A stretch of DNA of 64,000 nucleotides from IMG/VR virus record IMGVR_UViG_3300031654_000269, positions 2,446 through 66,445 of that record; one strand, given 5' to 3'. The notes below the pieces were generated by a model. It made no database searches. It saw only the letters and a program-made list of their open reading frames with translations, and had not been told where the DNA came from. How positions within the stretch are numbered: position 1 is the stretch's first letter; every line of letters starts with the position of its first letter. This DNA comes from a virus. Both the position numbers and the translations under genes were made by a program. Below, piece by piece: positions 1 through 64,000 of this stretch.

Positions 1-257
1 TCAAATAAATCAATTCCTAATCCCTCTAAGGTTTGTCTCAGAAGGCTGCCTGTTTTACCTTGCCATTGTTTACCTCGTTTATCCTCAACGGCTCCAGGTG
101 CTTCTCCCACACAGAGGATACCTTTTGAGAAACCTCCGAAAGGTTGCATCTTTGGAGTCAATACATCCTTATATAGTCCACAAGAGGCACAAGACAAGGT
201 CTTACCTTTTGATTGTGGTTGGTATCCTGTTTCTTTTTGTGTAAAGAATCCTTTCAT
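1..257 (-). CDS. Family-4 uracil-DNA glycosylase domain protein, truncated at window edge (likely N-terminus of an SPO1-type UDG/exonuclease-polymerase subunit)
   Basis: Manual translation from ATG at 257: MKGFFTQKETGYQPQSKGKTLSCASCGLYKDVLTPKMQPFGGFSKGILCVGEAPGAVEDKRGKQWQGKTG. CxxC plus GEAPG motif A of family-4 UDG; ATGA overlap with the clamp gene stop. Not in the ORF track. Confidence 0.85.
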   Translation of the reverse strand, partial: MKGFFTQKETGYQPQSKGKTLSCASCGLYKDVLTPKMQPFGGFSKGILCVGEAPGAVEDKRGKQWQGKTGSLLRQTLEGLGIDLF

Positions 258-1282
258 ATCATAAGTAAAGTAATATATATCCAATTGTCTGATTCAAACT
301 TCAATTTATTTTTACCAATTACTAATGAGTTTGTCCGTTCTAAAATATCTTTTAATAAATTAGGTATGATTGAGAACGAAATTAGCTTACCATTGTATTT
401 AACCCTTCCTCTACCCTCAAACCAACTTCCTAACGAAGATTTTCCTTTTACAATTATTACACCATTATCTATAATAATTTGAATTGCTTTATTGTTACTT
501 TCGATATCTGTATCAGTAAATATCATTGCCTTGTCTATAAGTTTATTTGTAATTTGTGGCATCTCTATTGATTCTCCTCGTACTTCAATTATTTTAGATA
601 TGTCAGGAAACGTAGCTTTAAATGTTCGGCATGAAATAATTGTATCTAATTTCGTTTTAAAATGAACCCACCCTTCCCCATAAGCAATTTTTGTTGGATT
701 TAATTTTATTACTTCTTTACAGTACTCACCTGGAATTAATACTGTTTGAAGACCTTTAGAAGACCTTAATTTGTATTGAATAGCTCTATGATTATCCGTA
801 CTTTCTATAAATCCATCTTCTCGTATATGAATGCATGTAATAATTGGTTTACTTTCATTATTACTACAAGCAATTAAAGAAAATGAAAGACCTTCAATAA
901 AGTCTTCTGGTAAATCTTTCCATTGACTAATTTTCCCAACCTCTTCTATAGGTAACTTTATTTCTGATTCAATAACAAGACCTACTTTATTTCTACCCGC
1001 TTTGATAATTATTTGATCTCTTTCCCATTCTAAGTCAACTTCTTCATTACTTATTTTTGAGATAAATTGATATAATTCAATTGCATTTATTGCCCCTTCA
1101 ATGTTTAAATTGATAGGGTGGCTTATACTTATTTTATTGTTATAAGTGACAATCTTATCATTCATAAAAGCAAATGAGGTAGTTTGTTCAACTGTCTCAT
1201 TACTACCTAAAGCAGGTTTTACGATTTCGAGAGCTATTCTAAGCTCTTCTTTATTTACTTTCATATTCAAATATTTTATCAA
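254..1282 (-). CDS. DNA polymerase sliding clamp (beta-clamp/DnaN-like)
   Basis: 342 aa with beta-clamp-like segments (ESTDNHR, TFPDISKII); a clamp loader is encoded at 61229-62158. Confidence 0.75.
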   Translation of the reverse strand: MIKYLNMKVNKEELRIALEIVKPALGSNETVEQTTSFAFMNDKIVTYNNKISISHPINLNIEGAINAIELYQFISKISNEEVDLEWERDQIIIKAGRNKVGLVIESEIKLPIEEVGKISQWKDLPEDFIEGLSFSLIACSNNESKPIITCIHIREDGFIESTDNHRAIQYKLRSSKGLQTVLIPGEYCKEVIKLNPTKIAYGEGWVHFKTKLDTIISCRTFKATFPDISKIIEVRGESIEMPQITNKLIDKAMIFTDTDIESNNKAIQIIIDNGVIIVKGKSSLGSWFEGRGRVKYNGKLISFSIIPNLLKDILERTNSLVIGKNKLKFESDNWIYITLLMI

Positions 1283-1898
1283 AAATTTCCTTTATAGTTT
1301 CAGTATTAAGTTTAATCATTGGTGCATTTACTTTAAATATCATACGATCAAGCACTTTTGATTTTGATCTATATGATAATCTCCACTTTTTTATAGGGAT
1401 ATCACTGTACTTTCCTACAAGGAACCTAGGAACTAACCAAGGTTTATATTTATCAATGTAGACTAATATATAATAGATATTGTTATCCGTTAGTGTTTGT
1501 ATTTCTTTTTTAACCTTTCTTTCATTTGAAAGATGCTTGTTTTCAAAACTTATATGCCATCTTATATCAAGATTTTTAGAGTCTTCTCGTACCCAAGGTT
1601 GGAAGAGTAGTTTTTTGTATGGGTTTTCTGTTTTGGTAATTTCAAGTAATAATCCTGTTCCAAGACGTTCAACATTGTCAGACAATCGATTTCTTATTTT
1701 TGTCCAATCTTTATAATTACGAATATCCTTCAAATCAAATATAGTATTTCCTATTCTAAATTTTACAGTATACCCTGCTTTATTTAAGATAGGGAACAGT
1801 TTATTTATAATTCGTTTGGCTGCAAATAAAACCCCTTGTCCAAACCCTCCTCCTTTGAAGGAGTCAACTTCAGGGATATCAAATAATGTATCATTCAT
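1251..1898 (-). CDS. Hypothetical basic protein immediately downstream of the dpdA-like gene
   Basis: 215 aa ORF overlapping both neighbours; no recognisable family. Confidence 0.65.
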   Translation of the reverse strand: MNDTLFDIPEVDSFKGGGFGQGVLFAAKRIINKLFPILNKAGYTVKFRIGNTIFDLKDIRNYKDWTKIRNRLSDNVERLGTGLLLEITKTENPYKKLLFQPWVREDSKNLDIRWHISFENKHLSNERKVKKEIQTLTDNNIYYILVYIDKYKPWLVPRFLVGKYSDIPIKKWRLSYRSKSKVLDRMIFKVNAPMIKLNTETIKEIFDKIFEYESK

Positions 1899-2895
1899 AT
1901 CTATGTTTTATTTTAATTAGTGTATCAAGTAGTGTTGAAGTATTTCCTTTGTTAGATGAAAGTGCGTATGAAATTAAGATATTAAAGTTATCTGTTTTAA
2001 GTCCTAGTTCACGAAGTTTTCTTCCTAATAATCTTACTGACTTTAAGTCACTAGTTGCTAAATATAATTTAGTGGAAGTAAATTTTTTAATGCTTGTCAT
2101 TAAATAAAGAGCATTCCAAATAGATCTTTTCATATGATCTGTTTCCAACTCATTTAAAGTAAATCCATACTCCTTTATAAGTTCTTTTACTTTCTCTTTG
2201 TAGGTTAAGGGCATTTTATTAAATGATAACTCACTTTGAGAGATTTGAGGGATATCAAAGAACCCTTCTAATTCCTCACTTTGTTTATATTTCTTAACTC
2301 CTTTTGATATAGGTAAACTCCGTATATAATAATCTTTTTGTTCTTTCAAATATGGATTTGTAGGTATGTCAATCAATCCAAACCCTCCTCCTCTTAATCT
2401 CCATGATGAACTATCTACAGAATACCATGGGTATGCAAAAACTAACTTTAAAGATGTGACAGCAAATCCATGAAATTTAACTTTAGGTTTTCCATCCTCT
2501 CCTATAATTATTGGCATACAATCATCATGTAACCATTCTTTTCTTTGTATTGTAGTTCTATCATTCGCAGGACTTACTCCTATATATGCTTCTTCAATAT
2601 TTACTAATCTTTCTAAATATTCTTTTGGATCCCCTTGGTGGAATGTATGTAAAAGTTTTTCATGAGGGATCTTTGCTTTTAACATTTTGGTATAATTTTC
2701 AAACCCTTTTTTTGCTGCTTTTTCAACCATATCAGGAGTAAGTCTTTTGTTAGGTTGTCCTGGAATAACATCTAAAGATGCTATAACTTCGAGATCTTTT
2801 TCATATCTCTTACAAAAAGATATGTAGTTATCAAGATCAATTTCTTTTTTGGCATTCCATACTGAGAATGCTCCAGAGTCAAGAAAAATTTTCAT
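1891..2895 (-). CDS. dpdA: DpdA-like DNA 7-deazaguanine transglycosylase (TGT fold)
   Basis: FLDSGAFS, LDVIPG, FHQG, FHGFA, PWYSVDSSSW motifs; adjacent to queF/folE/queC/queE/queD. Confidence 0.8.
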   Translation of the reverse strand: MKIFLDSGAFSVWNAKKEIDLDNYISFCKRYEKDLEVIASLDVIPGQPNKRLTPDMVEKAAKKGFENYTKMLKAKIPHEKLLHTFHQGDPKEYLERLVNIEEAYIGVSPANDRTTIQRKEWLHDDCMPIIIGEDGKPKVKFHGFAVTSLKLVFAYPWYSVDSSSWRLRGGGFGLIDIPTNPYLKEQKDYYIRSLPISKGVKKYKQSEELEGFFDIPQISQSELSFNKMPLTYKEKVKELIKEYGFTLNELETDHMKRSIWNALYLMTSIKKFTSTKLYLATSDLKSVRLLGRKLRELGLKTDNFNILISYALSSNKGNTSTLLDTLIKIKHRYE

Positions 2896-2905
2896 TTTAA
2901 TAATA

Positions 2906-3322
2906 TTATCCTAAGAGTTCGATTGTAATATTGATCAACGTTCCTCCGCGAGGATTGAAGTTACTTGTAACTTTCATCCAGTGAGGTTGACATACATGAA
3001 AACAATCTTCAAGTATCTTATTGGTAATTGTCTCCATAAACATACCTTCCTGTCTGTACGATAGAAAGTATAGTTTAAGACTTTTAGTTTCAATACATAG
3101 TTTAGAAGGGATATATTCAACTTTGATTGTAGCAAAATCAGGTTGTCCTGTTTTAGGACATAATGAAGTAAATTCATTAAATACAAATTCCGTCCTATAA
3201 TTATTTTCAGGATACTGATTAGGAAAAGTCTCTAAAAGTGAAGGATTACATCCTGTATACTTGTATTGAGTTACCTTTGATCCTAGTTTGGTTAGTCCAC
3301 CTATGATGTCTTTTTTACTCAT
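2906..3322 (-). CDS. queF: NADPH-dependent preQ0 reductase QueF (unimodular)
   Basis: EFTSLCPKTGQPDFA catalytic Cys/Asp, QueF motif ETKSLKLY, PRGG. Confidence 0.93.
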   Translation of the reverse strand: MSKKDIIGGLTKLGSKVTQYKYTGCNPSLLETFPNQYPENNYRTEFVFNEFTSLCPKTGQPDFATIKVEYIPSKLCIETKSLKLYFLSYRQEGMFMETITNKILEDCFHVCQPHWMKVTSNFNPRGGTLINITIELLG

Positions 3323-3324
3323 TT

Positions 3325-4209
3325 TTATTTTATTAGTTGCATTAATTCTTCTTTAGCGGTTGGATCAGTCATAAAAGCTCCTTTGATACTTGATGTAACC
3401 ATAATGGAATGTTGTTTATTGACTCCTCTCATTCGCATACAAAGATGAGAAGCTTCAATTATACAAGCTGCTCCCAGTGGTTGGAGTTCTTTCATCAGGG
3501 TTGTAGTGACCTGTTCCCCTATACGTTCTTGTATCTGCAAACGCCTGGCAAATATATCAACCAACCGTGCTAGCTTGGAAATTCCAATTACTTTTTTATC
3601 CGGAATATAAGCGACATGGGCTTTACCGAAGAATGGGAGCATATGGTGTTCACACATTGAAAAGAATTCAAAGTTCTTTAGTAAAACAATTTGATCATAC
3701 CCATTGTAATCTGTAAAGGTGGTTAGAATATCTTTTGGATTTTTATTGTATCCAGAGTAAATCTCATCCCATGATCGTACTATTCGAGCAGGAGTTTCTT
3801 TTAATCCTTCCCGGTTCGGGTCTTCACCAATATATTGAAGTTGTCGGATAATATTTTCCTCAATAGTCTCCTCTTGTTCTCCCGGATGATCTACTTCCCA
3901 AGGAAATACTACCCAGTAATTACTGTATTTGAGGTAGTCTTCTTTACTTCCAACTTTGTTGATTAGAGCATGAAATGGTGTACCTGGGTACTTTTCCACA
4001 TAAAGTTTCATAGTCTTTCCGGAATCAATTATATCATCTAAAAAGATAGTAGCTTCGGATGGAATATGAGTAACTACTGCGTGATCTAAGAAAGCAGTAA
4101 GAATCATCCCACCTTTTGGGATACCATAAACGGTATTTTCCGGCGTGTCAATATTATCAAGCATACGGAATACCTCTTCCCAAGTGATGTATATTTTATT
4201 ATCTTTCAT
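3325..4209 (-). CDS. folE: Fusion of a purine phosphoribosyltransferase-like domain and GTP cyclohydrolase I
   Basis: N-terminal [18 protein letters not shown] (PRPP-binding loop), WVVFPWE; C-terminal [35 protein letters not shown]. Start reassigned to ATG 4209 (MKDNKIY). Confidence 0.92.
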
Positions 4210-4885
4210 ATTCAATTGGATCCTCCTTTCCGAGTAATTTGAATGCTTCAAGACGTTCTTGACAGGCTCCACATTTGCCACAAGATATAGATTGATTCTT
4301 ATAGCACGTACGAGTATATTGATAAGGTACTTGTGGAGTAAGATTATAGCCGATTTTAAGAATATCCGCTTTATTCATATCAAGAAATGGAGCATATACA
4401 GAAACCTTTTCTTCTGTGGCAAAATTAATTGTTATATTCAACGAATGGATAAAATCTTTTCGACAATCCGGATAGATATGATGATCACCAGCATGAACTC
4501 CTAAAGCAATTGTATCGGCTCCTATTGATTGAGCAAGACCCGTCATTATGGATGCAAATATTAAATTACGACCTGGTACAACTGTTTGTTTCATTGATTC
4601 AGCTTCGTAGTGACCTTCAGGAATTGCTCCTCCTGATTGTAAAAGGTCTGAATCAAAAGATTTGAAAGTATTAACCAGGTTAAAGATATGTGCATCTATT
4701 TTATCCCTGAATCCATTTATCAGATAGAAATGAAATACATGAGAGAAAGTATGGAATTCATAAGCATTATGCTTAGAACCATATTGGAAGTTACAACAAT
4801 GAACTTCGACTCCCTTACTGAGCAGAAAGCCCAGTAAGGTTGCCGAATCCATTCCACCGGATAGAGCAAGAACTACTTTCTTCAT
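4199..4885 (-). CDS. queC: 7-cyano-7-deazaguanine synthase
   Basis: SGGMDS PP-loop, [16 protein letters not shown]...[10 protein letters not shown]. Confidence 0.96.
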
Positions 4886-4893
4886 TTAAGTCC

Positions 4894-5784
4894 TTATTTT
4901 CTTCCTTTTTTAAAAGTCATAACTCCTTCAGCATCCTGAACAACCAGGTGAGGGAATTTATTATACTTTGGGTTCTTAGCATCGCTAAGTAAAGTAGCAA
5001 TTCCGGATTTCCCATCAGGTTCTTTTTTCAGGGCTTTTTCAATGAGCTCACTTTTGGTATATTTACCTGATTCGATTAATGGAGTCAAAAATTCAATGCG
5101 GTCTGCTGTGAGTGAACCTCTTTTTTTACTCGAAGTTTTCTTCTCGGATGATCTTCTCTTCGGTTTTTCTTCCTCTTCAGGTTCTTCATCCTTCACTTTG
5201 GCTTTACTTTTCTTCGGAGCAGGTTCATCTTCTTCTTCAAGTAAATCAAGCATGTCAGCCCGCAGGTCTTTCACACCATTCAAACCTTTGTAATCATCCA
5301 GGTCAGGAAGGAGTGATTTGAATTCCTTGTTATCCTCAGCGATGTCCTTCAGCTGATCCAGCTTTTTAGCTGCTTTGATTTGATCAACTAAATCATCATC
5401 CTCAACAACTTCTTCTGGTTCTTCTTCCTCAGGTTCCGGTTCAGGTTTCCTTTTGCTACGAGCAGGTCGTTCTTCAGATTTTTTAGCTGGTGGTTCATCT
5501 TCACCAACGGTGATGTCAAGAACATCCTTCAGTACTTTTACAGCCTTTTTTGAAAATAAATCTGGCTCATCTTCTGCCAGTTCTTCAATAACACCACGGG
5601 CTTTGTCTGTGATATTTTTATCATCATCTTCTTCAAGACTTAAACATTCACAGGCTTCAATAATCTTTTCTTTGATCTCTTCACCATCGGCTTTAAGATC
5701 GATTGCTTGAGGATCATCACTCCCATCTTCAAACAGGAGGTCATTCAAATCCTTTGCACATTTTACTAATTCTGAATTTTTCAT
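4894..5784 (-). CDS. Highly acidic, largely low-complexity protein with a basic C-terminal domain
   Basis: 296 aa with E/D tracts alternating with K/R patches. Confidence 0.75.
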   Translation of the reverse strand: MKNSELVKCAKDLNDLLFEDGSDDPQAIDLKADGEEIKEKIIEACECLSLEEDDDKNITDKARGVIEELAEDEPDLFSKKAVKVLKDVLDITVGEDEPPAKKSEERPARSKRKPEPEPEEEEPEEVVEDDDLVDQIKAAKKLDQLKDIAEDNKEFKSLLPDLDDYKGLNGVKDLRADMLDLLEEEDEPAPKKSKAKVKDEEPEEEEKPKRRSSEKKTSSKKRGSLTADRIEFLTPLIESGKYTKSELIEKALKKEPDGKSGIATLLSDAKNPKYNKFPHLVVQDAEGVMTFKKGRK

Positions 5785-5836
5785 GATTAGAAATTTAATT
5801 GTTAAAAATAAAAGTTAGTTATGTTTATTCAAATTA

Positions 5837-6598
5837 TTATACTCCCACTGCATTATCCCAAAGGATAATATGTTCGCGGGAGCAATATCGTACATTTTCT
5901 CGTATAGCTATTTCTACTACTTCTGTTTGGTTTATCATTAATTCCTTCCGGGTAGCTCCTTGTGGCATCAGGATAACTTGCTCCCGTTTGATAAGACCTT
6001 CATCCAAGTAATCACTTTTAATTTCTGACCAATCCTTATCATTTGTAATGACAAATTTAAACCAGGAATCTTCTAAGTCAGATAGAAATTTAAGTACTTC
6101 AGGTCGATATCTTTTACTCCAAGGATTTCCAGAATTACAGAGTTTAGGAGAATTATTCCAAGTACCTACAAAATCAATTAATCCTCGGTGTGGTTTTATT
6201 GTACATTCGTTTTCAATCTCTACGAATGGAAGGAGGTTGTATTTTACAGTGAATGCTACAAGGAAATTTAATAAAGCTTCTTGTTGTTTCAATGGACTTC
6301 CACCTGTAATAACCAGATGATGTCCTTTTCGTAGCTTTTCAATTATACCAAACTTTTCCATCAATCCAAATATCTCCTCGAATGAATATGGATTCCCACG
6401 ATTCCAATGGGTGTCACAATACGAACAATTAAGTGTACAACCTTGGAGTCTTAAAAAGGTAGCAGGACAGCCAGTATGAATTCCTTCACCTTGAATAGTA
6501 TCAGTAAAGAGTTCTGATATATTTAGGTATTTTTCTTTTGGAATCTCCTTTCTTGGAAAAATTGCTGGGGGTAAGGGGATTATTTGTTTACTCTTCAT
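5837..6598 (-). CDS. queE: 7-carboxy-7-deazaguanine synthase (radical SAM)
   Basis: TIQGEG, FLRLQGCTLNCSYCDT, ITGGSP, SPKL. Confidence 0.95.
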   Translation of the reverse strand: MKSKQIIPLPPAIFPRKEIPKEKYLNISELFTDTIQGEGIHTGCPATFLRLQGCTLNCSYCDTHWNRGNPYSFEEIFGLMEKFGIIEKLRKGHHLVITGGSPLKQQEALLNFLVAFTVKYNLLPFVEIENECTIKPHRGLIDFVGTWNNSPKLCNSGNPWSKRYRPEVLKFLSDLEDSWFKFVITNDKDWSEIKSDYLDEGLIKREQVILMPQGATRKELMINQTEVVEIAIRENVRYCSREHIILWDNAVGV

Positions 6599-6950
6599 AC
6601 CGTGCGGATGTTTTAGCGGTTTCTTTTACGGTCACGGCTGACAGTTGAGGGTATATCTTTTCAAATACCCTGTAGATATATCCAGCAATATGCTCAGCTG
6701 TTGGATTTAATCTATCAAATGGATAATTGTCATTCAAACACTTATGATCAAACATCTCATCAATGAAATCCTTCACCCGTTTCAAATCATTATAATCTAC
6801 AACAAATCCCTTTATATCCAATTCCTTAGATTTGAGTTCAATGATTACCGTATAGGTATGCCCATGTAGTTGTGAGCATTTATGTCCAGGTGGTAATCCA
6901 AGCAGTTTATGAGCTGCATCAAAAGTAAATTCTTTAGTGATTGTGTACAT
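6588..6950 (-). CDS. queD: 6-carboxytetrahydropterin synthase
   Basis: FDAAH, CSQLHGHTY, FDH, NPTAE, VKET. Confidence 0.96.
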   Translation of the reverse strand: MYTITKEFTFDAAHKLLGLPPGHKCSQLHGHTYTVIIELKSKELDIKGFVVDYNDLKRVKDFIDEMFDHKCLNDNYPFDRLNPTAEHIAGYIYRVFEKIYPQLSAVTVKETAKTSARYEE

Positions 6951-6982
6951 CGATTTTGAAGTTAAGTTAATATTAGAGTCAA

Positions 6983-7012
6983 TAAAATTAAATAAAAAAT
7001 TTTAAAAACCAG
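6983..7012 (-). promoter_or_regulatory. Putative promoter upstream of the que cluster
   Basis: Minus strand CTGG...TAATTTTA with Bacteroidota -33/-7 spacing; same motif recurs at 10717, 14473 and 62167. Confidence 0.55.
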
Positions 7013-7042
7013 TATTTTTTAAACGTTATTTTATCAATTATT

Positions 7043-8587
7043 TTAAAAATAGCTTCCTAAAAATGGTCGTCCTCTATGCAAATTTTGTAATACTGTCACC
7101 TCATCTGTTATTTCAAACTCATCCTCACGCAAGGCTAATTTGTTTATAATCATCAATCCCAGTTTCTTCTCCCGTCCCTGAGGGTCTTGATTTAATCCGT
7201 ACATAGCCGTCACATGTCCATATTTACGCTTATCCTCTGAAAAGTTAGAAAGTGACAGACGTTTCTTGTCATAACTCTTTGCGTCGGATTGGGTTCCTGA
7301 AATAAATAATGCATTCCGCTTTTGACTAATCCCTCGACACCCTTTCCAAATATAATCAACTTGATGTCGAAATTCTGCACGAGGTCCATCATACACTAAT
7401 AAATCCATATAATCTAATGCAATTACATCTGCATACCATCCTTCTTTTTCCCATTGATCTAGTTTAGAATTCATAATCCCTAATGTCAAAGACCCATTCG
7501 GATATGTTTCAAGTCTGAAATTACGATTATGCTTAATAAAAAATTTATCATATGCTTTCAATACTTCATTAACATCAACAGGATCATTCCCTACATCAAT
7601 CTCTTTCATCCAGACAGCACCCCATTTATTTTCCCAGTACTTCGGACAATTCCAACAAGGTTTGTAGTCTGGATAATCTTTCAGGGCTTCTCGGATATGA
7701 TCAATGGTTACTTCATCTCGTATGAATTCTTCTGACTTATCATCAAACACACCAAAGTCACATTCTCTCACTCGTGAGTTACAAGTATCCAGTTGATTCA
7801 TAATACAATCTCGTACTGGCTGAAGCATCTTTCCACAATGCTCCGGCTTGTTAGATTTGCCTGTAAGATTAATTCCAATTCTTCGGAGCTGTTCGTAATC
7901 AGTCATGTCCCCAGCCTGAAAGAAAGCTACTTTCAAACCCTGTTTAACAGCTCGTAAAGCCATTTCAATCAATCGGTAACTCTTTCCACGCTTCTCACTA
8001 GCCATCAGTACGACAAAAGCTCTACGAATTAATTCATTGTTCCAGAACTTTCCTAATTGTCGTGGATAGTAAATTAATGATTCTCGTGATTCGGTAAAAG
8101 CCTTTTTAACATGCTGTAATGAGGATTTATGATTGAGATCAAGAGTAGTTCCAGAAATAGTTTTTAATGGTTTGAAATCACTAGCTAACTGCTCTGCTTC
8201 ATGTACTTTACCATCGTCCAATAAAGCATCAATCTTTTTATTATGCTGAGTGAGATGTTGTTGACCGAGGAATAATTTTGTTTGCTTTAGTAAGTACCGT
8301 ACATTGAGATCATTGTTTTGTATATACTCCTCATTCAGGTCTGGTAGTATATCCTCTTCAATTTCATTAGCAATCTCCTCTGATAATCCTGCGTTGAGTT
8401 TTTCGTAATAGATATCCTGAATGTGCTGTTTTGGTGCTTCATTAAACTCATCAAAATAATCCAGACACCATCCAGCCAACCGCCGGGCCATTTCAGATTC
8501 CAAGTATTGGACATTAAAAATTTCCCGGACTTGTTGCAGGAATTCCGTGGAGACTATGAGACCGATTACAATTTGTCGTTCAATCAT
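7043..8587 (-). CDS. DnaB-like replicative helicase with a Cys-rich insertion
   Basis: Variant Walker A ASEKRGKS, Walker B ALDYMDL, GTQS motif. Confidence 0.8.
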   Translation of the reverse strand: MIERQIVIGLIVSTEFLQQVREIFNVQYLESEMARRLAGWCLDYFDEFNEAPKQHIQDIYYEKLNAGLSEEIANEIEEDILPDLNEEYIQNNDLNVRYLLKQTKLFLGQQHLTQHNKKIDALLDDGKVHEAEQLASDFKPLKTISGTTLDLNHKSSLQHVKKAFTESRESLIYYPRQLGKFWNNELIRRAFVVLMASEKRGKSYRLIEMALRAVKQGLKVAFFQAGDMTDYEQLRRIGINLTGKSNKPEHCGKMLQPVRDCIMNQLDTCNSRVRECDFGVFDDKSEEFIRDEVTIDHIREALKDYPDYKPCWNCPKYWENKWGAVWMKEIDVGNDPVDVNEVLKAYDKFFIKHNRNFRLETYPNGSLTLGIMNSKLDQWEKEGWYADVIALDYMDLLVYDGPRAEFRHQVDYIWKGCRGISQKRNALFISGTQSDAKSYDKKRLSLSNFSEDKRKYGHVTAMYGLNQDPQGREKKLGLMIINKLALREDEFEITDEVTVLQNLHRGRPFLGSYF

Positions 8588-8819
8588 CTTTTAAAAATAA
8601 ATCTTCACTATACAATAAACTCTTTCTTTCAGTTATCTGTCCAGAGATATAGGCTAATTTAGCAGCCGTTTTTCTGTCCACAAATCTACCAGTGTTAGTT
8701 AAAAAACCTTGTTCTCCTCCTTTCAATGATCCAAACTTAGCCTTGCTAATTATCTTACTATGGTTTTCCCCGATGTAGATTTTATTGTTTTTTCTGATTG
8801 CTGCTTTTTGTATTAACAT
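8580..8819 (-). CDS. Small hypothetical phage protein
   Basis: 79 aa, QGFLTNTGRFVDRKTA; overlaps both neighbours. Confidence 0.7.
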   Translation of the reverse strand: MLIQKAAIRKNNKIYIGENHSKIISKAKFGSLKGGEQGFLTNTGRFVDRKTAAKLAYISGQITERKSLLYSEDLFLKDD

Positions 8820-9384
8820 TTTTTGTTTCCCAATTAGTTTTCTTTATGATTTTACAACTCCTCTCAATACGAGAGGTAATACGATCATCACCAATTATCT
8901 TAGCAGCCTCATTCAACGATAGGTTTGAGGTGAATACTGTTATATGATTATTCTCATATCGAAAGTTCACAATTTCATACATGAGTTGTAATACCCAATC
9001 TGTTGGTTTTGTAGTACCAAAGAAATCATCCAATACTAAAAATTCAATCACTTTGTGATACTCCAACGATTGGTAATATCCATCAGCACGCCCAATATCA
9101 AAACAGGATTTTAGGTGAGTAATAAATTCAGAGAAGGAAATAAACTTTGATGCTGGAGTATCTTCGCGTAGATAACAATCAAGTTCATACTTCAAAAGTC
9201 TCAAAGCAGCCAGGATCGTTTTACCATATCCTACATTACCGTAGATGTAGGTGCTTTCAATAGTAGGTTCTTGATCCTTAAAATCTTTACAGATGCTTAA
9301 CAGATCGTCTCGTATTCGAGGGGTAAATTTTGTTTCAATTAGTTTAGGGAGAATTTTTTCTTCCCAGCGTTTTTTAGTTCTCAT
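8782..9384 (-). CDS. DnaC/IstB-like ATPase (helicase loader)
   Basis: YGNVGYGKT, LVLDDF, RYEN..TVFTSN, DRITSRI. Confidence 0.88.
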   Translation of the reverse strand: MRTKKRWEEKILPKLIETKFTPRIRDDLLSICKDFKDQEPTIESTYIYGNVGYGKTILAALRLLKYELDCYLREDTPASKFISFSEFITHLKSCFDIGRADGYYQSLEYHKVIEFLVLDDFFGTTKPTDWVLQLMYEIVNFRYENNHITVFTSNLSLNEAAKIIGDDRITSRIERSCKIIKKTNWETKNVNTKSSNQKKQ

Positions 9385-9722
9385 TTTCCTTGGATTTGTC
9401 TAATTAAACTTTTCGGAATAATCTGTTCTCTTTTTGCTTTGACACTCGTTATTATTTTTTCTGATTGATTCCTCTCCATTACAATACCACCTAAAGGGAA
9501 TTTGGGTTGATGATCATCCGTAATTTGTGAAAGAATTATATGTTTTTCAACCTCTAATGAATGAACCCAACAAGCATAAGCTACTACACGAAAAGCTCGT
9601 TTTAGATTTATAGCTTGATATTTACTTACCCCTTTCTTTGCAATAACTAGAGCTTTTTTTACATATAAAAATTGCTCTTCTGTTATTTTTTTTAGTTGAT
9701 TTATTTTTTCTTCTTTAGTCAT
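9381..9722 (-). CDS. Hypothetical protein
   Basis: 113 aa ORF in the replication operon. Confidence 0.65.
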   Translation of the reverse strand: MTKEEKINQLKKITEEQFLYVKKALVIAKKGVSKYQAINLKRAFRVVAYACWVHSLEVEKHIILSQITDDHQPKFPLGGIVMERNQSEKIITSVKAKREQIIPKSLIRQIQGK

Positions 9723-9724
9723 TT

Positions 9725-10492
9725 TTATTCCTCATATTCCTTCTTAGTATATTTCTTTTTTGTATCGACATAACCAATCGTATTCTGTGGTTTTGATAGA
9801 GAGTTGTAATTATTCCTTAATTCAAACAAACCTTTCCATCCATTTGACATAGATCGATTAATTATTTCAATAGCATTCTCTACATCATTATTAGAAATAG
9901 TTTGTAAATGATTTAATGCTGTTTGTTGAGTAGCTGAAGATTTATATTTGAAGTTAAATTCCTCTCTCTTATATCTAATCCATTTACGCCAAGTTCTCCT
10001 AAATTTAGGGGAGTTGAATGGATAATCTATATTTAAGCAATTGCTTAGCAAATCCCCTGTTATATATATCTTATTATTATTCTTATTTTTATTTAATAAA
10101 ATATTATTATTATCAAGCATTTGCTTAGCTTTTGTTTTTGTTCGTTTCATCTTCCTTTCTACTCGTCCTCCTTTTGAACCTGCTTCTGCTCTTCTATCAC
10201 TTATGACTGAAAATTTAGAATATTGAATATCTAAGAAATTTATTTGAATCATATTCACTCCATTCTTCTCTCTGATTTTAATAATCTTCCTTTTATCAAT
10301 TAACTCCTCTATTTCTTTTTCATAATCAAAAAATCTTTCTTTCACATCCTCTAACGACATAATACAATCTCGCATCCAATAAAATCCACAAATACTATTA
10401 AAGACTCCCTGAGCAGACATTGAGCATAATGTAATAGCTCCCGTCATATGTTCAGCTGGGTAGAATTTAAAATACGGAATTTCTTTTGCCAT
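9725..10492 (-). CDS. Phage replication initiator/replisome organiser (YdaU-like N-terminus)
   Basis: PYFKFYP N-terminus, RRAEAGSKGG linker, C-terminal IINRSMSNGWKGLF; lies upstream of the DnaC-like gene. Confidence 0.72.
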   Translation of the reverse strand: MAKEIPYFKFYPAEHMTGAITLCSMSAQGVFNSICGFYWMRDCIMSLEDVKERFFDYEKEIEELIDKRKIIKIREKNGVNMIQINFLDIQYSKFSVISDRRAEAGSKGGRVERKMKRTKTKAKQMLDNNNILLNKNKNNNKIYITGDLLSNCLNIDYPFNSPKFRRTWRKWIRYKREEFNFKYKSSATQQTALNHLQTISNNDVENAIEIINRSMSNGWKGLFELRNNYNSLSKPQNTIGYVDTKKKYTKKEYEE

Positions 10493-10509
10493 TCTGTCTT
10501 ATTTTATGC

Positions 10510-10623
10510 AAATAAAAACCTGAAAGGATTTAGGCTGGTCCAAACCGTGTCCTTTCAGGTGTATTATCCGAAGTTGCCCCCAGGATAACATATGATTGAG
10601 TTGTTTTGTGTCGATTTGGACCA
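10510..10623 (-). ncRNA. Structured leader of the initiator gene: terminator-like hairpin with a pseudoknot-capable loop
   Basis: 11-bp inverted repeat 10518-10528/10550-10560 followed by a U-tract; loop 9-mer (10536-10544) is complementary to 10615-10623; extra hairpin 10564-10588. Confidence 0.55.
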
Positions 10624-10635
10624 TTCTTTTTCTTT

Positions 10636-10681
10636 TTAAAGAGAAACTGAATGGAAGCATATCCGGAACTCCCATTCAGTT
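10636..10681 (-). terminator. Hairpin followed by a U-rich tract (terminator/attenuator-like)
   Basis: 10-bp stem aactgaatgg/ccattcagtt at 10645-10654/10672-10681. Confidence 0.45.
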
Positions 10682-10716
10682 ATTGAAGCAAAAGACAAAC
10701 AGGAAAAAATTAGACC

Positions 10717-10749
10717 TAAAATTATAAAATAAAATTTTAAAATACCTAA
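10717..10749 (-). promoter_or_regulatory. Putative promoter of the initiator/helicase operon
   Basis: TTAG-N21-TAATTTTA on the minus strand. Confidence 0.55.
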
Positions 10750-10782
10750 TAAATTTTAATATATTTATTAAGTTATTAATTA

Positions 10783-11100
10783 TTAAAGAGTTACCTCCAT
10801 TAAATTATCATGGAGTGCTACCAGATGTCGGGAGATTTGAATCTTTCTTTTTCCGGAACTATCTTCAACGAATAGTAGATCATATCGGCGGTTTCCTTTC
10901 TTTACTTTTACAATTTCATGTTTGAGTACAAATTCATCCTGGGCAATCTTTCGATACCAATGGGTGATTTCTTTTGAGTGAGGAGCAACTCTATCTTGAA
11001 CCATCCTCCAGTAAAGTTGTTTGATACATGGTTCAATCAGATTCCTTTTTTTGCTGTTAAAGAGTTTTGTAACAGCCCAGATAATTAATTTTACAATCAT
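10783..11100 (-). CDS. Hypothetical protein
   Basis: 105 aa ORF with an A-rich start context. Confidence 0.6.
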   Translation of the reverse strand: MIVKLIIWAVTKLFNSKKRNLIEPCIKQLYWRMVQDRVAPHSKEITHWYRKIAQDEFVLKHEIVKVKKGNRRYDLLFVEDSSGKRKIQISRHLVALHDNLMEVTL

Positions 11101-11207
11101 TTTAGTTTGTTTTTAATGGATTAATACTAATTGTTATAGATAGATTATACAGAATAAAACTGCTAGCCATACGGTTATTTTAAGGACAATAGTTATTATC
11201 TTTAATA

Positions 11208-11411
11208 TCATAATTTCTTTAGATTTAAGATTATCGTAATGATTATTCCAATGATAAGAATCCATACGATTATTTGTGTCGTTCTTCCCATGTCAACGAA
11301 GACATCGGGTATTTCTTGTTCTTTCATGACGGTGACCCAAAAAGTCCGTAACCAATGATCAGGATTATCCCGCCTTGAATAAATTTCCAGATTGCAGCCA
11401 TTGCAATGCAA
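11208..11411 (-). CDS. Small membrane protein (start uncertain)
   Basis: C-terminal hydrophobic helix IIVWILIIGIIITIIL. Confidence 0.45.
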   Translation of the reverse strand: MHCNGCNLEIYSRRDNPDHWLRTFWVTVMKEQEIPDVFVDMGRTTQIIVWILIIGIIITIILNLKKL

Positions 11412-11470
11412 AGGATTACATACCAGATAATTTCAAATAATTTTAATGCTTTTTCCATAATTTCTAATTT

Positions 11471-12370
11471 TTAAATTGATATTTGTTTGATTAAATAATT
11501 AGCTTCATCTTGTTTCATCCCACCTGGGTCTCCAACAATCGGCACTCTCCAGGCATCAACACCTCGAAATTGTAATTCATTTACAAGTTTCTCAGCTTGC
11601 CGTACTGCCTGTTTTTCATCATCAAATACGACAGCAACCCGTTCAAAAGTATTAGCAATCATACGTACTTGTTGTCGAGTGTATTCAATACCGAATGTGG
11701 CAAATGCCTTTGGTCCAAGTCTCCAAACATCCGTAATCCCTTCTACACATATTCCTGTTTCCTCCCATTCAGATTGTTTACCATATAGAATTACTTTATG
11801 ATGCACGAGTTCACGATCCTCCGGACAGGCTTTGTATTTTGGTTTTCTTTTATCGGAAGTGCTCCTGCCTTGAAATGATACACATTTTCCATTCCATTCA
11901 ATAGGAGCTATAATACGATTTTTATAATCTCGTTTATCTAACATACTGGATGGACCGGTGCTGAGTAGTTTCCATTCATGTTCAAGTTTTTCCGGATCAA
12001 ACTCACGACCTTCCAAATATTGTTTATGTCTTTCAGTTAACGGTTCTGTACTGGATGGAAAGTGAAATGCTTTCTTACGGATTTTTATTTTTTGAACTCT
12101 CGGTTTAACTAAGTATTGATCACCGTATGAATGGAGTATTTTACGAGCTTCCTGTTCGGTTACTTTTATGAGTTTGCTTATGGTTTCCGCGATAGGGTGT
12201 TTGCCACACCTCCAACAGTTGAAGTAATTATCATCGAGTGAATATCCAAGATGATTTGATTGATCTCCACAGAACGGACAGGTGGTATTTACCCAACCTG
12301 GTTGACAGTTATTTCCTTCAGTCCAGGTTGGTATGGAGTAATCTTCGTAGAGTTTTAGAATGTCAATCAT
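11471..12370 (-). CDS. DNA primase (zinc finger plus TOPRIM)
   Basis: CPFC..H..CWRC, SFQGR, PKY, CVEGITD, VFDD, GDPG; start reassigned to 12370. Confidence 0.9.
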   Translation of the reverse strand: MIDILKLYEDYSIPTWTEGNNCQPGWVNTTCPFCGDQSNHLGYSLDDNYFNCWRCGKHPIAETISKLIKVTEQEARKILHSYGDQYLVKPRVQKIKIRKKAFHFPSSTEPLTERHKQYLEGREFDPEKLEHEWKLLSTGPSSMLDKRDYKNRIIAPIEWNGKCVSFQGRSTSDKRKPKYKACPEDRELVHHKVILYGKQSEWEETGICVEGITDVWRLGPKAFATFGIEYTRQQVRMIANTFERVAVVFDDEKQAVRQAEKLVNELQFRGVDAWRVPIVGDPGGMKQDEANYLIKQISI

Positions 12371-12764
12371 TATAAGTAATGATAATACATTTACAACCAC
12401 TATAAATATCATCTGGATTATTTAAGACCATTTTAGCAATAGCTTCAAATTGTAATCCATTAGGAGTATTTACAACAATTGGTAATCTTTTTAGACTTGG
12501 TTTTAGACACTGTAATTCCTTGATTAAATCATAAACTGTTTTTACTGTAAGTTCAGGCCAATATTTACCCATTAAAGAATTAACAGAATATTTTTTACGT
12601 TTTCCATTTAAAAATAGATAAATATAAGGACTCCCATTATTCTTTGCCCAAGGTTTCAATATTTTTGATTTTCCTTTTTTGTGTACAATCAAACCAGACG
12701 ATGATATATAATAATTACCATCTCCTTCTGTAATTTTTTTTAAATCTAATTTTTTAAGTTTCAT
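12363..12764 (-). CDS. NUMOD4-like domain protein (homing-endonuclease-related, no HNH motif seen)
   Basis: NYYISSSG...KILKP...YIYL..NGKRKKYSV. Confidence 0.55.
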   Translation of the reverse strand: MKLKKLDLKKITEGDGNYYISSSGLIVHKKGKSKILKPWAKNNGSPYIYLFLNGKRKKYSVNSLMGKYWPELTVKTVYDLIKELQCLKPSLKRLPIVVNTPNGLQFEAIAKMVLNNPDDIYSGCKCIIITYND

Positions 12765-14463
12765 AATATAAATCGATTAATTCTGTTAATAATGAGTCTT
12801 GATCTGTTTCTTGTCCGTCAAGTACCCGGTCAATGATCTTCCGTTTATTATCTAGCATTTCAACTATTCGTTCTTCAATAGTATCTTCTGCTAATAAGAA
12901 ATACACAGTCACACTCTCCTCCTGACCAATACGGTGGAGGCGATCCTCTGCCTGCGATATCTCACTAGGTTTATAAGGTAATTCTAAAAATGCTACATTT
13001 GAAGCAGCGGTTAATGTAATACCTACTCCGGCTGCTTTTATATTCCCAACAAATAATTGAATAGAGTTTGATTGTTGGAAGTCATCAACTATTTTTTGTC
13101 GGATTGAACTTCGGACTGATCCATCAATTTTGACGGATACATTTCTAAATTGTTGCATCAGGGTATCTACAGTGAATTGATGAGTAGTAAATACAACTAA
13201 CTTCTCTCTGGTATCTAAAAAGTTTTCAATCCATTCTATACATTGGTCAATCTTCCCTCGTATGGTGAGTTGTTTTAAACCTTCAATTTTGGTGAGGGCT
13301 TCTGCATTTGATATTTTCTTTGCTCGTTCAGCACCAAGATTTTTTCTAACATAAGCAACAAAATTTCTTTCTGCTTCATTATACTCTTTTTGATTCTCAA
13401 GTGAAAAAGGAACGTATGAATAGACTTTATCTGGTAACTCACGAAGCACCTCTGATTTCTTCCTTCTAATCATGATGGTGCTCGTAAGCAGCTCGTTTAG
13501 TTCTTGGGTATTGCTAGCTCCTGAATAATCCCATCCAAATCCATTATGTCTCGCTGCACAGTATTTTTGAACAAAAGGCCAAAATGAAGGTATTCTTGAA
13601 TCATCAATTATTTTACAAATATTGTAGATTTCAATTGGTCTGTTTTCGATAGGAGTACCAGAGAGACCAAGAATATATTTTGAATGTCGACTTAATTTCC
13701 TGGCAGCATAAGTACGCCGGGCTGAAGTATTCTTGATATACTGAGACTCATCAAATATAACCAACTCAGGTTTCATATCAATTAAATAATCCACCCAACC
13801 TGACCGTGGAATTTCTCTCTGCTTTTTCTTTCCGTTTTGATCTGTATACTTTTCAGTCTTATTTGCCAGGATATCGTAGTTGATAATAACAACTTCACTT
13901 TTTATAGAGGAATCCGGTTTAGTACCAAATAGAATTCGTACAGTAGGAAAAGGATCCATCCACAATCGAATCATTCTACGCCAATAACTCTTTACGGATG
14001 CCGGACAAACAATTACAGTGGTTTGAATTTCCTGATGTAATTGTAGCCAAGCAATTGCTTGAATAGTCTTCCCCAGTCCCATATCATCGGCGAGCAATAC
14101 CCTTCCATTTTTCTGTTCAATCGTTGCTACACCTTTATTTTGAAAAGGTCGTAATTGACCTTTTAATCCTGGTATTTGAATTTCTTTGATGTTTTCAATG
14201 GAGCTTTCTTTTATGAATTGTATGAGTTTAGGATCAATAGAAAAACCCCACTCACGTAGTTTCTCAATATTAGTAGGAATGAGTGGGGTGGACCAGTACT
14301 TGCTTTTATCATCATGAAATCGTCTGCCTTCCAATGAGCGTATCCGGGCTAAATCTTCCGTATTGTACGGAAAAGTGATTCGTATTGCCTTCTCACCAGA
14401 TTGCTCGAAAGTAGCTAATGAAGCCAATCGCAGATGTTTACTTATTTTGATTCCTGATCTCAT
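12754..14463 (-). CDS. SNF2-family helicase (SMARCAL1/HARP-like annealing helicase)
   Basis: LADDMGLGKT, DESQ, LSGTP, AAGVGITLT, QAEDRLHRIGQ. Confidence 0.93.
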   Translation of the reverse strand: MRSGIKISKHLRLASLATFEQSGEKAIRITFPYNTEDLARIRSLEGRRFHDDKSKYWSTPLIPTNIEKLREWGFSIDPKLIQFIKESSIENIKEIQIPGLKGQLRPFQNKGVATIEQKNGRVLLADDMGLGKTIQAIAWLQLHQEIQTTVIVCPASVKSYWRRMIRLWMDPFPTVRILFGTKPDSSIKSEVVIINYDILANKTEKYTDQNGKKKQREIPRSGWVDYLIDMKPELVIFDESQYIKNTSARRTYAARKLSRHSKYILGLSGTPIENRPIEIYNICKIIDDSRIPSFWPFVQKYCAARHNGFGWDYSGASNTQELNELLTSTIMIRRKKSEVLRELPDKVYSYVPFSLENQKEYNEAERNFVAYVRKNLGAERAKKISNAEALTKIEGLKQLTIRGKIDQCIEWIENFLDTREKLVVFTTHQFTVDTLMQQFRNVSVKIDGSVRSSIRQKIVDDFQQSNSIQLFVGNIKAAGVGITLTAASNVAFLELPYKPSEISQAEDRLHRIGQEESVTVYFLLAEDTIEERIVEMLDNKRKIIDRVLDGQETDQDSLLTELIDLYYET

Positions 14464-14472
14464 TTTAAGATA

Positions 14473-14503
14473 TAAAATTATAAAATTATTTTTTAATTCC
14501 TAA
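14473..14503 (-). promoter_or_regulatory. Putative promoter of the SNF2/primase operon
   Basis: TTAG-N19-TAATTTTA on the minus strand. Confidence 0.55.
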
Positions 14504-14886
14504 CGGTGTTTTGTCCGCTTGATTTTTGCATGACGTGTACGAACAATCTTTGTACTAGGTTTCTGTGGTTCATTGAGCTGATCTCTCAGCTCTTTAAATC
14601 GTTCAATGTACTTTATCCGATGACGATTTAATACTGCATAGAAATCTCGGTTGTCTTTTGATTTAGCAAGAAATGGACGTTCAATGATTAAGGTACTGGA
14701 ATCAAATAATTGATGAACGGTTTCCTGTCTCAAACAAAATTCACGTCCATCCTCTCTCACTTCATAAAACATTACTTTACTTCCTACTAAACGGGCTTCC
14801 AAAATAACATCACGGAAATTAGCGATGTATTTGTATTGCCAGTTGGGGATTGCTTTTGCAAGGACATTTTTGTGTATTGATTTCAT
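14500..14886 (-). CDS. Hypothetical early protein
   Basis: 128 aa, preceded by the conserved start-associated repeat. Confidence 0.75.
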   Translation of the reverse strand: MKSIHKNVLAKAIPNWQYKYIANFRDVILEARLVGSKVMFYEVREDGREFCLRQETVHQLFDSSTLIIERPFLAKSKDNRDFYAVLNRHRIKYIERFKELRDQLNEPQKPSTKIVRTRHAKIKRTKHR

Positions 14887-14939
14887 AATTACAACGTTTT
14901 TTATTGGTTAAGAGCAGGAATAAATCCTGCTTTCGGTCA
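14887..14939 (-). repeat. Start-associated repeat / hammerhead substrate half-site (CUC)
   Basis: UGACC GAAA GCAGGA-loop-UCCUGC UC UUAACC AAU AAAAAACGUUG UAAUU AUG. Confidence 0.85.
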
Positions 14940-14940
14940 T

Positions 14941-15348
14941 TTAACTCATATAATTTGGACCTCCTGATTTACCACATTTTGAGCAATGGTAATAAATACA
15001 AGGTCCATTTTCAGCGTCTCCAGTATCTTCAATTTCAAAATCATGTTTGCAGTAATGTTGATTTATTTTAATTGTAATCCAAGATAACGTAGAGATTTTT
15101 GGTAATTTAGTGTATTCTCCGGTTGATTCATCATAATCAATTGAGAAAGCATTTCTGTGTTTCCAAGATTCAAATAAATCAAAACAATTTACAATCCATT
15201 GTGGGAGTAACCAATACTTCTTTCTGCTAAAAATAATGTATTGAGGATATTTCTTATCCTTCTTCCATTTAAAAAGTAGACCACTGTTAGGATTTACTCT
15301 TGATCCGGAAGTTTCTAGACTAAAAAGTCGATTCTTAAATATTAACAT
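14941..15348 (-). CDS. Hypothetical early protein with a C-terminal Cys/His cluster
   Basis: Start reassigned to 15348 (MLIFKNR) directly after a partial repeat; CKH...CSKC. Confidence 0.7.
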   Translation of the reverse strand: MLIFKNRLFSLETSGSRVNPNSGLLFKWKKDKKYPQYIIFSRKKYWLLPQWIVNCFDLFESWKHRNAFSIDYDESTGEYTKLPKISTLSWITIKINQHYCKHDFEIEDTGDAENGPCIYYHCSKCGKSGGPNYMS

Positions 15349-15369
15349 AATTACAACGTTTTTGGTTAA
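15349..15369 (-). repeat. Degenerate start-associated repeat lacking the GAAA hairpin
   Basis: UUAACC AAAAACGUUGUAAUU AUG only. Confidence 0.75.
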
Positions 15370-15484
15370 ACATATAAATAAATGCGTGAGCCTGTTTCCA
15401 GTCCTCTTACGTCTCTCCGGCTCAAGACAGATACCCAACAATTGAACTATCTAGCTCATTCAATTGATACAGGCGTGACCTTTG

Positions 15485-15549
15485 TGGAGCCAACGGATGG
15501 ATTCGAACCATCCTCCCTTATTAGTTCGGGAGTGCCATTTTTCGCTGGC
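15485..15549 (-). ncRNA. D-armless tRNA-like RNA with encoded CCA
   Basis: Acceptor GCCAGCG/CGTTGGC, T arm GATGG-TTCGAAT-CCATC, discriminator T plus CCA, 10-nt D-replacement loop, CTCCC/GGGAG stem with a 10-nt loop. Confidence 0.7.
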
Positions 15550-15562
15550 ATATTTTTTTAAA

Positions 15563-15640
15563 GAGTCCTCAATCTATCTAACCTAAGAGTTAACCCTACA
15601 CGAAAGAAACGAAACCTCCCCTCTTAGAGATTGAGGACTC
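15563..15640. ncRNA. Long hairpin element between early genes
   Basis: 13-bp perfect outer stem gagtcctcaatct/agattgaggactc plus inner ctaagag/ctcttag stem. Confidence 0.55.
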
Positions 15641-15671
15641 ACATTTGTCATAGGATAACGTTGTAATCAAC

Positions 15672-15884
15672 CTATGACGGAGTTGTTTCTTTATGATGAT
15701 GCTTCGTTCTTTTCATTTTAATTATCGCACCATAGCTTGGATTTCTACGGACATTCTTCATATAGCATGGGTAGCATTGATCTGCATCCGGATTCTTGTC
15801 AACCAAATTCTGCTTCAGTGGTTTACCACATGTTTTGCAGTGTTTGTTGCTTAAAATTTTGTAATCGTGTTTTTTGTTTTTCAT
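15672..15884 (-). CDS. Small zinc-finger protein
   Basis: CKTC...CYPC. Confidence 0.7.
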   Translation of the reverse strand: MKNKKHDYKILSNKHCKTCGKPLKQNLVDKNPDADQCYPCYMKNVRRNPSYGAIIKMKRTKHHHKETTPS

Positions 15885-16408
15885 TTTAATAAAGTTAATC
15901 CGTATTTTAATATTTTGATTTGAATCTTTTCTTTATCAGCATCAGCAGCATAAGCAGCAGCAGCATAAGCAGCAGCAGCATAAGCAGCAGCATAAGCATA
16001 AGCAGCATCAGCAGCATAAGCAGCATAAGCAGCATAAGCAGCAGCAGCATCAGCAGCATAAGCAGCAGCAGCATAAGCAGCAGCAGCATTTTTATTCTTA
16101 GTTGATTGTCTATTTAAGTATCTTTCAGCTGCTTCAATAGCTTTCTCTGGTCGATCATCATCAGGATACTTTTTTTGATAAATAGGTAAAACCAATTTTG
16201 CAGCAAATACGGCATATTGTACTCTCTGTTTTTTGTTCATTAATTTTACAATCAACCAATTTGCCCAATCCAAACGGAATCTATTATTAATAGAATAATT
16301 GAGTAATTTAATTGGATTCTCTATTGGATGAGATTTGAACCATTCAATGCCTTCGATACAGGCACCATAGTTACTTAATAAATTAAGAGTGATTTTTTTT
16401 GTCTTCAT
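15881..16408 (-). CDS. Ala/Tyr-repeat protein (Imm5-like DDRPxKAIEAA segment)
   Basis: Start reassigned to 16408 (MKTKKIT) after a repeat; AAAYA tandem block. Confidence 0.75.
   Translation of the reverse strand: MKTKKITLNLLSNYGACIEGIEWFKSHPIENPIKLLNYSINNRFRLDWANWLIVKLMNKKQRVQYAVFAAKLVLPIYQKKYPDDDRPEKAIEAAERYLNRQSTKNKNAAAAYAAAAYAADAAAAYAAYAAYAADAAYAYAAAYAAAAYAAAAYAADADKEKIQIKILKYGLTLLK
15938..16088 (-). repeat. Coding microsatellite of GCT codons interspersed with TAT/GAT
   Basis: About 50 codons of AAAYAAAAYAADAAAAY... Confidence 0.9.
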
Positions 16409-16458
16409 AACAACGTTTTTATTGGTTAATAGCCTGAAATTAATCAGGCTTTCGGTCA
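16409..16458 (-). repeat. Start-associated repeat / hammerhead substrate half-site (CUA)
   Basis: UGACC GAAA GCCUGA-loop-UCAGGC UA UUAACC AAU AAAAACGUUG UU AUG. Confidence 0.85.
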
Positions 16459-16653
16459 TTTCATTGATTCAGGATTTCCATATCCCCAAATTATTTTACC
16501 GGTGAGTTTAATAAACTCCCGTTCAACTTTATCAATCTCATCAGCAGTGACTCTACTGTATCCTTTTGCTCTCATTTCATTTCTGAGATTAGTGTGTTGC
16601 TTGATAAGATTAACAATTTTCTTGTGTTTTTCTACAAATTCTTCATTATTCAT
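16456..16653 (-). CDS. Hypothetical early protein
   Basis: 65 aa between two repeats; its TGA stop is the TGA of TGACC. Confidence 0.75.
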   Translation of the reverse strand: MNNEEFVEKHKKIVNLIKQHTNLRNEMRAKGYSRVTADEIDKVEREFIKLTGKIIWGYGNPESMK

Positions 16654-16704
16654 AACAACGTTTTTATTGGTTAATAGTCCCTTATAAAAAGGGACTTTCG
16701 GTCA
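16654..16704 (-). repeat. Start-associated repeat / hammerhead substrate half-site (CUA)
   Basis: UGACC GAAA GUCCCUU-loop-AAGGGAC UA UUAACC AAU AAAAACGUUG UU AUG. Confidence 0.85.
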
Positions 16705-16929
16705 TTTTAAATAAATAAAATCATATGCATGTTTATTAAGTACAATCTTAGCATTATGAATATTTGATAATGCAATAAATTTAGTAATAGCACTTTCTGA
16801 ATCAAATCCAGATTCTAATACATTTTCATCCTGAGAGATTGAAAAAGTACAATCTGTCATTTTATCAAGATAATAGGTAAGTCCACCTTTCTCGAAAGTA
16901 AAAATAGTAATTTCAGTTTCGTTTTCCAT
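16702..16929 (-). CDS. Hypothetical early protein
   Basis: Start reassigned to 16929 (MENETEI) after a repeat. Confidence 0.75.
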   Translation of the reverse strand: MENETEITIFTFEKGGLTYYLDKMTDCTFSISQDENVLESGFDSESAITKFIALSNIHNAKIVLNKHAYDFIYLK

Positions 16930-16985
16930 AATTACAACGTTTTTATTGGTTAAAATCCTAACCATTAAAGATTAGGATTTCGGTC
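16930..16985 (-). repeat. Start-associated repeat / hammerhead substrate half-site (AUU)
   Basis: GACC GAAA UCCUAA-loop-UUAGGA UU UUAACC AAU AAAAACGUUG UAAUU AUG. Confidence 0.85.
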
Positions 16986-16987
16986 GT

Positions 16988-17233
16988 TTAATACTCATGC
17001 TGAGGATACCTCGTATAAGATAATCCATTTTTTTCCATTGTGAATTGACGATATCCTACTGTAAACCGTTTAAAGTATTCCGTTTTACATTTAGGATCAA
17101 CATCAATTTGCCTAGCCCAAACAGATTCCCCATCCTTTAAAACATTCATAAAACCTTTTATGGTTTTAATGATTTGTCCTTTCAGACTTTTACGTCCTTC
17201 ACATACATCAACAATTTCATATTCTGTTCTCAT
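16988..17233 (-). CDS. Hypothetical early protein
   Basis: Start reassigned to 17233 (MRTEYEI) after a repeat. Confidence 0.75.
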   Translation of the reverse strand: MRTEYEIVDVCEGRKSLKGQIIKTIKGFMNVLKDGESVWARQIDVDPKCKTEYFKRFTVGYRQFTMEKNGLSYTRYPQHEY

Positions 17234-17292
17234 AATACAACGTTTTTTATTGGTTAATACAGTGAGCTTAAAAATACTCACTGTTTCGGTCA
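17234..17292 (-). repeat. Start-associated repeat / hammerhead substrate half-site (GUA)
   Basis: UGACC GAAA CAGUGAG-loop-CUCACUG UA UUAACC AAU AAAAAACGUUG UAUU AUG. Confidence 0.85.
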
Positions 17293-17499
17293 GTTTAAAT
17301 TTGTTCTAATCGTTCCTGTATATCCAAGTCCATGAAAGAACCGGACAAATGAAGAGATGTCTTTTGCAATAATCATCTCACGGGAGACTTTCTTGCTACG
17401 AGAGTTACTCGTTACTACATCAACGAACCATTTGTCAGGATCGGATGTTTCAAATTCTATTGTAGAATTTTTTCTGTGGAGGCTGCCGGGGAATTTCAT
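17290..17499 (-). CDS. Hypothetical early protein
   Basis: 69 aa, ATGA-coupled to the upstream gene. Confidence 0.7.
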   Translation of the reverse strand: MKFPGSLHRKNSTIEFETSDPDKWFVDVVTSNSRSKKVSREMIIAKDISSFVRFFHGLGYTGTIRTNLN

Positions 17500-17870
17500 T
17501 TTTTTAAATCTTTACGAGAATCCTCCCATTGGATTATCCATTGTTTATCTTTAAAAATCCAATAACAATCAGCTATCCTTGTTCCATTAGAACCATCTGT
17601 AATATAATGAAAGGTAAAATTTAATGGAAGCCAGTATTCTTCCATACTTTGAGATAAACCTCCTCCAAAATTGGTTATTTTGAAAGAAGAATAAAAGTTT
17701 TGGAGTACTCCTGTCTGAGCTTTTAGTTCTTGGGAAGATAATTCAATGTATTGTCTTCCATCTCTGTATTGAGATACGTTTGTAGTTAATATCAAATCAA
17801 TTCCAAATTTCTTAGAAATGATTTTCGTTAAACTAGTAAAGTCAAAATCAATCAATTCCAAATTTTTCAT
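17496..17870 (-). CDS. Hypothetical early protein
   Basis: 124 aa directly after a repeat. Confidence 0.75.
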   Translation of the reverse strand: MKNLELIDFDFTSLTKIISKKFGIDLILTTNVSQYRDGRQYIELSSQELKAQTGVLQNFYSSFKITNFGGGLSQSMEEYWLPLNFTFHYITDGSNGTRIADCYWIFKDKQWIIQWEDSRKDLKK

Positions 17871-17924
17871 AACAACGTTTTTATTGGTTAATAGGCCAAG
17901 TAATAATACTTAGCCTTTCGGTCA
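17871..17924 (-). repeat. Start-associated repeat / hammerhead substrate half-site (CUA)
   Basis: UGACC GAAA GGCUAAGUA-loop-UACUUGGCC UA UUAACC AAU AAAAACGUUG UU AUG; one U-G wobble in the stem. Confidence 0.85.
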
Positions 17925-17926
17925 AA

Positions 17927-18226
17927 TTACCATCTTCTTGTTTCGGTAACCTTAACATCCTTTACTCTGAATTCTTCAGGAATGGATACTTTCCATCCTC
18001 CATCATCCTCCCAAGTTACATCATAACCCAAGGCTTCAAGTAATTTTGGTACAGGGTTATCTTTTTCTACACCACTTCCATAAATTACTACTTGATTTTC
18101 TGCTGGATTAAAGAATTCATACAGTTTGTGCATATCACAATTCCTAATTATATGAGCCGGTTTATAAAAATTATTACCTGCTTGATAAATAGGAAATTTT
18201 TTTGATTTCTCAAATGAATTTTTCAT
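17927..18226 (-). CDS. Hypothetical early protein
   Basis: Start reassigned to 18226 (MKNSFEK) after a repeat. Confidence 0.75.
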   Translation of the reverse strand: MKNSFEKSKKFPIYQAGNNFYKPAHIIRNCDMHKLYEFFNPAENQVVIYGSGVEKDNPVPKLLEALGYDVTWEDDGGWKVSIPEEFRVKDVKVTETRRW

Positions 18227-18282
18227 AATTACAACGTTTTTATTGGTTAATAGCAGGATAATAAAAATCCTGCTTTCGGTCA
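18227..18282 (-). repeat. Start-associated repeat / hammerhead substrate half-site (CUA)
   Basis: UGACC GAAA GCAGGAU-loop-AUCCUGC UA UUAACC AAU AAAAACGUUG UAAUU AUG. Confidence 0.85.
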
Positions 18283-18285
18283 CAT

Positions 18286-18507
18286 CTATAACAAATTTAA
18301 TAGGTCTTTATTATTCCTTTGACCCGTTGCAGTTCCCATATGTAGAGTTTTTGCGTGATTTTGTAACTTCTCAAAGCATTCTATTGTATCGGGTGTTTGA
18401 ATTTCAGTCTGTTTTCCACCTATAAAATAAACAAATTCAAAAAATTCTCCGTCAACACTAATAGCTTTTATAGAAGTTTTTCCGGACATAGCTTCAAATT
18501 TTTTCAT
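18286..18507 (-). CDS. Hypothetical early protein
   Basis: 73 aa, first gene downstream of the ribozyme leader. Confidence 0.75.
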   Translation of the reverse strand: MKKFEAMSGKTSIKAISVDGEFFEFVYFIGGKQTEIQTPDTIECFEKLQNHAKTLHMGTATGQRNNKDLLNLL

Positions 18508-18655
18508 AATTACAACGTTTTTTATTGGTTAAGACCCAGCCAACTCGTGACCGGGTTTCAATCTTTATAATGTGCTTACAGCTTAGACCATTCTAAATAA
18601 ATAGAATCTGGACGAATCCAGTCATCAGTTAACCTCACTGTAAGCAAAAAACGTT
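18508..18655 (-). ncRNA. Hammerhead-like ribozyme: catalytic strand plus its proximal cis half-site (GUC)
   Basis: AACGUUUUUU GCUUACAG UGA GGUUAA CUGAUGA [CUGGA UUCG UCCAG][AUUCUA..UAGAAU] GGUCU AAG CUGUAAGC ... AGAUU GAAA CCCGGUCA-loop-UGGCUGGG UC UUAACC AAU AAAAAACGUU. All hammerhead core nucleotides are present, with a non-canonical insertion after A9. Confidence 0.75.
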
Positions 18656-18811
18656 TGAAAAAGAATCTTGGGAGAAGTAATACCTTTTATGTGTTGGTGC
18701 GGTTTCGATGGCCCGGCGTGATTAAATATTAACGGTGGTGCACTGCCGGAAAGGTGAATCGCTGACTTCGATTCTTATTGGTGTCCTTTTTTCGAGCTTC
18801 TCTCTTTCAGA

Positions 18812-18823
18812 ATGTCAATGAAC
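18812..18823 (-). promoter_or_regulatory. boxA-like antitermination element
   Basis: GTTCATTGACAT resembles rrn boxA (GYTCTTTAANA family) and lies in the early leader. Confidence 0.5.
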
Positions 18824-18854
18824 GTGTAGGTAGGAAAATGTTTCGTCTTTTACT

Positions 18855-18927
18855 GCCAATTCCCCGGCTCATTTACGAGTCCGGGGCACACCTGCCGATT
18901 ACTTACGACAGGATTGGCGGCAGGGTG
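18855..18927 (-). ncRNA. GC-rich pseudoknot-like structured element in the early leader
   Basis: CCUGCC/GGCAGG stem; loop GCCAAU is complementary to AUUGGC located after a CCCCGG/CCGGGG hairpin. Confidence 0.5.
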
Positions 18928-19176
18928 TTATTTTACTGCTTTATAAAGTTCTTCAAATATGTTGTAATAAGTTTGTGAAAGACGATAACGAGCTTTTATA
19001 ACTCGTGCCTTTTTGCAGGTAGTAGTGAACCTATCATAAACATTGGTAGTTTCGTTTTGAATACGATTCCAAAAGTTCTGAAGTTCTCTTTTTGAAGAAA
19101 CTTTTTCAGTAGCTTCTGATTTCAAGCAGATTCTGTAATTTCCGCTTTTGAGTTGTTTAAAGTAAATTGTTTTCAT
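18928..19176 (-). CDS. Hypothetical protein, first gene of the leftward early transcript
   Basis: 82 aa basic ORF right after the promoter. Confidence 0.7.
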   Translation of the reverse strand: MKTIYFKQLKSGNYRICLKSEATEKVSSKRELQNFWNRIQNETTNVYDRFTTTCKKARVIKARYRLSQTYYNIFEELYKAVK

Positions 19177-19209
19177 TGTCGTAAGTATTTGTTTGTATTA
19201 ATCAATACG

Positions 19210-19241
19210 TAAATATAGGTATAATGTTTTAAAAAAACAAG
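19210..19241 (-). promoter_or_regulatory. Bacteroidota-type early promoter (leftward)
   Basis: CTTG-N20-TATATTTA, close to the TTTG/TAnnTTTG consensus. Confidence 0.6.
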
Positions 19242-19319
19242 ACTTTTTAAATTTATTTTTTAAAAAAACGCCTTTTTTTATATAAATCAGCTGTTTATTG
19301 AAAAATAATTCAAATAAAA

Positions 19320-19351
19320 CTAGGATTAAATGATACAAATTTATAAATTTT
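19320..19351 (+). promoter_or_regulatory. Putative rightward (packaging/structural) promoter
   Basis: CTAG-N20-TAAATTTT in the divergent AT-rich intergenic region. Confidence 0.45.
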
Positions 19352-19386
19352 ACTCCATAGATCAAATTACTGACTAAAAAGGAGGG

Positions 19387-19602
19387 ATGGAAATAGCATT
19401 AATCATATTAGGGAGCTGTATTTTGTTATTTATCTGTAACTGGATTTATTATGCAATTGCTATTATCCGGAGTAGAAAGAAAATCAGAAATCTACGAGAG
19501 GAATTTAACGGATATTTGAGTGGAGATATGGATGCTAACGTTCACAAATATGTCAAACGATTTCCTGAATCAGAACTTGCAAAACTCATGAGAAAAAACT
19601 AA
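19387..19602 (+). CDS. Small membrane protein
   Basis: N-terminal TM helix; AGGAGG upstream. Confidence 0.7.
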   Translation: MEIALIILGSCILLFICNWIYYAIAIIRSRKKIRNLREEFNGYLSGDMDANVHKYVKRFPESELAKLMRKN

Positions 19603-19610
19603 GTTAAAAA

Positions 19611-20162
19611 ATGATACGTACCCGTAAAAGAAAAGTCAGACCTGATACATATAGAAAACCAGGACGAAAGGGAGTATATGATTCAACTACTCCTGAACGT
19701 GCGATTTGGCTTATGGCACGTGGACTTACAGAAAAAGATTTAGCAGTAGCATTTGGAGTAAATGTAACTACAATTGAGCGATGGCAACGTGATCTTCCAG
19801 AATTTAGTGAGGCCATGCAAAAAGGTAAAAAGCAGGCAGATGAAAATGTAGTAAAATCTTTATACAAGAGTGCAATGGGATACTCTCATCGTGATATTAA
19901 AATCGTATCAACTAAAGATGGAGTATTGACAATCCCTATTTTAAAACACTATCCACCTGATGTGACGGCTTGTATATTCTGGCTTAAAAATCGTCAACGT
20001 GAAGATTGGGCTGACGTACAAAAATTTGAGAGTACTGCAAATATGAATATAAATGTTAATGGAAAACTTGACTTATCAATACTTTCAGGAGAGGAACAGA
20101 GATTAATAAAATCAATAGCTATTAAACGATTAAAATCAATAGAAGGTGTCAGACACAATTGA
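19611..20162 (+). CDS. terS: Terminase small subunit
   Basis: HTH (GLTEKDLAVAFGVNVTTIERW), PPDVTACIFWLKNR; directly upstream of the large subunit. Confidence 0.88.
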   Translation: MIRTRKRKVRPDTYRKPGRKGVYDSTTPERAIWLMARGLTEKDLAVAFGVNVTTIERWQRDLPEFSEAMQKGKKQADENVVKSLYKSAMGYSHRDIKIVSTKDGVLTIPILKHYPPDVTACIFWLKNRQREDWADVQKFESTANMNINVNGKLDLSILSGEEQRLIKSIAIKRLKSIEGVRHN

Positions 20163-21702
20163 TACATTAATACTTGATAAAAAGTCTCAGGAAGTCATTT
20201 CTCAAGCTATAAATGACCCGGTAGATGCTATCCGTTCCCTCGGAGGATTAGATTTTTATGAATTCTTACAAGTATTTTGGGAACAGATAACTTTGGATGA
20301 ATTTGTAGATAATTGGCACATACCTATGTTATGTAATGAATTACAAACGTTAGCAGAAAGAGTGGCAAAGAAACAACCTAAAGAATACGATTTAATAGTA
20401 AATATCCCTCCAGGTACAACTAAAACAATAATATGTTTAATTGCGTTTCCAGCTTGGGCATGGACTAAGTGGTATTGGATGCAATTTATAGCAGCGTCAC
20501 ATAGTATGCCTATTGCTTTAAAGAGTGCAACTAAGTGTAGGGACTTAGTACGGTCGGATAAGTATAAGATGATATATCCATGGTTGGACATAAAGGCGGA
20601 TGAGGATACCAAGTCAGATTTTAGGGTTGTAAAAAAGACGTATGTCAAAGCTGGCCATGTACCACGAATATCTATTGGGGGTGGACGGTTTACTTGTTCA
20701 GTAGGAGGTTCAGTAACAGGGATGCATGGTCATATTGTATTAATTGATGACCCAATTGACCCTCGAAAAGCTATTAGTGATGCAGAGATTGAATCTGCTA
20801 ATCATTGGATGGATGAAACGATACCAACACGTAAGGTTAATAAGGAAGTTACTCCCACTGTTTTGATAATGCAACGTCTTCATCAGAATGATCCTTCCGG
20901 ACATCTATTAGAAAAGAAAGAGAAACGGATTCGGCATATATGTCTACCGGGAGAAATTGTTAATTACAATAAATACATACAACCAAAAGAATTTAAAGAA
21001 TATTATAAAAATGGATTATTGGATCCAACACGTATGTCATGGACTGTGTTAAAGGACATGGAAATTGATATGGGACAATACGGTTTCGCCGGTCAGGTTG
21101 GACAGAATCCAACTCCACCAGGTGGAGGTATGTTTAAAGTTGATCATTTCCAGATGATTCAAACAATGATTCCTGAAGTGAGTATAATGCAAACGATTCG
21201 ATATTGGGATAAAGCAGCTACAGATGAAGCTGAATTGAAAAAGGGAAGAGATGCAGCATATACCGTTGGAGTGAAAATGATACTGACAGATCGTGGAAAA
21301 TATATTGTTGCCGATGTAAAACGAGGACGGTGGGAAACAAACGAACGGGAAAGGATCATACGAGAGACTGCTGAAGTGGATGGACAGAAAGTATTAGTTA
21401 TGACAGAACAGGAACCAGGGTCAGGTGGGAAAGATAGTGTACGATCAACAATTACTAACCTGGCCGGATATCATTGTGAAGGAGACCCCGTGTCGGGGAA
21501 AGGAAGTAAACCAATTCGAGCAGATATATATAGTGTACAGGTAAATAATGGTAATGTGTTATTGTTGTCAGGGGATTGGAACCGGGAGTTTGTGGAGGAG
21601 CACCGGTTCTTTCCTTTTTCTAAGTACAAGGATCAGGTTGATGCCGCTGCCGGTGCATTTAATAAATTGACGAAGAAGAAACAAGTTAAAATATACACAT
21701 AA
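20146..21702 (+). CDS. terL: Terminase large subunit
   Basis: NIPPGTTKT, LIDDPID, IMQRLH, RYWDKA, EQEPGSGGK, DQVDA. Confidence 0.95.
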   Translation: MSDTIDTLILDKKSQEVISQAINDPVDAIRSLGGLDFYEFLQVFWEQITLDEFVDNWHIPMLCNELQTLAERVAKKQPKEYDLIVNIPPGTTKTIICLIAFPAWAWTKWYWMQFIAASHSMPIALKSATKCRDLVRSDKYKMIYPWLDIKADEDTKSDFRVVKKTYVKAGHVPRISIGGGRFTCSVGGSVTGMHGHIVLIDDPIDPRKAISDAEIESANHWMDETIPTRKVNKEVTPTVLIMQRLHQNDPSGHLLEKKEKRIRHICLPGEIVNYNKYIQPKEFKEYYKNGLLDPTRMSWTVLKDMEIDMGQYGFAGQVGQNPTPPGGGMFKVDHFQMIQTMIPEVSIMQTIRYWDKAATDEAELKKGRDAAYTVGVKMILTDRGKYIVADVKRGRWETNERERIIRETAEVDGQKVLVMTEQEPGSGGKDSVRSTITNLAGYHCEGDPVSGKGSKPIRADIYSVQVNNGNVLLLSGDWNREFVEEHRFFPFSKYKDQVDAAAGAFNKLTKKKQVKIYT

Positions 21703-21703
21703 A

Positions 21704-21823
21704 ATGATTAAAAAACTTTTTCTTTCGATGTCAGAGTGGTTACTTGATTGGGCTGATATTATTTTTTTATCAATACTGACTTTATCATTGGTTAGTTTAA
21801 TTATAGTCTGGATAACACAATGA
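21704..21823 (+). CDS. 39-aa single-TM protein coupled to the endolysin gene (holin/antiholin-like candidate)
   Basis: MIKKLFLSMSEWLLDWADIIFLSILTLSLVSLIIVWITQ; ATGA overlap with 21820; below the ORF-track cutoff. Confidence 0.55.
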   Translation: MIKKLFLSMSEWLLDWADIIFLSILTLSLVSLIIVWITQ

Positions 21824-22311
21824 GTGAAATGAACAAAGCAATAATATCTGAACATCTATCCTACCGAGAAGCAGTATACAGTGATACTGCCTTACGATTG
21901 GGTATTGATAATTACCCAACTGAGGCTCAGTTAGAGAGCATGGAGGATTGGGCGTTGCATATATTTGAACCTCTACGTAAAGGACTTGGAGATCGTCCTA
22001 TTAATATCTCTAGTATGTTCCGATCATTATCATTAAATAAAGTTATTGGTGGAGCTGAGACAAGTCAGCACATGGAGGGTGAGGCAGCTGATCTGGATAA
22101 TGATAATCGGGAGGAAGGTCCAACCAATGCAGAGATATTTCATTATATACGTGGATATCTTATATTTGATCAATTGATTTGGGAGTATGGAGATGATGAG
22201 AATCCTGCTTGGGTCCATGTAAGTTATAATGCCGGGAAGAATAGGAATGAGGTTTTAAGGTGTCGTAGAATAAATGGTAGAACTAAATATGAGTTGTATG
22301 ACCGTAGCTGA
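21820..22311 (+). CDS. Peptidase M15A-family endolysin
   Basis: ISSMFRS, SQHMEGEAAD, FDQLIWE, WVHVSY. Confidence 0.9.
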   Translation: MSEMNKAIISEHLSYREAVYSDTALRLGIDNYPTEAQLESMEDWALHIFEPLRKGLGDRPINISSMFRSLSLNKVIGGAETSQHMEGEAADLDNDNREEGPTNAEIFHYIRGYLIFDQLIWEYGDDENPAWVHVSYNAGKNRNEVLRCRRINGRTKYELYDRS

Positions 22312-23245
22312 AATATACGAGAAGGATTATAATATATTTATCAGGTATGCTATGAAACACTTTACCCGCTTTAATGAGGAGTGGGCAAGAGATTTAGTAC
22401 AAGATACTTTCTTACGGGTACTCCGGTATCTTAAAAGTACAGGGAAGAGTTTGATTGAAGGAACAGAGCGGACTTTCATCATTGGAGTTATGCATCATGT
22501 AGTTATTAATAATTATCGTTGTAAGCATAATAAGATGGCAAAACGATGTTCAGATCTAGCGGAGGTAGAAAAAGTAACAATAGATCATGATTTTAACTTG
22601 GATATTGACATAATCCATAAAGTATTACAAGGCAGAAGTTCGGAGAATAAGACATATCAATACTTTTTAAAATATTTACAAGGTTATAAACTCAAAGAAA
22701 TAGCAGAAATGGAAAATACAACAATTCAAAGTGTGAAGTCAGGAATGAACTTTTGTCGACAACGAGCAATCAAATCCAAAGTGATATCAAGTATGGTTGC
22801 TGTATATACGGCGTTTTTATTAATAGGATGTAATCCGAAAGACTGTCCTGATTGTCCGTCATGTCCTCCCTGCAATCCAATAACTATTCATGATACCGTA
22901 ATAGTGGATAATACTTGTTATCCTTGTATTGATTCTGCTAAGCAGGTTGCGTTAGAAGAGATAAACGATTGGTATTTATTCAAAGTAGACGAATTAGATA
23001 GTTTACATCAATTGGCGATGAATGAGGTGGATGAATACCGCGAGCAAGCCATATACGAAATTGATACTATGCGTGAGAATTTTATTATATGGCGAGATGC
23101 TGAGGTAGAGTATTTAGCCTTATGGAAAGACTCCGTTGAACGATTACATATCTATGATAACTTAACAATTGATTGTCCAGAGATGGAGGCAATTGTATAT
23201 TTTGATGAAGTAACAGGAAAGCCCGTATTGAAAATATTAGAATAA
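22298..23245 (+). CDS. ECF sigma-factor-like domain fused in frame to a lipoprotein-like domain
   Basis: Region 2 ARDLVQDTFLRV, region 4 GYKLKEIAEMENTTIQSVKS, then a hydrophobic stretch with lipobox LIGC and Cys/Pro repeats. Confidence 0.7.
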   Translation: MTVAEIYEKDYNIFIRYAMKHFTRFNEEWARDLVQDTFLRVLRYLKSTGKSLIEGTERTFIIGVMHHVVINNYRCKHNKMAKRCSDLAEVEKVTIDHDFNLDIDIIHKVLQGRSSENKTYQYFLKYLQGYKLKEIAEMENTTIQSVKSGMNFCRQRAIKSKVISSMVAVYTAFLLIGCNPKDCPDCPSCPPCNPITIHDTVIVDNTCYPCIDSAKQVALEEINDWYLFKVDELDSLHQLAMNEVDEYREQAIYEIDTMRENFIIWRDAEVEYLALWKDSVERLHIYDNLTIDCPEMEAIVYFDEVTGKPVLKILE

Positions 23246-23414
23246 ATGGAAAAACCTAAATCTAAAGATTCAAAATGAATTATATGAAGGTCAGACCCGT
23301 TCATTCAATACTTATATTATAATTCTTATTTTTATGTTAATATGTGGTATTGTATTTTTTATCATTACAGTGCTTCAGATTGGAATTACTTGTTAATACA
23401 TAAAACAAAACGAC

Positions 23415-23597
23415 ATGTGGGCAATAATAAGTACGATTTGTCTTCTTCCTCTTCAAATTATGTATTTAATCATAAATAGATTTAATGAGCATAAACAGAA
23501 GTGGTACGTCTTACTAATCCCATTGTGGATTGTAGGTTTAATTTGGTTAGTGGTATTGATTACACTAATCATACATATAATCAATTTCGAAGGATAA
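23415..23597 (+). CDS. Small two-TM membrane protein
   Basis: Two hydrophobic helices. Confidence 0.6.
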   Translation: MWAIISTICLLPLQIMYLIINRFNEHKQKWYVLLIPLWIVGLIWLVVLITLIIHIINFEG

Positions 23598-23622
23598 ATG
23601 GAATAACAAAATAAAACTTTAA

Positions 23623-24096
23623 ATGAAAATGAAAAAATTACTAATTGCTTTAATATTCATCGGAATGTCTATTACGAGCGTCGAAGCTCAGTGGAAGACT
23701 TATACCGATGGATTTAACTTCAACAACCTATCTGGTACAGATACAGCATTCTACTATAATGTATTTGAGTCAAGTCCAAAGAGGGTATACGATGGATTAT
23801 GGTCAGTTGGAGTGCTGGATGATTTGATTAAATCCGATTCCCTTCATGTTACTATCGGAGTGGCAAGTGAAGTAGGAGATTTTAAAGAATTGTCAATAAC
23901 GAACTGGCCGTATGAACTCGGAACGGATTCAACCATAGTGAATGGGAGCTATTCACATGGACATGCTGCGTATGATGATATTATACCATTTCGATATTTG
24001 GTTGTGAAGTATTATAAGGATGCAACCGGGGAGTTTGAAGTGGCAGTCACATCAGCTGATTCGGTACGACATAAAATATATATGTTTGAGAGATGA
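23623..24096 (+). CDS. Secreted protein with a Sec signal peptide
   Basis: MKKLLIALIFIGMSITSVEA-Q signal (mature N-terminal Gln). Confidence 0.75.
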   Translation: MKMKKLLIALIFIGMSITSVEAQWKTYTDGFNFNNLSGTDTAFYYNVFESSPKRVYDGLWSVGVLDDLIKSDSLHVTIGVASEVGDFKELSITNWPYELGTDSTIVNGSYSHGHAAYDDIIPFRYLVVKYYKDATGEFEVAVTSADSVRHKIYMFER

Positions 24097-25337
24097 TAAA
24101 AAGTCTGTTCATAACATTATTATTAATTCCTTTTACTCTTATAGGGTTTGGACAAGCTTTGGCTGATCGAGGATTTATCAGAGATTTTGATGGATCCAGT
24201 ATTGTCAATAGAGCAGTAACAGCGACTCTATATGTTTCCCCTAATGGTGATAATTCAGATGGTTTTACACTGAAAAGAGCTTATCAAACATTGTCAGGAG
24301 CTTTAAGTGCAGCTTCAACAGATAAAAATGAATGTACGTTAATAGTTGTAGGAATTAATACCGATGCAGACTTTTATGACATCAATACACCAGATGACCC
24401 AACTTTTACAGGTAACTATATAATAAAAGGAACGAATAATACATGGCAAAAAATCAAGAATACTCACGCCGAAGCTACTTCGATACTTAAATTCACTGGT
24501 CATGTTTCTTTGGATGATCTTAGCTTCGATCTTGGTACGGGTAGTGCAAATGGAGTGATTATCACACAAGACGGTTTCCGTGTCAATTCATGTCGGTTTG
24601 CCGGGACAGAATTAACAGGTGCAGCAACAGCTCTTCATATTGACGGAGCAACAACCTTAGAGGACGGGAAGATTATAAATTGCGAGTTTTTAGGTGATAG
24701 AACTTACATGACTGGGATATTAATGGATAATACCGCATTTCATGAGATTTCTGATATTTTATTTAATGAATGTTTAGCGGCCATACAGATAGTTAATGAT
24801 GCTAGTGATCTCAATACATTTGATGGAATGTACATAAAGAATTGTGCTATCGGAATAGATATTGATGCGGGAAATGAGCAACGTATTTCTAATGTACAAT
24901 TTGCGGATAATACAGTGAATATAGACGATGAAGTTGGTGATCATACTTTTGATAATTTAAAAGGTGATTTCGCCGTTACTATCCTCCCAGATAATCTTGT
25001 TGGCATTACTATTGCAGCTAATGCTACTGCCAATCTCTGGGGAGCAGATACCGAGATAATCGCTGCTGATGTTATTGATGCACCGTTTAGGGTTCTTAGT
25101 TTTATTAATGATCCGGGCGTGGAGCAATGGTATCAGGTACGATTCAGTTATGGAGCAGCGGGTACTCAGTATTTTGATAATGTTTTGTTAAACTCTACAA
25201 AGAAATCTGGATCCACTGTACCAACAGGAACAGGGTTTATCTTTAACAAAGGTACGCGAATAAGTGCAAGTGCAAAAGCATTTACTGGAGGTAGTGATGA
25301 AGTTCAGGTATGGTTAAAAATTCAAATAGTACAATAG
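24093..25337 (+). CDS. Secreted right-handed beta-helix (pectin-lyase-like) protein
   Basis: Signal peptide ending GFG-Q; LYVSPNGDNSDG motif; beta-helix repeats. Confidence 0.75.
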   Translation: MIKSLFITLLLIPFTLIGFGQALADRGFIRDFDGSSIVNRAVTATLYVSPNGDNSDGFTLKRAYQTLSGALSAASTDKNECTLIVVGINTDADFYDINTPDDPTFTGNYIIKGTNNTWQKIKNTHAEATSILKFTGHVSLDDLSFDLGTGSANGVIITQDGFRVNSCRFAGTELTGAATALHIDGATTLEDGKIINCEFLGDRTYMTGILMDNTAFHEISDILFNECLAAIQIVNDASDLNTFDGMYIKNCAIGIDIDAGNEQRISNVQFADNTVNIDDEVGDHTFDNLKGDFAVTILPDNLVGITIAANATANLWGADTEIIAADVIDAPFRVLSFINDPGVEQWYQVRFSYGAAGTQYFDNVLLNSTKKSGSTVPTGTGFIFNKGTRISASAKAFTGGSDEVQVWLKIQIVQ

Positions 25338-25338
25338 T

Positions 25339-27750
25339 ATGAAAAAGATTTTAATTATATTACTACTAACTTTATCAACTTGGGCTTTTGCTGAATATGA
25401 TAGCACGTATGTCTTAGCTATAAAGCAGAAATTTGCTATTCCTGAAGATGTGGAGAATGGAGATTATCTGGATTATTGGATAATTAATCGAACATGGATG
25501 AAAGGAGCGGAGAGTTCGGCTACATTTGAGATAACCACCAATTTCAATAATGCTTTTGCGATTAATGCAAGCACAGGACTTCTTACTGTTGCTGACTATA
25601 CTCAAATTAACGGAAAAATCGTTCAACAAGACACGATAATTAATCTTATAATAAAAAGCACTGAGTCTGGATTTATTGAATACGACACTGCCGAGGTTCA
25701 TGTGAAAGAGGCTTCATTTTGTAGATTTTACTCGAATTCAGGAACAAGTACAACAGCAGACACTACCAGGAGCAGTCCGCATGATGTTTTGGTTTTAGCT
25801 GATGTGAAAGCAGGTTTTGGGATATTTTTAAAACGCGGAGATGTATGGGACAATCCGCAATTAGCATTAGTTGGGTTGATTGCTTCAGGAACAAACCCAA
25901 CTGTTTTCGGCTCTTATGGTACTGGCGCAAGGGCAGCATTTAAACGAACAACTGGCACAGATCCGGCGTTTAAAATCGGGGGTAATTGGGATGCTGATAG
26001 TGCAGCTAACAAATGTTTTTACATGGATTTGTATGCTTTGGATTTCAGGTTATTTTATGGGGCTGCTTGTTATGTAACAAGGCCAAGTAACTATGTAGGC
26101 TGGTATGGTTGTAATTTTAACAATTGTAATACCGATAAAACAGGAGAAGCCTCTCTGGTTATTAGAAACGAATTTCCTGATTTCGGTTCGGTTGGAGATT
26201 CAAGTCTAACTCTTGATTTTGATATATGGAATTGTTCATTCGATACGACTTCTAATAGTGATGTAGTGGGTGCTGATAAATCATTTATGAAGACAGGAGC
26301 TACGGTTAGAGTTTATAATTGTCATTTCGGACTTATAGATGATACTGATTATAACGAAGGTCAGGGGGTGAGGTTTACGGCTGGCCGATGCCAACATATA
26401 AAACATTGTGATATTACTCTAGGTATAACTTCAGGAATAGGGTCAAGGACAAACATACAATTAAGAGCAGATTATGTAACTATTGAAGATTGTATAATTA
26501 ATGGTGGAGCAAGTGGAATGTACTTCACAAATGTAGGAAGCCATGAGGAAACTTATCCTGATCATGTAACTGTCAAAAATTGCTGGATATATAATACAGA
26601 TGTAGCAACGATTTATTGTTATAAGTCAAATACGAGTAGCGTTTATAGTTCCAGGTATAATGTAGTTGAAAATAACTTATTGAGTTCTGATGCAAATGCT
26701 ATGATTTTGGAAGATTGGGAGGAGTCAGATATAAGGTATAACACTATTTATGGAAGTACAGGAGGAATCACAACTTCGTACGATTTTGATAATAATGATA
26801 TCTATTACAATATATTTTATGATAATAGCGGAAATGATATTTATTTAACTGTAGGAGATGGAAGTGAAATCTATAACAACACAGTTGATGGAGTAATCAA
26901 TTGCACAGATGCTAGTTCAGAAATAGCACGTAATAATTTTTATACTTCTATTACAAGTGTAGAGACTAATTCAAATGGTATTGATCTCGATGATATCACA
27001 CCTGCTGTTTATTTTACTGATTATGCCGGACACGATTATAGTTTAAAAGAAACCGCCGTTCTTGCAATTGACTTGGGTTATGATTGGGAACAGACACGGG
27101 ATATCTTAGGGAATACTAAATTAGGTGACGAATGGGATATCGGAGCTTATGAGTTACAGGATGAGGAAGATCCAACGGTCACTTGCATAGATGATCCGAC
27201 CAAAAGTGCTGATGAAGGTCAATGTTATTATACAGTAGTGGGAACTGAATTTGATACTGTAAGTAGTTCAGATAATGTTGGAGTGGTTTCTGTGATTAAT
27301 GACTTTAACGATCTTACAACTCTTGCAGGGGAACAAATCCCTGATGGTACAACTATTGAGTGGATGGTTACAGATGCTGCGAGTAATACAGGGACTTGTA
27401 GTTTTACTGTTACCGTTACCGATGATGAAGATCCAACAATCGGTTGTATAGAGAATCAAACTAAAGATGCCGATGAAGGTGAATCTTATTATACAGTGGT
27501 AGAAGATGAGTTTGATCCAACTGCCACGGGGGACAATTGTGGAGTAGCTAGTACGTTGAATGATTTTAATGATGAGGGAACTTTAGCAGGAGCCCAAATT
27601 CCAGACGGTACTACGATTACATGGACTATCACTGATGAATCAAGTAATACAAATGATTGTAGTTTTACTGTTACCGTTACCGTAGAAGAGGAGGAAACAA
27701 CTTCTTATGGGCATGCGGACAGAGTACCACGACCAGTAACACGAAAGTAA
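25339..27750 (+). CDS. Secreted multidomain protein: cadherin-like, beta-helix, DIGAYE motif and two HYR-like repeats
   Basis: MKKILIILLLTLSTWAFA signal; FAINASTGLLTV; IYNNTV; WDIGAYE; two 87-aa C-terminal repeats. Confidence 0.75.
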   Translation: MKKILIILLLTLSTWAFAEYDSTYVLAIKQKFAIPEDVENGDYLDYWIINRTWMKGAESSATFEITTNFNNAFAINASTGLLTVADYTQINGKIVQQDTIINLIIKSTESGFIEYDTAEVHVKEASFCRFYSNSGTSTTADTTRSSPHDVLVLADVKAGFGIFLKRGDVWDNPQLALVGLIASGTNPTVFGSYGTGARAAFKRTTGTDPAFKIGGNWDADSAANKCFYMDLYALDFRLFYGAACYVTRPSNYVGWYGCNFNNCNTDKTGEASLVIRNEFPDFGSVGDSSLTLDFDIWNCSFDTTSNSDVVGADKSFMKTGATVRVYNCHFGLIDDTDYNEGQGVRFTAGRCQHIKHCDITLGITSGIGSRTNIQLRADYVTIEDCIINGGASGMYFTNVGSHEETYPDHVTVKNCWIYNTDVATIYCYKSNTSSVYSSRYNVVENNLLSSDANAMILEDWEESDIRYNTIYGSTGGITTSYDFDNNDIYYNIFYDNSGNDIYLTVGDGSEIYNNTVDGVINCTDASSEIARNNFYTSITSVETNSNGIDLDDITPAVYFTDYAGHDYSLKETAVLAIDLGYDWEQTRDILGNTKLGDEWDIGAYELQDEEDPTVTCIDDPTKSADEGQCYYTVVGTEFDTVSSSDNVGVVSVINDFNDLTTLAGEQIPDGTTIEWMVTDAASNTGTCSFTVTVTDDEDPTIGCIENQTKDADEGESYYTVVEDEFDPTATGDNCGVASTLNDFNDEGTLAGAQIPDGTTITWTITDESSNTNDCSFTVTVTVEEEETTSYGHADRVPRPVTRK
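27160..27684 (+). repeat. Tandem coding duplication with a 261-nt unit (HYR-like)
   Basis: DEEDPTVTC...CSFTVTVT and DDEDPTIGC...CSFTVTVT. Confidence 0.85.
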
Positions 27751-27816
27751 TAATGACAAGCAAAATAGGAATTGAAGTAGAATGTGCCATATTATTAACA
27801 ATTAATAATTACTGAA

Positions 27817-28125
27817 ATGGCAGAAAAATGTACACAAATTGGGACTATTTCTAAATTGAATAGTGAAGTGGCTGACCTATCTAAAATTGTAAAGGGTAAT
27901 GGTAATAAAGGTATTTATAAAACAATGATAGAAGTCAATCAGACTGTCATGACTTTAAATGAATCAGTTAAGTTATTACGTACAGCGGTAAGTGGACTCA
28001 CTAAATTCCAAATAGAAGTAGAGACGGAAATTCGGTTAACAGCTAGTCGAAAAACTAATATTAAATGGTTAGTTGGTACAATTATAGCATTAACTGGATT
28101 AGTTATAACTCTTATATTAGTTTAA
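27817..28125 (+). CDS. Coiled-coil protein with a C-terminal TM helix
   Basis: C-terminal WLVGTIIALTGLVITLILV. Confidence 0.7.
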   Translation: MAEKCTQIGTISKLNSEVADLSKIVKGNGNKGIYKTMIEVNQTVMTLNESVKLLRTAVSGLTKFQIEVETEIRLTASRKTNIKWLVGTIIALTGLVITLILV

Positions 28126-28127
28126 AC

Positions 28128-29585
28128 ATGGAACGCACTAAAGAAAAAACAAACGGTCACGCTGATCCTCAAACGATAGAGGCTTTACAGCAAAGGATTC
28201 ATACATTGAGTATGATTACTGCCCGGGCAACATTGGCCACTCGTCTTGGTCTTTCATACGGTAACGACCGAGACATTTATCAAGCTCTTGGTTATAAGTT
28301 GGATTTGACGTGGGATGATTATTACGCTCAATACACCAGACAGGATGCTGCAAAAGCCATAATTGATCGGCCGGTACAGGCTACATGGCAAGGTGAGTTC
28401 GGAGTATTAGAGGCAAAAGATGACAAGGAAACCCAGTTTGAAAAGGCTTGGAAGGTATTGGATGATAAGCTGAAGTTCAAAGCAAAATTCTCCCGTCTTG
28501 ATCGCTTGACAGGTATTGGTGATTATGGAATATTGTTACTCGGTTTGGATGATGTAAAGAGAAAAGAAGATTATTTACAACCGGTGACAGGAAAAAGGAA
28601 ATTACTTTATATCATGCCTTTTGGTTCAGGACATGCTAAGATATCTAAATGGGAAAGTCGTCCTGCTAATGAACGGTATGGTCAACCGCTGACTTATGAT
28701 ATTGAAGTTTCAAATGCTGAGGGTACAAGCTCTTCAACACTCCGGGTACATCATTCACGGGTGATTCATATCGTGGATAATCCGCTGGAGAATGAAGTAA
28801 AAGGAACACCGAGATTGGAAGCTGTATTTAATCGGCTGAAAGATATTGAAAAAGTGATAGGAGGTAGTGCTGAGATGTTTTGGCGGGGTGCCAGACCGGG
28901 ATACCAAGCTAAAGTGGATCCAGATTATACTATGACTCAGCCACAGATTGATGATCTTCAGAATCAGATAGATGAGTATGAAAACAACCTGCGGAGAATC
29001 CTGAAATTAGAAGGTGTTTCGATGGATAGTTTGGAAATGCAGGTTGCCAGCCCGAAAGATCATGTGGATATTCAAATACAAATGATTTCTATGGTGACAG
29101 GGATACCAAAAAGGATTTTAACGGGAAGTGAACGAGGGGAGTTATCATCCGGACAGGATAAGTCAGAATGGTTAACCTGGGTAAAGAATAGGAGGGGTGA
29201 ATTTGCAGAACCGGTTATTGTACGTCCGTTTGTTGATAGGTGTATTGAATATGGAATACTTCCAAAACCAAAAAATGGTGAATATTCAGTAGAATGGGAG
29301 GATTTATTTTCAGCTAGTGAAAAGGAAAAGGCTGAGGTAGGTAAAATACGGGCAGGAGCTTTGAAGGATTATGTGACTCAGAATGCCACTTATATTATAC
29401 CACCGGAAGCATTTATGAAATACTTCCTCGGATTTGATGATGACGCTATTTCTCAGATACAAGAGATGCTGGAGGCTGTAAAAGCTGAAGAACCTGAAGT
29501 GACTCCTGAGGAGCAGGCAATGCTGGCTGAAGAGGAACGGCAACGACAATTATTAGAACAACAGAATCAAAAAGTGAATGAGTGA
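28128..29585 (+). CDS. Portal protein (DUF1073-like)
   Basis: AKAIIDRP, VHHSRVIH, TGIPKRILTG; head-module position; start reassigned to 28128. Confidence 0.88.
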   Translation: MERTKEKTNGHADPQTIEALQQRIHTLSMITARATLATRLGLSYGNDRDIYQALGYKLDLTWDDYYAQYTRQDAAKAIIDRPVQATWQGEFGVLEAKDDKETQFEKAWKVLDDKLKFKAKFSRLDRLTGIGDYGILLLGLDDVKRKEDYLQPVTGKRKLLYIMPFGSGHAKISKWESRPANERYGQPLTYDIEVSNAEGTSSSTLRVHHSRVIHIVDNPLENEVKGTPRLEAVFNRLKDIEKVIGGSAEMFWRGARPGYQAKVDPDYTMTQPQIDDLQNQIDEYENNLRRILKLEGVSMDSLEMQVASPKDHVDIQIQMISMVTGIPKRILTGSERGELSSGQDKSEWLTWVKNRRGEFAEPVIVRPFVDRCIEYGILPKPKNGEYSVEWEDLFSASEKEKAEVGKIRAGALKDYVTQNATYIIPPEAFMKYFLGFDDDAISQIQEMLEAVKAEEPEVTPEEQAMLAEEERQRQLLEQQNQKVNE

Positions 29586-30549
29586 AGTTTGTGAACACAT
29601 AGAAAAAAGATCAATCAATTTTGTTGTAAACGCTCAGCAGCGATATGATCCTACCCGGACTACATCGTTGCGGAATGCTTTTGCAGCACAATTGCGTAAA
29701 CGCTTCCGTGAGGTACAAGGAGCAATCAACAAAGCAATTGTTACGAATGATTGTTTCGGATTAACACAGTCGGAAGGCACGAGAATTACGACATTACAAT
29801 TATCTCCTCCTGCTCCTGGAGCATTTGCTTTCACTCGTAGCTCAGACAAGGTTGAGGCATTCATGCAGTGGTTGCGGGAGCAGATTGATAAAGGATTACT
29901 TGAGGTAAGAACAATTCCACAAATAGGAATGGCAGCTGAAGAACCATGGACAAATCTATATATACAAGATTCTTACAAACGAGGAGTAATCAGAGCCAGG
30001 TATGAGTTGGATAAGGCTGGATTTGATGTACCAACGATGGATTATACCGGTGGAATTAACGCTTCGATGTCTACTCCGTTTCATACGGATCGGGTTGGAT
30101 TGCTATATACCCGAGTATTTGAAGACTTGAAAGGTATTACAAATGCCATGGCTCAACAAATTAGTAGAGTCTTGTCACAAGGAATTGCTGATGGGGATAA
30201 TCCAAGATTGCTAGCGAGAAAGTTAAATTCTGTTATAACTGGAGCTAATCTAGGTGATTTAGGAATAACAGATACACTGGGAAGGTTTATTCCAGCCCGA
30301 AGGAGAGCAGAAATTTTAGCTCGGACGGAAATCATACGGGCTCATCATCAAGCTACTATCCAAGAATATATGAATTGGGGAGCTGAAGGTGTAGTGGTAC
30401 AGGCTGAGTGGTCAACAGCTGGTGATGAGAGGGTTTGTGATATCTGTGCTAGTATGGAAGGGAATGTTTATACTTTGGATGTGATTATGAATATGATCCC
30501 ACTACATCCGCAGTGCCGGTGTATGGCTTTACCTTATAAAATAAGTTAA
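29578..30549 (+). CDS. Minor head protein (Mu gpF/SPP1 gp7 family)
   Basis: LARTEIIRA, DERVCDIC, PLHPQCRC. Confidence 0.9.
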   Translation: MSEVCEHIEKRSINFVVNAQQRYDPTRTTSLRNAFAAQLRKRFREVQGAINKAIVTNDCFGLTQSEGTRITTLQLSPPAPGAFAFTRSSDKVEAFMQWLREQIDKGLLEVRTIPQIGMAAEEPWTNLYIQDSYKRGVIRARYELDKAGFDVPTMDYTGGINASMSTPFHTDRVGLLYTRVFEDLKGITNAMAQQISRVLSQGIADGDNPRLLARKLNSVITGANLGDLGITDTLGRFIPARRRAEILARTEIIRAHHQATIQEYMNWGAEGVVVQAEWSTAGDERVCDICASMEGNVYTLDVIMNMIPLHPQCRCMALPYKIS

Positions 30550-30556
30550 TAAAGAT

Positions 30557-32068
30557 ATGAAAACATTAAAGTTTGTAATTGAAAGTAATGCCTCCTACAC
30601 AATTCGGACAGCGATGTACGAAGGACGGGAGCATATAATTGTCCCTGTGGTAATGATGGTTGAAGGGGTACATAATGGTTCTCGTGGACCGGTATTTCAT
30701 TCAGCCGAAGAACTCGGACATATACCACAGGCATTTAATGGAATTCCTGTAGTGATAAATCACCCACAGGATGAAAATAACGATTTTGTCTCTGCTAACT
30801 CTCCATCTATTATTGAGGAGATTGGGGTGGGGAAAATATTTAATACAAGATTTCAAGATAATAAACTTCGGGGTGAGGCATGGTTAGATGTCCAACGTTT
30901 AGCTGCTGTGTCACCTGAAGCTTTACAATACATTCGTAATAGTCAACCGTTGGAGGTCTCTCTTGGTATGTTTAACGATGAAGATCAAACTGAAGGAGAT
31001 TGGAATGGTGAGCATTATGAAGCAATAGCATACAACCATCGACCAGATCACCTGGCTCTTCTGCCCGGCGGAGTCGGAGCATGCTCATGGACTGATGGTT
31101 GTGGAATTCGTGTAAATAAGAAAGGAGGTAATGATGTGAGTGAAGCTACAAAGAAAACTGCTAAGACAGTAACTGAAACGCTTCAAGTAATGAAGGAATT
31201 TAGTAATGAGGGATTCTACTTACAAGAAATTGTATGCCATGTTGAACGTGGATACAAGGAGCTTGTAATAAATACTCAAGCTAAATTGGACAGAATGGAT
31301 GATGATATGAAGGTACATTTCTTACAAGAGATATTTGATGATTACATGGTGTATGAAGTACGCCGACGTGAGAACACTTCTCAAGGAAATGGTATTGAAT
31401 TGTATCGTCGTGATTACTCAATCGGAACGAACGGTGAAATTGAATTTACAAGTGATCCGGTAAGAGTGCAGCGGAATGTTGAATACGTTGTCCAGAAAGG
31501 ACTAAAGAGAACCAAATTTAATTCTAACAAAAATAACGAAAACATGAGTAAAACACATGATTGTGTAGACTGTGAAAAAAAGATTCAGGCATTAATTGTC
31601 AATGAAGATACACGGTTTACGGATGATGACCGGGAGTGGCTTACCACTTTGGGTGAAGATCAGTTGGATAAACTGGCTCCACCGGAAAAGAAACCTGAAG
31701 TTGTTGATGAAGGTAAGGAAAAGAAAGCTGAACCTGAAGTCAATAAGAAAAAGGGTGATGATGGAGAAGATGGAAAGAAAAGTGTAATGGAACTCCTTAC
31801 TGCTGAGCAGAAAGCTGCTTTGGCTTATGGTGAAAAGCAAATGAAAGCTCGGCAAGCTGAACTAATTCAATCAATTCAGGCTAATACTGAAAAAGTATGG
31901 ACTGACGAAGAATTGAATGCTATGGATTTGGAAGTACTGGAAAAAGTCGCTGAATCAGTGAAACCAGTTTCCGATTACTCTGCCGCTGGTGGAGCTACTA
32001 TAACAGATAACGTTGGTGAGGATAATCTTTATCCAGCCGGTATCGAAGTTGGTAAAGAAGATAAATAA
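30557..32068 (+). CDS. Prohead protease/scaffold (DUF2213-like)
   Basis: PVVINHP, EVSLG, DHLALLP..GACS; charged helical C-terminal half. Confidence 0.82.
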   Translation: MKTLKFVIESNASYTIRTAMYEGREHIIVPVVMMVEGVHNGSRGPVFHSAEELGHIPQAFNGIPVVINHPQDENNDFVSANSPSIIEEIGVGKIFNTRFQDNKLRGEAWLDVQRLAAVSPEALQYIRNSQPLEVSLGMFNDEDQTEGDWNGEHYEAIAYNHRPDHLALLPGGVGACSWTDGCGIRVNKKGGNDVSEATKKTAKTVTETLQVMKEFSNEGFYLQEIVCHVERGYKELVINTQAKLDRMDDDMKVHFLQEIFDDYMVYEVRRRENTSQGNGIELYRRDYSIGTNGEIEFTSDPVRVQRNVEYVVQKGLKRTKFNSNKNNENMSKTHDCVDCEKKIQALIVNEDTRFTDDDREWLTTLGEDQLDKLAPPEKKPEVVDEGKEKKAEPEVNKKKGDDGEDGKKSVMELLTAEQKAALAYGEKQMKARQAELIQSIQANTEKVWTDEELNAMDLEVLEKVAESVKPVSDYSAAGGATITDNVGEDNLYPAGIEVGKEDK

Positions 32069-32092
32069 TAATAACGGGAAGGAGGATACGTA

Positions 32093-32593
32093 ATGGCAAA
32101 AAACACAATTAAGCTAAAGAAATATCTGGATATCATTAATGAATATGAAGCAAATGCTGCTATCACACCAGGTATGTTGATTGAAGTGATGAGCACAGGA
32201 AAAGTCCGTGCTCACGCGACTGCTGGAGGTAATATACTTCCGATGATTGCTTTGGAAGATGAACTGCAAGGTAATGGAATTGATGATGATTACGCAGCTG
32301 CCGATCAGGTACAATGCTGGGTTCCTGTCAGAGGAGAGGAAGCCTATTTGATTTTGGAAGACGGAGAGACTGCTGTAATTGGATCATTACTTGAGTCTGC
32401 CGGTAACGGAAATGTACAAGTACATGTGCCGGATAAGGAAACTGTTGGAGCAGATTCCAGTGGAAACAGAACTACGATCTATGGAAATCAGATTGTAGGA
32501 ATTGCACTTGAAGCCAAAAATCTTGCTGAAAGCTCCGGTGGAGAATCCTCGGGATTAATGGGAAATCAGAGAATTGCAGTAAGAATACTTTAA
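32093..32593 (+). CDS. Head decoration/cement protein
   Basis: Lies between protease and MCP; AITPGMLI...IVGIALEA pattern. Confidence 0.7.
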   Translation: MAKNTIKLKKYLDIINEYEANAAITPGMLIEVMSTGKVRAHATAGGNILPMIALEDELQGNGIDDDYAAADQVQCWVPVRGEEAYLILEDGETAVIGSLLESAGNGNVQVHVPDKETVGADSSGNRTTIYGNQIVGIALEAKNLAESSGGESSGLMGNQRIAVRIL

Positions 32594-32615
32594 AATAGAA
32601 AAGGAGGAACTATAA

Positions 32616-33701
32616 ATGATTAAAGGAAACGTTGACTTATTGTCAAAGAATTCTGCGCAAGGTGAAGTGGCAGCTCAGATTATTGCTAACGGTCAGCTCA
32701 ATGTAGGACAATTACGTCCTTTCATTGGTCAGGACGGTCGAGCATATATCACTGCTTATTTGGGAGGCGATCCGAAGAAAAAGGAAAGTTATAAAACCGT
32801 TCCAATTAATACAAATGCTACACTGCGTAGAGATGAATGGAAACAGCTTGATGATGCTGTTCTAGGATTAGCAGAATTTCGGTTGGGAGGAGTTCAGGAC
32901 TTAATTGATAATGGACTTACTTTCAATCTGGGTAATGCTATGGGAACTACGGTACTTGAATACCATGATGTGAGTGATGCTATGGAAGCCGATCTGACGA
33001 TGGATGGGGTAACTCGTTCAAAAGGAGATCGACCTATATATACTACTCACTATTTACCGATTCCTATAATCCATGTTGATTATGAAATCAATACACGGGT
33101 ATTGGAAGCCAGTCGAAGAATGGGCAATCCACTCGATACAACCTCAGCCGAAAGAGCTGCAAGGAAGGTAAATGAAATGATGGAAACGATGCTTTTCACC
33201 AATACAACTTATACTTTTGGTGGAGGAATTATTTATTCATATGTAAATCATCCTCATAGAAATGGAGGTACTTTTACAGCTTGGAATAGTTCTGCAGCAA
33301 CTTCTGCCAGCATCGTTCAGGATGTGTTGGATATGAAACAAGCTGCTATTACTGATCATTATTATGGTGATTACATGTTGTATATCCCAACCGAATATGA
33401 AACAGTATTAGATGAAGATTATGATACTACCACACCTGGTACTACCATTCGTGAAAGGATTTTGAAGATTGGTAGTATTAAAGGGATAAAAGTAATTGAT
33501 ACTCTGGCAACAGGTACACTATTACTCGTATGTATGAGGAGTGATGTAGTACGGTTGGTTCGTGGACTTCCAATTCAGAATGTTGAATGGCAGACTGAAG
33601 GTAAGTTTATCAACAAATATAAAGTATTGACTATCCAGGTTCCGCAGATCAGAAGTGATCAGGAAAAACATTCTGGAATAGTTCATTACACGGCTGCTTA
33701 G
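32616..33701 (+). CDS. Major capsid protein (HK97 fold, encapsulin/linocin-like)
   Basis: ATLRRDEWKQLDDAV, PIPIIHVDY; strong RBS; position. Confidence 0.87.
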   Translation: MIKGNVDLLSKNSAQGEVAAQIIANGQLNVGQLRPFIGQDGRAYITAYLGGDPKKKESYKTVPINTNATLRRDEWKQLDDAVLGLAEFRLGGVQDLIDNGLTFNLGNAMGTTVLEYHDVSDAMEADLTMDGVTRSKGDRPIYTTHYLPIPIIHVDYEINTRVLEASRRMGNPLDTTSAERAARKVNEMMETMLFTNTTYTFGGGIIYSYVNHPHRNGGTFTAWNSSAATSASIVQDVLDMKQAAITDHYYGDYMLYIPTEYETVLDEDYDTTTPGTTIRERILKIGSIKGIKVIDTLATGTLLLVCMRSDVVRLVRGLPIQNVEWQTEGKFINKYKVLTIQVPQIRSDQEKHSGIVHYTAA

Positions 33702-33709
33702 CAGCTTTA

Positions 33710-33733
33710 GTCTCTAATCAAGAGACATTTTTA
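33710..33733 (+). promoter_or_regulatory. Conserved-loop hairpin after the major capsid gene
   Basis: GTCTC-TAATCAA-GAGAC-ATTTTTA; twin at 40466. Confidence 0.6.
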
Positions 33734-33755
33734 ATTTTTTAAAACAATTGTGATT

Positions 33756-34127
33756 ATGAAACGCACTAGTAAAAGTGACAAGTCAGAACGGACAGATCAA
33801 CCACGGTGGAGAAATACAAGTACTTCAACATTTCGTTTGAAGAGTGGGAAGGATATTCGGTTGATTAAACCCAATCAAGTATTTCTGGCTTCTCCAGCGG
33901 AAATTCCCGAAGGGATACGAGATATCATTGAATTACTTGATCCTGATCCAATGGAGGAAGAAGCAAAGAAGATACGACGTACAGAACCACCTGAATTTAC
34001 GGTTGAATCAAAAGGTGGAGGTTGGTATGATGTTGTGAATTCAGAAGGAAAGGCTATGAATGAGAAAGCCCTGCATAAAACTGAGGCTGAGGAGTTGAAA
34101 GCCAAACTTGAAGAGGTGGAGGAGTAA
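33756..34127 (+). CDS. Hypothetical head-associated protein
   Basis: C-terminal KGGGWYDV motif; follows the MCP gene. Confidence 0.7.
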   Translation: MKRTSKSDKSERTDQPRWRNTSTSTFRLKSGKDIRLIKPNQVFLASPAEIPEGIRDIIELLDPDPMEEEAKKIRRTEPPEFTVESKGGGWYDVVNSEGKAMNEKALHKTEAEELKAKLEEVEE

Positions 34128-34130
34128 GAG

Positions 34131-34811
34131 ATGCCGTGGCAGGTTCCAAATATATGGGAAGAGGGTGAGTGTTATATCATTGGTGGAGGTTTGTCGATGC
34201 CTCACCAATTTGGTGTACCAAAAGAGGTAGTTAAGTTAGTATTAGAGAAGGAAGCTACACCAGATATATACTCACCCTATCTTTCAGAATTACATGATAA
34301 ACATATAATTGGAGTTAACGCTGCATTCTATATCGGTAATTGGATTGAGGTTTGCTTTTTTGGTGATGCCGGATTCTTTTTACATAATCGTAAAGAGCTA
34401 GCGGATCATCCTGCTCTGAAGATTTCTACCAATGCAGCCGTCCGGGGATATCGATGGGTCAAGTATCTGAAACAAAGCCGTGAAAAGTCATTTGGGATAA
34501 CTCGGAAAAGAACGGAACTTGTGTGGGGAGTAAATAGTGGAGCAGCAGCAATAAATCTTGCCGTACATTTTGGAGTGAAGCGAATAATCTTATTAGGATT
34601 TGATTTAAAAATGGAAGGCATTAACTCTCATTGGCATAGTGTATATAAATCACGTGATGTTAAAAGTCAGGAGCATTCGTTTCATCGTCATCTACGATCA
34701 TTTCCAGCAATAGCCAAAGATGCTAAGAGAATGGGGGTGGAGATTATTAATGCAAATCCGGATAGTGCTTTAACAGAGTTCAAACGAGTATCATTGAAAG
34801 AAATATTATGA
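34131..34811 (+). CDS. Glycosyltransferase-like protein (DUF115/Maf-like)
   Basis: CYIIGGGLS, IIGVNAA, NSGAAAINLA..G.KRIILLGFD. Confidence 0.7.
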   Translation: MPWQVPNIWEEGECYIIGGGLSMPHQFGVPKEVVKLVLEKEATPDIYSPYLSELHDKHIIGVNAAFYIGNWIEVCFFGDAGFFLHNRKELADHPALKISTNAAVRGYRWVKYLKQSREKSFGITRKRTELVWGVNSGAAAINLAVHFGVKRIILLGFDLKMEGINSHWHSVYKSRDVKSQEHSFHRHLRSFPAIAKDAKRMGVEIINANPDSALTEFKRVSLKEIL

Positions 34812-35416
34812 TATCTGTAGCAATCATAGGGCATGGATCAAGTATTGAAGGGAGAGGATACGGAAAATTTATTGACTCCAATGATATTGTAATTCGTATG
34901 GCTGAATGTGATTGGCAAAATCATACCGATTATGGTATTAAATATGATATTGGAGTATTTGCGGAGGGACCATCCAAAAGTTGGGCTGAAAATTCTCAAC
35001 GGATTCCCAAATTGGAATACTGGTATTACAGGATGGATAAAAATATTCGAAATGAAGAGGATGTGATGAGTAAATTTAAAGATCGTCAGACGCGAGAGTT
35101 GCGAAATTCCGTATGGCAATATGTTAAACATCTCAAACCTGGTTTTCATTTTTCTCGTGGTACCGCCGCTGTAATTTCAGCTGCTAAATTATATCACCCA
35201 GTAGAAATATCATTGTTTGGATTTGATTCCGTAATAAATGGAACAAATGAAAAAACCGGTTCAAAACATCATCCTGATTTACTTACACAATATCTACCTA
35301 GTGATTATCACTTACCTAGAAATGGAAATACTCATGACTGGGAATCAGAAAAAAATTTAATGCAGACTCTTAGTTCTACTAAAGCAGTAGCAATATTAAC
35401 AAATATAATACAATGA
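34808..35416 (+). CDS. GT29 sialyltransferase-like glycosyltransferase
   Basis: Sialylmotif-L-like VAIIGHGSSI.G.GYGKFIDSNDIVIRM; S-like SRGTAA...SLFGFD; H..E.E. Confidence 0.72.
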   Translation: MISVAIIGHGSSIEGRGYGKFIDSNDIVIRMAECDWQNHTDYGIKYDIGVFAEGPSKSWAENSQRIPKLEYWYYRMDKNIRNEEDVMSKFKDRQTRELRNSVWQYVKHLKPGFHFSRGTAAVISAAKLYHPVEISLFGFDSVINGTNEKTGSKHHPDLLTQYLPSDYHLPRNGNTHDWESEKNLMQTLSSTKAVAILTNIIQ

Positions 35417-35955
35417 GAAAAACTATATCGGAAGAATATCAAGCCTTAAATGTTGAACATCATAACTCAAGGGTGTGGGGAGTTGCCGGAGGTAAATGGG
35501 TTAATTTAATTTCAGAAATACTCAAGCAAAATGATGCTAGAACTGTATTGGATTATGGAGCAGGAAGAGGAGTGTTGTCAGAAGGTTTGAGAGGAAAAGG
35601 ATATTTGGTGACTGAATACGATCCGGGAGTAATAGGAAAGGCATTAAAACCAGTTGATGGAATCGTATTTGATTATATAGTTTCCACTGATGTCTTTGAG
35701 CATATTGAACGGGAATTTGTTGAAAATGCCTTAGATGAGATTCGGGATTATATGAAGGTAGGAGGAGTCTTTGTAATTTGTTTAGGTATAGCTAAAAAGC
35801 ACTGGTTGAAAGATGGGAGGAATGCTCATGTATTAGTGCGCCCACGGGAATGGTGGAGGAAACAATTATTAAAGAGGTTCCCAGTAGTGAAAGAATTACC
35901 AGGTAGAAATTGGAAGTCTCGTGAAATGGTTGTGCATGTTAAAAAATTGAAATAA
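35413..35955 (+). CDS. Class I SAM-dependent methyltransferase
   Basis: VLDYGAGRG, YDPG, STDVFEHI. Confidence 0.88.
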   Translation: MRKTISEEYQALNVEHHNSRVWGVAGGKWVNLISEILKQNDARTVLDYGAGRGVLSEGLRGKGYLVTEYDPGVIGKALKPVDGIVFDYIVSTDVFEHIEREFVENALDEIRDYMKVGGVFVICLGIAKKHWLKDGRNAHVLVRPREWWRKQLLKRFPVVKELPGRNWKSREMVVHVKKLK

Positions 35956-36599
35956 TGAAAATATTTTTTATTGCTGGAATACCAAGATCAGGAACATCAT
36001 TTGTTGCTGGGTTATTACATAAGCACGGAGTGTGGGTGGGGGAAACAATCCCTGCAGACAAGCATAATAAGACGGGATATTTTGAGAATATTCAGATCGT
36101 GGATATAGTAAAAACCTTGATGAAAGAAAACGGTATGAGAGCACGTTCGGATGAATTCGTTTCCAACTCATTACATACAGAACCAACTTTACGTGAGATG
36201 GTTTTAAATATTGTAGGGGATCAGGACGTATGGCTATACAAAGATTCTAAACTATTATTTTTGTATCCATTGTTTGCCTTAGCTTTCCCGGAGGCAACAT
36301 GGATTATACCTATCAGAAAGTCAGAGAGGATTCAGGAAAGTTTATATCGACATTCTACTTGGAGAAATCGTGTTAAAAGTATTCAAGATCCAAATAATTA
36401 CTTTTTAGGTATGATTAATCGGTTAAAAGTTAGACAAGATGAAATAATATTTAATCCAGATATAAAGGATCATATTGTTTATACCGATTTCATTATTGAT
36501 TCTATTGATAACGCTAAAGTATTTATTGAGGATTGTGGATTAATTTTTAATCCTGAAGTATATCAAGAATTTGTACGACCAGAATTGTGGCATGGATAA
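35955..36599 (+). CDS. Sulfotransferase-family protein
   Basis: PAPS-binding GIPRSGTS, GYFEN, KD. Confidence 0.8.
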   Translation: MKIFFIAGIPRSGTSFVAGLLHKHGVWVGETIPADKHNKTGYFENIQIVDIVKTLMKENGMRARSDEFVSNSLHTEPTLREMVLNIVGDQDVWLYKDSKLLFLYPLFALAFPEATWIIPIRKSERIQESLYRHSTWRNRVKSIQDPNNYFLGMINRLKVRQDEIIFNPDIKDHIVYTDFIIDSIDNAKVFIEDCGLIFNPEVYQEFVRPELWHG

Positions 36600-37353
36600 A
36601 AAAGAAGACATATCAATTGCATGTTGTTTGTGGGGGGATTGGCCTAAACATGCTGAAGCTGGAATGAGCGGAGTAGAGTATGTTAATCGATTATATCGAG
36701 CAGTAGAGAGGAATACTACTTTACCACACCAATTCTTCTGCTTTACAGATTCCAAGCAATTAGATCAATTTGATGATGGGATTATACTAAATACAATTGA
36801 ACTCCCATCTAGGATGCGTGAAATTGCTAAACTCTATGTATATAAACCTGGTATTGGATTGACAGGGAGAATTATTGTGATGGATTTGGATACTATAATA
36901 TTAAAAAACATTGATGAATTTCTAGTCAGGAAAGAGGAATTTATTGTTAGAAAAGCATTTAATCCTCGATTCATAAAAGCGTTTGATGGTATCGGAGGGG
37001 ATTTGATTAGTTTTGATGAAGGGTTTGGAGAATTCATATGGGATACTTTAAAGAATCAGACAAGTTGGATGAATCAAATGACCGGAGGTGATGAGAGAAA
37101 AGCATATAAATTATTATTGAAAGACAGGGGACACAAGATTACATTTTGGCAGGATATCCTTCCAGGTAGGTATATTTCTTTTAAGAATCATCTTAAACCA
37201 ATTTATCGTAGTACTTATTTCAATGAGAATTGTAAAAGAAGGGAAATTAAAAAAGCTTTGAAGAATGTTTCATTGATATCTTTTCATGGTCAGCCGAGAC
37301 CCCATGAATTATTAGTTAAATCTGTTGATTGTGTAAAAGAAAATTGGAAATGA
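36592..37353 (+). CDS. GT-A fold glycosyltransferase (GT8-like)
   Basis: EYVNRLY, FCFTD, MDLD (DxD), FHGQPRPH; start at 36592. Confidence 0.8.
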   Translation: MDKKEDISIACCLWGDWPKHAEAGMSGVEYVNRLYRAVERNTTLPHQFFCFTDSKQLDQFDDGIILNTIELPSRMREIAKLYVYKPGIGLTGRIIVMDLDTIILKNIDEFLVRKEEFIVRKAFNPRFIKAFDGIGGDLISFDEGFGEFIWDTLKNQTSWMNQMTGGDERKAYKLLLKDRGHKITFWQDILPGRYISFKNHLKPIYRSTYFNENCKRREIKKALKNVSLISFHGQPRPHELLVKSVDCVKENWK

Positions 37354-37691
37354 ATAGAGAAATTAAGATTTGGGGAGAACGTTGGTTGATCCGTCAGGAT
37401 TCAACACATGTAGTATCTTTCTTAAAAGTGAAGGAAGGATTTCGATGTAGTTGGCACTCTCATAAAGAAAAATATAATCTGTTTGTAGTATTGGAAGGTG
37501 CTTTAAAGATCGTAGTTGAAGAGATGGGAGAAAAAAGGGAAACAATATTACAATCTGGAGAATGTTTAACTATCAAGCCTGGTCAGTGGCATGAATTTCA
37601 AGGAATAAAATATTCAGAAGTGATTGAAGAAATGTATGTTGAATATAAAGAATCTGATATTAAACGTCAAAATGAAGGAGGTAAAGTATGA
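37350..37691 (+). CDS. Cupin-domain protein (sugar isomerase-like)
   Basis: KIWG, CSWHSH, IKPGQWHEF. Confidence 0.8.
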   Translation: MNREIKIWGERWLIRQDSTHVVSFLKVKEGFRCSWHSHKEKYNLFVVLEGALKIVVEEMGEKRETILQSGECLTIKPGQWHEFQGIKYSEVIEEMYVEYKESDIKRQNEGGKV

Positions 37692-38395
37692 GACCACCTA
37701 TTTTAATAACAGGTGCGGCACGTAGTGGTACAAGTATGGTGGCAGGTGTGATCAATATCTGTGGAGCATTTGGAGGTAATATGTCCCCACCGAATAAAAA
37801 CAATCAGAAAGGAATGTTCGAAAATATTCATATTCGGAATAGTCTAGTCAAACCTTATTTACGAGAGATCGGAGTGGATCCAATGGGACAATATCCATTA
37901 CCTAATATAAAGAAATTAGAAATTCCTACATGGTGGAAAAAGCGAGTTGAAACTATTATGATTTCTGAAGGGTATACTGATGGTCAATGGATGTATAAGG
38001 GAGCTAAGAGTTGTTTGATTTGGCCAATATGGAATTATGCTTTTCCAAATGCTAAATGGATTATTGTTCGCAGACGAACGGGTGATATAGTAAACTCCTG
38101 TCTTAAAACAGCATTCATGCGAGCTTTTCATTCCCCTGATGTTCAGGACTCTGTAAAAGTTTATACTGAAACGGAAGGCTGGATATGGTGGGTACGGCAG
38201 CACGAGAAACGTTTTGTGGAAATGATTCAGGAAGGATTGAATTGTAAAATAGTTTGGCCTGAGAGATTGATACACGGAGATTATAATCAATTGTTTGAAA
38301 CGCTTGAGTGGGTTGGATTAGATTATAAATCACATACTGAGGAAATTTACCAGTTCATTGAACCGAAATTATGGAAAGCAAGAAAAAGTATATAA
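37688..38395 (+). CDS. Sulfotransferase-family protein (second paralogue)
   Basis: ITGAARSGTS, GMFEN, AFPNAKWIIVRR. Confidence 0.8.
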   Translation: MRPPILITGAARSGTSMVAGVINICGAFGGNMSPPNKNNQKGMFENIHIRNSLVKPYLREIGVDPMGQYPLPNIKKLEIPTWWKKRVETIMISEGYTDGQWMYKGAKSCLIWPIWNYAFPNAKWIIVRRRTGDIVNSCLKTAFMRAFHSPDVQDSVKVYTETEGWIWWVRQHEKRFVEMIQEGLNCKIVWPERLIHGDYNQLFETLEWVGLDYKSHTEEIYQFIEPKLWKARKSI

Positions 38396-38411
38396 TTAAA
38401 AAATTAAGACA

Positions 38412-38786
38412 ATGTCAATAAGAACAACAGCAACAGAGGTTAAACAAATATTAGACAATAGTTCATTAGATGATGCTATTGTAGATGCTTATATAACAGC
38501 AGCAAGTGCTTTGGTGGATTCTGCTTTAGGAAGTAGTTCACTCGGGGATACTTTACTTGAAGAGATTGAGCGTTGGTTAACTGCTCACATGATTGCTTCA
38601 ACACAGGAACGTATAGCACTGAAAGAAGCTGCCGGAGGAGCTTCAATAACATATACCGGTCAGTATGGACAAAAGTTATCATCAACTCCATACGGACAGA
38701 TGGTATTGGTACTTGATACAACAAATACTATGGCATCACTCGGTGGTAAATCCGCTTCGATTGTGGCAATAACAAGTTTTGAATAA
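38412..38786 (+). CDS. Head-tail connector (adaptor)
   Basis: Position; STPYGQ motif. Confidence 0.7.
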   Translation: MSIRTTATEVKQILDNSSLDDAIVDAYITAASALVDSALGSSSLGDTLLEEIERWLTAHMIASTQERIALKEAAGGASITYTGQYGQKLSSTPYGQMVLVLDTTNTMASLGGKSASIVAITSFE

Positions 38787-39163
38787 TGGCAATTGATAAA
38801 TTTGTAAAACGAGTTTGCGTACAGACTGCAGTTTACTGGGGTAGTCCTACTCCTGACGGATATGGTGGATTGACATTTGATGATCCAGTTGAAATTGCTT
38901 GTAGATGGGAGGACAAAACAGAATTGAACAGAGAGGATATTGCTCGTAATTTTACTTGTAAATCGGAGGTGTTAGTTACTCAGGATTTGGATGTCAACGG
39001 ATGGTTATATCTAGGGGAATTGACAGATTTAGATAGCAATCCGGATAATCCAAAAGAAGTGGAAGGAGCTTATGTGATAGGAAGATTTGATAAAATTCCT
39101 ATGATAAAATCAACTACTATATTTGTACGAAAAGCATTCATAGGATGGCAAAGGCAAGGATAA
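38786..39163 (+). CDS. Head closure protein
   Basis: DGYGG..F..PVEI.CRWE; position. Confidence 0.65.
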   Translation: MAIDKFVKRVCVQTAVYWGSPTPDGYGGLTFDDPVEIACRWEDKTELNREDIARNFTCKSEVLVTQDLDVNGWLYLGELTDLDSNPDNPKEVEGAYVIGRFDKIPMIKSTTIFVRKAFIGWQRQG

Positions 39164-39624
39164 TAGGATTTGATAAAGTGAAAGCAAATCTTGACCGAGA
39201 GATACGAGCTATTAAAGGCCGTACACTTGCAGGGTTGATTGAAGCTTCAATTATTGTAAGGAGAAGTATGAGCAAAACATCTCCCACTGTACCAATTGAT
39301 ACTCGTAACCTGGATCACAGTTGGTTTGTGGTTACTTCAAAAGGTACGGCTGCTGGAAATTCAGCTAGGTTTGAAGGGAAAAATGCCGGGAAGATGCAAG
39401 CAGATCATAATAGTGTAGTCACAGAGCAGAAGTCAGTTGTATCAAGTAAAAAGAATCCGTATTTAATAATGGGATTCTCTGCAAATTATGCTGCATTCGT
39501 ACATGAGATGGAAGGAGTTGATTGGTCAAAGCAAGGATCAGGAGGGAAGTTTTTTGAGAGTGCTTTAATGAGAAATACACCATTAATCTTACAAACTATT
39601 GGTAACAAAGCTAGAATAAAATGA
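39145..39624 (+). CDS. HK97 gp10-like neck/tail protein
   Basis: VPIDTRNL, ANYAAFVHE, KFFE. Confidence 0.75.
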   Translation: MAKARIIGFDKVKANLDREIRAIKGRTLAGLIEASIIVRRSMSKTSPTVPIDTRNLDHSWFVVTSKGTAAGNSARFEGKNAGKMQADHNSVVTEQKSVVSSKKNPYLIMGFSANYAAFVHEMEGVDWSKQGSGGKFFESALMRNTPLILQTIGNKARIK

Positions 39625-40013
39625 ATTCAGCGAGCGAAGATATAAAAGACATGTTGGTTGATAACAGTTCATTGGGACTGGTTTTCGGTACTGATTTATT
39701 CATCGGAAAGATACCGACAACACCAGCCAATTGTATAACTATTAGAGATACTTCCGGAGGTATTCCGGATATATCATTGGATAGTAGTTCGTTTTATAAT
39801 CCAACAGTACAGATTATTGTGAGAAATACAGATTATACTGTTGGGTATACTTTAATTGAGAATATACGAGAATCATTACATGGCCGGGCACAGGAGACAT
39901 GGAATGGTACTTTATATTCGGTTATTACAGCCCAAAGTGATATTGGTTCTCTTGGTTGGGATGATAATGACCGAGCGTTGTTTAGTATTAATTTTAATAT
40001 GAAAAGGAGGTAA
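39621..40013 (+). CDS. Tail terminator protein
   Basis: PTVQIIVR, LGWDDNDR..FSINF; precedes the tail tube gene. Confidence 0.7.
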   Translation: MNSASEDIKDMLVDNSSLGLVFGTDLFIGKIPTTPANCITIRDTSGGIPDISLDSSSFYNPTVQIIVRNTDYTVGYTLIENIRESLHGRAQETWNGTLYSVITAQSDIGSLGWDDNDRALFSINFNMKRR

Positions 40014-40016
40014 ATA

Positions 40017-40457
40017 ATGAGTGATGCTATTAGTGGAATTGGAACAACCTTTAGTAGATGGGATTCCTCATCGGCCGTAGCTGATTGGGTAGCATTGGCT
40101 GAGGTGAATTCTATATCAGGGCCAAGTATGTCCCGTGAGACTATTGATGTCACAAGCCTCGATTCTACAGGTGGTTATCGTGAGATAAAAGCAGCATTGA
40201 AAGATGGTGGAGATGTATCATTGTCTATGAATTTTACTCGGGCAAATTATGCTCTGATGAAAACAGACTTTGAATCAAATACATTACAGAACTATCAAAT
40301 CTCATTGCCAGACGACGATAATACTTGTATTGAATTTACGGCTTTAGTGATGGAACTGCCTTTGAATATCACTGTTGAAGACAAGGTGACTATGGATGTG
40401 ACTATACATGTAAGTGGACAACCAAGTCTGTCGAGTGGTGGTAGCTCTAGCGTTTAA
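40017..40457 (+). CDS. Major tail tube protein
   Basis: ETIDVTSLDS.GGYRE..ALKDGG, VSGQP. Confidence 0.85.
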   Translation: MSDAISGIGTTFSRWDSSSAVADWVALAEVNSISGPSMSRETIDVTSLDSTGGYREIKAALKDGGDVSLSMNFTRANYALMKTDFESNTLQNYQISLPDDDNTCIEFTALVMELPLNITVEDKVTMDVTIHVSGQPSLSSGGSSSV

Positions 40458-40465
40458 AATTTAAC

Positions 40466-40489
40466 GATCCTAATCATGGATCATTTTTA
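40466..40489 (+). promoter_or_regulatory. Conserved-loop hairpin after the major tail gene
   Basis: GATCC-TAATCAT-GGATC-ATTTTTA; twin at 33710. Confidence 0.6.
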
Positions 40490-40523
40490 GTTTTTATTTA
40501 TTAATCAAATAAATTACAGAATA

Positions 40524-40946
40524 ATGGGATTTTTAGGAAAAGCAGCTTTACTGAAGAAGGATATCCTCAAGGTAAAGAGAGTCGATTTAGGAAATGATGA
40601 TTTTGTCTTTGTAAGACAAATGACTGGACGTGAACGTGACAATTGGGAACAGTCTCTTATGAAAGAGGTGAAGGATTCAAAAGGTAAGAGAGATTACCAA
40701 ACTAATTTAAGTGACTTCAGAGCAAAATTAGCGGTCAATACACTTTGTGATGAACAAGGGAATTTGGTTCTTACAATGGTTGATTTCGAGAAGTTGTCGA
40801 TGAATATGAGTTATACAAAACTTGAAGCCATTGTGAGTGCTGCTCAGGAATTAAATAAAATAACTGAAGAGGATAAGGAGGCATTAACAAAAAACTCCTC
40901 AGGCGACCAGGTCGCCAATTCTACTTCAGACTCTGTAAAGAGTTAG
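40524..40946 (+). CDS. Tail assembly chaperone (gpG-like)
   Basis: VFVRQMTGRERD; lies between tail tube and tape measure genes. Confidence 0.82.
   Translation: MGFLGKAALLKKDILKVKRVDLGNDDFVFVRQMTGRERDNWEQSLMKEVKDSKGKRDYQTNLSDFRAKLAVNTLCDEQGNLVLTMVDFEKLSMNMSYTKLEAIVSAAQELNKITEEDKEALTKNSSGDQVANSTSDSVKS
40889..40916 (+). other. Programmed -1 frameshift site
   Basis: In-frame A AAA AAC at 40889-40895 followed by hairpin GGCGAC-CAG-GTCGCC; the -1 frame is open into 40970-41308. Confidence 0.85.
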
Positions 40947-41308
40947 GTTTTCCACATCCTGATTATTTATTGGAGTGGTTAACTTCAGAACAAATATCAG
41001 AATGGGAAGCTTTTAATAACATTGAACCAATAGGAGATTTTAGATATGACTATCATGCAGCTGCAATACAATCCACCATAGTAAATATTGGGAATTGTGT
41101 TGTTCCAAGGAAACGAGGATCACCTGCTCCAAAGATGACTGCTCCAACTGATTATATGCCAGAGTGGTATCAAGACGAGGATAACAGGAAAGATATCGAA
41201 CCAAAGAAACAATCCATATCACAAATGAAAGAAATTTTGTTGGGTTGGGTTGGGAACAAGAAAGGTAGAAAAAAGAAACCGATTATAAATAAAAAGAAAA
41301 ATAAATGA
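40895..41308 (+). CDS. Tail assembly chaperone frameshift extension (gpGT-like)
   Basis: -1 frame reads LLRRPGRQFYFRLCKELGFPHPDYLLEWLTSEQISEWEAF... Confidence 0.8.
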   Translation, partial: LLRRPGRQFYFRLCKELGFPHPDYLLEWLTSEQISEWEAFNNIEPIGDFRYDYHAAAIQSTIVNIGNCVVPRKRGSPAPKMTAPTDYMPEWYQDEDNRKDIEPKKQSISQMKEILLGWVGNKKGRKKKPIINKKKNK

Positions 41309-44244
41309 ACATAGGTCATCTAATAGCATCCCTGGGAGTTGATACCGCTGGTATGGTTCGGGCTCGTCGTGAGATGGATCAAATGGAGCGACATTTTCAA
41401 TCCAAGGTCAGTATGATGAACGCTCGAATGGCTACGATTGGTAAAACCGCTCAGATGGTAGGTAAGAAAATGACGATGTATTTGACTTTACCAATGGTTT
41501 TAATCGGAGGTCTTGCTTTCAAATTGTATAAAGATTTTGATGCCTCCATGACAAAAATTGTCAGCCTTGTTGGTGTTGCTCAGGGACAGGTAGATTCTTG
41601 GCGTAGAAGTTTGATGAAGATGGGCCCAGAATTAGGAAAGTCACCTCAGGAATTAGCTGACGCTATGTTCTTTATTACTTCAGCAGGTTTACGTGGAGCT
41701 GATGCGTTAGATGCATTGGAAAAATCTGCAAAAGCTTCTGCGGCAGGACTGGGTGAAACGAAGATCGTGGCTGATCTTGTTACATCGGCAATGAATGCTT
41801 ATGGAAAAGAGGTTTTAACTGCTGGAAATGCTACGGATATATTAGTTGCTACTGTCCGGGAAGGTAAAGCGGAGGCAGAAGCATTGGCATCCAGTATGGG
41901 AATGGTATTACCAATTGCATCTGCTATGGGAGTTTCATTTGATCAAGTAGGAGCTGCTGTAGCATCCATGACTCGTACAGGTACTAGTGCTCAAACGGCT
42001 TCGATGCAATTACGACAAATCTTAGCATCATTACTGAAGCCTACAAATGAAGCTGATGAGGCTTTAGCTGCGATGAGTACCTCAAGTCGAGAACTTCGGA
42101 AATCATTACGTGAAGATGGATTAATTACAGTATTAACTAAATTGAATGATCTTCAAAAAGAATACGGAGATCAAACCCTCGCTAAAATATTCCCAAATAT
42201 TCGAGCCCTCTCTGGAGTTTTAGATGTCATGGGTTCAAATGCAGCTGAGAATGTAGAAATATTTAACGCTCTTTCAGATGCTACCGGAGCTGCGGACTAT
42301 GCATTTCAAAAAGTATCTCAGACTGCTGAATTCAAATGGAATAAAGCTATTGCTTCGGGTAAAGCTGCTTTGACAGAATTTGGTTCAATTCTATCAGAGA
42401 CACTATTACCAATACTTGAAGGATTATCTGAAAAGTTACAAAATTTAACGAAGTGGTTTAGTAGTTTAAATGATGCTCAAAGGAAAATGATTATTGTGAT
42501 AGGAGGAATTGTTGCGGTGGCTGGCCCAATGCTAAGTATCTTTGGAATGTTTGCTAGTTATATATTCCCTCTATTAACAAAATCTGCTTTGATGGCCGTT
42601 AAAGCATTTAGTGCTTTGAAATTAGCAATGATGGCAAATCCTATTACAGCAATTGTTGTAGGAGTCACGGCTTTGGCTGCTGCATACTTGTTATTAAGAA
42701 ATAGAGCTAATGAAGTTTCTGCGGCTCAACAAGCATTAAATGATGTCAATGAAGAGGCTACGAGAAGTATTGCCCGTCAGAAGTCACAGGTTGATCAATT
42801 GTTCCGGATTGCTCAAAGTGAAGCAGCTACACTTGAACAACGTAAAGGAGCTATTCAGGAATTGAATCAGATTAGTCCTGAGTATCTTGGAAATCTTACA
42901 ACAGAAAACATTCTTACAGAGGAAGGAACTAAACTCAAAACAGCATATATTAATGAATTGTTACGGGAAGCAAAAGTTATGGCTGCGAGGGAGAAACTTC
43001 AGGAGTTGGAATTACAGCGAATGAATGATATTATTTTGGGAGAAGCAAGAAAGATAAAAGCATCACAAGCATTCACTGCTGCTATTTTAGTTAATCTTGG
43101 TTTGCAAAATCAAGCATATAATTACGCTGGGAATGCCGCTGAAGAAAATATGAAAAAAACAGAACAAGGAATTAATCAAGCCCAATCCGCTCTTGAAGAA
43201 TATTTAGATACTTTGATGAAACCTTCTGATTTTATATCTCCTGTAATAGACGGTGGAGGTGGTGGTGGTGGCGGTGGTGGTGGCGGTGGTGGTGGAGCAG
43301 TAGGTGTTAGTGATGATGTGTTGAAATCATTAGATAATCTGGCGAATAAAGAAAAGCAAATTGCAATAATGAATCAAATATTGGGAGATTCTTATGACGA
43401 AAGTGCACAAAGTGTAAGTCTATATACTAGTGCTATTCAAGATTTGATTAGTAAAGGTCTTGAACCTGGAGATCGTCAATTAAGTGAAGTCATTGCAAAA
43501 TTAGAGCTTGCTCAAATTGCCGTTGAGAACGAAACTGCTGCTCAACAGCTAGCTACAGTTCAGGAAAATTTATTGGCCGATGCTGGTAAACATCTTATTG
43601 ATGTTAATAACGCTTTGATTGATAGTTTTGAAAATGCAAAAACATCTATACGAGGAGCTGAGGATTCTTTAGGATCATACAAGAAAACATTCAAAAAATT
43701 AGCTGAAGATATAGTTCTCTCTGATGATGAGAAACGACAACAATTGATAGCTAATATTGATCAAATAGCTTGGGCAACTTCAAGTATGCTTAATAATGTA
43801 GCAGGTATGTGGGAGGCTTCAAAACAAAGAGAGATAGATGCTGCTGAAGGGAATCAAAAGAAGATTGAAGCTATTAATGAAAAATACGCAAAGAAACAAA
43901 AAGCAGTAGCAATTGCAATGGCTATTATCAACACTGCTGTTGGAGTTACAAAAGCTTTGGATCAGGGAGGGATAGTTGGAATTATAACGGGAGCACTTGT
44001 TGCTGCGGCAGGAGCTATTCAAATAGCTACAATTACTGGAACGAAGTTAGCTCATGGAGGAACTATCCCACCAGGATATCCAAATGATTCATACCCAGCT
44101 TTATTAACGAGTGGTGAAACTGTTCAACCACCTATTCCATTAAATAGAGGAGGAAGTGGAAATCAACAACTTATAGCTCGTGTGAGTGGACAAGATTTAT
44201 TATTTATATTGGAAGAAGCAGGAAATTCAAATCGTAATTTTTAA
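41305..44244 (+). CDS. Tail tape measure protein (TP901-like core)
   Basis: 979 aa Ala-rich helical protein with TM-like segments, a poly-Gly linker and a LAHGG C-terminal motif. Confidence 0.92.
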   Translation: MNIGHLIASLGVDTAGMVRARREMDQMERHFQSKVSMMNARMATIGKTAQMVGKKMTMYLTLPMVLIGGLAFKLYKDFDASMTKIVSLVGVAQGQVDSWRRSLMKMGPELGKSPQELADAMFFITSAGLRGADALDALEKSAKASAAGLGETKIVADLVTSAMNAYGKEVLTAGNATDILVATVREGKAEAEALASSMGMVLPIASAMGVSFDQVGAAVASMTRTGTSAQTASMQLRQILASLLKPTNEADEALAAMSTSSRELRKSLREDGLITVLTKLNDLQKEYGDQTLAKIFPNIRALSGVLDVMGSNAAENVEIFNALSDATGAADYAFQKVSQTAEFKWNKAIASGKAALTEFGSILSETLLPILEGLSEKLQNLTKWFSSLNDAQRKMIIVIGGIVAVAGPMLSIFGMFASYIFPLLTKSALMAVKAFSALKLAMMANPITAIVVGVTALAAAYLLLRNRANEVSAAQQALNDVNEEATRSIARQKSQVDQLFRIAQSEAATLEQRKGAIQELNQISPEYLGNLTTENILTEEGTKLKTAYINELLREAKVMAAREKLQELELQRMNDIILGEARKIKASQAFTAAILVNLGLQNQAYNYAGNAAEENMKKTEQGINQAQSALEEYLDTLMKPSDFISPVIDGGGGGGGGGGGGGGGAVGVSDDVLKSLDNLANKEKQIAIMNQILGDSYDESAQSVSLYTSAIQDLISKGLEPGDRQLSEVIAKLELAQIAVENETAAQQLATVQENLLADAGKHLIDVNNALIDSFENAKTSIRGAEDSLGSYKKTFKKLAEDIVLSDDEKRQQLIANIDQIAWATSSMLNNVAGMWEASKQREIDAAEGNQKKIEAINEKYAKKQKAVAIAMAIINTAVGVTKALDQGGIVGIITGALVAAAGAIQIATITGTKLAHGGTIPPGYPNDSYPALLTSGETVQPPIPLNRGGSGNQQLIARVSGQDLLFILEEAGNSNRNF

Positions 44245-44247
44245 GAA

Positions 44248-47200
44248 ATGGCATACGTAAAAAAGTTTGAATACAGTCACTACGATTTCTACGATACTAT
44301 CCACTACCGAGTTGAATTACTACAAGATGGAGCAGGAGCGGGATCAACAAGTATTCAAAATGGTACAATTGACCCAACTCATCTAAAAACCAATAAAATT
44401 AGTCGTAGTGGATTAGATATTGTCTATGGTAGTGAATTTACGTTCTCATTTGTAGTTGACCGAGATGATATTTCAGATTATGATGATTTATTTGAATCCG
44501 TCTATAAAGAGTGGCGTTTGGATTTTTATAAGGATGAGGTATTGGATTGGAGAGGTTATATACAATCTGATGCTATTCAACGGACAATAACCGGTAATGT
44601 CATAGTAATTGAAATTGCCGCAACAGATGCGTTAAAGGATTTATCAAAGGAAGAATTTCGGTATAATGGTCAGATAATAACAGGTAAGTCTCTTAGTATA
44701 CTTACAATTGTGCGAAGAGCGTTAGAACCATTAGGAATTGATCTACCCTTCCAAGTAAAGTTAGGTACATGGGAAACTACTTATGGAGCTGCGGATAGCA
44801 ATTGCTTACATACCACTTTTGTATATGTAGATAGATTTGCTAGGTCTGTATCTGGAAAAACGGAAGTAGATAGTTGTTTAACAGTTATAGAAGCTGTTTT
44901 AAAAGACTTCAATGTAGTCCTCAGGCAGATTCATGGATGTTATCGAATAGGAGCAAAGCATGAAGGAAACTCCTATTATTATCAATATACCTGGGCACTT
45001 AATTTACAGGGGAGATATTCTTCTACTGGTGATGTAGTTGATACAACCAGTTGGAAGTTGGAAGGTGAACCAACGATGTCTTTAATTAGTCCTCTACAAC
45101 GAGTTGAAATTACTCATCGTAATAGAAATATGGGATCATCTCTGGTTGAGGATTTGGATGATTGGACGACTGGACCATGGGATATCCAATTCGATAGCTA
45201 TTACACAGAAGATTCAGGAGATACTTTGGTATTACTAGATGATTATAATTTTTCCCATAACAGAATTCTCACACTGACAGATGATTTTAGTCTGACAAAA
45301 GTAACTGATTCAGATTATGTACGAGTCAACCTTAGCTTTCAGATTCGTGGTAAGGATTCTGATTATCTGACAAATCGAAATCATAGTGTTGTTAGAATTT
45401 ATATTGTAAATAATGAAGATTCATCTTTACTTGCAGCCACAACAAATCTTACTCCAAGTTGGGGAACGATGGAAACTAGTAATATTGATGCCACATTAAT
45501 TACAGCCTCTGGTGATTTTAATATTGAGATTGAATTTGAAACATTTGGATTAGGGGATTATGCCTGTGAATTTTTAATAAAAGATGTTAATATTACTAAA
45601 GTAACAGTTGCGGATGAAGGGGAAATTATTTCTGATATTTCATTTGATGAATTTACTCAAGTTCAATCAGATACAGAAGGACGGGAAATTGTAGAGGTTG
45701 AAACATTATTTGGAGACACGGGGCAGGACGGAGATTTAGGTGCTTTTTATGTGAGTGGAGGAGGAACTGAGAATTCTACATTTTGGAGACGTTATGGAAA
45801 ACCAACAGAAGCAATTCCTATTATTGAAAGTTATGGATTATGTTTATTAACAGATCGTCAACGTTATAAAGAATTTATCAGTGGGTTAAATTATCATGAT
45901 GTGAATGATATTTTACGATTGCATAATTGGATTGCAATAAACAGAGATAGTACTACTCGATATTATCGTATCCAGGCTTTTGATAAATCATTCCGTAGAA
46001 ATATGGTTTCTTTACGTATAGAGGAAATTATATCTTCAAATATTACGTATGAGGCCACTAAAATTATTTTGAGTTCTGTTGATGGGGAAGGCTCAGGAGG
46101 TAGTACGATAGTCGGTTCAGGTGGAGGTTCATTTAGTTTATTGGATCATAATAACATCATTGGTGGTTTACATTTGGATACCGGTGAGCGGGCTCAATGG
46201 GATCAGGCGTATACTGATCGTATGAAATGGGATGGAGGAGCTTCAGAACTTGTTGCTGCTACAGGAAGAACATCATTGGAACTTGGGACAGCAGCTTTGT
46301 TAAATGCTTCTGGATTAGCTAATGATTATTTATTAGTAGGAAAGAGTATCAGTGAATTTGAAGGAGATAGTGAATTACAATGGAATGGAACCACGTTCAG
46401 AATATACTCTTCCACTAAGAGATTAACTTTTTATCCTGAATCATCTACTGATGTCGCAAAAATCTATTACTATAATGAAGAAGGAGGTTATCTTGATCTT
46501 GCTCTTGGAAGTTCAGCTTTAACTGTAAAAGCTAATATGCATATATGTATCAATACTACTACCGATAGTGGATATAATTTGAATGTAAGTGGTTCAGGTT
46601 ATTTTAGTACTACTTTAAATGTTGGAACTGATCTTGATGTGGATGGTACTGGAAATATTGCTGGAGTATTAACTTGCCAGAATGATGTTGGAAGCGCTTC
46701 ATTCGTTAGTGGGTTCGCTGGTAGTGGTTGGAGGTTGGATTATGATACTGATTATACTTTGACAGTGGATAATTTATATGTCAGGAAGGCAATGAACGTA
46801 TATGAATTAATAATTAATCAAATTCGTGCTACAAATGGTTCCTTGTGGGTAACTGATGCAATTAAGATTGATTCCGTAACTGCTGAGTCAGATATATTCA
46901 TTTGTTCTATTGATTCAGATGGTGGAAATATTACTGCTCCATTTGTAGAGGATGATATTGTACGTTGTCAGAAATGGACGGGACGAGGGGTGAAATATTA
47001 TAGTGCTGCGGTATTATCTGTTGATTCTGATGGACAGGCTTTTACGCTGGATGTAGTTGATGGATCGGATGAACCAGAGGCAGATGATATAGTTGTCCGA
47101 GTTGGTAATTCCTCATCTGCTTCAGATAGACAGGGGAGCATCTATTTGACAGCAAGTGATGATGATGCTCCTTATATTGATGTATTGGATGATGTGACAT

Positions 47201-48261
47201 CGTATGATTTTTCTGGTAAGACAAAAGTGAGGATAGGGAATTTGGATGGAATAACAGATGCTGATTTTGGAAGTTTAAGTGGGTATGGATTATATAGTAC
47301 AGATGCTTATCTAAAAGGTGGAATATATGCAGGCACCGGAGAAATAGGTGGATGGGTAATTGCAGAAAATACAATATCTAGTGGATATGCTTATCTATGT
47401 AGTGAAGAAAATACTACTGATTATGATGATACCAACATGACTGAGATCGGTCTAGGATTATATATTAAGACAGGAACTACAACGACTGATAAAATTGATA
47501 TGCTTCAGGTGGGTCAAATTTATCCTGCTTATGCTTTAGGGGGTGGAACTGAAAACATTTCTCTTACTGAATTTAACGATGCTGGTTATGGAATATTTTA
47601 TGGAATTAATATTACCAGATATAATTCGAGACCTGATGGATACCGAAAAATACTATTTCGAGTGTCCGATGAAGGAGGAGTTTGTGGAGGGTTTTTATTT
47701 GATGAAGAAAAATTTTATTATGGGGATTTAGAATTATATCACAATTTTAGTTCTAGTGATAACCTCTTGTCTATTGATAGTTCAGTTTCAACAGGGGTAT
47801 CTCACGGAGTTGTTGAAATTTACAACGCTAACTCCTCCTATGTAACCAATGTATTAATCTTAAAACAAAACGTAACGGCAGTTGATCGTAACGTGATGCG
47901 CATTTATTCCGGATCGTCCGGTGGAACAGATGAAGGTGGTTTGACAATCAGTTATGGAACTCTCGCTATTGTACAAGGGTCAGATATTCGGAGAAAAGAG
48001 AATATTGAAACAATAAAAAACGGGTTGGATATTGTTAATGAACTCAACCCAGCACTTTTTCACTGGAAAGATTATACTAAAAATCCAGAGGATGGATCAA
48101 AGATAGCCTCTTTCATAGCTCAAGAAATTGAAACTGTTTTACCAAATATGGTACATGAAGGAGACGGTGGAGAAAAATTTATTAATATCGATTATATTAT
48201 ACCTTACATCGTATCAGCAATTCAAGAATTGAGTAACAAATTAAAATGTAATCAATCATGA
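44248..48261 (+). CDS. Large tail tip/spike protein with a C-terminal S74 intramolecular chaperone
   Basis: 1337 aa; SDIRRKENI...FIAQEIE..LP; internal LTVDNLYVRKAMNVYEL segment. Confidence 0.8.
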   Translation: MAYVKKFEYSHYDFYDTIHYRVELLQDGAGAGSTSIQNGTIDPTHLKTNKISRSGLDIVYGSEFTFSFVVDRDDISDYDDLFESVYKEWRLDFYKDEVLDWRGYIQSDAIQRTITGNVIVIEIAATDALKDLSKEEFRYNGQIITGKSLSILTIVRRALEPLGIDLPFQVKLGTWETTYGAADSNCLHTTFVYVDRFARSVSGKTEVDSCLTVIEAVLKDFNVVLRQIHGCYRIGAKHEGNSYYYQYTWALNLQGRYSSTGDVVDTTSWKLEGEPTMSLISPLQRVEITHRNRNMGSSLVEDLDDWTTGPWDIQFDSYYTEDSGDTLVLLDDYNFSHNRILTLTDDFSLTKVTDSDYVRVNLSFQIRGKDSDYLTNRNHSVVRIYIVNNEDSSLLAATTNLTPSWGTMETSNIDATLITASGDFNIEIEFETFGLGDYACEFLIKDVNITKVTVADEGEIISDISFDEFTQVQSDTEGREIVEVETLFGDTGQDGDLGAFYVSGGGTENSTFWRRYGKPTEAIPIIESYGLCLLTDRQRYKEFISGLNYHDVNDILRLHNWIAINRDSTTRYYRIQAFDKSFRRNMVSLRIEEIISSNITYEATKIILSSVDGEGSGGSTIVGSGGGSFSLLDHNNIIGGLHLDTGERAQWDQAYTDRMKWDGGASELVAATGRTSLELGTAALLNASGLANDYLLVGKSISEFEGDSELQWNGTTFRIYSSTKRLTFYPESSTDVAKIYYYNEEGGYLDLALGSSALTVKANMHICINTTTDSGYNLNVSGSGYFSTTLNVGTDLDVDGTGNIAGVLTCQNDVGSASFVSGFAGSGWRLDYDTDYTLTVDNLYVRKAMNVYELIINQIRATNGSLWVTDAIKIDSVTAESDIFICSIDSDGGNITAPFVEDDIVRCQKWTGRGVKYYSAAVLSVDSDGQAFTLDVVDGSDEPEADDIVVRVGNSSSASDRQGSIYLTASDDDAPYIDVLDDVTSYDFSGKTKVRIGNLDGITDADFGSLSGYGLYSTDAYLKGGIYAGTGEIGGWVIAENTISSGYAYLCSEENTTDYDDTNMTEIGLGLYIKTGTTTTDKIDMLQVGQIYPAYALGGGTENISLTEFNDAGYGIFYGINITRYNSRPDGYRKILFRVSDEGGVCGGFLFDEEKFYYGDLELYHNFSSSDNLLSIDSSVSTGVSHGVVEIYNANSSYVTNVLILKQNVTAVDRNVMRIYSGSSGGTDEGGLTISYGTLAIVQGSDIRRKENIETIKNGLDIVNELNPALFHWKDYTKNPEDGSKIASFIAQEIETVLPNMVHEGDGGEKFINIDYIIPYIVSAIQELSNKLKCNQS

Positions 48262-48599
48262 AATTAAAAACTATTATTATTGCATTCAATGGAATCACGC
48301 AAGTATATGATTCTATTGAAGAGTTCAAACGTAAATGGGAACTCCTCTCAGCTTATAAAGAGCTACGAGAAGTAATGGATATGTTTGAAAAGGAAAAGGA
48401 AAAGAAGCTCTCTGATCTGATGAATGAACAGAAGCAAATTTCCCCAATCAACGTTCCTAAAGCAAATGCTCGCATTGCTGAGATTGCCGAGCAGGAAATC
48501 AAGTTGAAGAATCAATTGAAGTTTACAAAACAAGAGATTGAAAAATCAAAAATAAAGGGTTCTGAATTAGTGAATATTATTGATTTTATTAAAGAATAA
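48258..48599 (+). CDS. Hypothetical protein
   Basis: 113 aa, coupled to the tail gene. Confidence 0.7.
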   Translation: MKLKTIIIAFNGITQVYDSIEEFKRKWELLSAYKELREVMDMFEKEKEKKLSDLMNEQKQISPINVPKANARIAEIAEQEIKLKNQLKFTKQEIEKSKIKGSELVNIIDFIKE

Positions 48600-48604
48600 G
48601 TAAA

Positions 48605-48862
48605 ATGAAAACAGTTAAAAGAATTTGGAAATGGTTGAGTGGTAAAAAATCAGCCATTGGTATTGTAGGACTAAGTTTCTGTCAACTGGGATTAATAAAG
48701 AATAACATCAACCCAGGTGTACTTGAAATACTAAATCTATTGTTTACTATAATGGGAGGGGCTGGAGTTATTCATAGAGACTGGAAATCTGATAACTCAG
48801 TCTTGAAGAGAGTCAATAAATCCATCAATCAGTCCGTTCAGAAGTACAAAAAAAATAATTGA
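48605..48862 (+). CDS. Holin-like membrane protein
   Basis: WLSGKKSAIG, two TM segments, basic C-terminus. Confidence 0.55.
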   Translation: MKTVKRIWKWLSGKKSAIGIVGLSFCQLGLIKNNINPGVLEILNLLFTIMGGAGVIHRDWKSDNSVLKRVNKSINQSVQKYKKNN

Positions 48863-48908
48863 TTTGGTATTAAATAATTTCTATGTTTAACAATTAAAAT
48901 TTCTAATC

Positions 48909-49292
48909 ATGAATGATGTATTAATGTTTTTAAAGGAATCCCATATTAAATGGGGAATTGACACTATTGATGACTTCACTCACTTTGGTATGATCGGTGA
49001 AGCTGTAGAACGACCGGTACTCAGTATTGCTTTTAATCAGTTGAATAAATTTGTTTCACCGAAAGTTCCGGATGATTTTAAAACTGAAATTCACGAGGCA
49101 CTTGATAAAGTAGTGGAAGGGAATTATCCAGCTGCCGTTGACGAAGCATTTGACGTTGTTCAGCTTGCTGTTGAAAAAATCAAGAAGCTTGATCCGGTTG
49201 TCCGGGAAATTGCTGAAGCATTACTGAAAGTGATTGAGGCTGCTCTGGTTGGTCTTATTGAAAAGAAGAAAGCAGAATCGGCTCAGGAGTAA
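48909..49292 (+). CDS. Hypothetical protein, last gene of the late operon
   Basis: 127 aa helical ORF. Confidence 0.7.
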   Translation: MNDVLMFLKESHIKWGIDTIDDFTHFGMIGEAVERPVLSIAFNQLNKFVSPKVPDDFKTEIHEALDKVVEGNYPAAVDEAFDVVQLAVEKIKKLDPVVREIAEALLKVIEAALVGLIEKKKAESAQE

Positions 49293-49322
49293 GTGTAGGT
49301 AGATTGTTTTTTTCATAGTGAG

Positions 49323-49350
49323 AATCCCGGTTTAATCGCCGGGATTTTTT
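49323..49350 (+). terminator. Rho-independent terminator at the convergence point
   Basis: aatcccgg/ccgggatt stem followed by a T-run. Confidence 0.75.
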
Positions 49351-49688
49351 ATATCACTTGTTTTTAAAATCCCAATCATTTGACTAGGTTGAATCTTTAG
49401 TTTCTTGAGTCGTTTGATCTCCTCTGCCAATCCATTTAATCCTCCTGTGTTAAACACTCCAAGTAGATATATTCCATCAATGTCATTTGCAGTAAATTCA
49501 AAAGTCTCTTCCTCAATAATTTTATTTAGATCATTGATACATTTTTGTAATTCATTTACACGAGCTGATTTAGTCGCTATTTTGGTTTGCTGTTCTTTTC
49601 TTTGTGACTGGAGTTTTCCTATTTCTTCAATATATTCATATTGACAAATCCTCCAATCTTCAACTTGTTTTTTTAGTTTTTCTATCAT
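49332..49688 (-). CDS. Hypothetical coiled-coil protein
   Basis: 118 aa ORF. Confidence 0.65.
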   Translation of the reverse strand: MIEKLKKQVEDWRICQYEYIEEIGKLQSQRKEQQTKIATKSARVNELQKCINDLNKIIEEETFEFTANDIDGIYLLGVFNTGGLNGLAEEIKRLKKLKIQPSQMIGILKTSDIKNPGD

Positions 49689-49797
49689 ATTTTTATTTTA
49701 GAGTTTATAATAAATCAATGGCAAACTTCCTTCGCACACTGCTTTACGTTTGCTCATTGAGGCTAACGGTTCCACGTTCACTTGGGCCATATAAAAA

Positions 49798-49971
49798 TTA
49801 TTTCTCAACCCACTTTCCTTCCATTTCAAGTTTTGTTAAATGATGCACTACATCTGAATTTTTAAATTGAACATTTCTAAGCGCATAGCCTTTACTAAAA
49901 CCATCTTCCATTCCATCTATTCTTATCCTTTCAAGAATGTATTCCTTAATGAAATCAAAATCCTCATTCAT
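49798..49971 (-). CDS. Small hypothetical protein (57 aa)
   Basis: MNEDFDFIKEYILERIRIDG...WVEK by manual translation. Confidence 0.45.
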   Translation of the reverse strand: MNEDFDFIKEYILERIRIDGMEDGFSKGYALRNVQFKNSDVVHHLTKLEMEGKWVEK

Positions 49972-50029
49972 AATTTTTATTTATAAAGTTAATACTACTT
50001 AGTTACTTATCTTAATCCGATGCGCCAGC

Positions 50030-50155
50030 AGCTAACAATGTATAACTGCCATATTCACTCTCTTTTGTAATGTTTTTGTCGTTCAAAGTTTCCATCTTTT
50101 AATATATTTTAGTTCGTAATTTTAAAGAATACGGCAGTTATACTTACCGTTGGCA
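50030..50155. repeat. attC-like imperfect palindrome
   Basis: AGCTAAC...GTATAACTGCCATATTC / GAATACGGCAGTTATAC...GTTGGCA. Confidence 0.55.
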
Positions 50156-50182
50156 AACATGTCGTATCGAACGGACGGCGAA

Positions 50183-50398
50183 TCAAATTTGCCCTCCACA
50201 TACATAACATTTACTCCACTTAACTAAATTACCAGGAAATTTACAATGTTTACATATTTTTAATGCATCTTCATCCGGTTCATTCGAATTAATTGATTTT
50301 AATAATTCACGAGCTTTATCCTTAAAATGAGAATAGGCATAATTATAGTTTACAATTGATTCTAAGAAATCAATAATTTCCTTTCTATGTTTTTCCAT
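50183..50398 (-). CDS. Small zinc-finger protein
   Basis: CKHC...CYVC. Confidence 0.65.
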   Translation of the reverse strand: MEKHRKEIIDFLESIVNYNYAYSHFKDKARELLKSINSNEPDEDALKICKHCKFPGNLVKWSKCYVCGGQI

Positions 50399-50405
50399 TT
50401 AGAGT

Positions 50406-50606
50406 TTATAATAAATCAATGACAAATGTTCCCAATTCTACGGCTTTCCGTAAACAATATATAGTTTTGTCAAATGAATTAGTAAGATTATATATTTCCT
50501 TCACATCGGTAATAGTATACGGGTGATACTTGGAAATCACTTCAATCATATTCTTTTCAAATTCACTTAATTCTTTGGTTTTGTTACTTTTTGAATCTCC
50601 ACTCAT
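50406..50606 (-). CDS. Hypothetical protein
   Basis: 66 aa ORF. Confidence 0.6.
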   Translation of the reverse strand: MSGDSKSNKTKELSEFEKNMIEVISKYHPYTITDVKEIYNLTNSFDKTIYCLRKAVELGTFVIDLL

Positions 50607-50910
50607 AGTCTTTGTATTTAGTTTTGTTTTTTATAGCTCTTGAAACTCCTTGTTTAATTCCTCCAACGGCATCTGCGGCTTTTTTTGTACTTGGATGAGT
50701 ATCTATAACATTTCCATCTTTTAATTGTTCCACCGGTTTAGAATGAGCTGTTGAATCCTTCCCTCGTTCAAGTCCTTGTATGAAACTATTATTGCTATCC
50801 AATCCTAGTTCAAACCCAGCATCATACCCTAATAGATAAATGTATTGTAAACCTCCAGCATAGTACAAATCAATGAGTTCTCTTTCGGTTAGGTTAATCT
50901 TTTTATCCAT
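50584..50910 (-). CDS. NUMOD1-like DNA-binding domain protein
   Basis: SKPVEQL.DG.VI..HPS.KKAA..VG...WRF. Confidence 0.7.
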   Translation of the reverse strand: MDKKINLTERELIDLYYAGGLQYIYLLGYDAGFELGLDSNNSFIQGLERGKDSTAHSKPVEQLKDGNVIDTHPSTKKAADAVGGIKQGVSRAIKNKTKYKDYEWRFKK

Positions 50911-51544
50911 AATGATGATTAAGATGATTAAAGAATTGTCTGATGACTTTGCTAATACCTTTACGGATTGTTACTTTGAAAATCTTATCAGCATACTCGG
51001 TTAGAGTCTGTTCGTGAGTAACAATTATAAATTGAATCCCTAAACGTTCAGACAATTCTTTAATCATCATTGATGCCTGTTCTTGATAATCTTCACTAAG
51101 GAATCTAAACGGTTCATCAAGTATAATAGTATTGCAAGATTTCTTTTGTTGCATCGTCCATGAAGTGATGCGAAGGGCAAACGCAGCTACATCTACAGCA
51201 CCAACTCCAGCGGCAGTGATAGGATCAATCTTTTCATTGTCCCTCATAAAGTACAAATCACATTCTGTTTTATTCCTTCGCTCAACAAACTCCGTGATGA
51301 GTTCATATGGATCTTCAAACACGGCATTTAATGCCAGAGTGGTAATTTCTGAAATATGATATTGGAGTTGTTCCTGAGTTTTCAATCCTACATGACGAAC
51401 GATTTCACGGGCTTGTTCATGCCGTCGTAAATCCTGCTTCAGTTTACGTAGACTCTGCTGAGTTGTTTTAACGGAATGATCTACGTGGGCGAGTTCGCCT
51501 TTCTGTTGTTCCAGTTTCTTCCGATATTCTTGTATTTGACTCAT
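50903..51544 (-). CDS. SbcC/Rad50-like ATPase, C-terminal half
   Basis: Coiled coil, signature-like AAGVG, IILDEPF, IIVTH; start at 51544. Confidence 0.85.
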   Translation of the reverse strand: MSQIQEYRKKLEQQKGELAHVDHSVKTTQQSLRKLKQDLRRHEQAREIVRHVGLKTQEQLQYHISEITTLALNAVFEDPYELITEFVERRNKTECDLYFMRDNEKIDPITAAGVGAVDVAAFALRITSWTMQQKKSCNTIILDEPFRFLSEDYQEQASMMIKELSERLGIQFIIVTHEQTLTEYADKIFKVTIRKGISKVIRQFFNHLNHHYG

Positions 51545-51770
51545 TGTAAGATTCCTCAAGTTTTTTTAATCCTTCAGCTATTTTAATATCAATATCATCT
51601 ATTTTTGATTGTAACTCCTTCAACTTTTTTTTGCTTTCTTCGAGTGATTTACAATTCCATTTCTTTTTAAGTTCGTCCATTGAGTGGTCCCGACGACCTT
51701 CAGACTTTGAGATATCTGTTTTAGCATCGTCAATATCCTGTTTGAGATCAAACAATTGTTTTTCTTTCAT
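51468..51770 (-). CDS. Coiled-coil hypothetical protein
   Basis: 100 aa charged heptad pattern. Confidence 0.65.
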   Translation of the reverse strand: MKEKQLFDLKQDIDDAKTDISKSEGRRDHSMDELKKKWNCKSLEESKKKLKELQSKIDDIDIKIAEGLKKLEESYNESNTRISEETGTTERRTRPRRSFR

Positions 51771-51961
51771 CGTAGAATTTTTGTTATAATGTTTATAGTA
51801 GGCTGAGTGATTTTTGATATACTCTTAGCAATCTTTAATAGGTTATAAGCAATGATTATTCCTTTAATATTAACTGGAATTTCATCCCCCCATTTTCCGT
51901 CGTATGTACGAATACATCTACGTTCCCATTGATTGAATAGTAACTTTTTAGTTGAGTCCAT
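51767..51961 (-). CDS. Hypothetical protein
   Basis: 64 aa, overlapping both neighbours. Confidence 0.55.
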   Translation of the reverse strand: MDSTKKLLFNQWERRCIRTYDGKWGDEIPVNIKGIIIAYNLLKIAKSISKITQPTINIITKILR

Positions 51962-52184
51962 ACTGTGGGTATTTTATTGATTTATATTCCTTATCAGTTA
52001 TTTTACCGAGATCATATAATCTCTTAGCCTCTTCCTTACGATAGATCGGATGAATGTTTCGTAATAGAATAATAATAGGAATTACATTCAATCTAGGATC
52101 ATCTCCTTTTGGTTTGTTTACTGATCGTATTTGATCAATTAGTTGTCTTCTTGTTGAAGCAATTTTAGTTCTTGTCATAGTCAT
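51948..52184 (-). CDS. Hypothetical protein
   Basis: 78 aa ORF. Confidence 0.6.
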   Translation of the reverse strand: MTMTRTKIASTRRQLIDQIRSVNKPKGDDPRLNVIPIIILLRNIHPIYRKEEAKRLYDLGKITDKEYKSIKYPQYGLN

Positions 52185-52186
52185 TC

Positions 52187-53074
52187 TTATTGATTTATTG
52201 ATTTGTATATTAATTGTTGTACTGATTCTCTTATGTCCGGATTATCTGCTAAGAAGAGTTTAATATTATCCTCAAAGCTTAATAAGGTTTCCTGCTCAGT
52301 ATTTAAACGCGAGATAAAGTCCTCAATCCTTTTATCTCGCTGTTCTGTTCGCTCTATATGTTCACGTGAAATAACCTTCGGATCGTGGGGTAAAATTACT
52401 TCTTCAACTGTATTATCATCTCCATAGTATAAATATACTTGTGGCTTATGTGTTTCGCTTGCTCTCTGCCTGGTAAACGATCCCGGATTAACGAGTAACC
52501 GTCCTTGATATTCAACTACAAATGGTTTGTGATTATCACCGGTTACAATTAAATCAAAATTAGGATATTTTTTTAATAGACTTTTTGCTGAATCAACTTT
52601 ATCTGTATGATATGGATTATCTTCATGCCAAACCATCGTATGCCAAAGTAGGATTTGTTCAGTATCATCTTTTAAAGGATGGGAATTCCAATTACATGTT
52701 TTAACATGAATCAACCCGTAATAACTTTTATTACTCACTTTACCGGCTTTCTCTAGTACATTAATTCCACTTTTATGTCTTAACTCAAAATTATGTTGAG
52801 GAAGATCATGTTGACCATATACTGTATAGAAGTCCTCGGGTAAATATTGTAGAGCATACGAAAGCAATTCCGGACTGGGTTTCCAATGATGAAATAAATC
52901 ACCGGCATGTAATACTGGACAATTATATTGCTTTTGTAATTGAGATAGAAATTCTAATTTGTGCGTTTGAGCTTCAACGAAGTTATCTGTTCTACAGATC
53001 GGTTGATCTAATCGCAGATGAATATCACTACAAAGTATTGTGGAGACTTCTTTTTTTGATTTAGTTCTTTTCAT
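52187..53074 (-). CDS. SbcD/Mre11-like metallophosphoesterase nuclease
   Basis: SDIH, AGDLF, YGQHD, GDNH, NPGS. Confidence 0.9.
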   Translation of the reverse strand: MKRTKSKKEVSTILCSDIHLRLDQPICRTDNFVEAQTHKLEFLSQLQKQYNCPVLHAGDLFHHWKPSPELLSYALQYLPEDFYTVYGQHDLPQHNFELRHKSGINVLEKAGKVSNKSYYGLIHVKTCNWNSHPLKDDTEQILLWHTMVWHEDNPYHTDKVDSAKSLLKKYPNFDLIVTGDNHKPFVVEYQGRLLVNPGSFTRQRASETHKPQVYLYYGDDNTVEEVILPHDPKVISREHIERTEQRDKRIEDFISRLNTEQETLLSFEDNIKLFLADNPDIRESVQQLIYKSINQ

Positions 53075-53243
53075 ATGCTTCCAATATATTGTGAGTGTAT
53101 ATATGCTGGGAGTGTCTCATGTCATATATAAATTCAGACAACTCTTTTTCATTCTCAAAATGAATACTAATTGTAATTGGTTCAAAAATTTTTGATCTTG
53201 ATATTGATACTTTCATAATGTATGAGATTTACTTAAAATTTCC

Positions 53244-53450
53244 TTATAACCCACGATTAACAGTATGATTAAGTTTTTTAATATTAGTGGAATTTAATTG
53301 AAATTTTAATCCTTTCAATAATATATGAGTTTGAGGTGTGTAATTTAATTCTATCAAACTATGCACTTGATTTTGGTAATCAGATAATATACCAATTACT
53401 CTATTTAAGTCGGTTTCTAATTCCAGTAAGTATTCTTTGTCTTTATTCAT
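53244..53450 (-). CDS. Hypothetical protein
   Basis: 68 aa ORF. Confidence 0.55.
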   Translation of the reverse strand: MNKDKEYLLELETDLNRVIGILSDYQNQVHSLIELNYTPQTHILLKGLKFQLNSTNIKKLNHTVNRGL

Positions 53451-53544
53451 ATCTATTTTGTTTTATGTAAGTTTTAAAGTTCAATACGTCACGTCTGCCA
53501 ACCAAGTGTATAAGTAATGTGGCTAATAAAATAATCTTCGTCTT

Positions 53545-54453
53545 TCATAATATCTTTTGATTACACAATGGACATATTTCAGGCATCTCCCGTTCGAAGG
53601 TTTCTTCCATTTCGGTGAGCTTCCTCTTCCCTTCAGAAATATTATTATTACTAGTCACTATTTCCGTGATTAATTCTGTAAGATTATTCTCTTCCTCTTT
53701 AAGAGCATCCCGCTCATTAATCTTATCAATTAACAAGTCAACATCCTTCTCAAACTTCAATATTTCCGATTTCTCTTCTATCTCTTCTTCAATCTCAGCA
53801 ATGTCCATTATTAAAGTTGATAGAGATTGTTTACTAGTCCTTAGTGATAACGCTCGTTGTTCCATTCCTTCCAACACTTCAACTTCAATCTCAAATTTTT
53901 CCAGGTGAGTATAATTTTTCAGCTCCTCTTCAAATTCTTTTAACTGGTTAGTTTTTGATTTGATCTCTGCTGTGATTTCACTTAACCACTTCTCTATGTT
54001 CTTACGAGATAAGTCAATCACACCTAAATCGGCTACCTTATTAAAATGTTGAGCAACCTCTCCGGATGTATTGGATATTAGAAAAGGACGATCTAATTGT
54101 TGTTGTAGATTAATTTCATTGAAGTTTAATAACGTCTGAACTTCAACTGGGACGTCGGTACGGATTGCTTCAAAAGTTCCATAATCTTTCACTCTATATT
54201 TATTTTCTGAATTGGTACGTATACGTAATATCGTATAATCCTTTTCTGTTGTGACCTCAACTGCTGTATCTCCTCCCCAGGTAGAACGTATGGCCTCACC
54301 CTGTGGTCGATTCTGAATCAAGTATACTAATGCTCGAATTATAGCTGACTTACCCGAATCGGTAGAACCTACGATGATATTAACACCGGGAGAGAATTCA
54401 AGTTCAGTGTCTTTATGACTTTGGAAGTTCTTTATTTTTAGTTTTTTCAGCAT
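53545..54453 (-). CDS. SbcC/Rad50-like ATPase, N-terminal half ending at the zinc hook
   Basis: IKNFQSH, Walker A GSTDSGKS, Q-loop, coiled coil, terminal CPLC. Confidence 0.88.
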   Translation of the reverse strand: MLKKLKIKNFQSHKDTELEFSPGVNIIVGSTDSGKSAIIRALVYLIQNRPQGEAIRSTWGGDTAVEVTTEKDYTILRIRTNSENKYRVKDYGTFEAIRTDVPVEVQTLLNFNEINLQQQLDRPFLISNTSGEVAQHFNKVADLGVIDLSRKNIEKWLSEITAEIKSKTNQLKEFEEELKNYTHLEKFEIEVEVLEGMEQRALSLRTSKQSLSTLIMDIAEIEEEIEEKSEILKFEKDVDLLIDKINERDALKEEENNLTELITEIVTSNNNISEGKRKLTEMEETFEREMPEICPLCNQKIL

Positions 54454-54662
54454 ACAAGAGTAAATATTAATATGATTATTACAGTGGTGCTAGATGCTTG
54501 ATAAATTGAATTAATAAAAGTATAAGGAAATAAGTTAATTTTATCTTCCAGTTCTTCAAAGGACATTTTATTTACTATTGTTAGTAAATAAAGAATATAC
54601 AATGTTCCAATTACAAATCCTAAAATAGGAATCCAAGCTAATAATTTTAATACTTTTTTCAT
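54447..54662 (-). CDS. Small two-TM membrane protein
   Basis: Two hydrophobic helices. Confidence 0.6.
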   Translation of the reverse strand: MKKVLKLLAWIPILGFVIGTLYILYLLTIVNKMSFEELEDKINLFPYTFINSIYQASSTTVIIILIFTLVC

Positions 54663-54664
54663 GA

Positions 54665-54865
54665 TTATTTGTTTTTAATTTCTCTGTTATAAAACCATTC
54701 CGGTATTTCTAATACTCCTGTTTCTGAATCGAAAGAATGAATTGAGTTTGGAATCCATATCTTATCTCCTTCACAATCGTATTGAGTCGCTCCACGGGAG
54801 GTTTCAAATATAAACTCTGCTTTTATCTTGTAGTTGGTTTTATCCCCTTTTTCAAATGCATGCAT
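54665..54865 (-). CDS. Hypothetical protein (start uncertain)
   Basis: WIPNS...IPEW pattern typical of small phage proteins. Confidence 0.6.
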   Translation of the reverse strand: MHAFEKGDKTNYKIKAEFIFETSRGATQYDCEGDKIWIPNSIHSFDSETGVLEIPEWFYNREIKNK

Positions 54866-55664
54866 TTTGTACCTTTATTAAATCAGTTAGTAATTGTTTA
54901 ACCATACTAAGAGGATACATTGCTTTTCCATCCGACTTTGCAGTGAGTCGATCTGGATGGGTTTCCATGAATATCCCATCTGCTCCCATAGCAATTGCAG
55001 CCTTTGCAAATCGTTCAATTAATTGTGGGTCTGTTTCTTCATCATACGCTGATTTCATAGGATGTGTAATATCTACGATGACAGGTCTTTCAAAAACTTT
55101 ACCAAAATAAATGTTTTTAAAGTCAGCAATTATATCCTGATAACCAAAAAAGCTTCCTCTTTCAGTCCATAGGATTTTATTTTTAGCTCCGAAATGATTA
55201 GCTTTTTCGAGGACATGATAAAAATCGTGTAATGACATCCACTGGGCTTTTTTAATATTAATCCATTTTCCTGACTTAGCAGCCTGTTCTATTATATCAG
55301 TCTGACGACATAGTAAAGCTGGGATTTGGATTACATCAACACAATCTATAATAGCAGATTCAAGACGTCCACTATGAATATCGGTTGTTATCGGAATATG
55401 TAATATATCCTTGATCTCCCTGAAAATACGAAGACAGTTATATACCCCAATCGATTGAAAAGAATCATACCGAGTTCGATTCATCTTTGCGTAAGATGCT
55501 TTGAATATAAAAGGTATTTGTAATTCATCGGTAATATTTTTCAATTCCTGAGCGATCTGAAAAGTAGTATTTCGATCTTCAATAGCACAAGGACCAGCAA
55601 TAAGTAGAAATTTTTTTGAGTCCGTATGTCGAATATTTGGTATTGTGTTAATGTTGTTTTTCAT
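54852..55664 (-). CDS. kdsA: 3-deoxy-D-manno-octulosonate 8-phosphate synthase-like aldolase
   Basis: IAGPCAIE, FKASYAKMNRT, TTDIH, QIPALLCRQT, NIKKAQ, ERG, DITH, FMETHP, SDG. Confidence 0.88.
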   Translation of the reverse strand: MKNNINTIPNIRHTDSKKFLLIAGPCAIEDRNTTFQIAQELKNITDELQIPFIFKASYAKMNRTRYDSFQSIGVYNCLRIFREIKDILHIPITTDIHSGRLESAIIDCVDVIQIPALLCRQTDIIEQAAKSGKWINIKKAQWMSLHDFYHVLEKANHFGAKNKILWTERGSFFGYQDIIADFKNIYFGKVFERPVIVDITHPMKSAYDEETDPQLIERFAKAAIAMGADGIFMETHPDRLTAKSDGKAMYPLSMVKQLLTDLIKVQNACI

Positions 55665-56236
55665 TGTTTCATTAGTTTTAATGCTGGTGATTGATCTTTT
55701 GCAGTGAGGTAAATCCCTAAGGAATCAGCAATGGCCTCACGTTTATACTTCTCTTTAGGTAATGTGATTTTAATTAATGATTGAATTTTTTCTATCATCT
55801 CACTTTTAGCTACATCTTGTCTATTAAACAAGTGCTTTTTCACATCACCTTCCGAATACCACTCAACACCTATTTCTAAAAATGTAGATATGGTTTGGAG
55901 TATACCCGGAACAGTTCCAATCATTTGGGCTGCATGGGCATTTTGACTTCCATGAGGTAATTCGGAGAGGATGTACTTTACATTATAAGTTTCAATAATT
56001 GATTTAAGTATTTCTGTAATTTCCTGAATTCGTTTTACAAGATGATCTCCGGCTCGGATTTTTTTTATCTTCCCTTGTGATTCAGTTTTAATACATCCGT
56101 AATCCAATATACCTCCCTGCCAGGTTAATACACTCCATCCCCAGGCTGTTAGAGATGGATCGTTTGTGAGTATTGTTCCGTTAATTATCTTCTTTCGTAA
56201 TGGAGTTTCAATCCTTTTGATCTTTGTTCGATCCAT
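55661..56236 (-). CDS. RuvC-like Holliday junction resolvase
   Basis: NDPSLTAWG, LSELP, VKK, AIADSLGI; start at 56236. Confidence 0.82.
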   Translation of the reverse strand: MDRTKIKRIETPLRKKIINGTILTNDPSLTAWGWSVLTWQGGILDYGCIKTESQGKIKKIRAGDHLVKRIQEITEILKSIIETYNVKYILSELPHGSQNAHAAQMIGTVPGILQTISTFLEIGVEWYSEGDVKKHLFNRQDVAKSEMIEKIQSLIKITLPKEKYKREAIADSLGIYLTAKDQSPALKLMKQ

Positions 56237-56582
56237 TATCCTCACTTTTTGAATTGCTTTTAGTTCTGGTAAGTTTTCCAAGAGTACCCGCTGCTTTCAA
56301 AACAGCGTTTGAAGCATCTTCCATTACTCTGGAAAAACTTTTTGGTTCTTCTGCCAATGATTCCTCAACTGCTTTTTGGAGTTTATTATTTACCATTGAT
56401 ACAGCAGTACTTGCTTTTTGTAGTTCAGATAATAAATGATTTTCAAAACTTTCCAGTTCTGATAAAGTTTTACGCTGAGCTTCAACAAGTATATGTTGAG
56501 ATTCATATCGCATATGACTCCGTTCCCGGTTCATAATAGCTCGTTCTAACAAGTCTCGTGTACGTCGAATTTGTTTATTCAT
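56208..56582 (-). CDS. Hypothetical protein
   Basis: 124 aa ORF coupled to recA. Confidence 0.65.
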   Translation of the reverse strand: MNKQIRRTRDLLERAIMNRERSHMRYESQHILVEAQRKTLSELESFENHLLSELQKASTAVSMVNNKLQKAVEESLAEEPKSFSRVMEDASNAVLKAAGTLGKLTRTKSNSKSEDNGSNKDQKD

Positions 56583-57640
56583 CGTTGTTTCTTTTTACGG
56601 TTACTATCAAATCGATGTTCAATATCTTCCCACAAGTCAATTACCTGTTCTTTTAATTCTGATTCCAAATTCTCCTCTTCCACAATACTAATCGACTCTT
56701 CCATTGAATTGGATAGTTTGGTTTCATTTACAGAATAGATCGTATTTTTTGTATGGTCTTTTATGAATTGAAGATTTTCCCTCACATCATCTACTCCGTA
56801 ATCAAATAAAATAGTAAGAGGAGCTATATGCAGTGGTTTCCAGATGGAACTTTTATAAACAGTCACTTCAGAACGTATCCCAATTACTCGTTTCACTTCT
56901 TTACCAGCAATAGTGTGAATTTCTGTTATTTTTGAATTCCTAGTAAAAGATGTTCTCAGACGTAGACTAGAATAAAATCCAACTGACACCCCACCTGGAC
57001 TACTATATTTTTCAGCAAAACTTACAGCATCAATATTTTGACGTATTTGATTACTACAAACCATCAGGAAGTTCTTTTGAGCCACAATGCGACATGTCTT
57101 TCGCAATTCTTCGCTGAATTCTTTTGCTCGTCGCATTCCCATTTTATCTCCTTCCTTCTTATCCATTTCCATGTCAGTTGAGAGTGCTGCCAATGAATCT
57201 GCAAATACTCCATTAAGTATTTTTGGATTGCTTGGTTCCCATGTTCTGACTTCAGAGAATACTTCCGGTACGGTATTTGGTGTTCTATAATCCATATCGT
57301 TTGTATCAAGATCAAACATACGGGCAAATTGTTTGTTTAGTCTTGCTTCCGGATCATTGAACATAATATCTCCACCTCCTCGTTGTACCGCTCCTGCGAT
57401 CTCACATAACAGGACAGTTTTCCCGGAGGAGCTTGGTCCAAATACTTCAACCAATATACCTCCGGGAATTCCACCTCCTCTCACTCGTCCACCACTGATA
57501 GCTAAATCAAGTAAAGTGGATCCAGTACTAACCATTATCTGAGTATTACCACCATAATCCTCAGTTGATCTCTGAGAAGAAGATCGTCTGATCCTGCGTC
57601 GCATTTGAGTGCTTAGCTTTTGTTTCTTGGTTCGCTTCAT
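56579..57640 (-). CDS. recA: RecA/UvsX-like recombinase
   Basis: STGS..LD.A, EVFGPSSSGKT, DSLAAL, NQIR, PGG...FYSSLR. Confidence 0.92.
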   Translation of the reverse strand: MKRTKKQKLSTQMRRRIRRSSSQRSTEDYGGNTQIMVSTGSTLLDLAISGGRVRGGGIPGGILVEVFGPSSSGKTVLLCEIAGAVQRGGGDIMFNDPEARLNKQFARMFDLDTNDMDYRTPNTVPEVFSEVRTWEPSNPKILNGVFADSLAALSTDMEMDKKEGDKMGMRRAKEFSEELRKTCRIVAQKNFLMVCSNQIRQNIDAVSFAEKYSSPGGVSVGFYSSLRLRTSFTRNSKITEIHTIAGKEVKRVIGIRSEVTVYKSSIWKPLHIAPLTILFDYGVDDVRENLQFIKDHTKNTIYSVNETKLSNSMEESISIVEEENLESELKEQVIDLWEDIEHRFDSNRKKKQR

Positions 57641-58023
57641 TTCTTAATGATGTTCAAACTATCAAGCACTTTATTAATCGTTCCGATTGATATTCCTCGG
57701 TTCTTTAGATTCACTTGTATTTCAACGAGGAATTCTTGAGTACCAACCGAATCTTTTCTAAATTCAAAATCACGTTTTGCTTGATGCACAAATTCATTTA
57801 CGAGTGAATTTATATCGAAATCTTCATCACTCTTTTTATGCTCGATATAGAAATCTAAGGCAATACGTAAAGCCTCAGATTTTGAACAGCCATTTACAAT
57901 AGAGAAAAGAGAGATGAATTCAAATTGTTGTTGAGGCAGTTGAGCCCCAATAAAAATAGAATCATTTGCTCCGGCTCCTTTTTCACTACTGTATTTTTTC
58001 TTGAATAATTTTGTTTCAGTCAT
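57637..58023 (-). CDS. Hypothetical protein (possible ribbon-helix-helix)
   Basis: SKSEALRIAL segment. Confidence 0.6.
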   Translation of the reverse strand: MTETKLFKKKYSSEKGAGANDSIFIGAQLPQQQFEFISLFSIVNGCSKSEALRIALDFYIEHKKSDEDFDINSLVNEFVHQAKRDFEFRKDSVGTQEFLVEIQVNLKNRGISIGTINKVLDSLNIIKK

Positions 58024-58029
58024 GAATGA

Positions 58030-59163
58030 TTACCTTTTACTTTTTACATATTCCTCATCACAATCTTTCCATACTTTACAGTCATTACAATCATCGAACT
58101 GATCTGTGTCAACTCCGAACTCATGTTTGAATGGACATTGATTTTCCGAATCTCTATTTCTTGATGATCTGTGTTCTCGTCGTCCTTTACTTTCTTCTTC
58201 CTCTTCCCTATCACGGATTAACATTCCACGGCGTTTTGGTTTTTCCTCTTCCTCTTCCTCTTCCTCATCTCTTTTACGAGTGGATTTTCTTTTTGTACGA
58301 GAACGTGGTTCCTCTTCCTCTTCCTCATCAGATCGCGATCTACTACGAGTAGTTTTCTTACGACGTGTTCGTGGTTCATCATCCTCATCCGATTTAAGAT
58401 TATCGGTATCGGTATCTTCTTCACTATCAATTTCAAGAAACTTTGCCTGAAGTTGTTTATAAGGCAGAACGATTAGAACTTCGTCCAGGTTAGGAACATC
58501 ATCTAAAATATCTTCAGTATATTGTTCCTGACGCTCTTCAGCATCAATACGACTTGCTTGAGCAAATGGATCTCCTTTTCCAATCTTCTCACTACTAAAT
58601 CGTACTTTCAAGGTACATCCACTTTCCAGGTCACAAAAATCTTCAGGAATATTCCCCTCCTCAATTTCATCATAAAGCATGTTTTGAAAGTTGTAATCAC
58701 TTAAATCCATGATATGAGCTTCCTCATCATACTCTTTTGAATTGATAGGAACAATAACGTATAGACTCCTACTACGAGGATACAGGCTTTTGATTTCTTC
58801 CTTATCACCATTTTTATCCCTTAGTTCTTTTTGATATTCACAAACAGGACAAGGTTTCCCGAATGATATAGGACAGATAACAGTATCATTATCCACACCA
58901 ACATTCCGGTGAATTTTGAATGGTCGTTTGTACCATAAGTCCCCAACCATTGCAATTTCATTTTGATCATTGCGGTCAGGATGCTTTTCATCTGTAATTT
59001 CATAAGGTATTATATCAATGAATGCCCGCTTGCCTGGTTCTGGTTTATACAGTTTTATACCATCCGGCAAAGCCAGGTATCCATACGATGAAGCTTCACG
59101 TTTCTTTTCTTTTGCGTTTGCTCCAACTTTTCCACTAAATGAACTTCTGTGTTTTTTACTCAT
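58030..59163 (-). CDS. T4 gp32-like single-stranded DNA-binding protein with a long mixed-charge tail
   Basis: IHR..CPISFGKPCPVC zinc site, GCTLKV; R/E-rich tail; terminal Cys cluster. Confidence 0.75.
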   Translation of the reverse strand: MSKKHRSSFSGKVGANAKEKKREASSYGYLALPDGIKLYKPEPGKRAFIDIIPYEITDEKHPDRNDQNEIAMVGDLWYKRPFKIHRNVGVDNDTVICPISFGKPCPVCEYQKELRDKNGDKEEIKSLYPRSRSLYVIVPINSKEYDEEAHIMDLSDYNFQNMLYDEIEEGNIPEDFCDLESGCTLKVRFSSEKIGKGDPFAQASRIDAEERQEQYTEDILDDVPNLDEVLIVLPYKQLQAKFLEIDSEEDTDTDNLKSDEDDEPRTRRKKTTRSRSRSDEEEEEEPRSRTKRKSTRKRDEEEEEEEEKPKRRGMLIRDREEEEESKGRREHRSSRNRDSENQCPFKHEFGVDTDQFDDCNDCKVWKDCDEEYVKSKR

Positions 59164-59345
59164 AATAGTTAATTTTTAATAATAAGTACAAATATATATT
59201 TGATTATTTTCAAATTTAATTGGTTTCCCATCACCATCTTTTTGATTTTTTAATGCTTCTTCTAAATCTGTTAGAACACCAACATCAAATGAATTTTCAG
59301 CTGTCAACTCACAACTACACCACGTTGTATTAAGTTTCATAAAAT

Positions 59346-59849
59346 TTACTCCCTCCTTTTTGATCGTTTCATTTTACTACCGATTTCTGAATCAATATCC
59401 TTATTCCGTTGCTGCTTCTCTTTCCACTCCTCTGATAAATTTCTCGGTACACTTGGTCCGGCAAAGTATTGTTGACCGTGTAGAATAACAAGATTTTCTA
59501 ATGCTTTCTTCCTTGTCCAAGCTATCTCTTGAAAAATAAGTTCGGCAAATTCCAACTCCTCTTGCAGGTCAAGTAATTTTTTTACAGTTTGTTTATAATC
59601 TTTATCTGTACGATAAAAGGCTTCAATATCATTTGCATTTGGAGTTTTCTTTCCAATTAGTTTTTCCGGGTCTTCATTCACTTCCAATATCAATTCAGAT
59701 CGGATTGTTTTCTTCCTTTCCTCCATTTGATTTACTTCTTTCCGAAGTGATGTGAGATGTTTAGCCCATTTCAAAGCTAATTCAGCCTGTCCCAGCCATT
59801 CTACATCCAGGCTGTCAGGGTCAATTCGAATGTCTTGTTCGTAGTTCAT
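59346..59849 (-). CDS. UvsY-like recombination mediator
   Basis: Helical 167 aa next to SSB and RecA. Confidence 0.55.
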   Translation of the reverse strand: MNYEQDIRIDPDSLDVEWLGQAELALKWAKHLTSLRKEVNQMEERKKTIRSELILEVNEDPEKLIGKKTPNANDIEAFYRTDKDYKQTVKKLLDLQEELEFAELIFQEIAWTRKKALENLVILHGQQYFAGPSVPRNLSEEWKEKQQRNKDIDSEIGSKMKRSKRRE

Positions 59850-59855
59850 AATTAT

Positions 59856-60074
59856 TTACTTTTTTAATTCATCTGATTTATCAATTATTTCTTCAACTAA
59901 ATCGTCTAAAATTTTATTCCTTTCTTTTATTGGATTGTCTGTATCCTTTAAAGATTTTGAGTAACCCATTTCAATCTTAATATTTTCATAATTTCCAAGA
60001 TTGACAGTCGAACTAACACTGGCCCAGACTTTATCTGGTTCTGAATTATTAATTATTTTTTTTGATCTTTCCAT
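59856..60074 (-). CDS. Hypothetical protein
   Basis: TVNLGNYENIKIE motif typical of small phage proteins. Confidence 0.7.
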   Translation of the reverse strand: MERSKKIINNSEPDKVWASVSSTVNLGNYENIKIEMGYSKSLKDTDNPIKERNKILDDLVEEIIDKSDELKK

Positions 60075-60077
60075 ATA

Positions 60078-60326
60078 TTAATGTTGGTTTAAAATTACTT
60101 TATCTCCAGGTTGTAATAATTCAACTTCAAGAGGGGCATCATCAACACACCAATGATTGTCAGGTTCATTCAAATCAATAATTACACTTTCTCCTTTTAA
60201 AAGAATATGATTTTTATATGGCCCTCCATTAGAATTATCTATACATCGTAATAATGAAAGAGTCGGAGCCTCACTAGCTTTAATAGGCTCATTTGATTTT
60301 TGTAATGTCACAGTGTAATTTTTCAT
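60078..60326 (-). CDS. Hypothetical protein
   Basis: 82 aa ORF. Confidence 0.6.
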   Translation of the reverse strand: MKNYTVTLQKSNEPIKASEAPTLSLLRCIDNSNGGPYKNHILLKGESVIIDLNEPDNHWCVDDAPLEVELLQPGDKVILNQH

Positions 60327-60328
60327 AG

Positions 60329-60538
60329 TTATTCATTGTCATTTACATTAAGAAATCCAATACGATTCTTAGATTGAATCATTTTATTATACTCAATCTG
60401 AGCCTTTGCGGTACTCATTATTTTACCCGCTAAATTAGCAGATTGTTTGACCTCATCTATGCCAGCTTTTCCTTCACGGAATCTGTCATAAATTTTTAAT
60501 AAATCATTCCTAAGTTCTACAACATTTGTTGTTTTCAT
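60329..60538 (-). CDS. Hypothetical protein
   Basis: 69 aa ORF. Confidence 0.65.
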   Translation of the reverse strand: MKTTNVVELRNDLLKIYDRFREGKAGIDEVKQSANLAGKIMSTAKAQIEYNKMIQSKNRIGFLNVNDNE

Positions 60539-60549
60539 AATGTTAAATT

Positions 60550-61242
60550 TTAGTGATTAATAGTTCTTAATTCTCTTTTTATTTTTAACTGTATTCTTTT
60601 AGCTTCAATGAGTTCTGGATATTCTTTCAAAAGAGCACTATTTCCACCTAGTAATTGGATGAGATAATAATCACTTTCTGCACGCTGATTACGTATTTTA
60701 TCTTTATTTTCTTGTTGATATTTTTTGAATCTCTTACTTAACCAATATTTATTCTTTTGTCGATAATTGGCTTCTTTATTGAGGTATTTAGTAATATTTT
60801 TTATTCTATCTTCCTTTCTCTTTCTAGATATTTCTACCTTGTGTTTATTATAGTACCTTCTCTTTATCTTTCTTTCTCTTTCGTAAAATACAGGATTATT
60901 ATTTTCCTTTGCGGCTCTTCTTAATTCCCTACGATAAGTATTTACATGTTCCTTATTATTGTTCCTCCAATCTCTATTTTGTTTTTTTAGTTTCTCACTA
61001 TTTTTTTCTCGCCATTCTTTACTATGGTTTTTAACTTGTTTTAAATTATTATTTTTCCATTTCTTAACGCTTTTTTTAACACGTTCCCTAAAGGCTAAAT
61101 CATTTTTATATCTCTCTCTAGTCTTCTCACAAATACAAGATTTACACTGTTTCGTTAATCCATCTTTATTTCCAAGTTGTTTCCTAAATTTATCCACTGG
61201 TTTTTTTTCACCACATATAGAACATATTTTAGTTTCTTCCAT
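60550..61242 (-). CDS. Zinc-finger plus basic helical-repeat protein (HNH-endonuclease-type N-terminus, no nuclease domain seen)
   Basis: KICSICGEKK..CKSC, W/Y-R/K repeats; start at 61242. Confidence 0.7.
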   Translation of the reverse strand: MEETKICSICGEKKPVDKFRKQLGNKDGLTKQCKSCICEKTRERYKNDLAFRERVKKSVKKWKNNNLKQVKNHSKEWREKNSEKLKKQNRDWRNNNKEHVNTYRRELRRAAKENNNPVFYERERKIKRRYYNKHKVEISRKRKEDRIKNITKYLNKEANYRQKNKYWLSKRFKKYQQENKDKIRNQRAESDYYLIQLLGGNSALLKEYPELIEAKRIQLKIKRELRTINH

Positions 61243-62158
61243 AATCTTTAAGTTTAACAATTGAATAACAAGCAAATACCAATCCGGCAAAGCCAGAATT
61301 ATAAAATGGTTCAACCATCTGTTCCATTATCCACCCAGCTCTCTCATTATCATCTTTCAGTAAAACGGATTGACAATACCCTAATACATGACGACGTACT
61401 GATTCTGGATCTTGATCTTTTAACCCATCTAACACTCCTCGAATCTTTTTCCAACCACTTCCCTGAATTAAAGCCCGGCAGAGTTCAATAGATTGACTTT
61501 GTTGCTCGGCACTTTGTCGGGCTACTTTTAGACGTTGTTCCGGATCGGCAGATAAAACCTGTTCTAATATGTTAATAGCATTACGAGGTAGTCCAAAACT
61601 ATCCATCGTAATTTGCTCAATTACTTCAGTTTCAATCTCCACTTCCTCTTTCCTTGCTATACGTTTTAGTAGTCGGTTCATTTCATTTTCAGATAACGGT
61701 TTCACTTGGTATTGACTACACCGTCCTTTAATAGTTGGAAGTAGTTTTTGTGGTTCCGTTGTACATAATATAAAGTAGACATGGGAAGGAGTATCTTCAA
61801 GTATCTTTAGTAAAGCATTTTGAGCATCTCCAGTAAGTTTATGACACTCATCGATTAAGAATACTCGAACTGATCCATCAATAGGATGAAATTGGGATTG
61901 CTTACGAATCTCCCGGACAGTATCAATACCTCGGAAGTCAGCGGAGTCAACTTCGCGGAAATCCTGATCACTACATTCCAATTCCTGAGTTACGATTCTT
62001 CCAAGTGTGGTTTTACCACAACCGGTTGGACCATGGAATAAATAGGAGTGTGGTCGCTTATCCGGATCGTTAATCAACCGTTCCAGTGAATTTATTATGT
62101 CTTCATTTCCCAGCATGGCTGAGAATGATCGTGGACGATATTTTTGGTAGAGTCCCAT
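61229..62158 (-). CDS. Clamp loader ATPase (DnaX/RFC-like)
   Basis: LYQKYRP, GPTGCGKTT, IDECH, NALLKILE, GRC. Confidence 0.92.
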   Translation of the reverse strand: MGLYQKYRPRSFSAMLGNEDIINSLERLINDPDKRPHSYLFHGPTGCGKTTLGRIVTQELECSDQDFREVDSADFRGIDTVREIRKQSQFHPIDGSVRVFLIDECHKLTGDAQNALLKILEDTPSHVYFILCTTEPQKLLPTIKGRCSQYQVKPLSENEMNRLLKRIARKEEVEIETEVIEQITMDSFGLPRNAINILEQVLSADPEQRLKVARQSAEQQSQSIELCRALIQGSGWKKIRGVLDGLKDQDPESVRRHVLGYCQSVLLKDDNERAGWIMEQMVEPFYNSGFAGLVFACYSIVKLKDYGRN

Positions 62159-62166
62159 ATAAAAAT

Positions 62167-62198
62167 TAAAATTAAAATTAAAAATTTTAAAAACCTAA
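62167..62198 (-). promoter_or_regulatory. Putative promoter upstream of the clamp loader gene
   Basis: TTAG-N20-TAATTTTA on the minus strand. Confidence 0.55.
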
Positions 62199-62230
62199 TT
62201 TCATTTAAAGTATTTTTAAATCATTCATAA

Positions 62231-63637
62231 TCAACCTTTATCAGCCCAGCTGCCATCAACCGGGTGAAGTTCAATATCAACATCCAGCGGTACAATAATC
62301 CAATCCCAAGCCTCTGGTAATTTTTCACATGTAATTCTTCTGATCTGTGGAATTAAATAATCTCGCTCATCCGGATTCATATCCAAAATAATACTATCAT
62401 GAATTTGTCCGATTATTTTAGTATCTAATTCTCCTACTGTTAATAATCGATCTAACTTTATCAGTGACCAAAGTAAACAATGAAATGCAGCTCCCTGTAC
62501 CGGATAGTTAATACAATCATTACGACTCATAACTCCACCACAACGGAAGCCCGTTTTCATATCAATATAACCATACTTCTGATATCCCTGCCACCATCGC
62601 TCTTTCCACTTTGCATACTCAGAGAACCGATTATGCCAGAAATCGTATTCAATATCTTGGAGGTGTTTTTCAAAAGCATTGAACGATTTTATTTTTTCAT
62701 AAATTAAATGATCAGAAATGGTATTATATGGAATTGTTATATCTTCAACGATGAGCGGCATGAAACGGATTCCTTGTCCCCATTTCCAACTCGTTTGAGG
62801 TAACTTTACCCAATCATTACAAATGCTGATAGCATTGTTTTTATAATAGTCCCCGTAGAATTGAGGGAAGACAAACCCATTCTTAGCTGCTTGTCGTAAT
62901 GTATAATGAGACGGAATTGATTTATCAATATCATCAATTTTGAATATCTGACAAGCCATATCCGAGTGCATATCAGATTTAGGATCATTGATATACTTGA
63001 TCATAGTTGGATCATTATGATAACAAGCTGCTATCCTGACTTCTAATCCACTATAATCCACCTCAAGTAATTGATGTCCAGGTCGAGGGAATAAAGCACC
63101 ACGAACAATTTTCTCAGCTTCATCGTCACGTTTAGGGGTGTTCTGAATATTTGGACTATCGCATGAGCTACGAAAAGTACGAGCAAAATGTAAATTGAAT
63201 ACAGGGTGAATATAACCGTCAACTTGTTCCCTTTGAAACAGATCAAGATAATCCCTTATTTTCTTCAGCTTCCTTGAATAGAGTAAATCATCTAACTCGG
63301 GAATGTTTAATGCACTTAAAGCATCTTCATCTGTTGATCCTTGTCCGGATGGAGTGGTTTTAACGGGAGTTAGATTTAATACATCATACAGATACCAGGC
63401 AAGTTGTTTCCCACTATTAGGATTGATCTCTTTCTTTGCTTTTCGTTTCCAATCCACACAGAATTTTGATTGTAAAAATTTGTTTTCAATCCCTTCAATT
63501 TTACGAGTCAACTGCCGGTATTTTCTACGGGTATAATCTACATCAAGACGAATTCCCTGACGTTCAGCTCTTGCCAAAGCAATTACTCCGTCATGAAGTA
63601 GTTGATAAGCTTGTTGTGTTTTAGGATGGATATTCAT
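62231..63637 (-). CDS. polA: Family A DNA polymerase, stand-alone polymerase domain
   Basis: Motif A DYSGLEVR, motif B RQAAKNGFVFPQFYG, NYPVQG, motif C QIHDS; no exonuclease domain. Confidence 0.92.
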   Translation of the reverse strand: MNIHPKTQQAYQLLHDGVIALARAERQGIRLDVDYTRRKYRQLTRKIEGIENKFLQSKFCVDWKRKAKKEINPNSGKQLAWYLYDVLNLTPVKTTPSGQGSTDEDALSALNIPELDDLLYSRKLKKIRDYLDLFQREQVDGYIHPVFNLHFARTFRSSCDSPNIQNTPKRDDEAEKIVRGALFPRPGHQLLEVDYSGLEVRIAACYHNDPTMIKYINDPKSDMHSDMACQIFKIDDIDKSIPSHYTLRQAAKNGFVFPQFYGDYYKNNAISICNDWVKLPQTSWKWGQGIRFMPLIVEDITIPYNTISDHLIYEKIKSFNAFEKHLQDIEYDFWHNRFSEYAKWKERWWQGYQKYGYIDMKTGFRCGGVMSRNDCINYPVQGAAFHCLLWSLIKLDRLLTVGELDTKIIGQIHDSIILDMNPDERDYLIPQIRRITCEKLPEAWDWIIVPLDVDIELHPVDGSWADKG

Positions 63638-63639
63638 TT

Positions 63640-63834
63640 TTAATCAGGTATATCTTCAATTGAAATTAATTCCTTTTCTTTATGGATGGGAATTTCTGAG
63701 TATAGATAATCCTTTTTATCATCCATGTCCGCAGGATGAAATACGATATAGATTAAACCATCATATACGATTGTTCCTACACGAGTACAAACATTTCCGG
63801 AATTGTTTTTATATGTTATTCTCTTCTTTTTCAT
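63640..63834 (-). CDS. Hypothetical protein
   Basis: 64 aa ORF upstream of polA. Confidence 0.6.
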   Translation of the reverse strand: MKKKRITYKNNSGNVCTRVGTIVYDGLIYIVFHPADMDDKKDYLYSEIPIHKEKELISIEDIPD

Positions 63835-64000
63835 CGATTTAATAATATCTTAATTTTCTTGGGCATGAATTCCATCATCTACAGAGATTAATTTCCAGTT
63901 TTCTCGTAGACTCTGATTATAAGCGGCACATAATTTCTTAATTAAAAACTGAACTAGTTCAAATTTCTTGTATTTATAATATTCAATCCTTATCATATTA

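What the first reader, a model, noticed from the sequence alone, without database searches (positions are those of the whole stretch)
14887..18655. Split one-to-many hammerhead ribozyme system in the early operon
Seen: on the minus strand, eight intergenic elements (14887, 16409, 16654, 16930, 17234, 17871, 18227, 18508) read GACC-GAAA-[variable hairpin]-UH-UUAACC-AAU-A5-6CGUUG-short spacer-AUG; the last has GAUU in place of GACC. The hairpins differ in sequence but all pair, and their G-U wobbles work only on the minus strand. The triplets are CUC, CUA, CUA, AUU, GUA, CUA, CUA and GUC, never NUG. Established: this is the 3' half of a hammerhead (stem II 3' strand, GAAA, stem III, NUH, stem I strand). 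Seen: the missing half lies in the leader, with GGUUAA (18629-18634) pairing UUAACC, then CUGAUGA (18622-18628), and GGUC (18586-18589) pairing GACC. A third guide, AACGUUUUUU (18646-18655), pairs with the A5-6CGUU of every repeat. An 8-bp stem (GCUUACAG/CUGUAAGC) frames the catalytic strand. Inference: one catalytic RNA cuts the polycistronic mRNA, in trans or long-range cis, about 21-25 nt before the start codon of eight genes, giving mono- or dicistronic mRNAs with near-identical 5'-OH leaders. Cis hammerheads in phages and discontinuous ones in rodent Clec2 mRNAs are known; I do not know of a natural single-enzyme, many-substrate array. Caveat: two hairpins are inserted between A9 and stem II, which is non-canonical.
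Basis: partly seen in the sequence, partly recalled or inferred. Interest (0 to 1): 0.97.

Follow-up and report, generated by a model that had tools for sequence, protein, structure and literature searches.

The report
Split hammerhead ribozyme in phage operon
A phage from a salt marsh carries one complete self-cutting hammerhead RNA at the head of its early operon and seven half-hammerheads before later genes. These halves can only be completed by that one catalytic strand, which would make this the first natural one-enzyme, many-target hammerhead; cutting has not been tested.

Summary
Eight minus-strand intergenic elements read GACC(GAUU in copy 1)-GAAA-variable hairpin-U-H-UUAACCAAUAAAAA(A)CGUUG-AUG.

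Three points are new.
- Other viral contigs hold 42 distinct complete cis type I hammerheads: GGUUAA-CUGANGA-stem II hairpin-GAAA-stem III hairpin-UH-UUAACC. The repeats are therefore true hammerhead 3' halves, and the leader carries the matching 5' half.
- The two hairpins between A9 and stem II recur in complete cis hammerheads of two other lineages, L120 and L035/L051/L096. Leader plus copy 1 is thus a whole cis hammerhead. My family model scores it at 42.9 bits, E 8e-7.
- The genome has only one 5' half. In 321 other loci, 46 of 47 3' halves have their own 5' half, against 1 of 8 here.

All seven orphans keep GACC-GAAA, the A-U closing pair and H17, while their hairpins differ. I read this as selection to pair with the single leader strand.

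Trans or long-range cleavage remains inference (about 0.55); no RNA data exist. Rivals are inactive scars and pairing without cutting. Cis hammerhead arrays in phages are known (PMC3088659), so the split layout is a new variant.

The parts
18646..18655 (-). Extra guide AACGUUUUUU. It is complementary to the A5-6CGUU of every repeat (9-10 bp).
   Evidence: Chance expectation for this guide beside GGTTAA is 0.015 per window. Two-strand folding forms this helix unforced with all copies.
18638..18645 (-). GCUUACAG, the 5' strand of an 8-bp pairing with 18574-18581. This pairing is a pseudoknot between the 5' flank of stem I and the stem II loop.
   Evidence: It is the outer stem in the fold of the leader alone. 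This kind of pseudoknot is described for natural hammerheads in PMC3088659.
18629..18634 (-). Stem I 5' strand GGUUAA.
   Evidence: It is identical to the stem I 5' strand of 38 of 40 aligned cis hammerheads, but my search patterns selected for it.
18622..18628 (-). Catalytic core CUGAUGA (C3-A9).
   Evidence: It is the only GGTTAACTGANGA in the whole 66,445-bp genome at up to 1 mismatch.
18608..18621 (-). Hairpin A (CUGGA UUCG UCCAG), directly after A9.
   Evidence: An equivalent hairpin with a different sequence is found in L120 and in L035/L051/L096.
18590..18607 (-). Hairpin B (AUUCUA UUUAUU UAGAAU). It abuts hairpin A and stem II with no linker.
   Evidence: An equivalent hairpin is found in L120 and in L035/L051/L096.
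18586..18589 (-). Stem II 5' strand GGUC.
   Evidence: It pairs with GAUU of copy 1 (two G-U pairs) and with GACC of copies 2-8 (four Watson-Crick pairs). Two-strand folding forms GGUC/GACC unforced.
18574..18581 (-). CUGUAAGC, the 3' strand of the 8-bp pairing. It lies inside the 22-nt stem II loop of the cis hammerhead.
18513..18563 (-). Copy 1: GAUU-GAAA-stem III-GUC-UUAACC-AAU-A6-CGUUG. With the leader it forms a complete cis hammerhead. Predicted cut between 18533 and 18532.
   Evidence: Family model R1 aligns genome 20964-21081 (window 18519-18636) end to end at 42.9 bits, E 8.4e-7.
18232..18281 (-). Copy 2, an orphan 3' half (triplet CUA). Predicted cut between 18251 and 18250.
   Evidence: Stem III has 8 pairs.
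17873..17923 (-). Copy 3, an orphan 3' half (CUA). Predicted cut between 17892 and 17891. A possible decayed 5' half lies just upstream.
   Evidence: R1 gives 26.9 bits. Position-weight test of the upstream relic gives p 0.031.
17238..17291 (-). Copy 4, an orphan 3' half (GUA). Predicted cut between 17258 and 17257. The TGA stop of the upstream gene overlaps GACC.
16935..16985 (-). Copy 5, an orphan 3' half (AUU). Predicted cut between 16954 and 16953.
16656..16703 (-). Copy 6, an orphan 3' half (CUA). Predicted cut between 16675 and 16674. A TGA stop overlaps GACC.
16411..16457 (-). Copy 7, an orphan 3' half (CUA). Predicted cut between 16430 and 16429. A TGA stop overlaps GACC.
14892..14938 (-). 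Copy 8, an orphan 3' half (CUC). Predicted cut between 14912 and 14911.
   Evidence: R1 gives 34.6 bits.
14958..14973 (-). Possible decayed 5' half of copy 8. It has 3 edits from GGTTAACTGANGAGGTC, with C3 and G5 changed, and lies inside the end of the upstream ORF.
   Evidence: (one of only 2 matches in the window at up to 3 edits). The statistics are weak: 1.69 such matches are expected per shuffled window, and the position-weight test gives p 0.087.
15354..15369 (-). Partial copy: UUAACC-A5-CGUUG only, with no GAAA and no hairpin, before the gene 14941-15348.

Best explanation
The early minus-strand operon is punctuated by hammerhead parts.

The leader (18655-18574) together with copy 1 (18563-18513) is a complete type I hammerhead. 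Its stem II is elaborated into a four-way junction (hairpins A and B) and is tied to the 5' flank of stem I by an 8-bp pseudoknot. It should cut itself between 18533 and 18532. That cut would free a leader RNA of unknown 5' end which carries the only catalytic strand in the genome.

The seven other elements are substrate halves: stem II 3' strand GACC, GAAA, their own stem III hairpin, UH, and the stem I strand UUAACC.

Inferred mechanism:
- The leader strand pairs with each element through AACGUUUUUU (9-10 bp), GGUUAA (6 bp) and GGUC (4 bp). The GGUC/GACC pairing displaces the weaker cis partner GAUU.
- The leader then cuts after H17, either within the same transcript or in trans.
- Each product would be a one- or two-gene mRNA. 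It would start with 5'-OH-UUAACCAAUAAAAACGUUG 21-25 nt before the AUG, and end in the next stem III hairpin with a 2',3'-cyclic phosphate.

Shown: the anatomy, the homology to cis hammerheads, the single catalytic strand, and the conservation pattern.
Inferred: any cleavage, and above all cleavage of the seven orphans.
For: 1. Homology. The pattern CGAAA-N14-30-TTAACCAATAAAA hit 110 viral stretches. With the loci these hold 64 hits, 42 of them distinct, of the full form GGTTAA-CTGANGA-stem II hairpin-GAAA-stem III hairpin-T-H-TTAACC.
- In 40 aligned members, 4 of 4 stem II pairs and 6 of 7 stem III pairs change on both sides. 97.1% of cells are paired, against 77.4% in shuffles.
- One member matches Rfam Hammerhead_1 at 29.2 bits, E 1.1e-4. 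The gathering score is 34, so this is below threshold.

2. The odd stem II is natural. L120 and L035/L051/L096 are complete cis hammerheads with two hairpins of unrelated sequence placed between A9 and stem II, with no linker nucleotides.

3. My family model scores leader plus copy 1 at 42.9 bits, E 8.4e-7. It scores the eight 3' halves at 16.6-34.6 bits.

4. There is one catalytic strand in the genome and 7 of 8 3' halves lack their own. In 321 other loci, 46 of 47 distinct 3' halves have a 5' half within 160 nt.

5. Conservation pattern.
- All 7 orphans keep GACC and GAAA, and all eight copies keep the A-U closing pair and H17 other than G, while the eight hairpins differ. Only c2 and c8 share a stem.
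- In the cis family GACC is the stem II strand in 7 of 40.
- In 8 of 9 loci with 3 or more cis copies, every copy has a different stem II.

6. Population variants. Contigs from other salt-marsh runs join cassettes at the repeats with new hairpins that still pair, between kept flanks (tables 5 and 5c). One variant has no difference in 18519-18699 but 10 differences in 18700-18742 (tables 3 and 8).

7. Folding. A leader cut at GGUC, folded with each orphan, forms the guide helix, hairpins A and B, GGUC/GACC and stem III unforced. The full hammerhead fold lies 1.2-4.3 kcal/mol above the minimum and 8.9-11.8 kcal/mol below the separate RNAs.

8. Relatives of this phage (SNF2 and terminase about 50% identical) carry cis type I hammerheads, mostly upstream of the SNF2 gene on its strand: 7 matches in 6 of 80 loci, 5 of them at 44.7-50.2 bits and 2 weak (29.5 and 26.8 bits, E 0.011 and 0.04).
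Against: - There is no RNA evidence at all. No listed holder of this DNA is an RNA run.
- No second genome with orphan halves was found, so enzyme-to-substrate covariation could not be tested.
- L035 also has a four-way-junction hammerhead in its leader, followed by 12 hairpin-GGU-H-UUAACCAAAA elements. Those lack GAA and any stem II strand, and score 11.6 bits or less. Arrays of partial hammerhead-derived elements can therefore persist without being substrates.
- UUAACCAAUAAAA is a leader motif on its own in L128. Its conservation, and with it the leader's complementarity to it, needs no trans cutting.
- L270 shows that one stem II sequence can be shared by 3 cis copies in one genome.
- After self-cleavage the leader keeps its own GAUU-GAAA-stem III in cis, which must be displaced.
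- With the 8-bp stem closed, stems I and II are pseudoknotted and cannot be scored. The leader alone folds with the guides partly sequestered.
- Evidence that the orphans once had their own 5' halves is weak (p 0.03 and 0.09).
- Rfam gives no hammerhead match in the window, even at E up to 10.
Confidence: 0.55

Rival explanations
1. Cis-only hammerhead plus seven dead half-sites. Only leader plus copy 1 cuts. The other seven are recombination or decay scars of former hammerheads. They persist because the hairpin (an mRNA 3'-end stabiliser or weak terminator) and the UUAACCAAUAAAA leader (a translation signal) are useful, and because cassettes are shuffled at these repeats.
For: - Cassette swaps at the repeats are seen in population contigs (table 5).
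- L035 has arrays of hairpin-GGUH-UUAACC that lack the GAA core.
- The leader motif works without a hammerhead in L128, and in the window's own partial copy at 15369-15354.
- Possible decayed 5' halves lie upstream of c8 and c3.
- Earlier notes of this scan record half hammerheads left by recombination in other phages (not checked by me).
Against: - This reading gives no reason why GACC and GAAA are unchanged in 7 of 7 copies whose hairpins have diverged completely.
- Nor does it explain why the shared stem II strand is the exact complement of the only GGUC next to a catalytic core.
- Outside this window, orphan 3' halves are essentially absent (1 doubtful case of 47).
- The extra 10-nt guide is absent from the cis relatives L120 and L035 (read).
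Confidence: 0.3
2. Pairing without cutting. The leader RNA released by self-cleavage acts as an antisense regulator. It binds the shared 5' leader of each early mRNA (guide plus stem I, 15-16 bp next to the start codon) and tunes translation or stability. The hammerhead core is not active on these sites.
For: - The guide helix forms in every two-strand fold, with a gain of 7.1 to 8.2 kcal/mol.
- It lies a few nucleotides before the AUG.
- Multiple turnover would be slowed by a 15-16 bp product helix (inference).
Against: Antisense pairing needs neither GACC-GAAA nor the A-U/UH geometry, yet these are kept in all seven. In a plain antisense RNA the GAAA and the hairpin would be expected to have a complement, and they have none.
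Confidence: 0.1
3. The elements act mainly as DNA or transcription signals (promoter-plus-terminator cassettes of the PeSL kind, or recombination sites), and the hammerhead likeness is incidental.
For: - They are repeated intergenic stem-loops with a conserved 3' block in an early region.
- Cassette exchange occurs at them.
Against: - The G-U pairs work only in minus-strand RNA.
- The consensus scan calls none of the eight hairpins terminator-like, and finds only one weak promoter-like match, at copy 6. That scan does not cover Bacteroidota-type promoters.
- The conserved block ends 2-5 nt before the ATG, which leaves no room for a promoter plus a leader.
- Homology to bona fide hammerheads is strong.
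Confidence: 0.05

Closest known systems
Clustered cis hammerheads that flank single genes in phages and prophages (Perreault et al. 2011, PMC3088659; passages read). The GGUUAA/UUAACC type I family found here in IMG/VR contigs belongs with them.
   Same: - Same ribozyme class, same core and same position directly before start codons of small phage genes.
- Same presumed purpose: cutting a long phage transcript into gene-length mRNAs.
- Relatives of this phage have such cis copies.
   Different: In the known cases every site carries its own catalytic strand. Here 7 of 8 sites have none, and one leader strand is the only possible partner.
Discontinuous hammerhead in mammalian Clec2 3' UTRs (Martick et al. 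2008; known to me from the review PMC6155905, passages read, and the listing of PMC2920678).
   Same: The enzyme and substrate parts of a natural hammerhead lie far apart in one mRNA.
   Different: - The Clec2 case is one enzyme part with one substrate part, a type III with a very long helix I, in a eukaryote.
- Here there is one enzyme strand with eight substrate strands. The split runs through stems I and II, so the substrate carries GAAA and stem III.
Engineered trans-cleaving hammerheads (Uhlenbeck's split design, as described in PMC6155905).
   Same: The catalytic strand with CUGAUGA is on one RNA. The cleavage site, and in this format GAAA and stem III, are on the other. Multiple substrates per enzyme are possible.
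   Different: - Those are artificial. The 2017 review treats trans action as a laboratory format.
- Here the arrangement is encoded in a natural genome and has an added guide helix, a four-way junction and a pseudoknot.
RNase III processing sites between the early genes of phage T7 (recalled, no call), and PeSL promoter-early stem-loop cassettes of T4-type phages
   Same: Repeated intergenic stem-loops punctuate an early operon. For PeSL, they also mark points of modular gene shuffling, as seen here.
   Different: - Those rely on a host protein nuclease or on promoters.
- The hairpins here have 7-10 pairs, which I recall is short for RNase III.
- They sit inside a hammerhead core context.

Membership tests
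Hammerhead ribozyme, type I (leader + copy 1) | Core strand C3-A9 = CUGANGA directly 3' of the stem I 5' strand | tested here: met
   GGTTAA-CTGATGA lies at 18634-18622. Chance expectation is 0.0055 per window.
Hammerhead ribozyme, type I (leader + copy 1) | G12-A13-A14, then A15.1 paired to U16.1, then H17 that is not G, then the stem I 3' strand | tested here: met
   GAAA 18559-18556, stem III 18555-18535, U 18534, C 18533, UUAACC 18532-18527.
Hammerhead ribozyme, type I (leader + copy 1) | Stem II starts directly after A9 and ends directly before G12 (10.1-11.1 pair next to the core) | tested here: inconclusive
   - Two hairpins (32 nt) lie between A9 and GGUC, and the cis partner GAUU gives two G-U pairs.
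- The same layout, with no linker nucleotides, is found in the complete cis hammerheads L120 and L035/L051/L096. It is therefore a natural variant.
- Its activity is untested.
Hammerhead ribozyme, type I (leader + copy 1) | Score at or above the curated Rfam threshold | tested here: not met
   - There is no hammerhead match in the window at gathering score or at E up to 10.
- Canonical cis relatives are also sub-threshold (29.2 bits against 34).
- My own family model gives 42.9 bits, E 8.4e-7.
Hammerhead ribozyme, type I (leader + copy 1) | Site-specific self-cleavage giving 2',3'-cyclic phosphate and 5'-OH ends | not testable with these tools
   No RNA run holds the sequence.
Split (trans or long-range) hammerhead, substrate carrying GAAA and stem III (copies 2-8) | The substrate has a stem II 3' strand, GAAA, a closed stem III with an A-U closing pair, UH, and a stem I 3' strand | tested here: met
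   Met in 7 of 7.
Split (trans or long-range) hammerhead, substrate carrying GAAA and stem III (copies 2-8) | There is no catalytic strand of their own, and exactly matching strands lie elsewhere | tested here: met
   - There is no GGTT[AG]ACTGANGA within 160 nt upstream of any of the 7.
- There is one such strand in the genome.
- GGUUAA/UUAACC, GGUC/GACC and the 9-10 bp guide all pair.
Split (trans or long-range) hammerhead, substrate carrying GAAA and stem III (copies 2-8) | Enzyme and substrate covary across related genomes | tested here: inconclusive
   - No second genome with this array was found in IMG/VR, the JGI metagenomes or the phage records.
- One population variant shows an unchanged enzyme region.
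Split (trans or long-range) hammerhead, substrate carrying GAAA and stem III (copies 2-8) | Cleavage of the orphan sites that depends on the leader core | not testable with these tools
   This needs transcripts or RNA end mapping.
Promoter/terminator cassettes (PeSL-like) | A promoter consensus in the conserved block, and a terminator hairpin with a U tract | tested here: not met
   - The consensus scan of 8 hairpins terminator-like and finds 1 weak promoter-like match, at copy 6.
- Bacteroidota-type promoters are not covered by that tool.

The most novel reading that the evidence does not exclude
This is a natural multiple-target hammerhead.
- The leader RNA frees itself by self-cleavage. It then acts as a guide-bearing ribozyme that processes seven further sites of the early transcript.
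- Once it could do so, the seven cis catalytic strands became dispensable and were lost or overwritten by coding sequence.

This would be a small-ribozyme counterpart of RNase P in one respect, one RNA enzyme with many cellular substrates. It would also be a natural precedent for the engineered trans hammerhead.
Probability: 0.5. Interest if true: 0.93.

Novelty: new variant of a known kind. Interest (0 to 1): 0.85.

Why it matters
Natural hammerheads are regarded as self-cleaving. Trans action is described as a laboratory format, and the roles of prokaryotic hammerheads are called an open question (PMC6155905, passages read).

If the leader strand cuts the seven orphans, this genome would give:
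- the first natural hammerhead that works on many substrates;
- a natural solution to substrate capture, using an extra guide helix, a weak cis partner that can be displaced, a four-way junction and a pseudoknot;
- a clear evolutionary route from cis arrays to a shared enzyme.

It would also show how a phage can give a whole set of early mRNAs the same 5'-OH leader and a hairpin 3' end. That bears on mRNA stability and on translation in Bacteroidota-type hosts that do not rely on Shine-Dalgarno pairing.

Even if the orphans prove dead, two things stand. The four-way-junction hammerhead subtype is found in three lineages. The GGUUAA/UUAACC family fused to a leader motif is a useful addition to the known hammerheads.

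Tried and rejected
Searches that led nowhere:
- Rfam on the whole window at gathering score: 0 matches. At E up to 10 on 14500-19200: 14 matches, none a hammerhead.
- ARAGORN: 0 genes.
- blastn of 14400-19400 against 50,697 phage records: no match.
- The exact 19-mer in viral contigs: 0 stretches.
- The same 19-mer in metagenome contigs: 11 stretches, all single chance matches without a hammerhead context.
It did bring in L035, L051, L096, L120 and five canonical copies.
- The SNF2 protein alone found no relatives. An alignment found 80 loci. None has 3 or more GAAA-hairpin-UH sites sharing the next six letters.
- The four-way-junction pattern gave 6 stretches. Four are real and 2 (L073, L326) are chance matches, apparently in coding sequence (not checked).
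- The records behind L120, L035, L051 and L096 showed no orphan halves with GAAA.
- My generic search for GAAA-hairpin-UH in relatives was too noisy to use.
- Pfam and PHROGs name almost none of the cassette genes. One is Imm5-like and two match PHROGs of unknown function.

RNA evidence: no RNA holder is listed. The four runs laid are DNA contigs, so nothing can be said about expression or RNA ends.

Idea weakened: that each orphan still shows a decayed 5' half.
- Matches at up to 3 edits are expected 1.69 times per shuffled window.
- Position-weight tests give p 0.031 (c3) and 0.087 (c8), and 0.40-0.83 for the other five.
- A local-alignment test gave p 0.047 for c8 and 0.157 for c3 and c5.

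Idea rejected: that the L035 elements are hammerhead substrates. They lack GAA and score 11.6 bits or less.

Not seen:
- Supplementary files of papers, such as the alignments of PMC3088659, which may already hold this family. I did not ask for them.
- The positions of 4 differences in a variant contig over 18572-18669 (table 8).

My literature searches found no description of a natural one-to-many hammerhead. They cover only the held library.

Full report
**What is there.**

The window is 64,000 bases of a 66,445-bp virus record with direct terminal repeats, rated complete. The DNA is held by salt-marsh metagenome runs.

Genes at about 250-19176 run on the minus strand. Terminase and structural genes start at 19611 on the plus strand.

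Between an SNF2 helicase gene (12754-14463) and a non-coding leader of about 370 nt lie about twelve small genes. Nearly all are without a family. One is Imm5-like and two match PHROGs of unknown function.

A ninth gene has only the 3' block, at 15369-15354. The leader strand is as described.

The features exceed chance. The 19-mer occurs 5 times against 0.10 expected. GGTTAA+CTGANGA is expected 0.0055 times per shuffled window, 0.001 times with GGTC nearby, and the extra guide beside GGTTAA 0.015 times.

**The repeats are hammerhead halves by descent, not only by resemblance.**

A scan of IMG/VR for CGAAA-N14-30-TTAACCAATAAAA returned 110 stretches. Dozens of them continue upstream into stem II hairpin, CTGANGA and GGTTAA. 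Together with loci from an earlier scan, I count 64 hits and 42 distinct complete elements.

In an alignment of 40 members:
- Stem II changes on both sides at 4 of 4 pairs and stem III at 6 of 7.
- 97.1% of cells are paired, against 77.4% in shuffles and 21-40% with slid partners.
- Stem I is invariant, but only because my patterns demanded it.
- Relatives of this phage carry the same kind of hammerhead with other stem I sequences.

One member matches Rfam Hammerhead_1 at 29.2 bits and E 1.1e-4, below the gathering score of 34. At gathering score Rfam reports none in ten such loci.

Several contigs carry three or four such hammerheads, each just before a start codon. This is the arrangement Perreault et al. 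described for prophages and tested in vitro in three cases (PMC3088659, passages read).

A scan of species-representative genomes found the family in 9 contigs. Four are titled as Bacteroidota MAGs: Bacteroidia, Agriterribacter, Pedobacter and Niabella. This fits the absence of Shine-Dalgarno sequences before these genes (read).

**The non-canonical stem II is a natural subtype.**

In the window, A9 is followed without any spare nucleotide by hairpin A, hairpin B and then GGUC.

- L120 has the same order: hairpin, hairpin, then a closed stem II GGCU/AGCC, then GAAA.
- The group L035/L051/L096 has it too, with a stem II loop of about 60 nt.
- The hairpin sequences are unrelated among the three lineages. 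In each, single-strand folding returns abutting hairpins.

With the core's own helix this makes a four-way junction in which either neighbour can stack on the core (inference).

In the window the cis partner of GGUC is GAUU, 22 nt further on. That loop holds CUGUAAGC, which pairs with GCUUACAG just 5' of stem I. This is a loop II to stem I-flank pseudoknot, of the kind reported as common in natural hammerheads.

My covariance model of the family aligns leader plus copy 1 end to end at 42.9 bits, E 8.4e-7. So the head of the operon holds a complete, if elaborate, cis hammerhead.

**The other seven are orphans.**

None has a catalytic strand within 160 nt. The whole genome has one GGTTAACTGANGA at up to one mismatch.

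This is unusual. In 321 loci from other contigs I find 47 distinct 3' halves with a stem III of at least five pairs. Of these, 46 have their own 5' half, and the exception is probably a chance match.

The orphans keep every nucleotide a substrate strand needs:
- GACC, the exact complement of the leader's GGUC and a better match than the cis GAUU;
- GAAA;
- a closing A-U pair;
- H17 of A, U or C;
- UUAACC.

Their hairpins, by contrast, share nothing except in c2 and c8.

In the cis family GACC is only one of twelve stem II strands, at 7 of 40. In 8 of 9 loci with three or more copies, every copy has a different stem II. In the one exception, L270, stem III is near-identical in two of the three copies, which suggests a recent duplication.

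Contigs from other salt-marsh runs show cassettes exchanged at the repeats. The letters between the joined sides, once reverse-complemented, make new hairpins that still pair between the kept flanks (tables 5 and 5c). One variant contig is identical over 18519-18699 but differs at 10 places in 18700-18742 (tables 3 and 8).

I read this pattern as purifying selection on the hammerhead-specific letters of halves that have no catalytic strand of their own. The simplest reason is that they use the leader's.

**Energetics.**

With the leader cut after GGUC, two-strand folding forms the guide helix, hairpins A and B, GGUC/GACC and stem III with each orphan, unforced. The full hammerhead fold is 1.2-4.3 kcal/mol above that minimum and 8.9-11.8 kcal/mol below the separate RNAs.

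With the 8-bp stem present the complex is pseudoknotted and cannot be scored. The leader alone folds with its guides partly sequestered.

**What speaks against trans cutting.**

- There are no RNA data.
- No second genome has the array, so enzyme-substrate covariation is untested.
- L035 has the same kind of leader hammerhead, followed by 12 elements of hairpin-GGU-H-UUAACCAAAA. These lack GAA and any stem II strand and do not match the model. So partial hammerhead-derived modules can be kept for other reasons.
- In L128, the locus among the 80 with the highest identities across several shared genes, UUAA(A)CCA(A)U(A/C)AAAA stands about 10 nt before three start codons. One follows a hammerhead with another stem I, one follows a terminator-like hairpin, and one follows neither. 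The 3' block is therefore a leader motif in its own right, and its complementarity to the leader RNA follows from the cis hammerhead alone.
- My hope of showing decayed 5' halves upstream of the orphans gave only weak support.

**Verdict.**

That leader plus copy 1 self-cleaves is likely, about 0.85-0.9 by my judgement, on family membership and core integrity. That the seven orphans are cut by the leader strand is the best explanation of their conservation, but it is untested. I put the whole explanation at 0.55.

The rivals are dead scars kept as hairpin-plus-leader modules (0.3), pairing without cutting (0.1), and DNA or transcription signals (0.05).

Hammerhead punctuation of phage operons is known. 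A shared catalytic strand is not described in the papers I could search. This is therefore a new variant of a known kind, with high interest because a simple in vitro test can decide it.

Noticed in passing
L035:3264-7900 (+), also L051 and L096: This is another phage lineage with a four-way-junction hammerhead in its leader. It is followed by at least 12 intergenic elements of hairpin-GGU-H-UUAACCAAAA(A)UUAU-AUG. Most close with ACC...GGU, like the leader's stem III, but they lack GAA and a stem II strand. Several downstream ORFs begin with the same ATGTCTTATGAA. What these elements do is unexplained.
   Followed up: partly
L035:3305-3365 and window 18628-18633: GUUAAC, formed by the last five letters of stem I plus C3, is self-complementary. 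The long stem II insert of L035/L051/L096 contains a second GUUAAC that could pair with the catalytic strand as an alternative fold. In the window, two leader RNAs could pair through it.
   Followed up: no
window 15400-15680 (-): This is a structured non-coding stretch of about 280 nt, with a T-arm-like GGTTCGAATCC and a CCA. It lies between two cassettes, just upstream of the only gene whose repeat lacks the hammerhead half. ARAGORN and Rfam call nothing here.
   Followed up: no
window 15940-16090 (-): A GCT/TAT-rich coding repeat (Ala-Ala-Tyr-Ala type) lies inside the Imm5-like gene. It attracts very high depth, many indels and many unrelated contigs in the laid runs, and a spurious isrG match in Rfam.
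   Followed up: no
window 16665-17281, 16953-17281, 16933-17872: Contigs from other salt-marsh runs skip one to three cassettes exactly at the repeats. Two of them have a different hairpin at the joint (tables 5 and 5c). The early operon is modular in the population.
   Followed up: partly
L128:1201-2450 (+): This relative of the phage has two cis hammerheads with stem I GACUAA/UUAGUC. It also has the leader motif UUAA(A)CCA(A)U(A/C)AAAA before three start codons, separate from stem I. The motif may be a translation signal of these phages.
   Followed up: partly
window 18852-18895 (-): A strong G+C-rich hairpin (CCCCGG...CCGGGG) lies in the leader, upstream of the ribozyme strand and downstream of the 82-aa ORF 18928-19176. 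Its role is unknown.
   Followed up: no
L221:5218-5296 (-): One cis copy matches Rfam's RAGATH-1 hammerhead model weakly (26.1 bits, gathering score 56.3). The GGUUAA/UUAACC family may overlap that described variant.
   Followed up: no

Follow-up and report, generated by a model that had tools for sequence, protein, structure and literature searches.

A putative split hammerhead ribozyme in a phage operon, with one catalytic strand, eight substrate half-sites and a weakened stem II at the enzyme-proximal site

Comparative analysis of a 64,000-nucleotide stretch of viral DNA (the window; positions 2,446 to 66,445 of IMG/VR record IMGVR_UViG_3300031654_000269) points to a hammerhead ribozyme that is divided between one enzyme strand in the leader of an operon and eight substrate half-sites. 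Comparison with related sequences gives good support to the reading as a split hammerhead with a shared enzyme. At the half-site adjacent to the enzyme (proximal site), stem II is weaker than at the seven distal half-sites, and the best available explanation of this weakness is a cleave-then-exchange mechanism, in which the leader would cleave itself and then exchange its own half for a distal one. We consider this explanation plausible, with a probability of roughly one half. The genome of the source phage is complete and comprises 66,445 bases (66.4 kb) with direct terminal repeats.

All split-hammerhead features of the window are located on the minus strand. The motif GACCGAAA was found there in seven copies, none on the other strand, between 14931 and 18281 (shuffle control: mean of 1.46, with 0/100 shuffles reaching 7). 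Eight exact minus-strand copies of TAACCAATAAAA were identified at the seven distal sites and at 18520-18531; with up to one mismatch allowed, nine matches were obtained versus 1.85 expected, a number that was reached by none of 100 shuffles. A hairpin and then TAACCAATAAAA come after every copy of GACCGAAA, and a pattern with fixed spacing misses the half-sites because the hairpin lengths vary. The seven distal sites are all intergenic and consist of GACC-GAAA, a site-specific hairpin, U-H and then UUAACCAAUAAAA:

18233..18281, minus strand: distal half-site 1, GACC-GAAA, 8-bp stem III, UA and UUAACC; predicted cleavage after 18251
17874..17923, minus strand: distal half-site 2, 10-bp stem III, UA; predicted cleavage after 17892
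17239..17291, minus strand: distal half-site 3, 9-bp stem III, UA; predicted cleavage after 17258
16936..16985, minus strand: distal half-site 4, 9-bp stem III, UU; predicted cleavage after 16954
16657..16703, minus strand: distal half-site 5, 8-bp stem III, UA; predicted cleavage after 16675
16412..16457, minus strand: distal half-site 6, 7-bp stem III, UA; predicted cleavage after 16430
14893..14938, minus strand: distal half-site 7, 7-bp stem III, UC; predicted cleavage after 14912

With the proximal site included, eight elements can be aligned from the 3' strand of stem II through GAAA, a hairpin of 7 to 10 bp and U-H to UUAACC-AAU-A5-6CGUUGU; after CGUUGU, 2 to 5 more bases precede the AUG of the next small gene. 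The stem III hairpins of the window are eight distinct ones of 7 to 10 bp, the sequence of each being unique to its site, and H17 reads C, A, A, A, U, A, A and C from the proximal site to distal site 7. G12-A13-A14 and the A15.1-U16.1 pair were present at 8/8 sites of the window and at 21/21 sites across the three split phages found (see below). All 21 half-sites have GAAA, a stem III of at least 7 bp with varying sequence, and an H17 that is never G. The distance from enzyme to site ranges from 0.1 to 3.7 kb on one strand within one apparent transcription unit, whose small genes for the most part match no known family; the array is followed by an SNF2 helicase gene, and one of the operon's genes is Imm5-like. 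A near-identical copy of distal half-site 7 is located on the metagenome fragment L021. Terminator-plus-promoter cassettes were ruled out as an interpretation of the repeats, with no U-tract after the hairpins and only ~25 nt from hairpin to AUG.

In other runs from this habitat type, contigs fuse half-sites with each other (16665/17281, 16933/17872 and 16953/17281), skipping 327 to 938 bases, each fusion being seen in single low-depth DNA contigs. The one from 16665 to 17281 carries a different stem III in which base pairing is retained. Given these joins from half-site to half-site, gene cassettes seem to be gained and lost by recombination at the half-sites. The Imm5-like protein (15881-16408, minus strand; Pfam PF21805, E 2e-7) has a long tandem repeat rich in Ala and Tyr at ~15940-16090, where contigs of other runs exhibited a very high, heterogeneous depth and 3-base indels; both probably stem from unrelated low-complexity sequence. 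A spurious Rfam match to isrG originates in the same stretch. Inside the array, 15350-15672 (minus strand) is a non-coding segment of 320 nt that is strongly structured (z = -3.6; an equally good fold in 0/100 shuffles). At ~15484-15517 it has a T-arm and an acceptor end with CCA that resemble those of a tRNA, although ARAGORN calls no tRNA there, and its ends pair over ~11 bp, a 5' anti-start-region sequence pairing with the conserved 3' ACGUUGUAAU. The segment ends in an incomplete repeat (UUAACC, outer arm and AUG; 15347-15374) that lacks GACC-GAAA and stem III, and may represent a different processing signal at one junction.

The enzyme strand comprises, in this order, an outer stem I arm, PK1, GGUUAA, CUGAUGA, a 32-nt insert, GGUCU and PK2, followed by the proximal half-site:

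18646..18655, minus strand: 5' strand of outer stem I in the leader (AACGUUUUUU), complementary to A5-6CGUU after UUAACCAAU at all 8 sites
18637..18645, minus strand: PK1 (GCUUACAGU), pairs with PK2 in loop II as a closing or pseudoknot helix that ties together the ends of stems I and II
18629..18634, minus strand: 5' strand of stem I, GGUUAA, complementary to UUAACC at all 8 sites
18622..18628, minus strand: 5' strand of the core from C3 to A9, CUGAUGA, directly after GGUUAA
18590..18621, minus strand: 32-nt insertion with two hairpins between A9 and G10.1
18585..18589, minus strand: 5' strand of stem II, GGUCU, common to all sites
18574..18582, minus strand: PK2 (GCUGUAAGC), inside loop II
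18560..18564, minus strand: 3' strand of the proximal stem II, AGAUU, with two G.U and three Watson-Crick pairs to GGUCU
18533..18559, minus strand: proximal G12-A13-A14, 9-bp stem III, U16.1 and C17; predicted scissile bond between 18533 and 18532
18508..18532, minus strand: 3' strand of the proximal stem I (UUAACC), AAU and 3' strand of outer stem I, ending right before the AUG at 18507

Within the proximal site, GAAA occupies 18559-18556, stem III 18556-18534 and UUAACC 18532-18527; U16.1 is at 18534, C17 at 18533, and the cleavage triplet is GUC. An earlier note on this DNA had described two G.U pairs between AGAUU and GGUCU and a GUC triplet in 18508-18589, and had placed the cis cleavage at 18533/18532; its observation proved to be correct at these coordinates. 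It had not mentioned the 32-nt insertion at 18621-18590. GGUUAA-CUGAUGA at 18622-18634 is a single copy in the whole 66,445-base genome, and GGUUAACUGANGA has one occurrence genome-wide. CTGATGA alone occurs at chance level (13 found versus 11.5 expected), the copy at 18622 being the only one preceded by GGUUAA. Distal sites with cores of their own were ruled out: the CTGATGA copies of the operon at 16158 and 16538 have no GGUUAA before and no GGUC after them.

A DNA contig of a related strain over 18519-18846 showed changes confined to 18700-18742, plus the loss of one A at 18518 (single low-depth contig). Between an 82-aa open reading frame and the hammerhead leader lie ~270 nt of non-coding sequence (18656-18927, minus strand), for which no Rfam family was found, the only match being an insignificant one to DUF2693-RNA (17 bits, E 6.7). 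The stretch 18508-18930 holds several stable hairpins and has a G+C content of 43%, versus 35% in the window as a whole. Upstream of the leader, all three split phages have a T/A-rich stretch ending in (T)TTACGTA, located in the window at ~19195-19240 before the 82-aa open reading frame; the operon may have its promoter or transcription start here.

Viral, metagenome and genome collections were scanned for the repeat. The scan identified about twenty loci with complete elements just before genes, which read AAGGUUAA-CUGANGA-GGUC-UNAAU-GACC-GAAA-stem III-UH-UUAACCAAUAAAA, with UNAAU as the loop; of 82 metagenome and 36 genome pattern matches, most were chance matches without stem III. The seven distal elements of the window correspond to this complete element minus everything 5' of GACC. 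Since these relatives carry complete hammerheads before genes, and their stems I and II are the same as in the window, the window sites are best read as 5'-truncated hammerhead halves, and the comparison traced them to a family of phage hammerheads whose members are normally self-contained. In alignments to two Rfam models, RAGATH-1 hammerhead and HH9, the complete element of locus L008 covers all core positions, although both scores are below threshold (21.6 bits versus a cut-off of 56.3, and 17.4 versus 52, respectively). In the whole window no Rfam family was matched at the gathering threshold, and the absence of a hammerhead match is expected for an element that is split. Searches of 14500-20500 and 18490-18680 at E values up to 10 returned no hammerhead, but only insignificant matches such as those to isrG (low-complexity repeat) and FopS.

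In the self-contained clusters the number of cores equals that of sites (6/6 in L018, 4/4 in L081, 3/3 in both L066 and L012), and stem II varies from copy to copy within a cluster, with five different sequences among the six copies of L018. About ten different stem II sequences were found among the self-contained relatives, and stem I of L149 is GACUAA/UUAGUC. Stems I and II are invariant within and between the three split phages, covariation of these stems being confined to the self-contained relatives; the pairing of stems I and II in the split phages rests on homology with the self-contained family and not on covariation within the split group. Comparison with both the split phages and the self-contained relatives supported the stem II pairing between enzyme and site that the earlier note had claimed.

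The two other split phages are represented by L064, an 11.4-kb metagenome contig with one leader (GGUUAA-CUGACGA-GGUC, no insertion) and nine half-sites, and by L133, from a 70.9-kb viral genome (97% complete) with one leader and four half-sites. A uniform scan of all fetched loci gave ratios of sites to cores of 8/1 for the window, 9/1 for L064 and 4/1 for L133. Both share genes with the window (SNF2 helicases, 48% identical; 81-aa protein, 58% identical), and the sample of three split lineages, all that were found, is small and its members are mutually related. Blastn of the operon against GenBank phages gave no match, and neither the SNF2 protein alone, compared with viral contigs, nor an alignment of the 81-aa protein revealed a close relative. 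The 80 loci obtained from the SNF2 alignment included no split array and one locus (L149) with two complete hammerheads; a scan with the leader signature returned only L133 and self-contained clusters. In L133, ~200 nt of G+C-richer sequence with a D-arm-like motif (~5195-5400) follow distal site 1 and replace the usual A-rich run and AUG; ARAGORN found no tRNA in this stretch, and no tRNA genes were found in the window, L133, L064, L010 or L018.

The leader carries two further helices. PK1 lies shortly before GGUUAA, and PK2 shortly after GGUCU in loop II. The helix that they form has 9 bp in the window, where it joins 18645-18637 to 18582-18574 and is present in the minimum-free-energy fold; its length is 6 bp in L064 and 10 bp in L133, and the three sequences are unrelated. 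The order of GGUCU, linker and PK2 is kept in L064 and L133. PK1/PK2 forms a topological pseudoknot across stems I and II and thus provides a tertiary contact between these stems; a Watson-Crick pseudoknot contact of this kind commonly stabilizes active hammerheads, as far as described by Perreault et al. 2011 (PMC3088659). Since both PK strands are on the enzyme, the latter would form a closed unit whose loop exposes GGUUAA, the core and GGUC. The second helix, outer stem I, is formed between leader and site. Its cognate duplex energy was -7.5 kcal/mol in the window and -8.5 kcal/mol in L064, versus -1.1 to -3.5 kcal/mol for non-cognate combinations (-1.8 and -1.1 kcal/mol for the window leader with the flanks of sites from the other two phages). 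Shuffled leaders equaled outer stem I in 8/500 cases for the window and in 1/500 for L064. In L133 this helix is absent, 354/500 shuffles doing as well. Sequence comparison thus showed covariation of the PK1/PK2 helix in all three phages and of the outer stem I helix between leader and site in two. Cofolding of enzyme and site, with a program that forbids pseudoknots, recovered PK1/PK2 and outer stem I but not stems I and II, which cross the PK1/PK2 helix.

At the distal sites, the stem II strand is GACC in 17/18 cases across the three split phages, the exception being a GACU in L064. Such constancy is expected if a single GGUC has to serve as the pairing partner of every distal site. GGUC and GACC form four Watson-Crick pairs, and the earlier claim that this holds for all seven distal repeats of the window, with GACC before GAAA, was borne out by the aligned minus-strand sites. 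At the proximal site of the window, the pairs between GGUCU and AGAUU are, in order, G.U, G.U, U-A, C-G and U-A. Forced-duplex energies of stem II were as follows:

Distal sites, GACC: four Watson-Crick pairs with GGUC, -3.8 kcal/mol
Window proximal site, AGAUU: G.U, G.U and three Watson-Crick pairs, -1.3 kcal/mol
L064 proximal site, GAAC: G.A mismatch at 10.2/11.2, -0.4 kcal/mol
L133 proximal site, GACU: G.U at 10.1/11.1, -2.1 kcal/mol

Among 41 distinct cis hammerheads from all loci, 33 had four Watson-Crick pairs in stem II directly and six more had them when one extra U at A9/G10.1 was allowed; the two with an imperfect stem II were the proximal sites of L064 and L133. With the window included, a fully Watson-Crick stem II was thus found at 0/3 proximal sites versus 39/39 distinct self-contained relatives (Fisher p = 8.7e-5, which overstates independence because the sequences are related). 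The weak proximal stem II noted earlier for the window accordingly recurred in 3/3 split phages through different substitutions, next to 17/18 perfect distal and 39/39 perfect self-contained sites, and the comparison showed a degraded stem II at the proximal half of every split phage found. Its description as wobble-preserving applies to the window and L133 but not to L064 with its G.A mismatch. Because the proximal substitutions differ (GAUU, GAAC, GACU), at least two separate weakening events have to be assumed. All three proximal sites keep GAAA, a stem III of 7 to 9 bp, U-H and UUAACC, the degradation being confined to stem II positions 11.1 and 11.2, and in all three phages the proximal strand is tethered to the pseudoknot by an A/U-rich single strand of 9 to 13 nt.

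The enzyme of the window differs from those of L064 and L133, in which A9 directly adjoins G10.1, by the 32-nt insertion, which forms a 5-bp stem with a UUCG loop plus a 6-bp stem. A9 and G10.1 are therefore 32 nt apart (18621-18590), and with these 32 nt between CUGAUGA and GGUC the hammerhead core of the window is not contiguous. One extra U at A9/G10.1, with an otherwise perfect 4-bp stem II, was found in 6/39 distinct self-contained relatives (L010, L012, L040, L066, L081), which argues that the phage hammerhead family tolerates insertion at this junction; besides the window, no precedent was found for a natural hammerhead with more than 1 nt inserted there. Judging from the sequence, the insertion may lower or abolish activity in the window phage, so that its enzyme could be slow or dead. 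The second hairpin of the insertion (18589-18608) resembles 16703-16722, directly before GACC of distal site 5, at 18/20 positions, the two differences being compensatory and turning a C-G pair of the stem into U-A. This likeness may be a trace of the origin of the insertion, or chance in A/T-rich sequence.

In the proposed cleave-then-exchange mechanism, the leader would fold with its own half and self-cleave between 18533 and 18532, upon which the 3' product, the mRNA of the first gene, would depart. The leftover cis GAAA and stem III would then be held only by a stem II of ~1.3 kcal/mol on the flexible A/U-rich tether, and distal sites, offering the full GACC together with 6 and ~9-10 bp of stem I, would outcompete and displace it. 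One enzyme RNA could in this way cut the polycistronic transcript into single-gene mRNAs, each cut leaving an upstream mRNA that would end in the stem III hairpin and a downstream mRNA that would begin ~25 nt before its AUG. As the 3' product would be paired through ~16 bp (6 plus 9-10), slow unassisted release is predicted, and turnover would need ribosomes or helicases. That a hairpin-closed leader module frees itself via a deliberately weak built-in substrate and then cuts seven further half-sites is an idea that we put forward tentatively, at somewhat less than even odds.

The main rival of this mechanism is neutral relaxation: the weak proximal stem II might have arisen in an otherwise identical shared-enzyme split hammerhead, with no role in a hand-over. 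A half that is tethered and held by PK1/PK2 would need less of stem II, which would lead one to expect a weak cis stem II just as much, whereas the untethered distal halves would be selected for GACC. The proximal substitutions are indeed of different kinds (window, two G.U; L064, one G.A; L133, one G.U), which looks more like drift than like a fixed design, and the 39/39 perfect relatives have loops of 4 to 6 nt without a pseudoknot helix and are therefore an imperfect control. Such relaxation nevertheless seems less likely than the exchange, since the three proximal sites are otherwise intact and their decay is restricted to positions 11.1 and 11.2, and since a pseudoknot borne by the enzyme should stabilize the distal complexes too, of which 17/18 are yet perfect. 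A further reading sees the weak proximal stem II as a kinetic delay: self-release would be slowed, and the enzyme would cut distal sites in cis, at long range, before or instead of its own. Enzyme and sites on the same strand of one apparent transcription unit, at distances within 0.1 to 3.7 kb, would suit this reading, as would the ratio of one enzyme to eight sites, which favors intramolecular action, and a discontinuous hammerhead within one mRNA is known from Clec2 (as covered in the reviews PMC6765202 and PMC6155905). We regard it as improbable, because the proximal site is transcribed first and tethered and should still fold first, and because the conserved, pseudoknot-closed enzyme module resembles a self-sufficient unit; the sequence gives no indication of the order of events.

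Lowest in our estimate, and quite doubtful, stands an inactive ribozyme in the window phage, with the enzyme killed by the 32-nt insertion or the repeats repurposed, be it that the leader acts as antisense to translation starts, that the repeats are sites for a protein RNase, or that they are recombination boundaries for gene cassettes. Compatible with this are the insertion at A9/G10.1 and the failure of Rfam to find a hammerhead, the outer arm covering the bases right before each AUG, and the contigs of related strains that join half-sites (16665 to 17281), which suggest that the repeats act as cassette boundaries. Every core nucleotide is, however, intact at 8/8 sites and in the leader, an invariant distal GACC is required by neither an antisense nor a recombination role, and 6/39 otherwise canonical relatives have 1 nt inserted at that very junction. 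The spacing from hairpin to AUG is moreover too short for a promoter, and the hairpins lack a U-tract.

Perreault et al. 2011 (PMC3088659) described clustered complete hammerheads on the flanks of small phage genes and showed that they cleave. The split system resembles these phage and prophage clusters, as presented there, in its core, its position before small genes of unknown function and its use of a pseudoknot, and the role proposed for them, the cutting of long phage transcripts into gene-length mRNAs, is the same. Sister elements of the window (L008-L010, L018, L054, L081 and others) share its stem I and stem II sequences. CUGANGA is present at every site of the clusters described in PMC3088659, whereas 7/8 sites of the window lack it and one leader copy would serve all; other differences from the published clusters are the distal stem II frozen at GACC and the pseudoknot that lies wholly within the enzyme strand. 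Mammalian Clec2 3' UTRs harbor a discontinuous hammerhead (Martick et al. 2008, as summarized in the reviews PMC6765202 and PMC6155905), in which, as in the window, enzyme and substrate parts are far apart in the same transcript. According to these reviews, one enzyme part per substrate part and a long stem I insertion are found in Clec2, whereas the window, a phage sequence, has one enzyme part and eight halves. The distal sites do not conform to the Clec2 type of one enzyme and one substrate part with an insertion in stem I, as stems I and II are both open.

A third comparison is with engineered trans-cleaving hammerheads that have short binding arms; the first trans format is illustrated in Figure 1F of PMC6155905. 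The phage enzyme resembles such engineered forms in that the CUGANGA strand would recognize its target, which carries the cleavage site, via two short arms, here of 6 and 4 bp. It differs from them in being natural, in a substrate that supplies GAAA and stem III, in arms closed by a helix and in a built-in cis copy of the substrate. In the literature searched, no account was found of a natural hammerhead in which several half-sites depend on one catalytic strand. As far as we know, small self-cleaving ribozymes in nature are self-contained units that turn over once. Genomic trans-cleaving ribozymes are, in the account of a 2019 review (PMC6765202), still being searched for.

If the proposed reading is true, the phages would possess a natural multi-target hammerhead with one catalytic strand per 4 to 9 substrate halves. 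It might possibly be the first natural small ribozyme built for several targets, with one RNA in control of how the transcripts of eight genes are processed and perhaps also translated, a suggestion that the sequence comparison allows us to make with some reserve. The weakened cis half leads to the prediction that a stronger proximal stem II should trap the enzyme, and the system would offer a natural design for short-armed, pseudoknot-clamped trans ribozymes. The finding is of high interest for ribozyme biology. It would give phage hammerhead clusters a concrete biological role, and the processing of an early operon, all dependent on one RNA, would constitute a single control point.

What the first reader, a model, noticed from the sequence alone, without database searches (positions are those of the whole stretch)
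18590..18621. Two-hairpin insertion inside the hammerhead core
Seen: CUGAUGA is followed, with no spacer, by a UUCG-capped 5-bp hairpin and a 6-bp hairpin, and then GGUC. Established: canonical hammerheads go straight from A9 into stem II, and I only know of very small natural insertions there. Inference: this is a new architecture that covariance models would miss, or a protein/ligand-gated module. Alternatively the UUCG hairpin itself acts as stem II.
Basis: partly seen in the sequence, partly recalled or inferred. Interest (0 to 1): 0.7.

Follow-up and report, generated by a model that had tools for sequence, protein, structure and literature searches.

The report
Interrupted, shared hammerhead ribozyme strand
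This phage has a single hammerhead-ribozyme catalytic strand, split by two extra hairpins at a place thought never to carry an insertion, and it probably cuts seven partner sites between the small genes downstream; no cutting has been tested.

Summary
CUGAUGA (18628-18622) is followed, with no spacer, by a 5-bp UUCG hairpin (18621-18608), a 6-bp hairpin (18607-18590) and GGUC (18589-18586).

It belongs to a type-I hammerhead: GGUUAA-CUGAUGA...GGUC...GAUU-GAAA-stem III-UC/UUAACC, placed just before a gene start. Dozens of phage contigs carry arrays of complete hammerheads with the same stem I.

This phage and two others (L042, L289) are built differently. Each has one CUGANGA strand, closed into a module by a helix (P0) whose sequence differs in all three. 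Each also has 3-8 intergenic half-hammerheads (GACC-GAAA-hairpin-UH-UUAACC) with no catalytic strand of their own.

In L042 and L289 GGUC follows CUGAYGA directly. The 32 nt here are therefore a lineage-specific insertion between A9 and G10.1, a position where published alignments show at most 1-2 nt.

My best reading is a shared (trans or long-range) hammerhead enzyme in which the two hairpins, stem II and the core form a perfect four-way junction. No RNA data or homologues of the insertion were found, so activity is inferred. The UUCG hairpin acting as stem II is not supported.

The parts
18646..18655 (-). Anti-leader AACGUUUUUU, complementary to AAAAAACGUU in the leader of the first gene. 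Nine of its bases also pair with the leaders of the other sites.
   Evidence: 10-bp helix, reached by 16 of 2000 shuffles. The same position (11 nt before GGUUAA) holds an 11-bp anti-leader of different sequence in L289 (0 of 2000). L042 has none.
18638..18645 (-). P0 5' strand GCUUACAG. Extended by one U it gives 9 bp.
   Evidence: It pairs with 18581-18574. Helices of different sequence sit at the same place in L042 (11 bp) and L289 (6 bp).
18629..18634 (-). Stem I enzyme arm GGUUAA.
   Evidence: It is complementary to the UUAACC of all 8 sites.
18622..18628 (-). Hammerhead core CUGAUGA (C3-A9).
   Evidence: It is the only TTAACTGANGA in the 66,445-nt record.
18608..18621 (-). Inserted hairpin 1: CUGGA-UUCG-UCCAG.
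   Evidence: -4.4 kcal/mol, z -4.39. It is absent from L042 and L289.
18590..18607 (-). Inserted hairpin 2: AUUCUA-UUUAUU-UAGAAU.
   Evidence: -3.1 kcal/mol, z -4.48. It is absent from L042 and L289. A look-alike with 2 differences lies at 16721-16704.
18586..18589 (-). Stem II enzyme arm GGUC (G10.1 onward).
   Evidence: offset from A9 is 32 nt here and 0 nt in L042 and L289. The following linker (4-5 nt) and P0 3' strand are arranged the same way in all three.
18574..18581 (-). P0 3' strand CUGUAAGC.
18527..18563 (-). Cis partner site: GAUU-GAAA-stem III (CCCGGUCA/UGGCUGGG)-UC-UUAACC. Predicted cut between 18533 and 18532.
   Evidence: Model R1 matches 18633-18528 at 20.5 bits.
18508..18526 (-). 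Leader AAUAAAAAACGUUGUAAUU before the AUG at 18507.
   Evidence: the leader is repeated before 8 further gene starts.
18245..18281 (-). Half-hammerhead 1 (GACC-GAAA-hairpin-UA-UUAACC) with no CUGANGA of its own.
17886..17923 (-). Half-hammerhead 2.
17252..17291 (-). Half-hammerhead 3.
16948..16985 (-). Half-hammerhead 4 (UU at the cleavage site).
16669..16703 (-). Half-hammerhead 5.
16424..16457 (-). Half-hammerhead 6.
14906..14938 (-). Half-hammerhead 7 (UC). A decayed C block (GGU-AAAUCAGGA-GGUC) lies upstream inside the preceding ORF.
   Evidence: 21 bits, E 0.01.
15364..15402 (-). Degenerate copy: the leader is kept, but there is no stem III and no UH.

Best explanation
The 32 nt are a lineage-specific insertion of two hairpins between A9 and G10.1 of the only hammerhead catalytic strand (C block) in this phage genome.

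That strand sits in a module closed by helix P0: anti-leader, P0, GGUUAA, CUGAUGA, [hairpin 1][hairpin 2], GGUC, P0'. With the adjacent GAUU-GAAA-stem III-UC/UUAACC it forms a type-I hammerhead in front of the first gene of a minus-strand operon of small orphan genes.

Seven further gene junctions carry only the other half (GACC-GAAA-hairpin-UH-UUAACC). I propose that these sites pair with the same GGUUAA and GGUC arms and are cut after H17. The pairing could be in trans or over a distance on the same transcript. Cutting would split the polycistronic RNA into single-gene messages that end in the stem III hairpin and begin at UUAACC.

Because no unpaired base flanks either hairpin, the two hairpins, stem II and the core helix can form a perfect four-way junction. 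In that junction stem II still stacks on the core, so the insertion is tolerated or modulates activity. It does not replace stem II.

Shown: the sequence anatomy, the insertion relative to relatives, and the uniform GACC at the half sites. Inferred: cleavage, trans action and the junction geometry.
For: Family context: 55 distinct complete type-I hammerheads with stem I GGUUAA/UUAACC were found in phage and metagenome loci. In 45 of them aligned, 97.6% of cells are paired, the covariation score is 0.516 against 0.125 in shuffles (0 of 500 reach it), and both-sided changes occur in 3 of 4 stem II pairs and 5 of 6 stem III pairs.

One C block plus half sites: the window has 1 C block and 7 half sites. 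The L042 record has 1 C block and 3 half sites in 70,896 nt. L289 has 1 C block and 8 half sites.

Stem II 3' strand: it is GACC in 14 of 15 half sites, after dropping one ascertained site per array. It is GACC in 0 of 37 further copies in arrays of complete hammerheads. Fisher p = 8.5e-12; the loci are not all independent.

The cis site has a weakened stem II in all 3 phages: GAUU, GACU and GAAC.

P0 helices of different sequence lie at the same place in all three phages: 9 bp (21 of 2000 shuffles), 11 bp (1 of 2000) and 6 bp (359 of 2000).

GGUC lies 32 nt after A9 in the window and 0 nt after it in L042 and L289.

The hairpins are predicted to fold.

The module with the insertion is present without gaps in contigs of two other runs. 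All 10 X2 differences lie upstream of it, at 18700-18742.

An X3 contig joins two half sites and carries a new 9-bp stem III between intact flanks.
Against: There are no RNA data, so no cleavage is shown.

All three phages use the same arms (GGUUAA, GGUC), so there is no enzyme-substrate covariation. The uniform GACC could also come from recombination between cassettes or from a protein site.

The insertion is seen in one lineage only, so hairpins 1 and 2 have no covariation support.

By recalled structural knowledge, the A9/G10.1 junction lies beside a catalytic metal site. An insertion there could therefore cripple the ribozyme.

The family model scores the window copy at half the bits of its relatives.

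The decayed C block before site 14934 shows that hammerheads in this array do decay.

Stem I plus the anti-leader would hold the 3' product by about 16 bp, which argues against fast turnover.

L042 has no anti-leader.
Confidence: 0.5

Rival explanations
1. The insertion has killed the only C block. The half sites are then relics of once complete hammerheads that survive for other reasons. Possible reasons are a 3'-end-protecting hairpin, a conserved translation leader, or recombination points for gene cassettes. Any processing would be done by proteins.
For: A decayed C block lies before site 14934, and half sites score low against the family model. Joints between half sites in other strains suggest cassette exchange there. 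Leaders are also conserved inside arrays of complete hammerheads, so leader conservation needs no trans pairing. The one gap with a degenerate half site holds a tRNA-like piece that could recruit host enzymes.
Against: 18 half sites in three phages (helicases 48% identical between the window and L042) all keep GAAA, U16.1, a non-G H17 and UUAACC, and 17 of the 18 keep GACC, while the C block is gone without trace at all but one site. These sites were found by searching for those letters, so only the GACC count is an independent observation. The GACC uniformity contrasts with 0 of 37 in complete arrays. L042 and L289 have intact, uninterrupted C blocks, so at least there the half sites have a working partner.
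Confidence: 0.22
2. Only the cis hammerhead works, with or without the insertion. The half sites bind the enzyme arms without being cut (a decoy or antisense-like control of translation through the anti-leader), or they do not interact at all.
For: An anti-leader of 10-11 bp complementary to the gene leaders is present in 2 of 3 phages. It would mask the translation start region.
Against: Every nucleotide needed on the substrate side of a hammerhead is present at the half sites. Pairing with a complete C block should then give a competent core.
Confidence: 0.12
3. The UUCG hairpin is stem II, and the second hairpin plus GGUC are a spacer.
For: Hairpin 1 follows A9 directly, as a canonical stem II would.
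Against: Its 3' strand is followed by AUUCUA, not by GAAA. The GAAA strands are preceded by GAUU or GACC, which pair with GGUC. GGUC, the 4-5-nt linker and the P0 3' strand line up with L042 and L289, where GGUC is stem II.
Confidence: 0.03
4. The two perfect inverted repeats act at the DNA level, as operators or a small palindromic insertion. Alternatively, hairpin 1 with the U-rich tail is a weak terminator. Either way they sit in the ribozyme by accident.
For: Both are perfect palindromic arms. The terminator scan lists hairpin 1 (5 bp, tail AUUCUAUUUA) among 7 sites, against 2.8 +/- 1.6 in shuffles.
Against: The 32 nt fill the A9/G10.1 gap exactly, with no spare base. There is no other copy of hairpin 1 in the window at up to 3 mismatches beyond chance. 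A 5-bp stem of -4.4 kcal/mol is weak for a terminator.
Confidence: 0.06

Closest known systems
Clustered complete hammerhead ribozymes flanking single genes in prophages (Perreault et al. 2011, PMC3088659; passages read)
   Same: The same core, type-I order of blocks, position between small phage genes, and proposed role in cutting long transcripts into single-gene RNAs. A pseudoknot between loop II and the 5' flank of stem I resembles P0.
   Different: There, every site is a complete self-cleaving unit. Here one C block serves 3-8 sites that lack one, and in the window that C block is interrupted by 32 nt.
Discontinuous hammerhead in mammalian Clec2 3' UTRs (Martick et al. 2008; seen only as cited in the review PMC6765202)
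   Same: The enzyme and substrate strands of one hammerhead are far apart on an mRNA.
   Different: That case is one enzyme strand for one substrate strand in a eukaryote. Here there is one enzyme strand for many substrates in a phage operon. The review says the search for natural trans-cleaving small ribozymes was still open in 2019.
Bimolecular I/II-format laboratory hammerhead (Uhlenbeck 1987; recalled, not read)
   Same: The enzyme strand carries CUGAUGA between the arms for stems I and II. The substrate strand carries GAAA, a closed stem III and the cleavage site.
   Different: That format is a laboratory design. It has no P0 closure, no anti-leader and no insertion.
Non-circular hammerhead permutations, types SGC and CSG (Eckert et al. 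2023, PMC10085705; sections 13 and 15 read)
   Same: They also break assumptions about hammerhead connectivity, and they use helices that tie the far ends of stems I and II together.
   Different: Their blocks C, G and S stay uninterrupted and are reordered. Here the order is the classical C-G-S, but block C itself is interrupted.
Four-way-junction form of the hairpin ribozyme (recalled, not read)
   Same: It is a perfectly paired four-helix junction next to a catalytic core.
   Different: It is a different ribozyme class. A four-way junction at the base of hammerhead stem II was not found in the papers searched here.

Membership tests
Hammerhead ribozyme (type I order C-G-S) | Core strand CUGANGA | tested here: met
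   CUGAUGA at 18628-18622.
Hammerhead ribozyme (type I order C-G-S) | GAAA followed by stem III closed by the A15.1-U16.1 pair | tested here: met
   The cis site and 7 half sites all have GAAA, a hairpin of 6-9 bp and U.
Hammerhead ribozyme (type I order C-G-S) | Cleavage site U-H (H not G) followed by the 3' strand of stem I | tested here: met
   UC, UA x5, UU and UC, each followed by UUAACC. The sites were found with a pattern that required these letters.
Hammerhead ribozyme (type I order C-G-S) | Stems I, II and III supported by covariation | tested here: inconclusive
   Stems II and III covary strongly in 45 complete relatives. Stem III differs at every half site. Stem I is invariant in this subfamily by the way it was searched, but it differs in hammerheads of helicase-related phages. 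The window's own stem II (GGUC with GAUU or GACC) has no variation to test.
Hammerhead ribozyme (type I order C-G-S) | CUGANGA directly adjacent to stems I and II (at most 1-2 nt inserted; Eckert 2023, block C) | tested here: not met
   32 nt lie between A9 and GGUC. Complete relatives have 0 nt or one U there.
Hammerhead ribozyme (type I order C-G-S) | Match to Rfam hammerhead covariance models at the gathering score | tested here: not met
   0 matches in the window. No hammerhead match at E up to 10 in 17500-19800. Relatives without the insertion also fail.
Hammerhead ribozyme (type I order C-G-S) | Match to a model of its own phage subfamily | tested here: inconclusive
   R1 gives 20.5 bits, E 0.014, with 62 nt skipped in place of stem II. 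L042 scores 40.4 bits and L289 46 bits.
Hammerhead ribozyme (type I order C-G-S) | Site-specific self-cleavage giving 2',3'-cyclic phosphate and 5'-OH ends | not testable with these tools
   No RNA run holds the stretch.
Discontinuous or trans hammerhead | The substrate half (G and S blocks) is separated from the only C block and complementary to both of its arms | tested here: met
   7 sites lie 0.3-3.7 kb downstream, with GACC and UUAACC matching GGUC and GGUUAA.
Discontinuous or trans hammerhead | Cleavage of the distant sites depends on the C block | not testable with these tools
   This needs a bench assay or end-specific RNA sequencing.
Non-circularly permuted hammerheads (SGC, CSG, GCS) | Blocks occur in an order other than C-G-S, G-S-C or S-C-G | tested here: not met
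   The order here is C then G then S.

The most novel reading that the evidence does not exclude
The two hairpins are not a passenger. They turn the base of stem II into a perfect four-way junction that works as a stacking switch. The switch could be set by Mg2+, by a phage or host protein, or by a kiss between the hairpin 2 loop UUUAUU and the AAUAAA that follows stem I in every substrate leader. It would gate a natural, multiple-substrate, trans-acting hammerhead. This would be a small RNA endonuclease with a 4+6(+10)-bp recognition code that a phage uses to time the release of its early messages.
Probability: 0.15. Interest if true: 0.92.

Novelty: new variant of a known kind. Interest (0 to 1): 0.78.

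Why it matters
Hammerheads are textbook self-cleavers. A natural small ribozyme that acts on several separate sites has been looked for but, in the papers I could search, not reported.

Three phages with one catalytic strand and many catalytic-strand-less partner sites make that question directly testable with short synthetic RNAs.

The window phage adds a second surprise. It has 32 structured nucleotides at the A9/G10.1 junction, a place assumed to be uninterruptible when hammerhead search patterns and permutation schemes are written. If active, it shows that hammerhead descriptors miss real architectures. It would also offer a natural scaffold (P0-closed module, four-way junction) for engineered trans-ribozymes.

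Tried and rejected
**RNA families.** Rfam at gathering score gave 0 matches in the window. Rfam at E up to 10 gave only chance-level hits: 17500-19800, L042 4000-6600, L038, L128 and L129 (one weak RAGATH-1-hammerhead hit of 28.9 bits on a complete relative), and 15300-15750.

**Relatives carrying the insertion.**
- Pattern GGTTAACTGAYGAH-N15-45-GGTC in viral contigs returned 74 loci, 0 of them window-like.
- The leader pattern in viral contigs returned 0 loci.
- The helicase used as a single query found 0 relatives in viral contigs and 0 in metagenome contigs.
- The helicase alignment returned 80 loci, with complete hammerheads in 6 and no half-site array.

**Other searches.**
- BLAST of the region against isolated phages gave only chance-level 41-nt hits.
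- The helicase against isolated phages reached at most 37% identity.
- No RNA holder was listed among sequencing runs.
- One search did not print the positions of the 4 differences of the X3 contig over 18572-18669, so I could not see whether they are compensatory.
- Automatic alignments A1 and A3 of the three modules did not align the parts after the core, so I read them by eye and by script.
- The promoter scan found 19 sites against 23.3 expected and is uninformative.
- PHROGs matched 2 of the 10 small proteins, both to families of unknown function.
- Earlier-findings look-ups by place, sequence and words held nothing on this genome or on shared-strand hammerheads.
- Paper searches found no natural phage trans-hammerhead. 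Subscription journals are not covered and supplements were closed. The Perreault 2011 and Eckert 2023 supplements may hold relevant variants.
- The repeat finder was called with a minus-strand reference and returned an error. I used a script instead.

Full report
**1. What is at the coordinates**

The element lies on the minus strand. Read 5' to 3' it is: AACGUUUUUU (18655-18646), GCUUACAG (18645-18638), UGA, GGUUAA (18634-18629), CUGAUGA (18628-18622), CUGGA-UUCG-UCCAG (18621-18608), AUUCUA-UUUAUU-UAGAAU (18607-18590), GGUC (18589-18586), UAAG, CUGUAAGC (18581-18574), ACAUUAUAAA, GAUU-GAAA (18563-18556), a 21-nt stem III hairpin (18555-18535), UC (18534-18533), UUAACC (18532-18527), a 19-nt leader, and AUG at 18507.

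The finding's span 18590-18621 is exactly the two hairpins. They fold as drawn at -9.0 kcal/mol with z = -3.18, and 2 of 200 shuffles fold as well.

**2. It is a hammerhead, and part of a large phage family**

GGUUAA/UUAACC (stem I), CUGAUGA, GAAA, a hairpin closed by A-U, and UC in the right order make a type-I hammerhead placed just before a gene.

Pattern scans of viral, metagenome and other loci gave 55 distinct complete hammerheads with the same stem I. They occur in arrays of 2-6 per contig, each a few bases before a gene start.

I aligned 45 of the 55. I left out 10 by eye: near-duplicates and copies with long or odd stems II or III. In the 45, 97.6% of cells are paired and the covariation score is 0.516 against 0.125 in shuffles (0 of 500 reach it). 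Changes on both sides occur in 3 of 4 stem II pairs and 5 of 6 stem III pairs. Stem I is invariant, because the searches required it.

Hammerheads in phages found through the neighbouring SNF2-type helicase have other stem I sequences.

Rfam does not reach threshold on any of these. The window gave 0 matches, L042 none, and three loci with complete copies gave one weak RAGATH-1-hammerhead hit of 28.9 bits against a gathering score of 56.3.

Clustered complete hammerheads between prophage genes are known (Perreault 2011, PMC3088659, passages read).

**3. One catalytic strand, many partner sites**

The window record is a 66,445-nt virus genome with terminal repeats. It contains TTAACTGANGA once.

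Downstream on the same strand, seven gene junctions carry GACC-GAAA-hairpin-UH-UUAACC-leader-AUG with no CUGANGA. The hairpins are all different in sequence but all pair, over 6-9 bp. An eighth copy, near 15398, is degenerate.

The same layout occurs in two other records.
- **L042.** Its helicase is 48% identical to the window's. The whole 70,896-nt record, 97% complete, has one TTAACTGANGA and three half sites.
- **L289.** It is an 11.4-kb metagenome contig with one C block and eight half sites.

In arrays of complete hammerheads, stem II differs from copy to copy. I dropped one GACC copy per locus that had been found through a GACC pattern; 0 of the 37 remaining copies have GACC. In the three half-site arrays 14 of 15 do, after dropping one per array. 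Fisher p = 8.5e-12. The loci are not all independent, so the p value is overstated.

The cis site next to the C block has a weaker stem II in all three phages: GAUU, GACU and GAAC against GGUC.

I read this as selection for all half sites to pair with the single GGUUAA...GGUC strand, in trans or at a distance on the same transcript. This is an inference and no cleavage was observed. A17 predominates at half sites (15 of 18), while C17 predominates in complete copies (43 of 54). Some search patterns required UA.

**4. The module around the catalytic strand**

In all three phages a helix (P0) joins the sequence 2-3 nt before GGUUAA to the sequence 4-5 nt after GGUC. Its sequence differs in each:
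- Window: UGCUUACAG/CUGUAAGCA, 9 bp, reached by 21 of 2000 shuffles.
- L042: UCUACAGUCUU/AAGACUGUAGA, 11 bp, reached by 1 of 2000.
- L289: CUCCGG/CCGGAG, 6 bp, reached by 359 of 2000.

P0 crosses stems I and II. In the cis hammerhead it is a loop II to 5'-flank pseudoknot of the kind Perreault 2011 describes. Seen from a distant site, it closes the catalytic strand into a stand-alone stem-loop and ties the far ends of the two arms together.

Just 5' of P0, the window and L289 carry a stretch complementary to the gene leaders. In the window it is AACGUUUUUU with AAAAAACGUU (10 bp, 16 of 2000). In L289 it is AUACUUUAUUU with AAAUAAAGUAU (11 bp, 0 of 2000). Both end 11 nt before GGUUAA. L042 has none.

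**5. The insertion**

In L042 and L289, GGUC follows CUGAYGA directly. In the window it follows 32 nt later, and the linker and P0 3' strand after it line up with the other two. Complete relatives have either no base or a single U at this position.

The two hairpins are therefore an insertion between A9 and G10.1. Eckert et al. [quoted passage not shown]

A model made from the 45 complete copies (R1) finds the uninterrupted cis hammerheads of L289 (46 bits, E 9e-9) and L042 (40.4 bits, E 2e-7). It scores the window copy only 20.5 bits (E 0.014), skipping 62 nt in place of stem II.

Hairpin 1 is not followed by GAAA, and every GAAA strand is preceded by a complement of GGUC.

No base is unpaired at any of the four corners: A9|C, G|A, U|G10.1 and C11.1|G12. 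The core helix, hairpin 1, hairpin 2 and stem II can therefore form a perfect four-way junction. If stem II stacks on the core and hairpin 1 on hairpin 2, the catalytic geometry is kept. The other stacking would misplace stem II. This is inference from the sequence.

Hairpin 2 has 6 bp, the same as stem I, and its loop UUUAUU is complementary to the AAUAAA that follows UUAACC in every leader. I record this as an untested idea. It overlaps the anti-leader pairing.

**6. Is the interrupted strand alive?**

For:
- All seven half sites in the window are intact.
- Contigs of two other runs carry the module with no gaps. X2 covers 18519-18846, and all 10 of its differences lie at 18700-18742, upstream of the module. 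X3 covers 18572-18669 with 4 differences whose places were not printed.

Against:
- A decayed C block (GGU-AAAUCAGGA-GGUC) upstream of site 14934 shows that catalytic strands do decay here.
- By recalled knowledge, the junction lies next to a catalytic metal site.

I put the full reading (shared enzyme, tolerated insertion) at about 0.5.

**7. Context**

The operon encodes small proteins. Two of the 10 match a PHROG family, both of unknown function. It ends at an SNF2-type helicase. The helicase is at most 37% identical to isolated phages.

Runs X1-X4, labelled salt marsh metagenome, hold parts of the stretch. X1 may be the source.

Contigs of other strains join one half site to another: 16665 to 17281 in X3 (side 160), 16933 to 17872 in X4, and 16953 to 17281 in X2 (side 27, weak). 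The X3 joint carries a new 9-bp stem III between intact GACC-GAAA and UA-UUAACC flanks. The half sites thus also appear to be break points of cassette exchange. Joints at 80% likeness in metagenomes are only a hint.

**8. Literature**

Five searches found no report of a natural phage hammerhead with a shared catalytic strand or with a large insertion at A9/G10.1.

The 2019 review PMC6765202 (passages read) says that the discontinuous mammalian hammerhead fuelled a search for trans-cleaving ribozymes.

Supplements were closed and subscription journals are not covered.

**Verdict**

This is a new variant of a known kind, and its activity is untested.

Noticed in passing
window 15348-15672 (-): A 324-nt gene-free stretch lies in the one gap whose half-hammerhead is degenerate. 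It is strongly folded (-99.6 kcal/mol, z -3.68). It holds a tRNA-like piece at 15549-15489: an acceptor-like stem, a T arm with GGUUCGAAUCC, then UCCA. The piece gives a mascRNA-like hit of 15.7 bits, E 2.1, and ARAGORN finds nothing. It may be a host RNase P/Z cut site that replaces the hammerhead. Positions 15669-15657 are complementary to the next gene's leader.
   Followed up: partly
window 14940-14973 (-): A decayed hammerhead C block (GGU-AAAUCAGGA-GGUC) lies inside the ORF upstream of half site 14934. The family model aligned it at 21 bits.
   Followed up: partly
window 16665/17281, 16933/17872, 16953/17281: Contigs of other runs join one half site to another, skipping 615, 938 and 327 nt. 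Gene cassettes seem to be exchanged at the half sites.
   Followed up: partly
window 16704-16721 (-): AUUUUAUUUAUUUAAAAU is a look-alike of inserted hairpin 2, with the C-G pair changed to U-A. It lies directly 5' of the GACC of half site 5, inside the end of an ORF. This may be chance in AT-rich sequence.
   Followed up: no
window about 18812-18825 (-) and L042 4357-4370: The motif ACGTNCATTGACAT is shared about 200 nt upstream of the module in both phages. It is possibly the operon's promoter.
   Followed up: no
L211 about 2000-2060: A hammerhead has the core GUGAUCA, with C3 and G8 both changed (to G3 and C8), in a helicase-related phage.
   Followed up: no
window 15900-16100: An Ala/Tyr-rich low-complexity coding repeat lies in one cassette gene. 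Summed contig depth reaches 393 against 12 around it, so the repeat is shared with other organisms.
   Followed up: no
L042 4830-4960 and 5200-5290: GC-rich intergenic stretches that look structured lie between cassette genes. They have no Rfam match.
   Followed up: no
window 16455: In one X2 contig (depth 3) the GACC of half site 6 reads GAUC, which still pairs with GGUC through a G-U pair.
   Followed up: no
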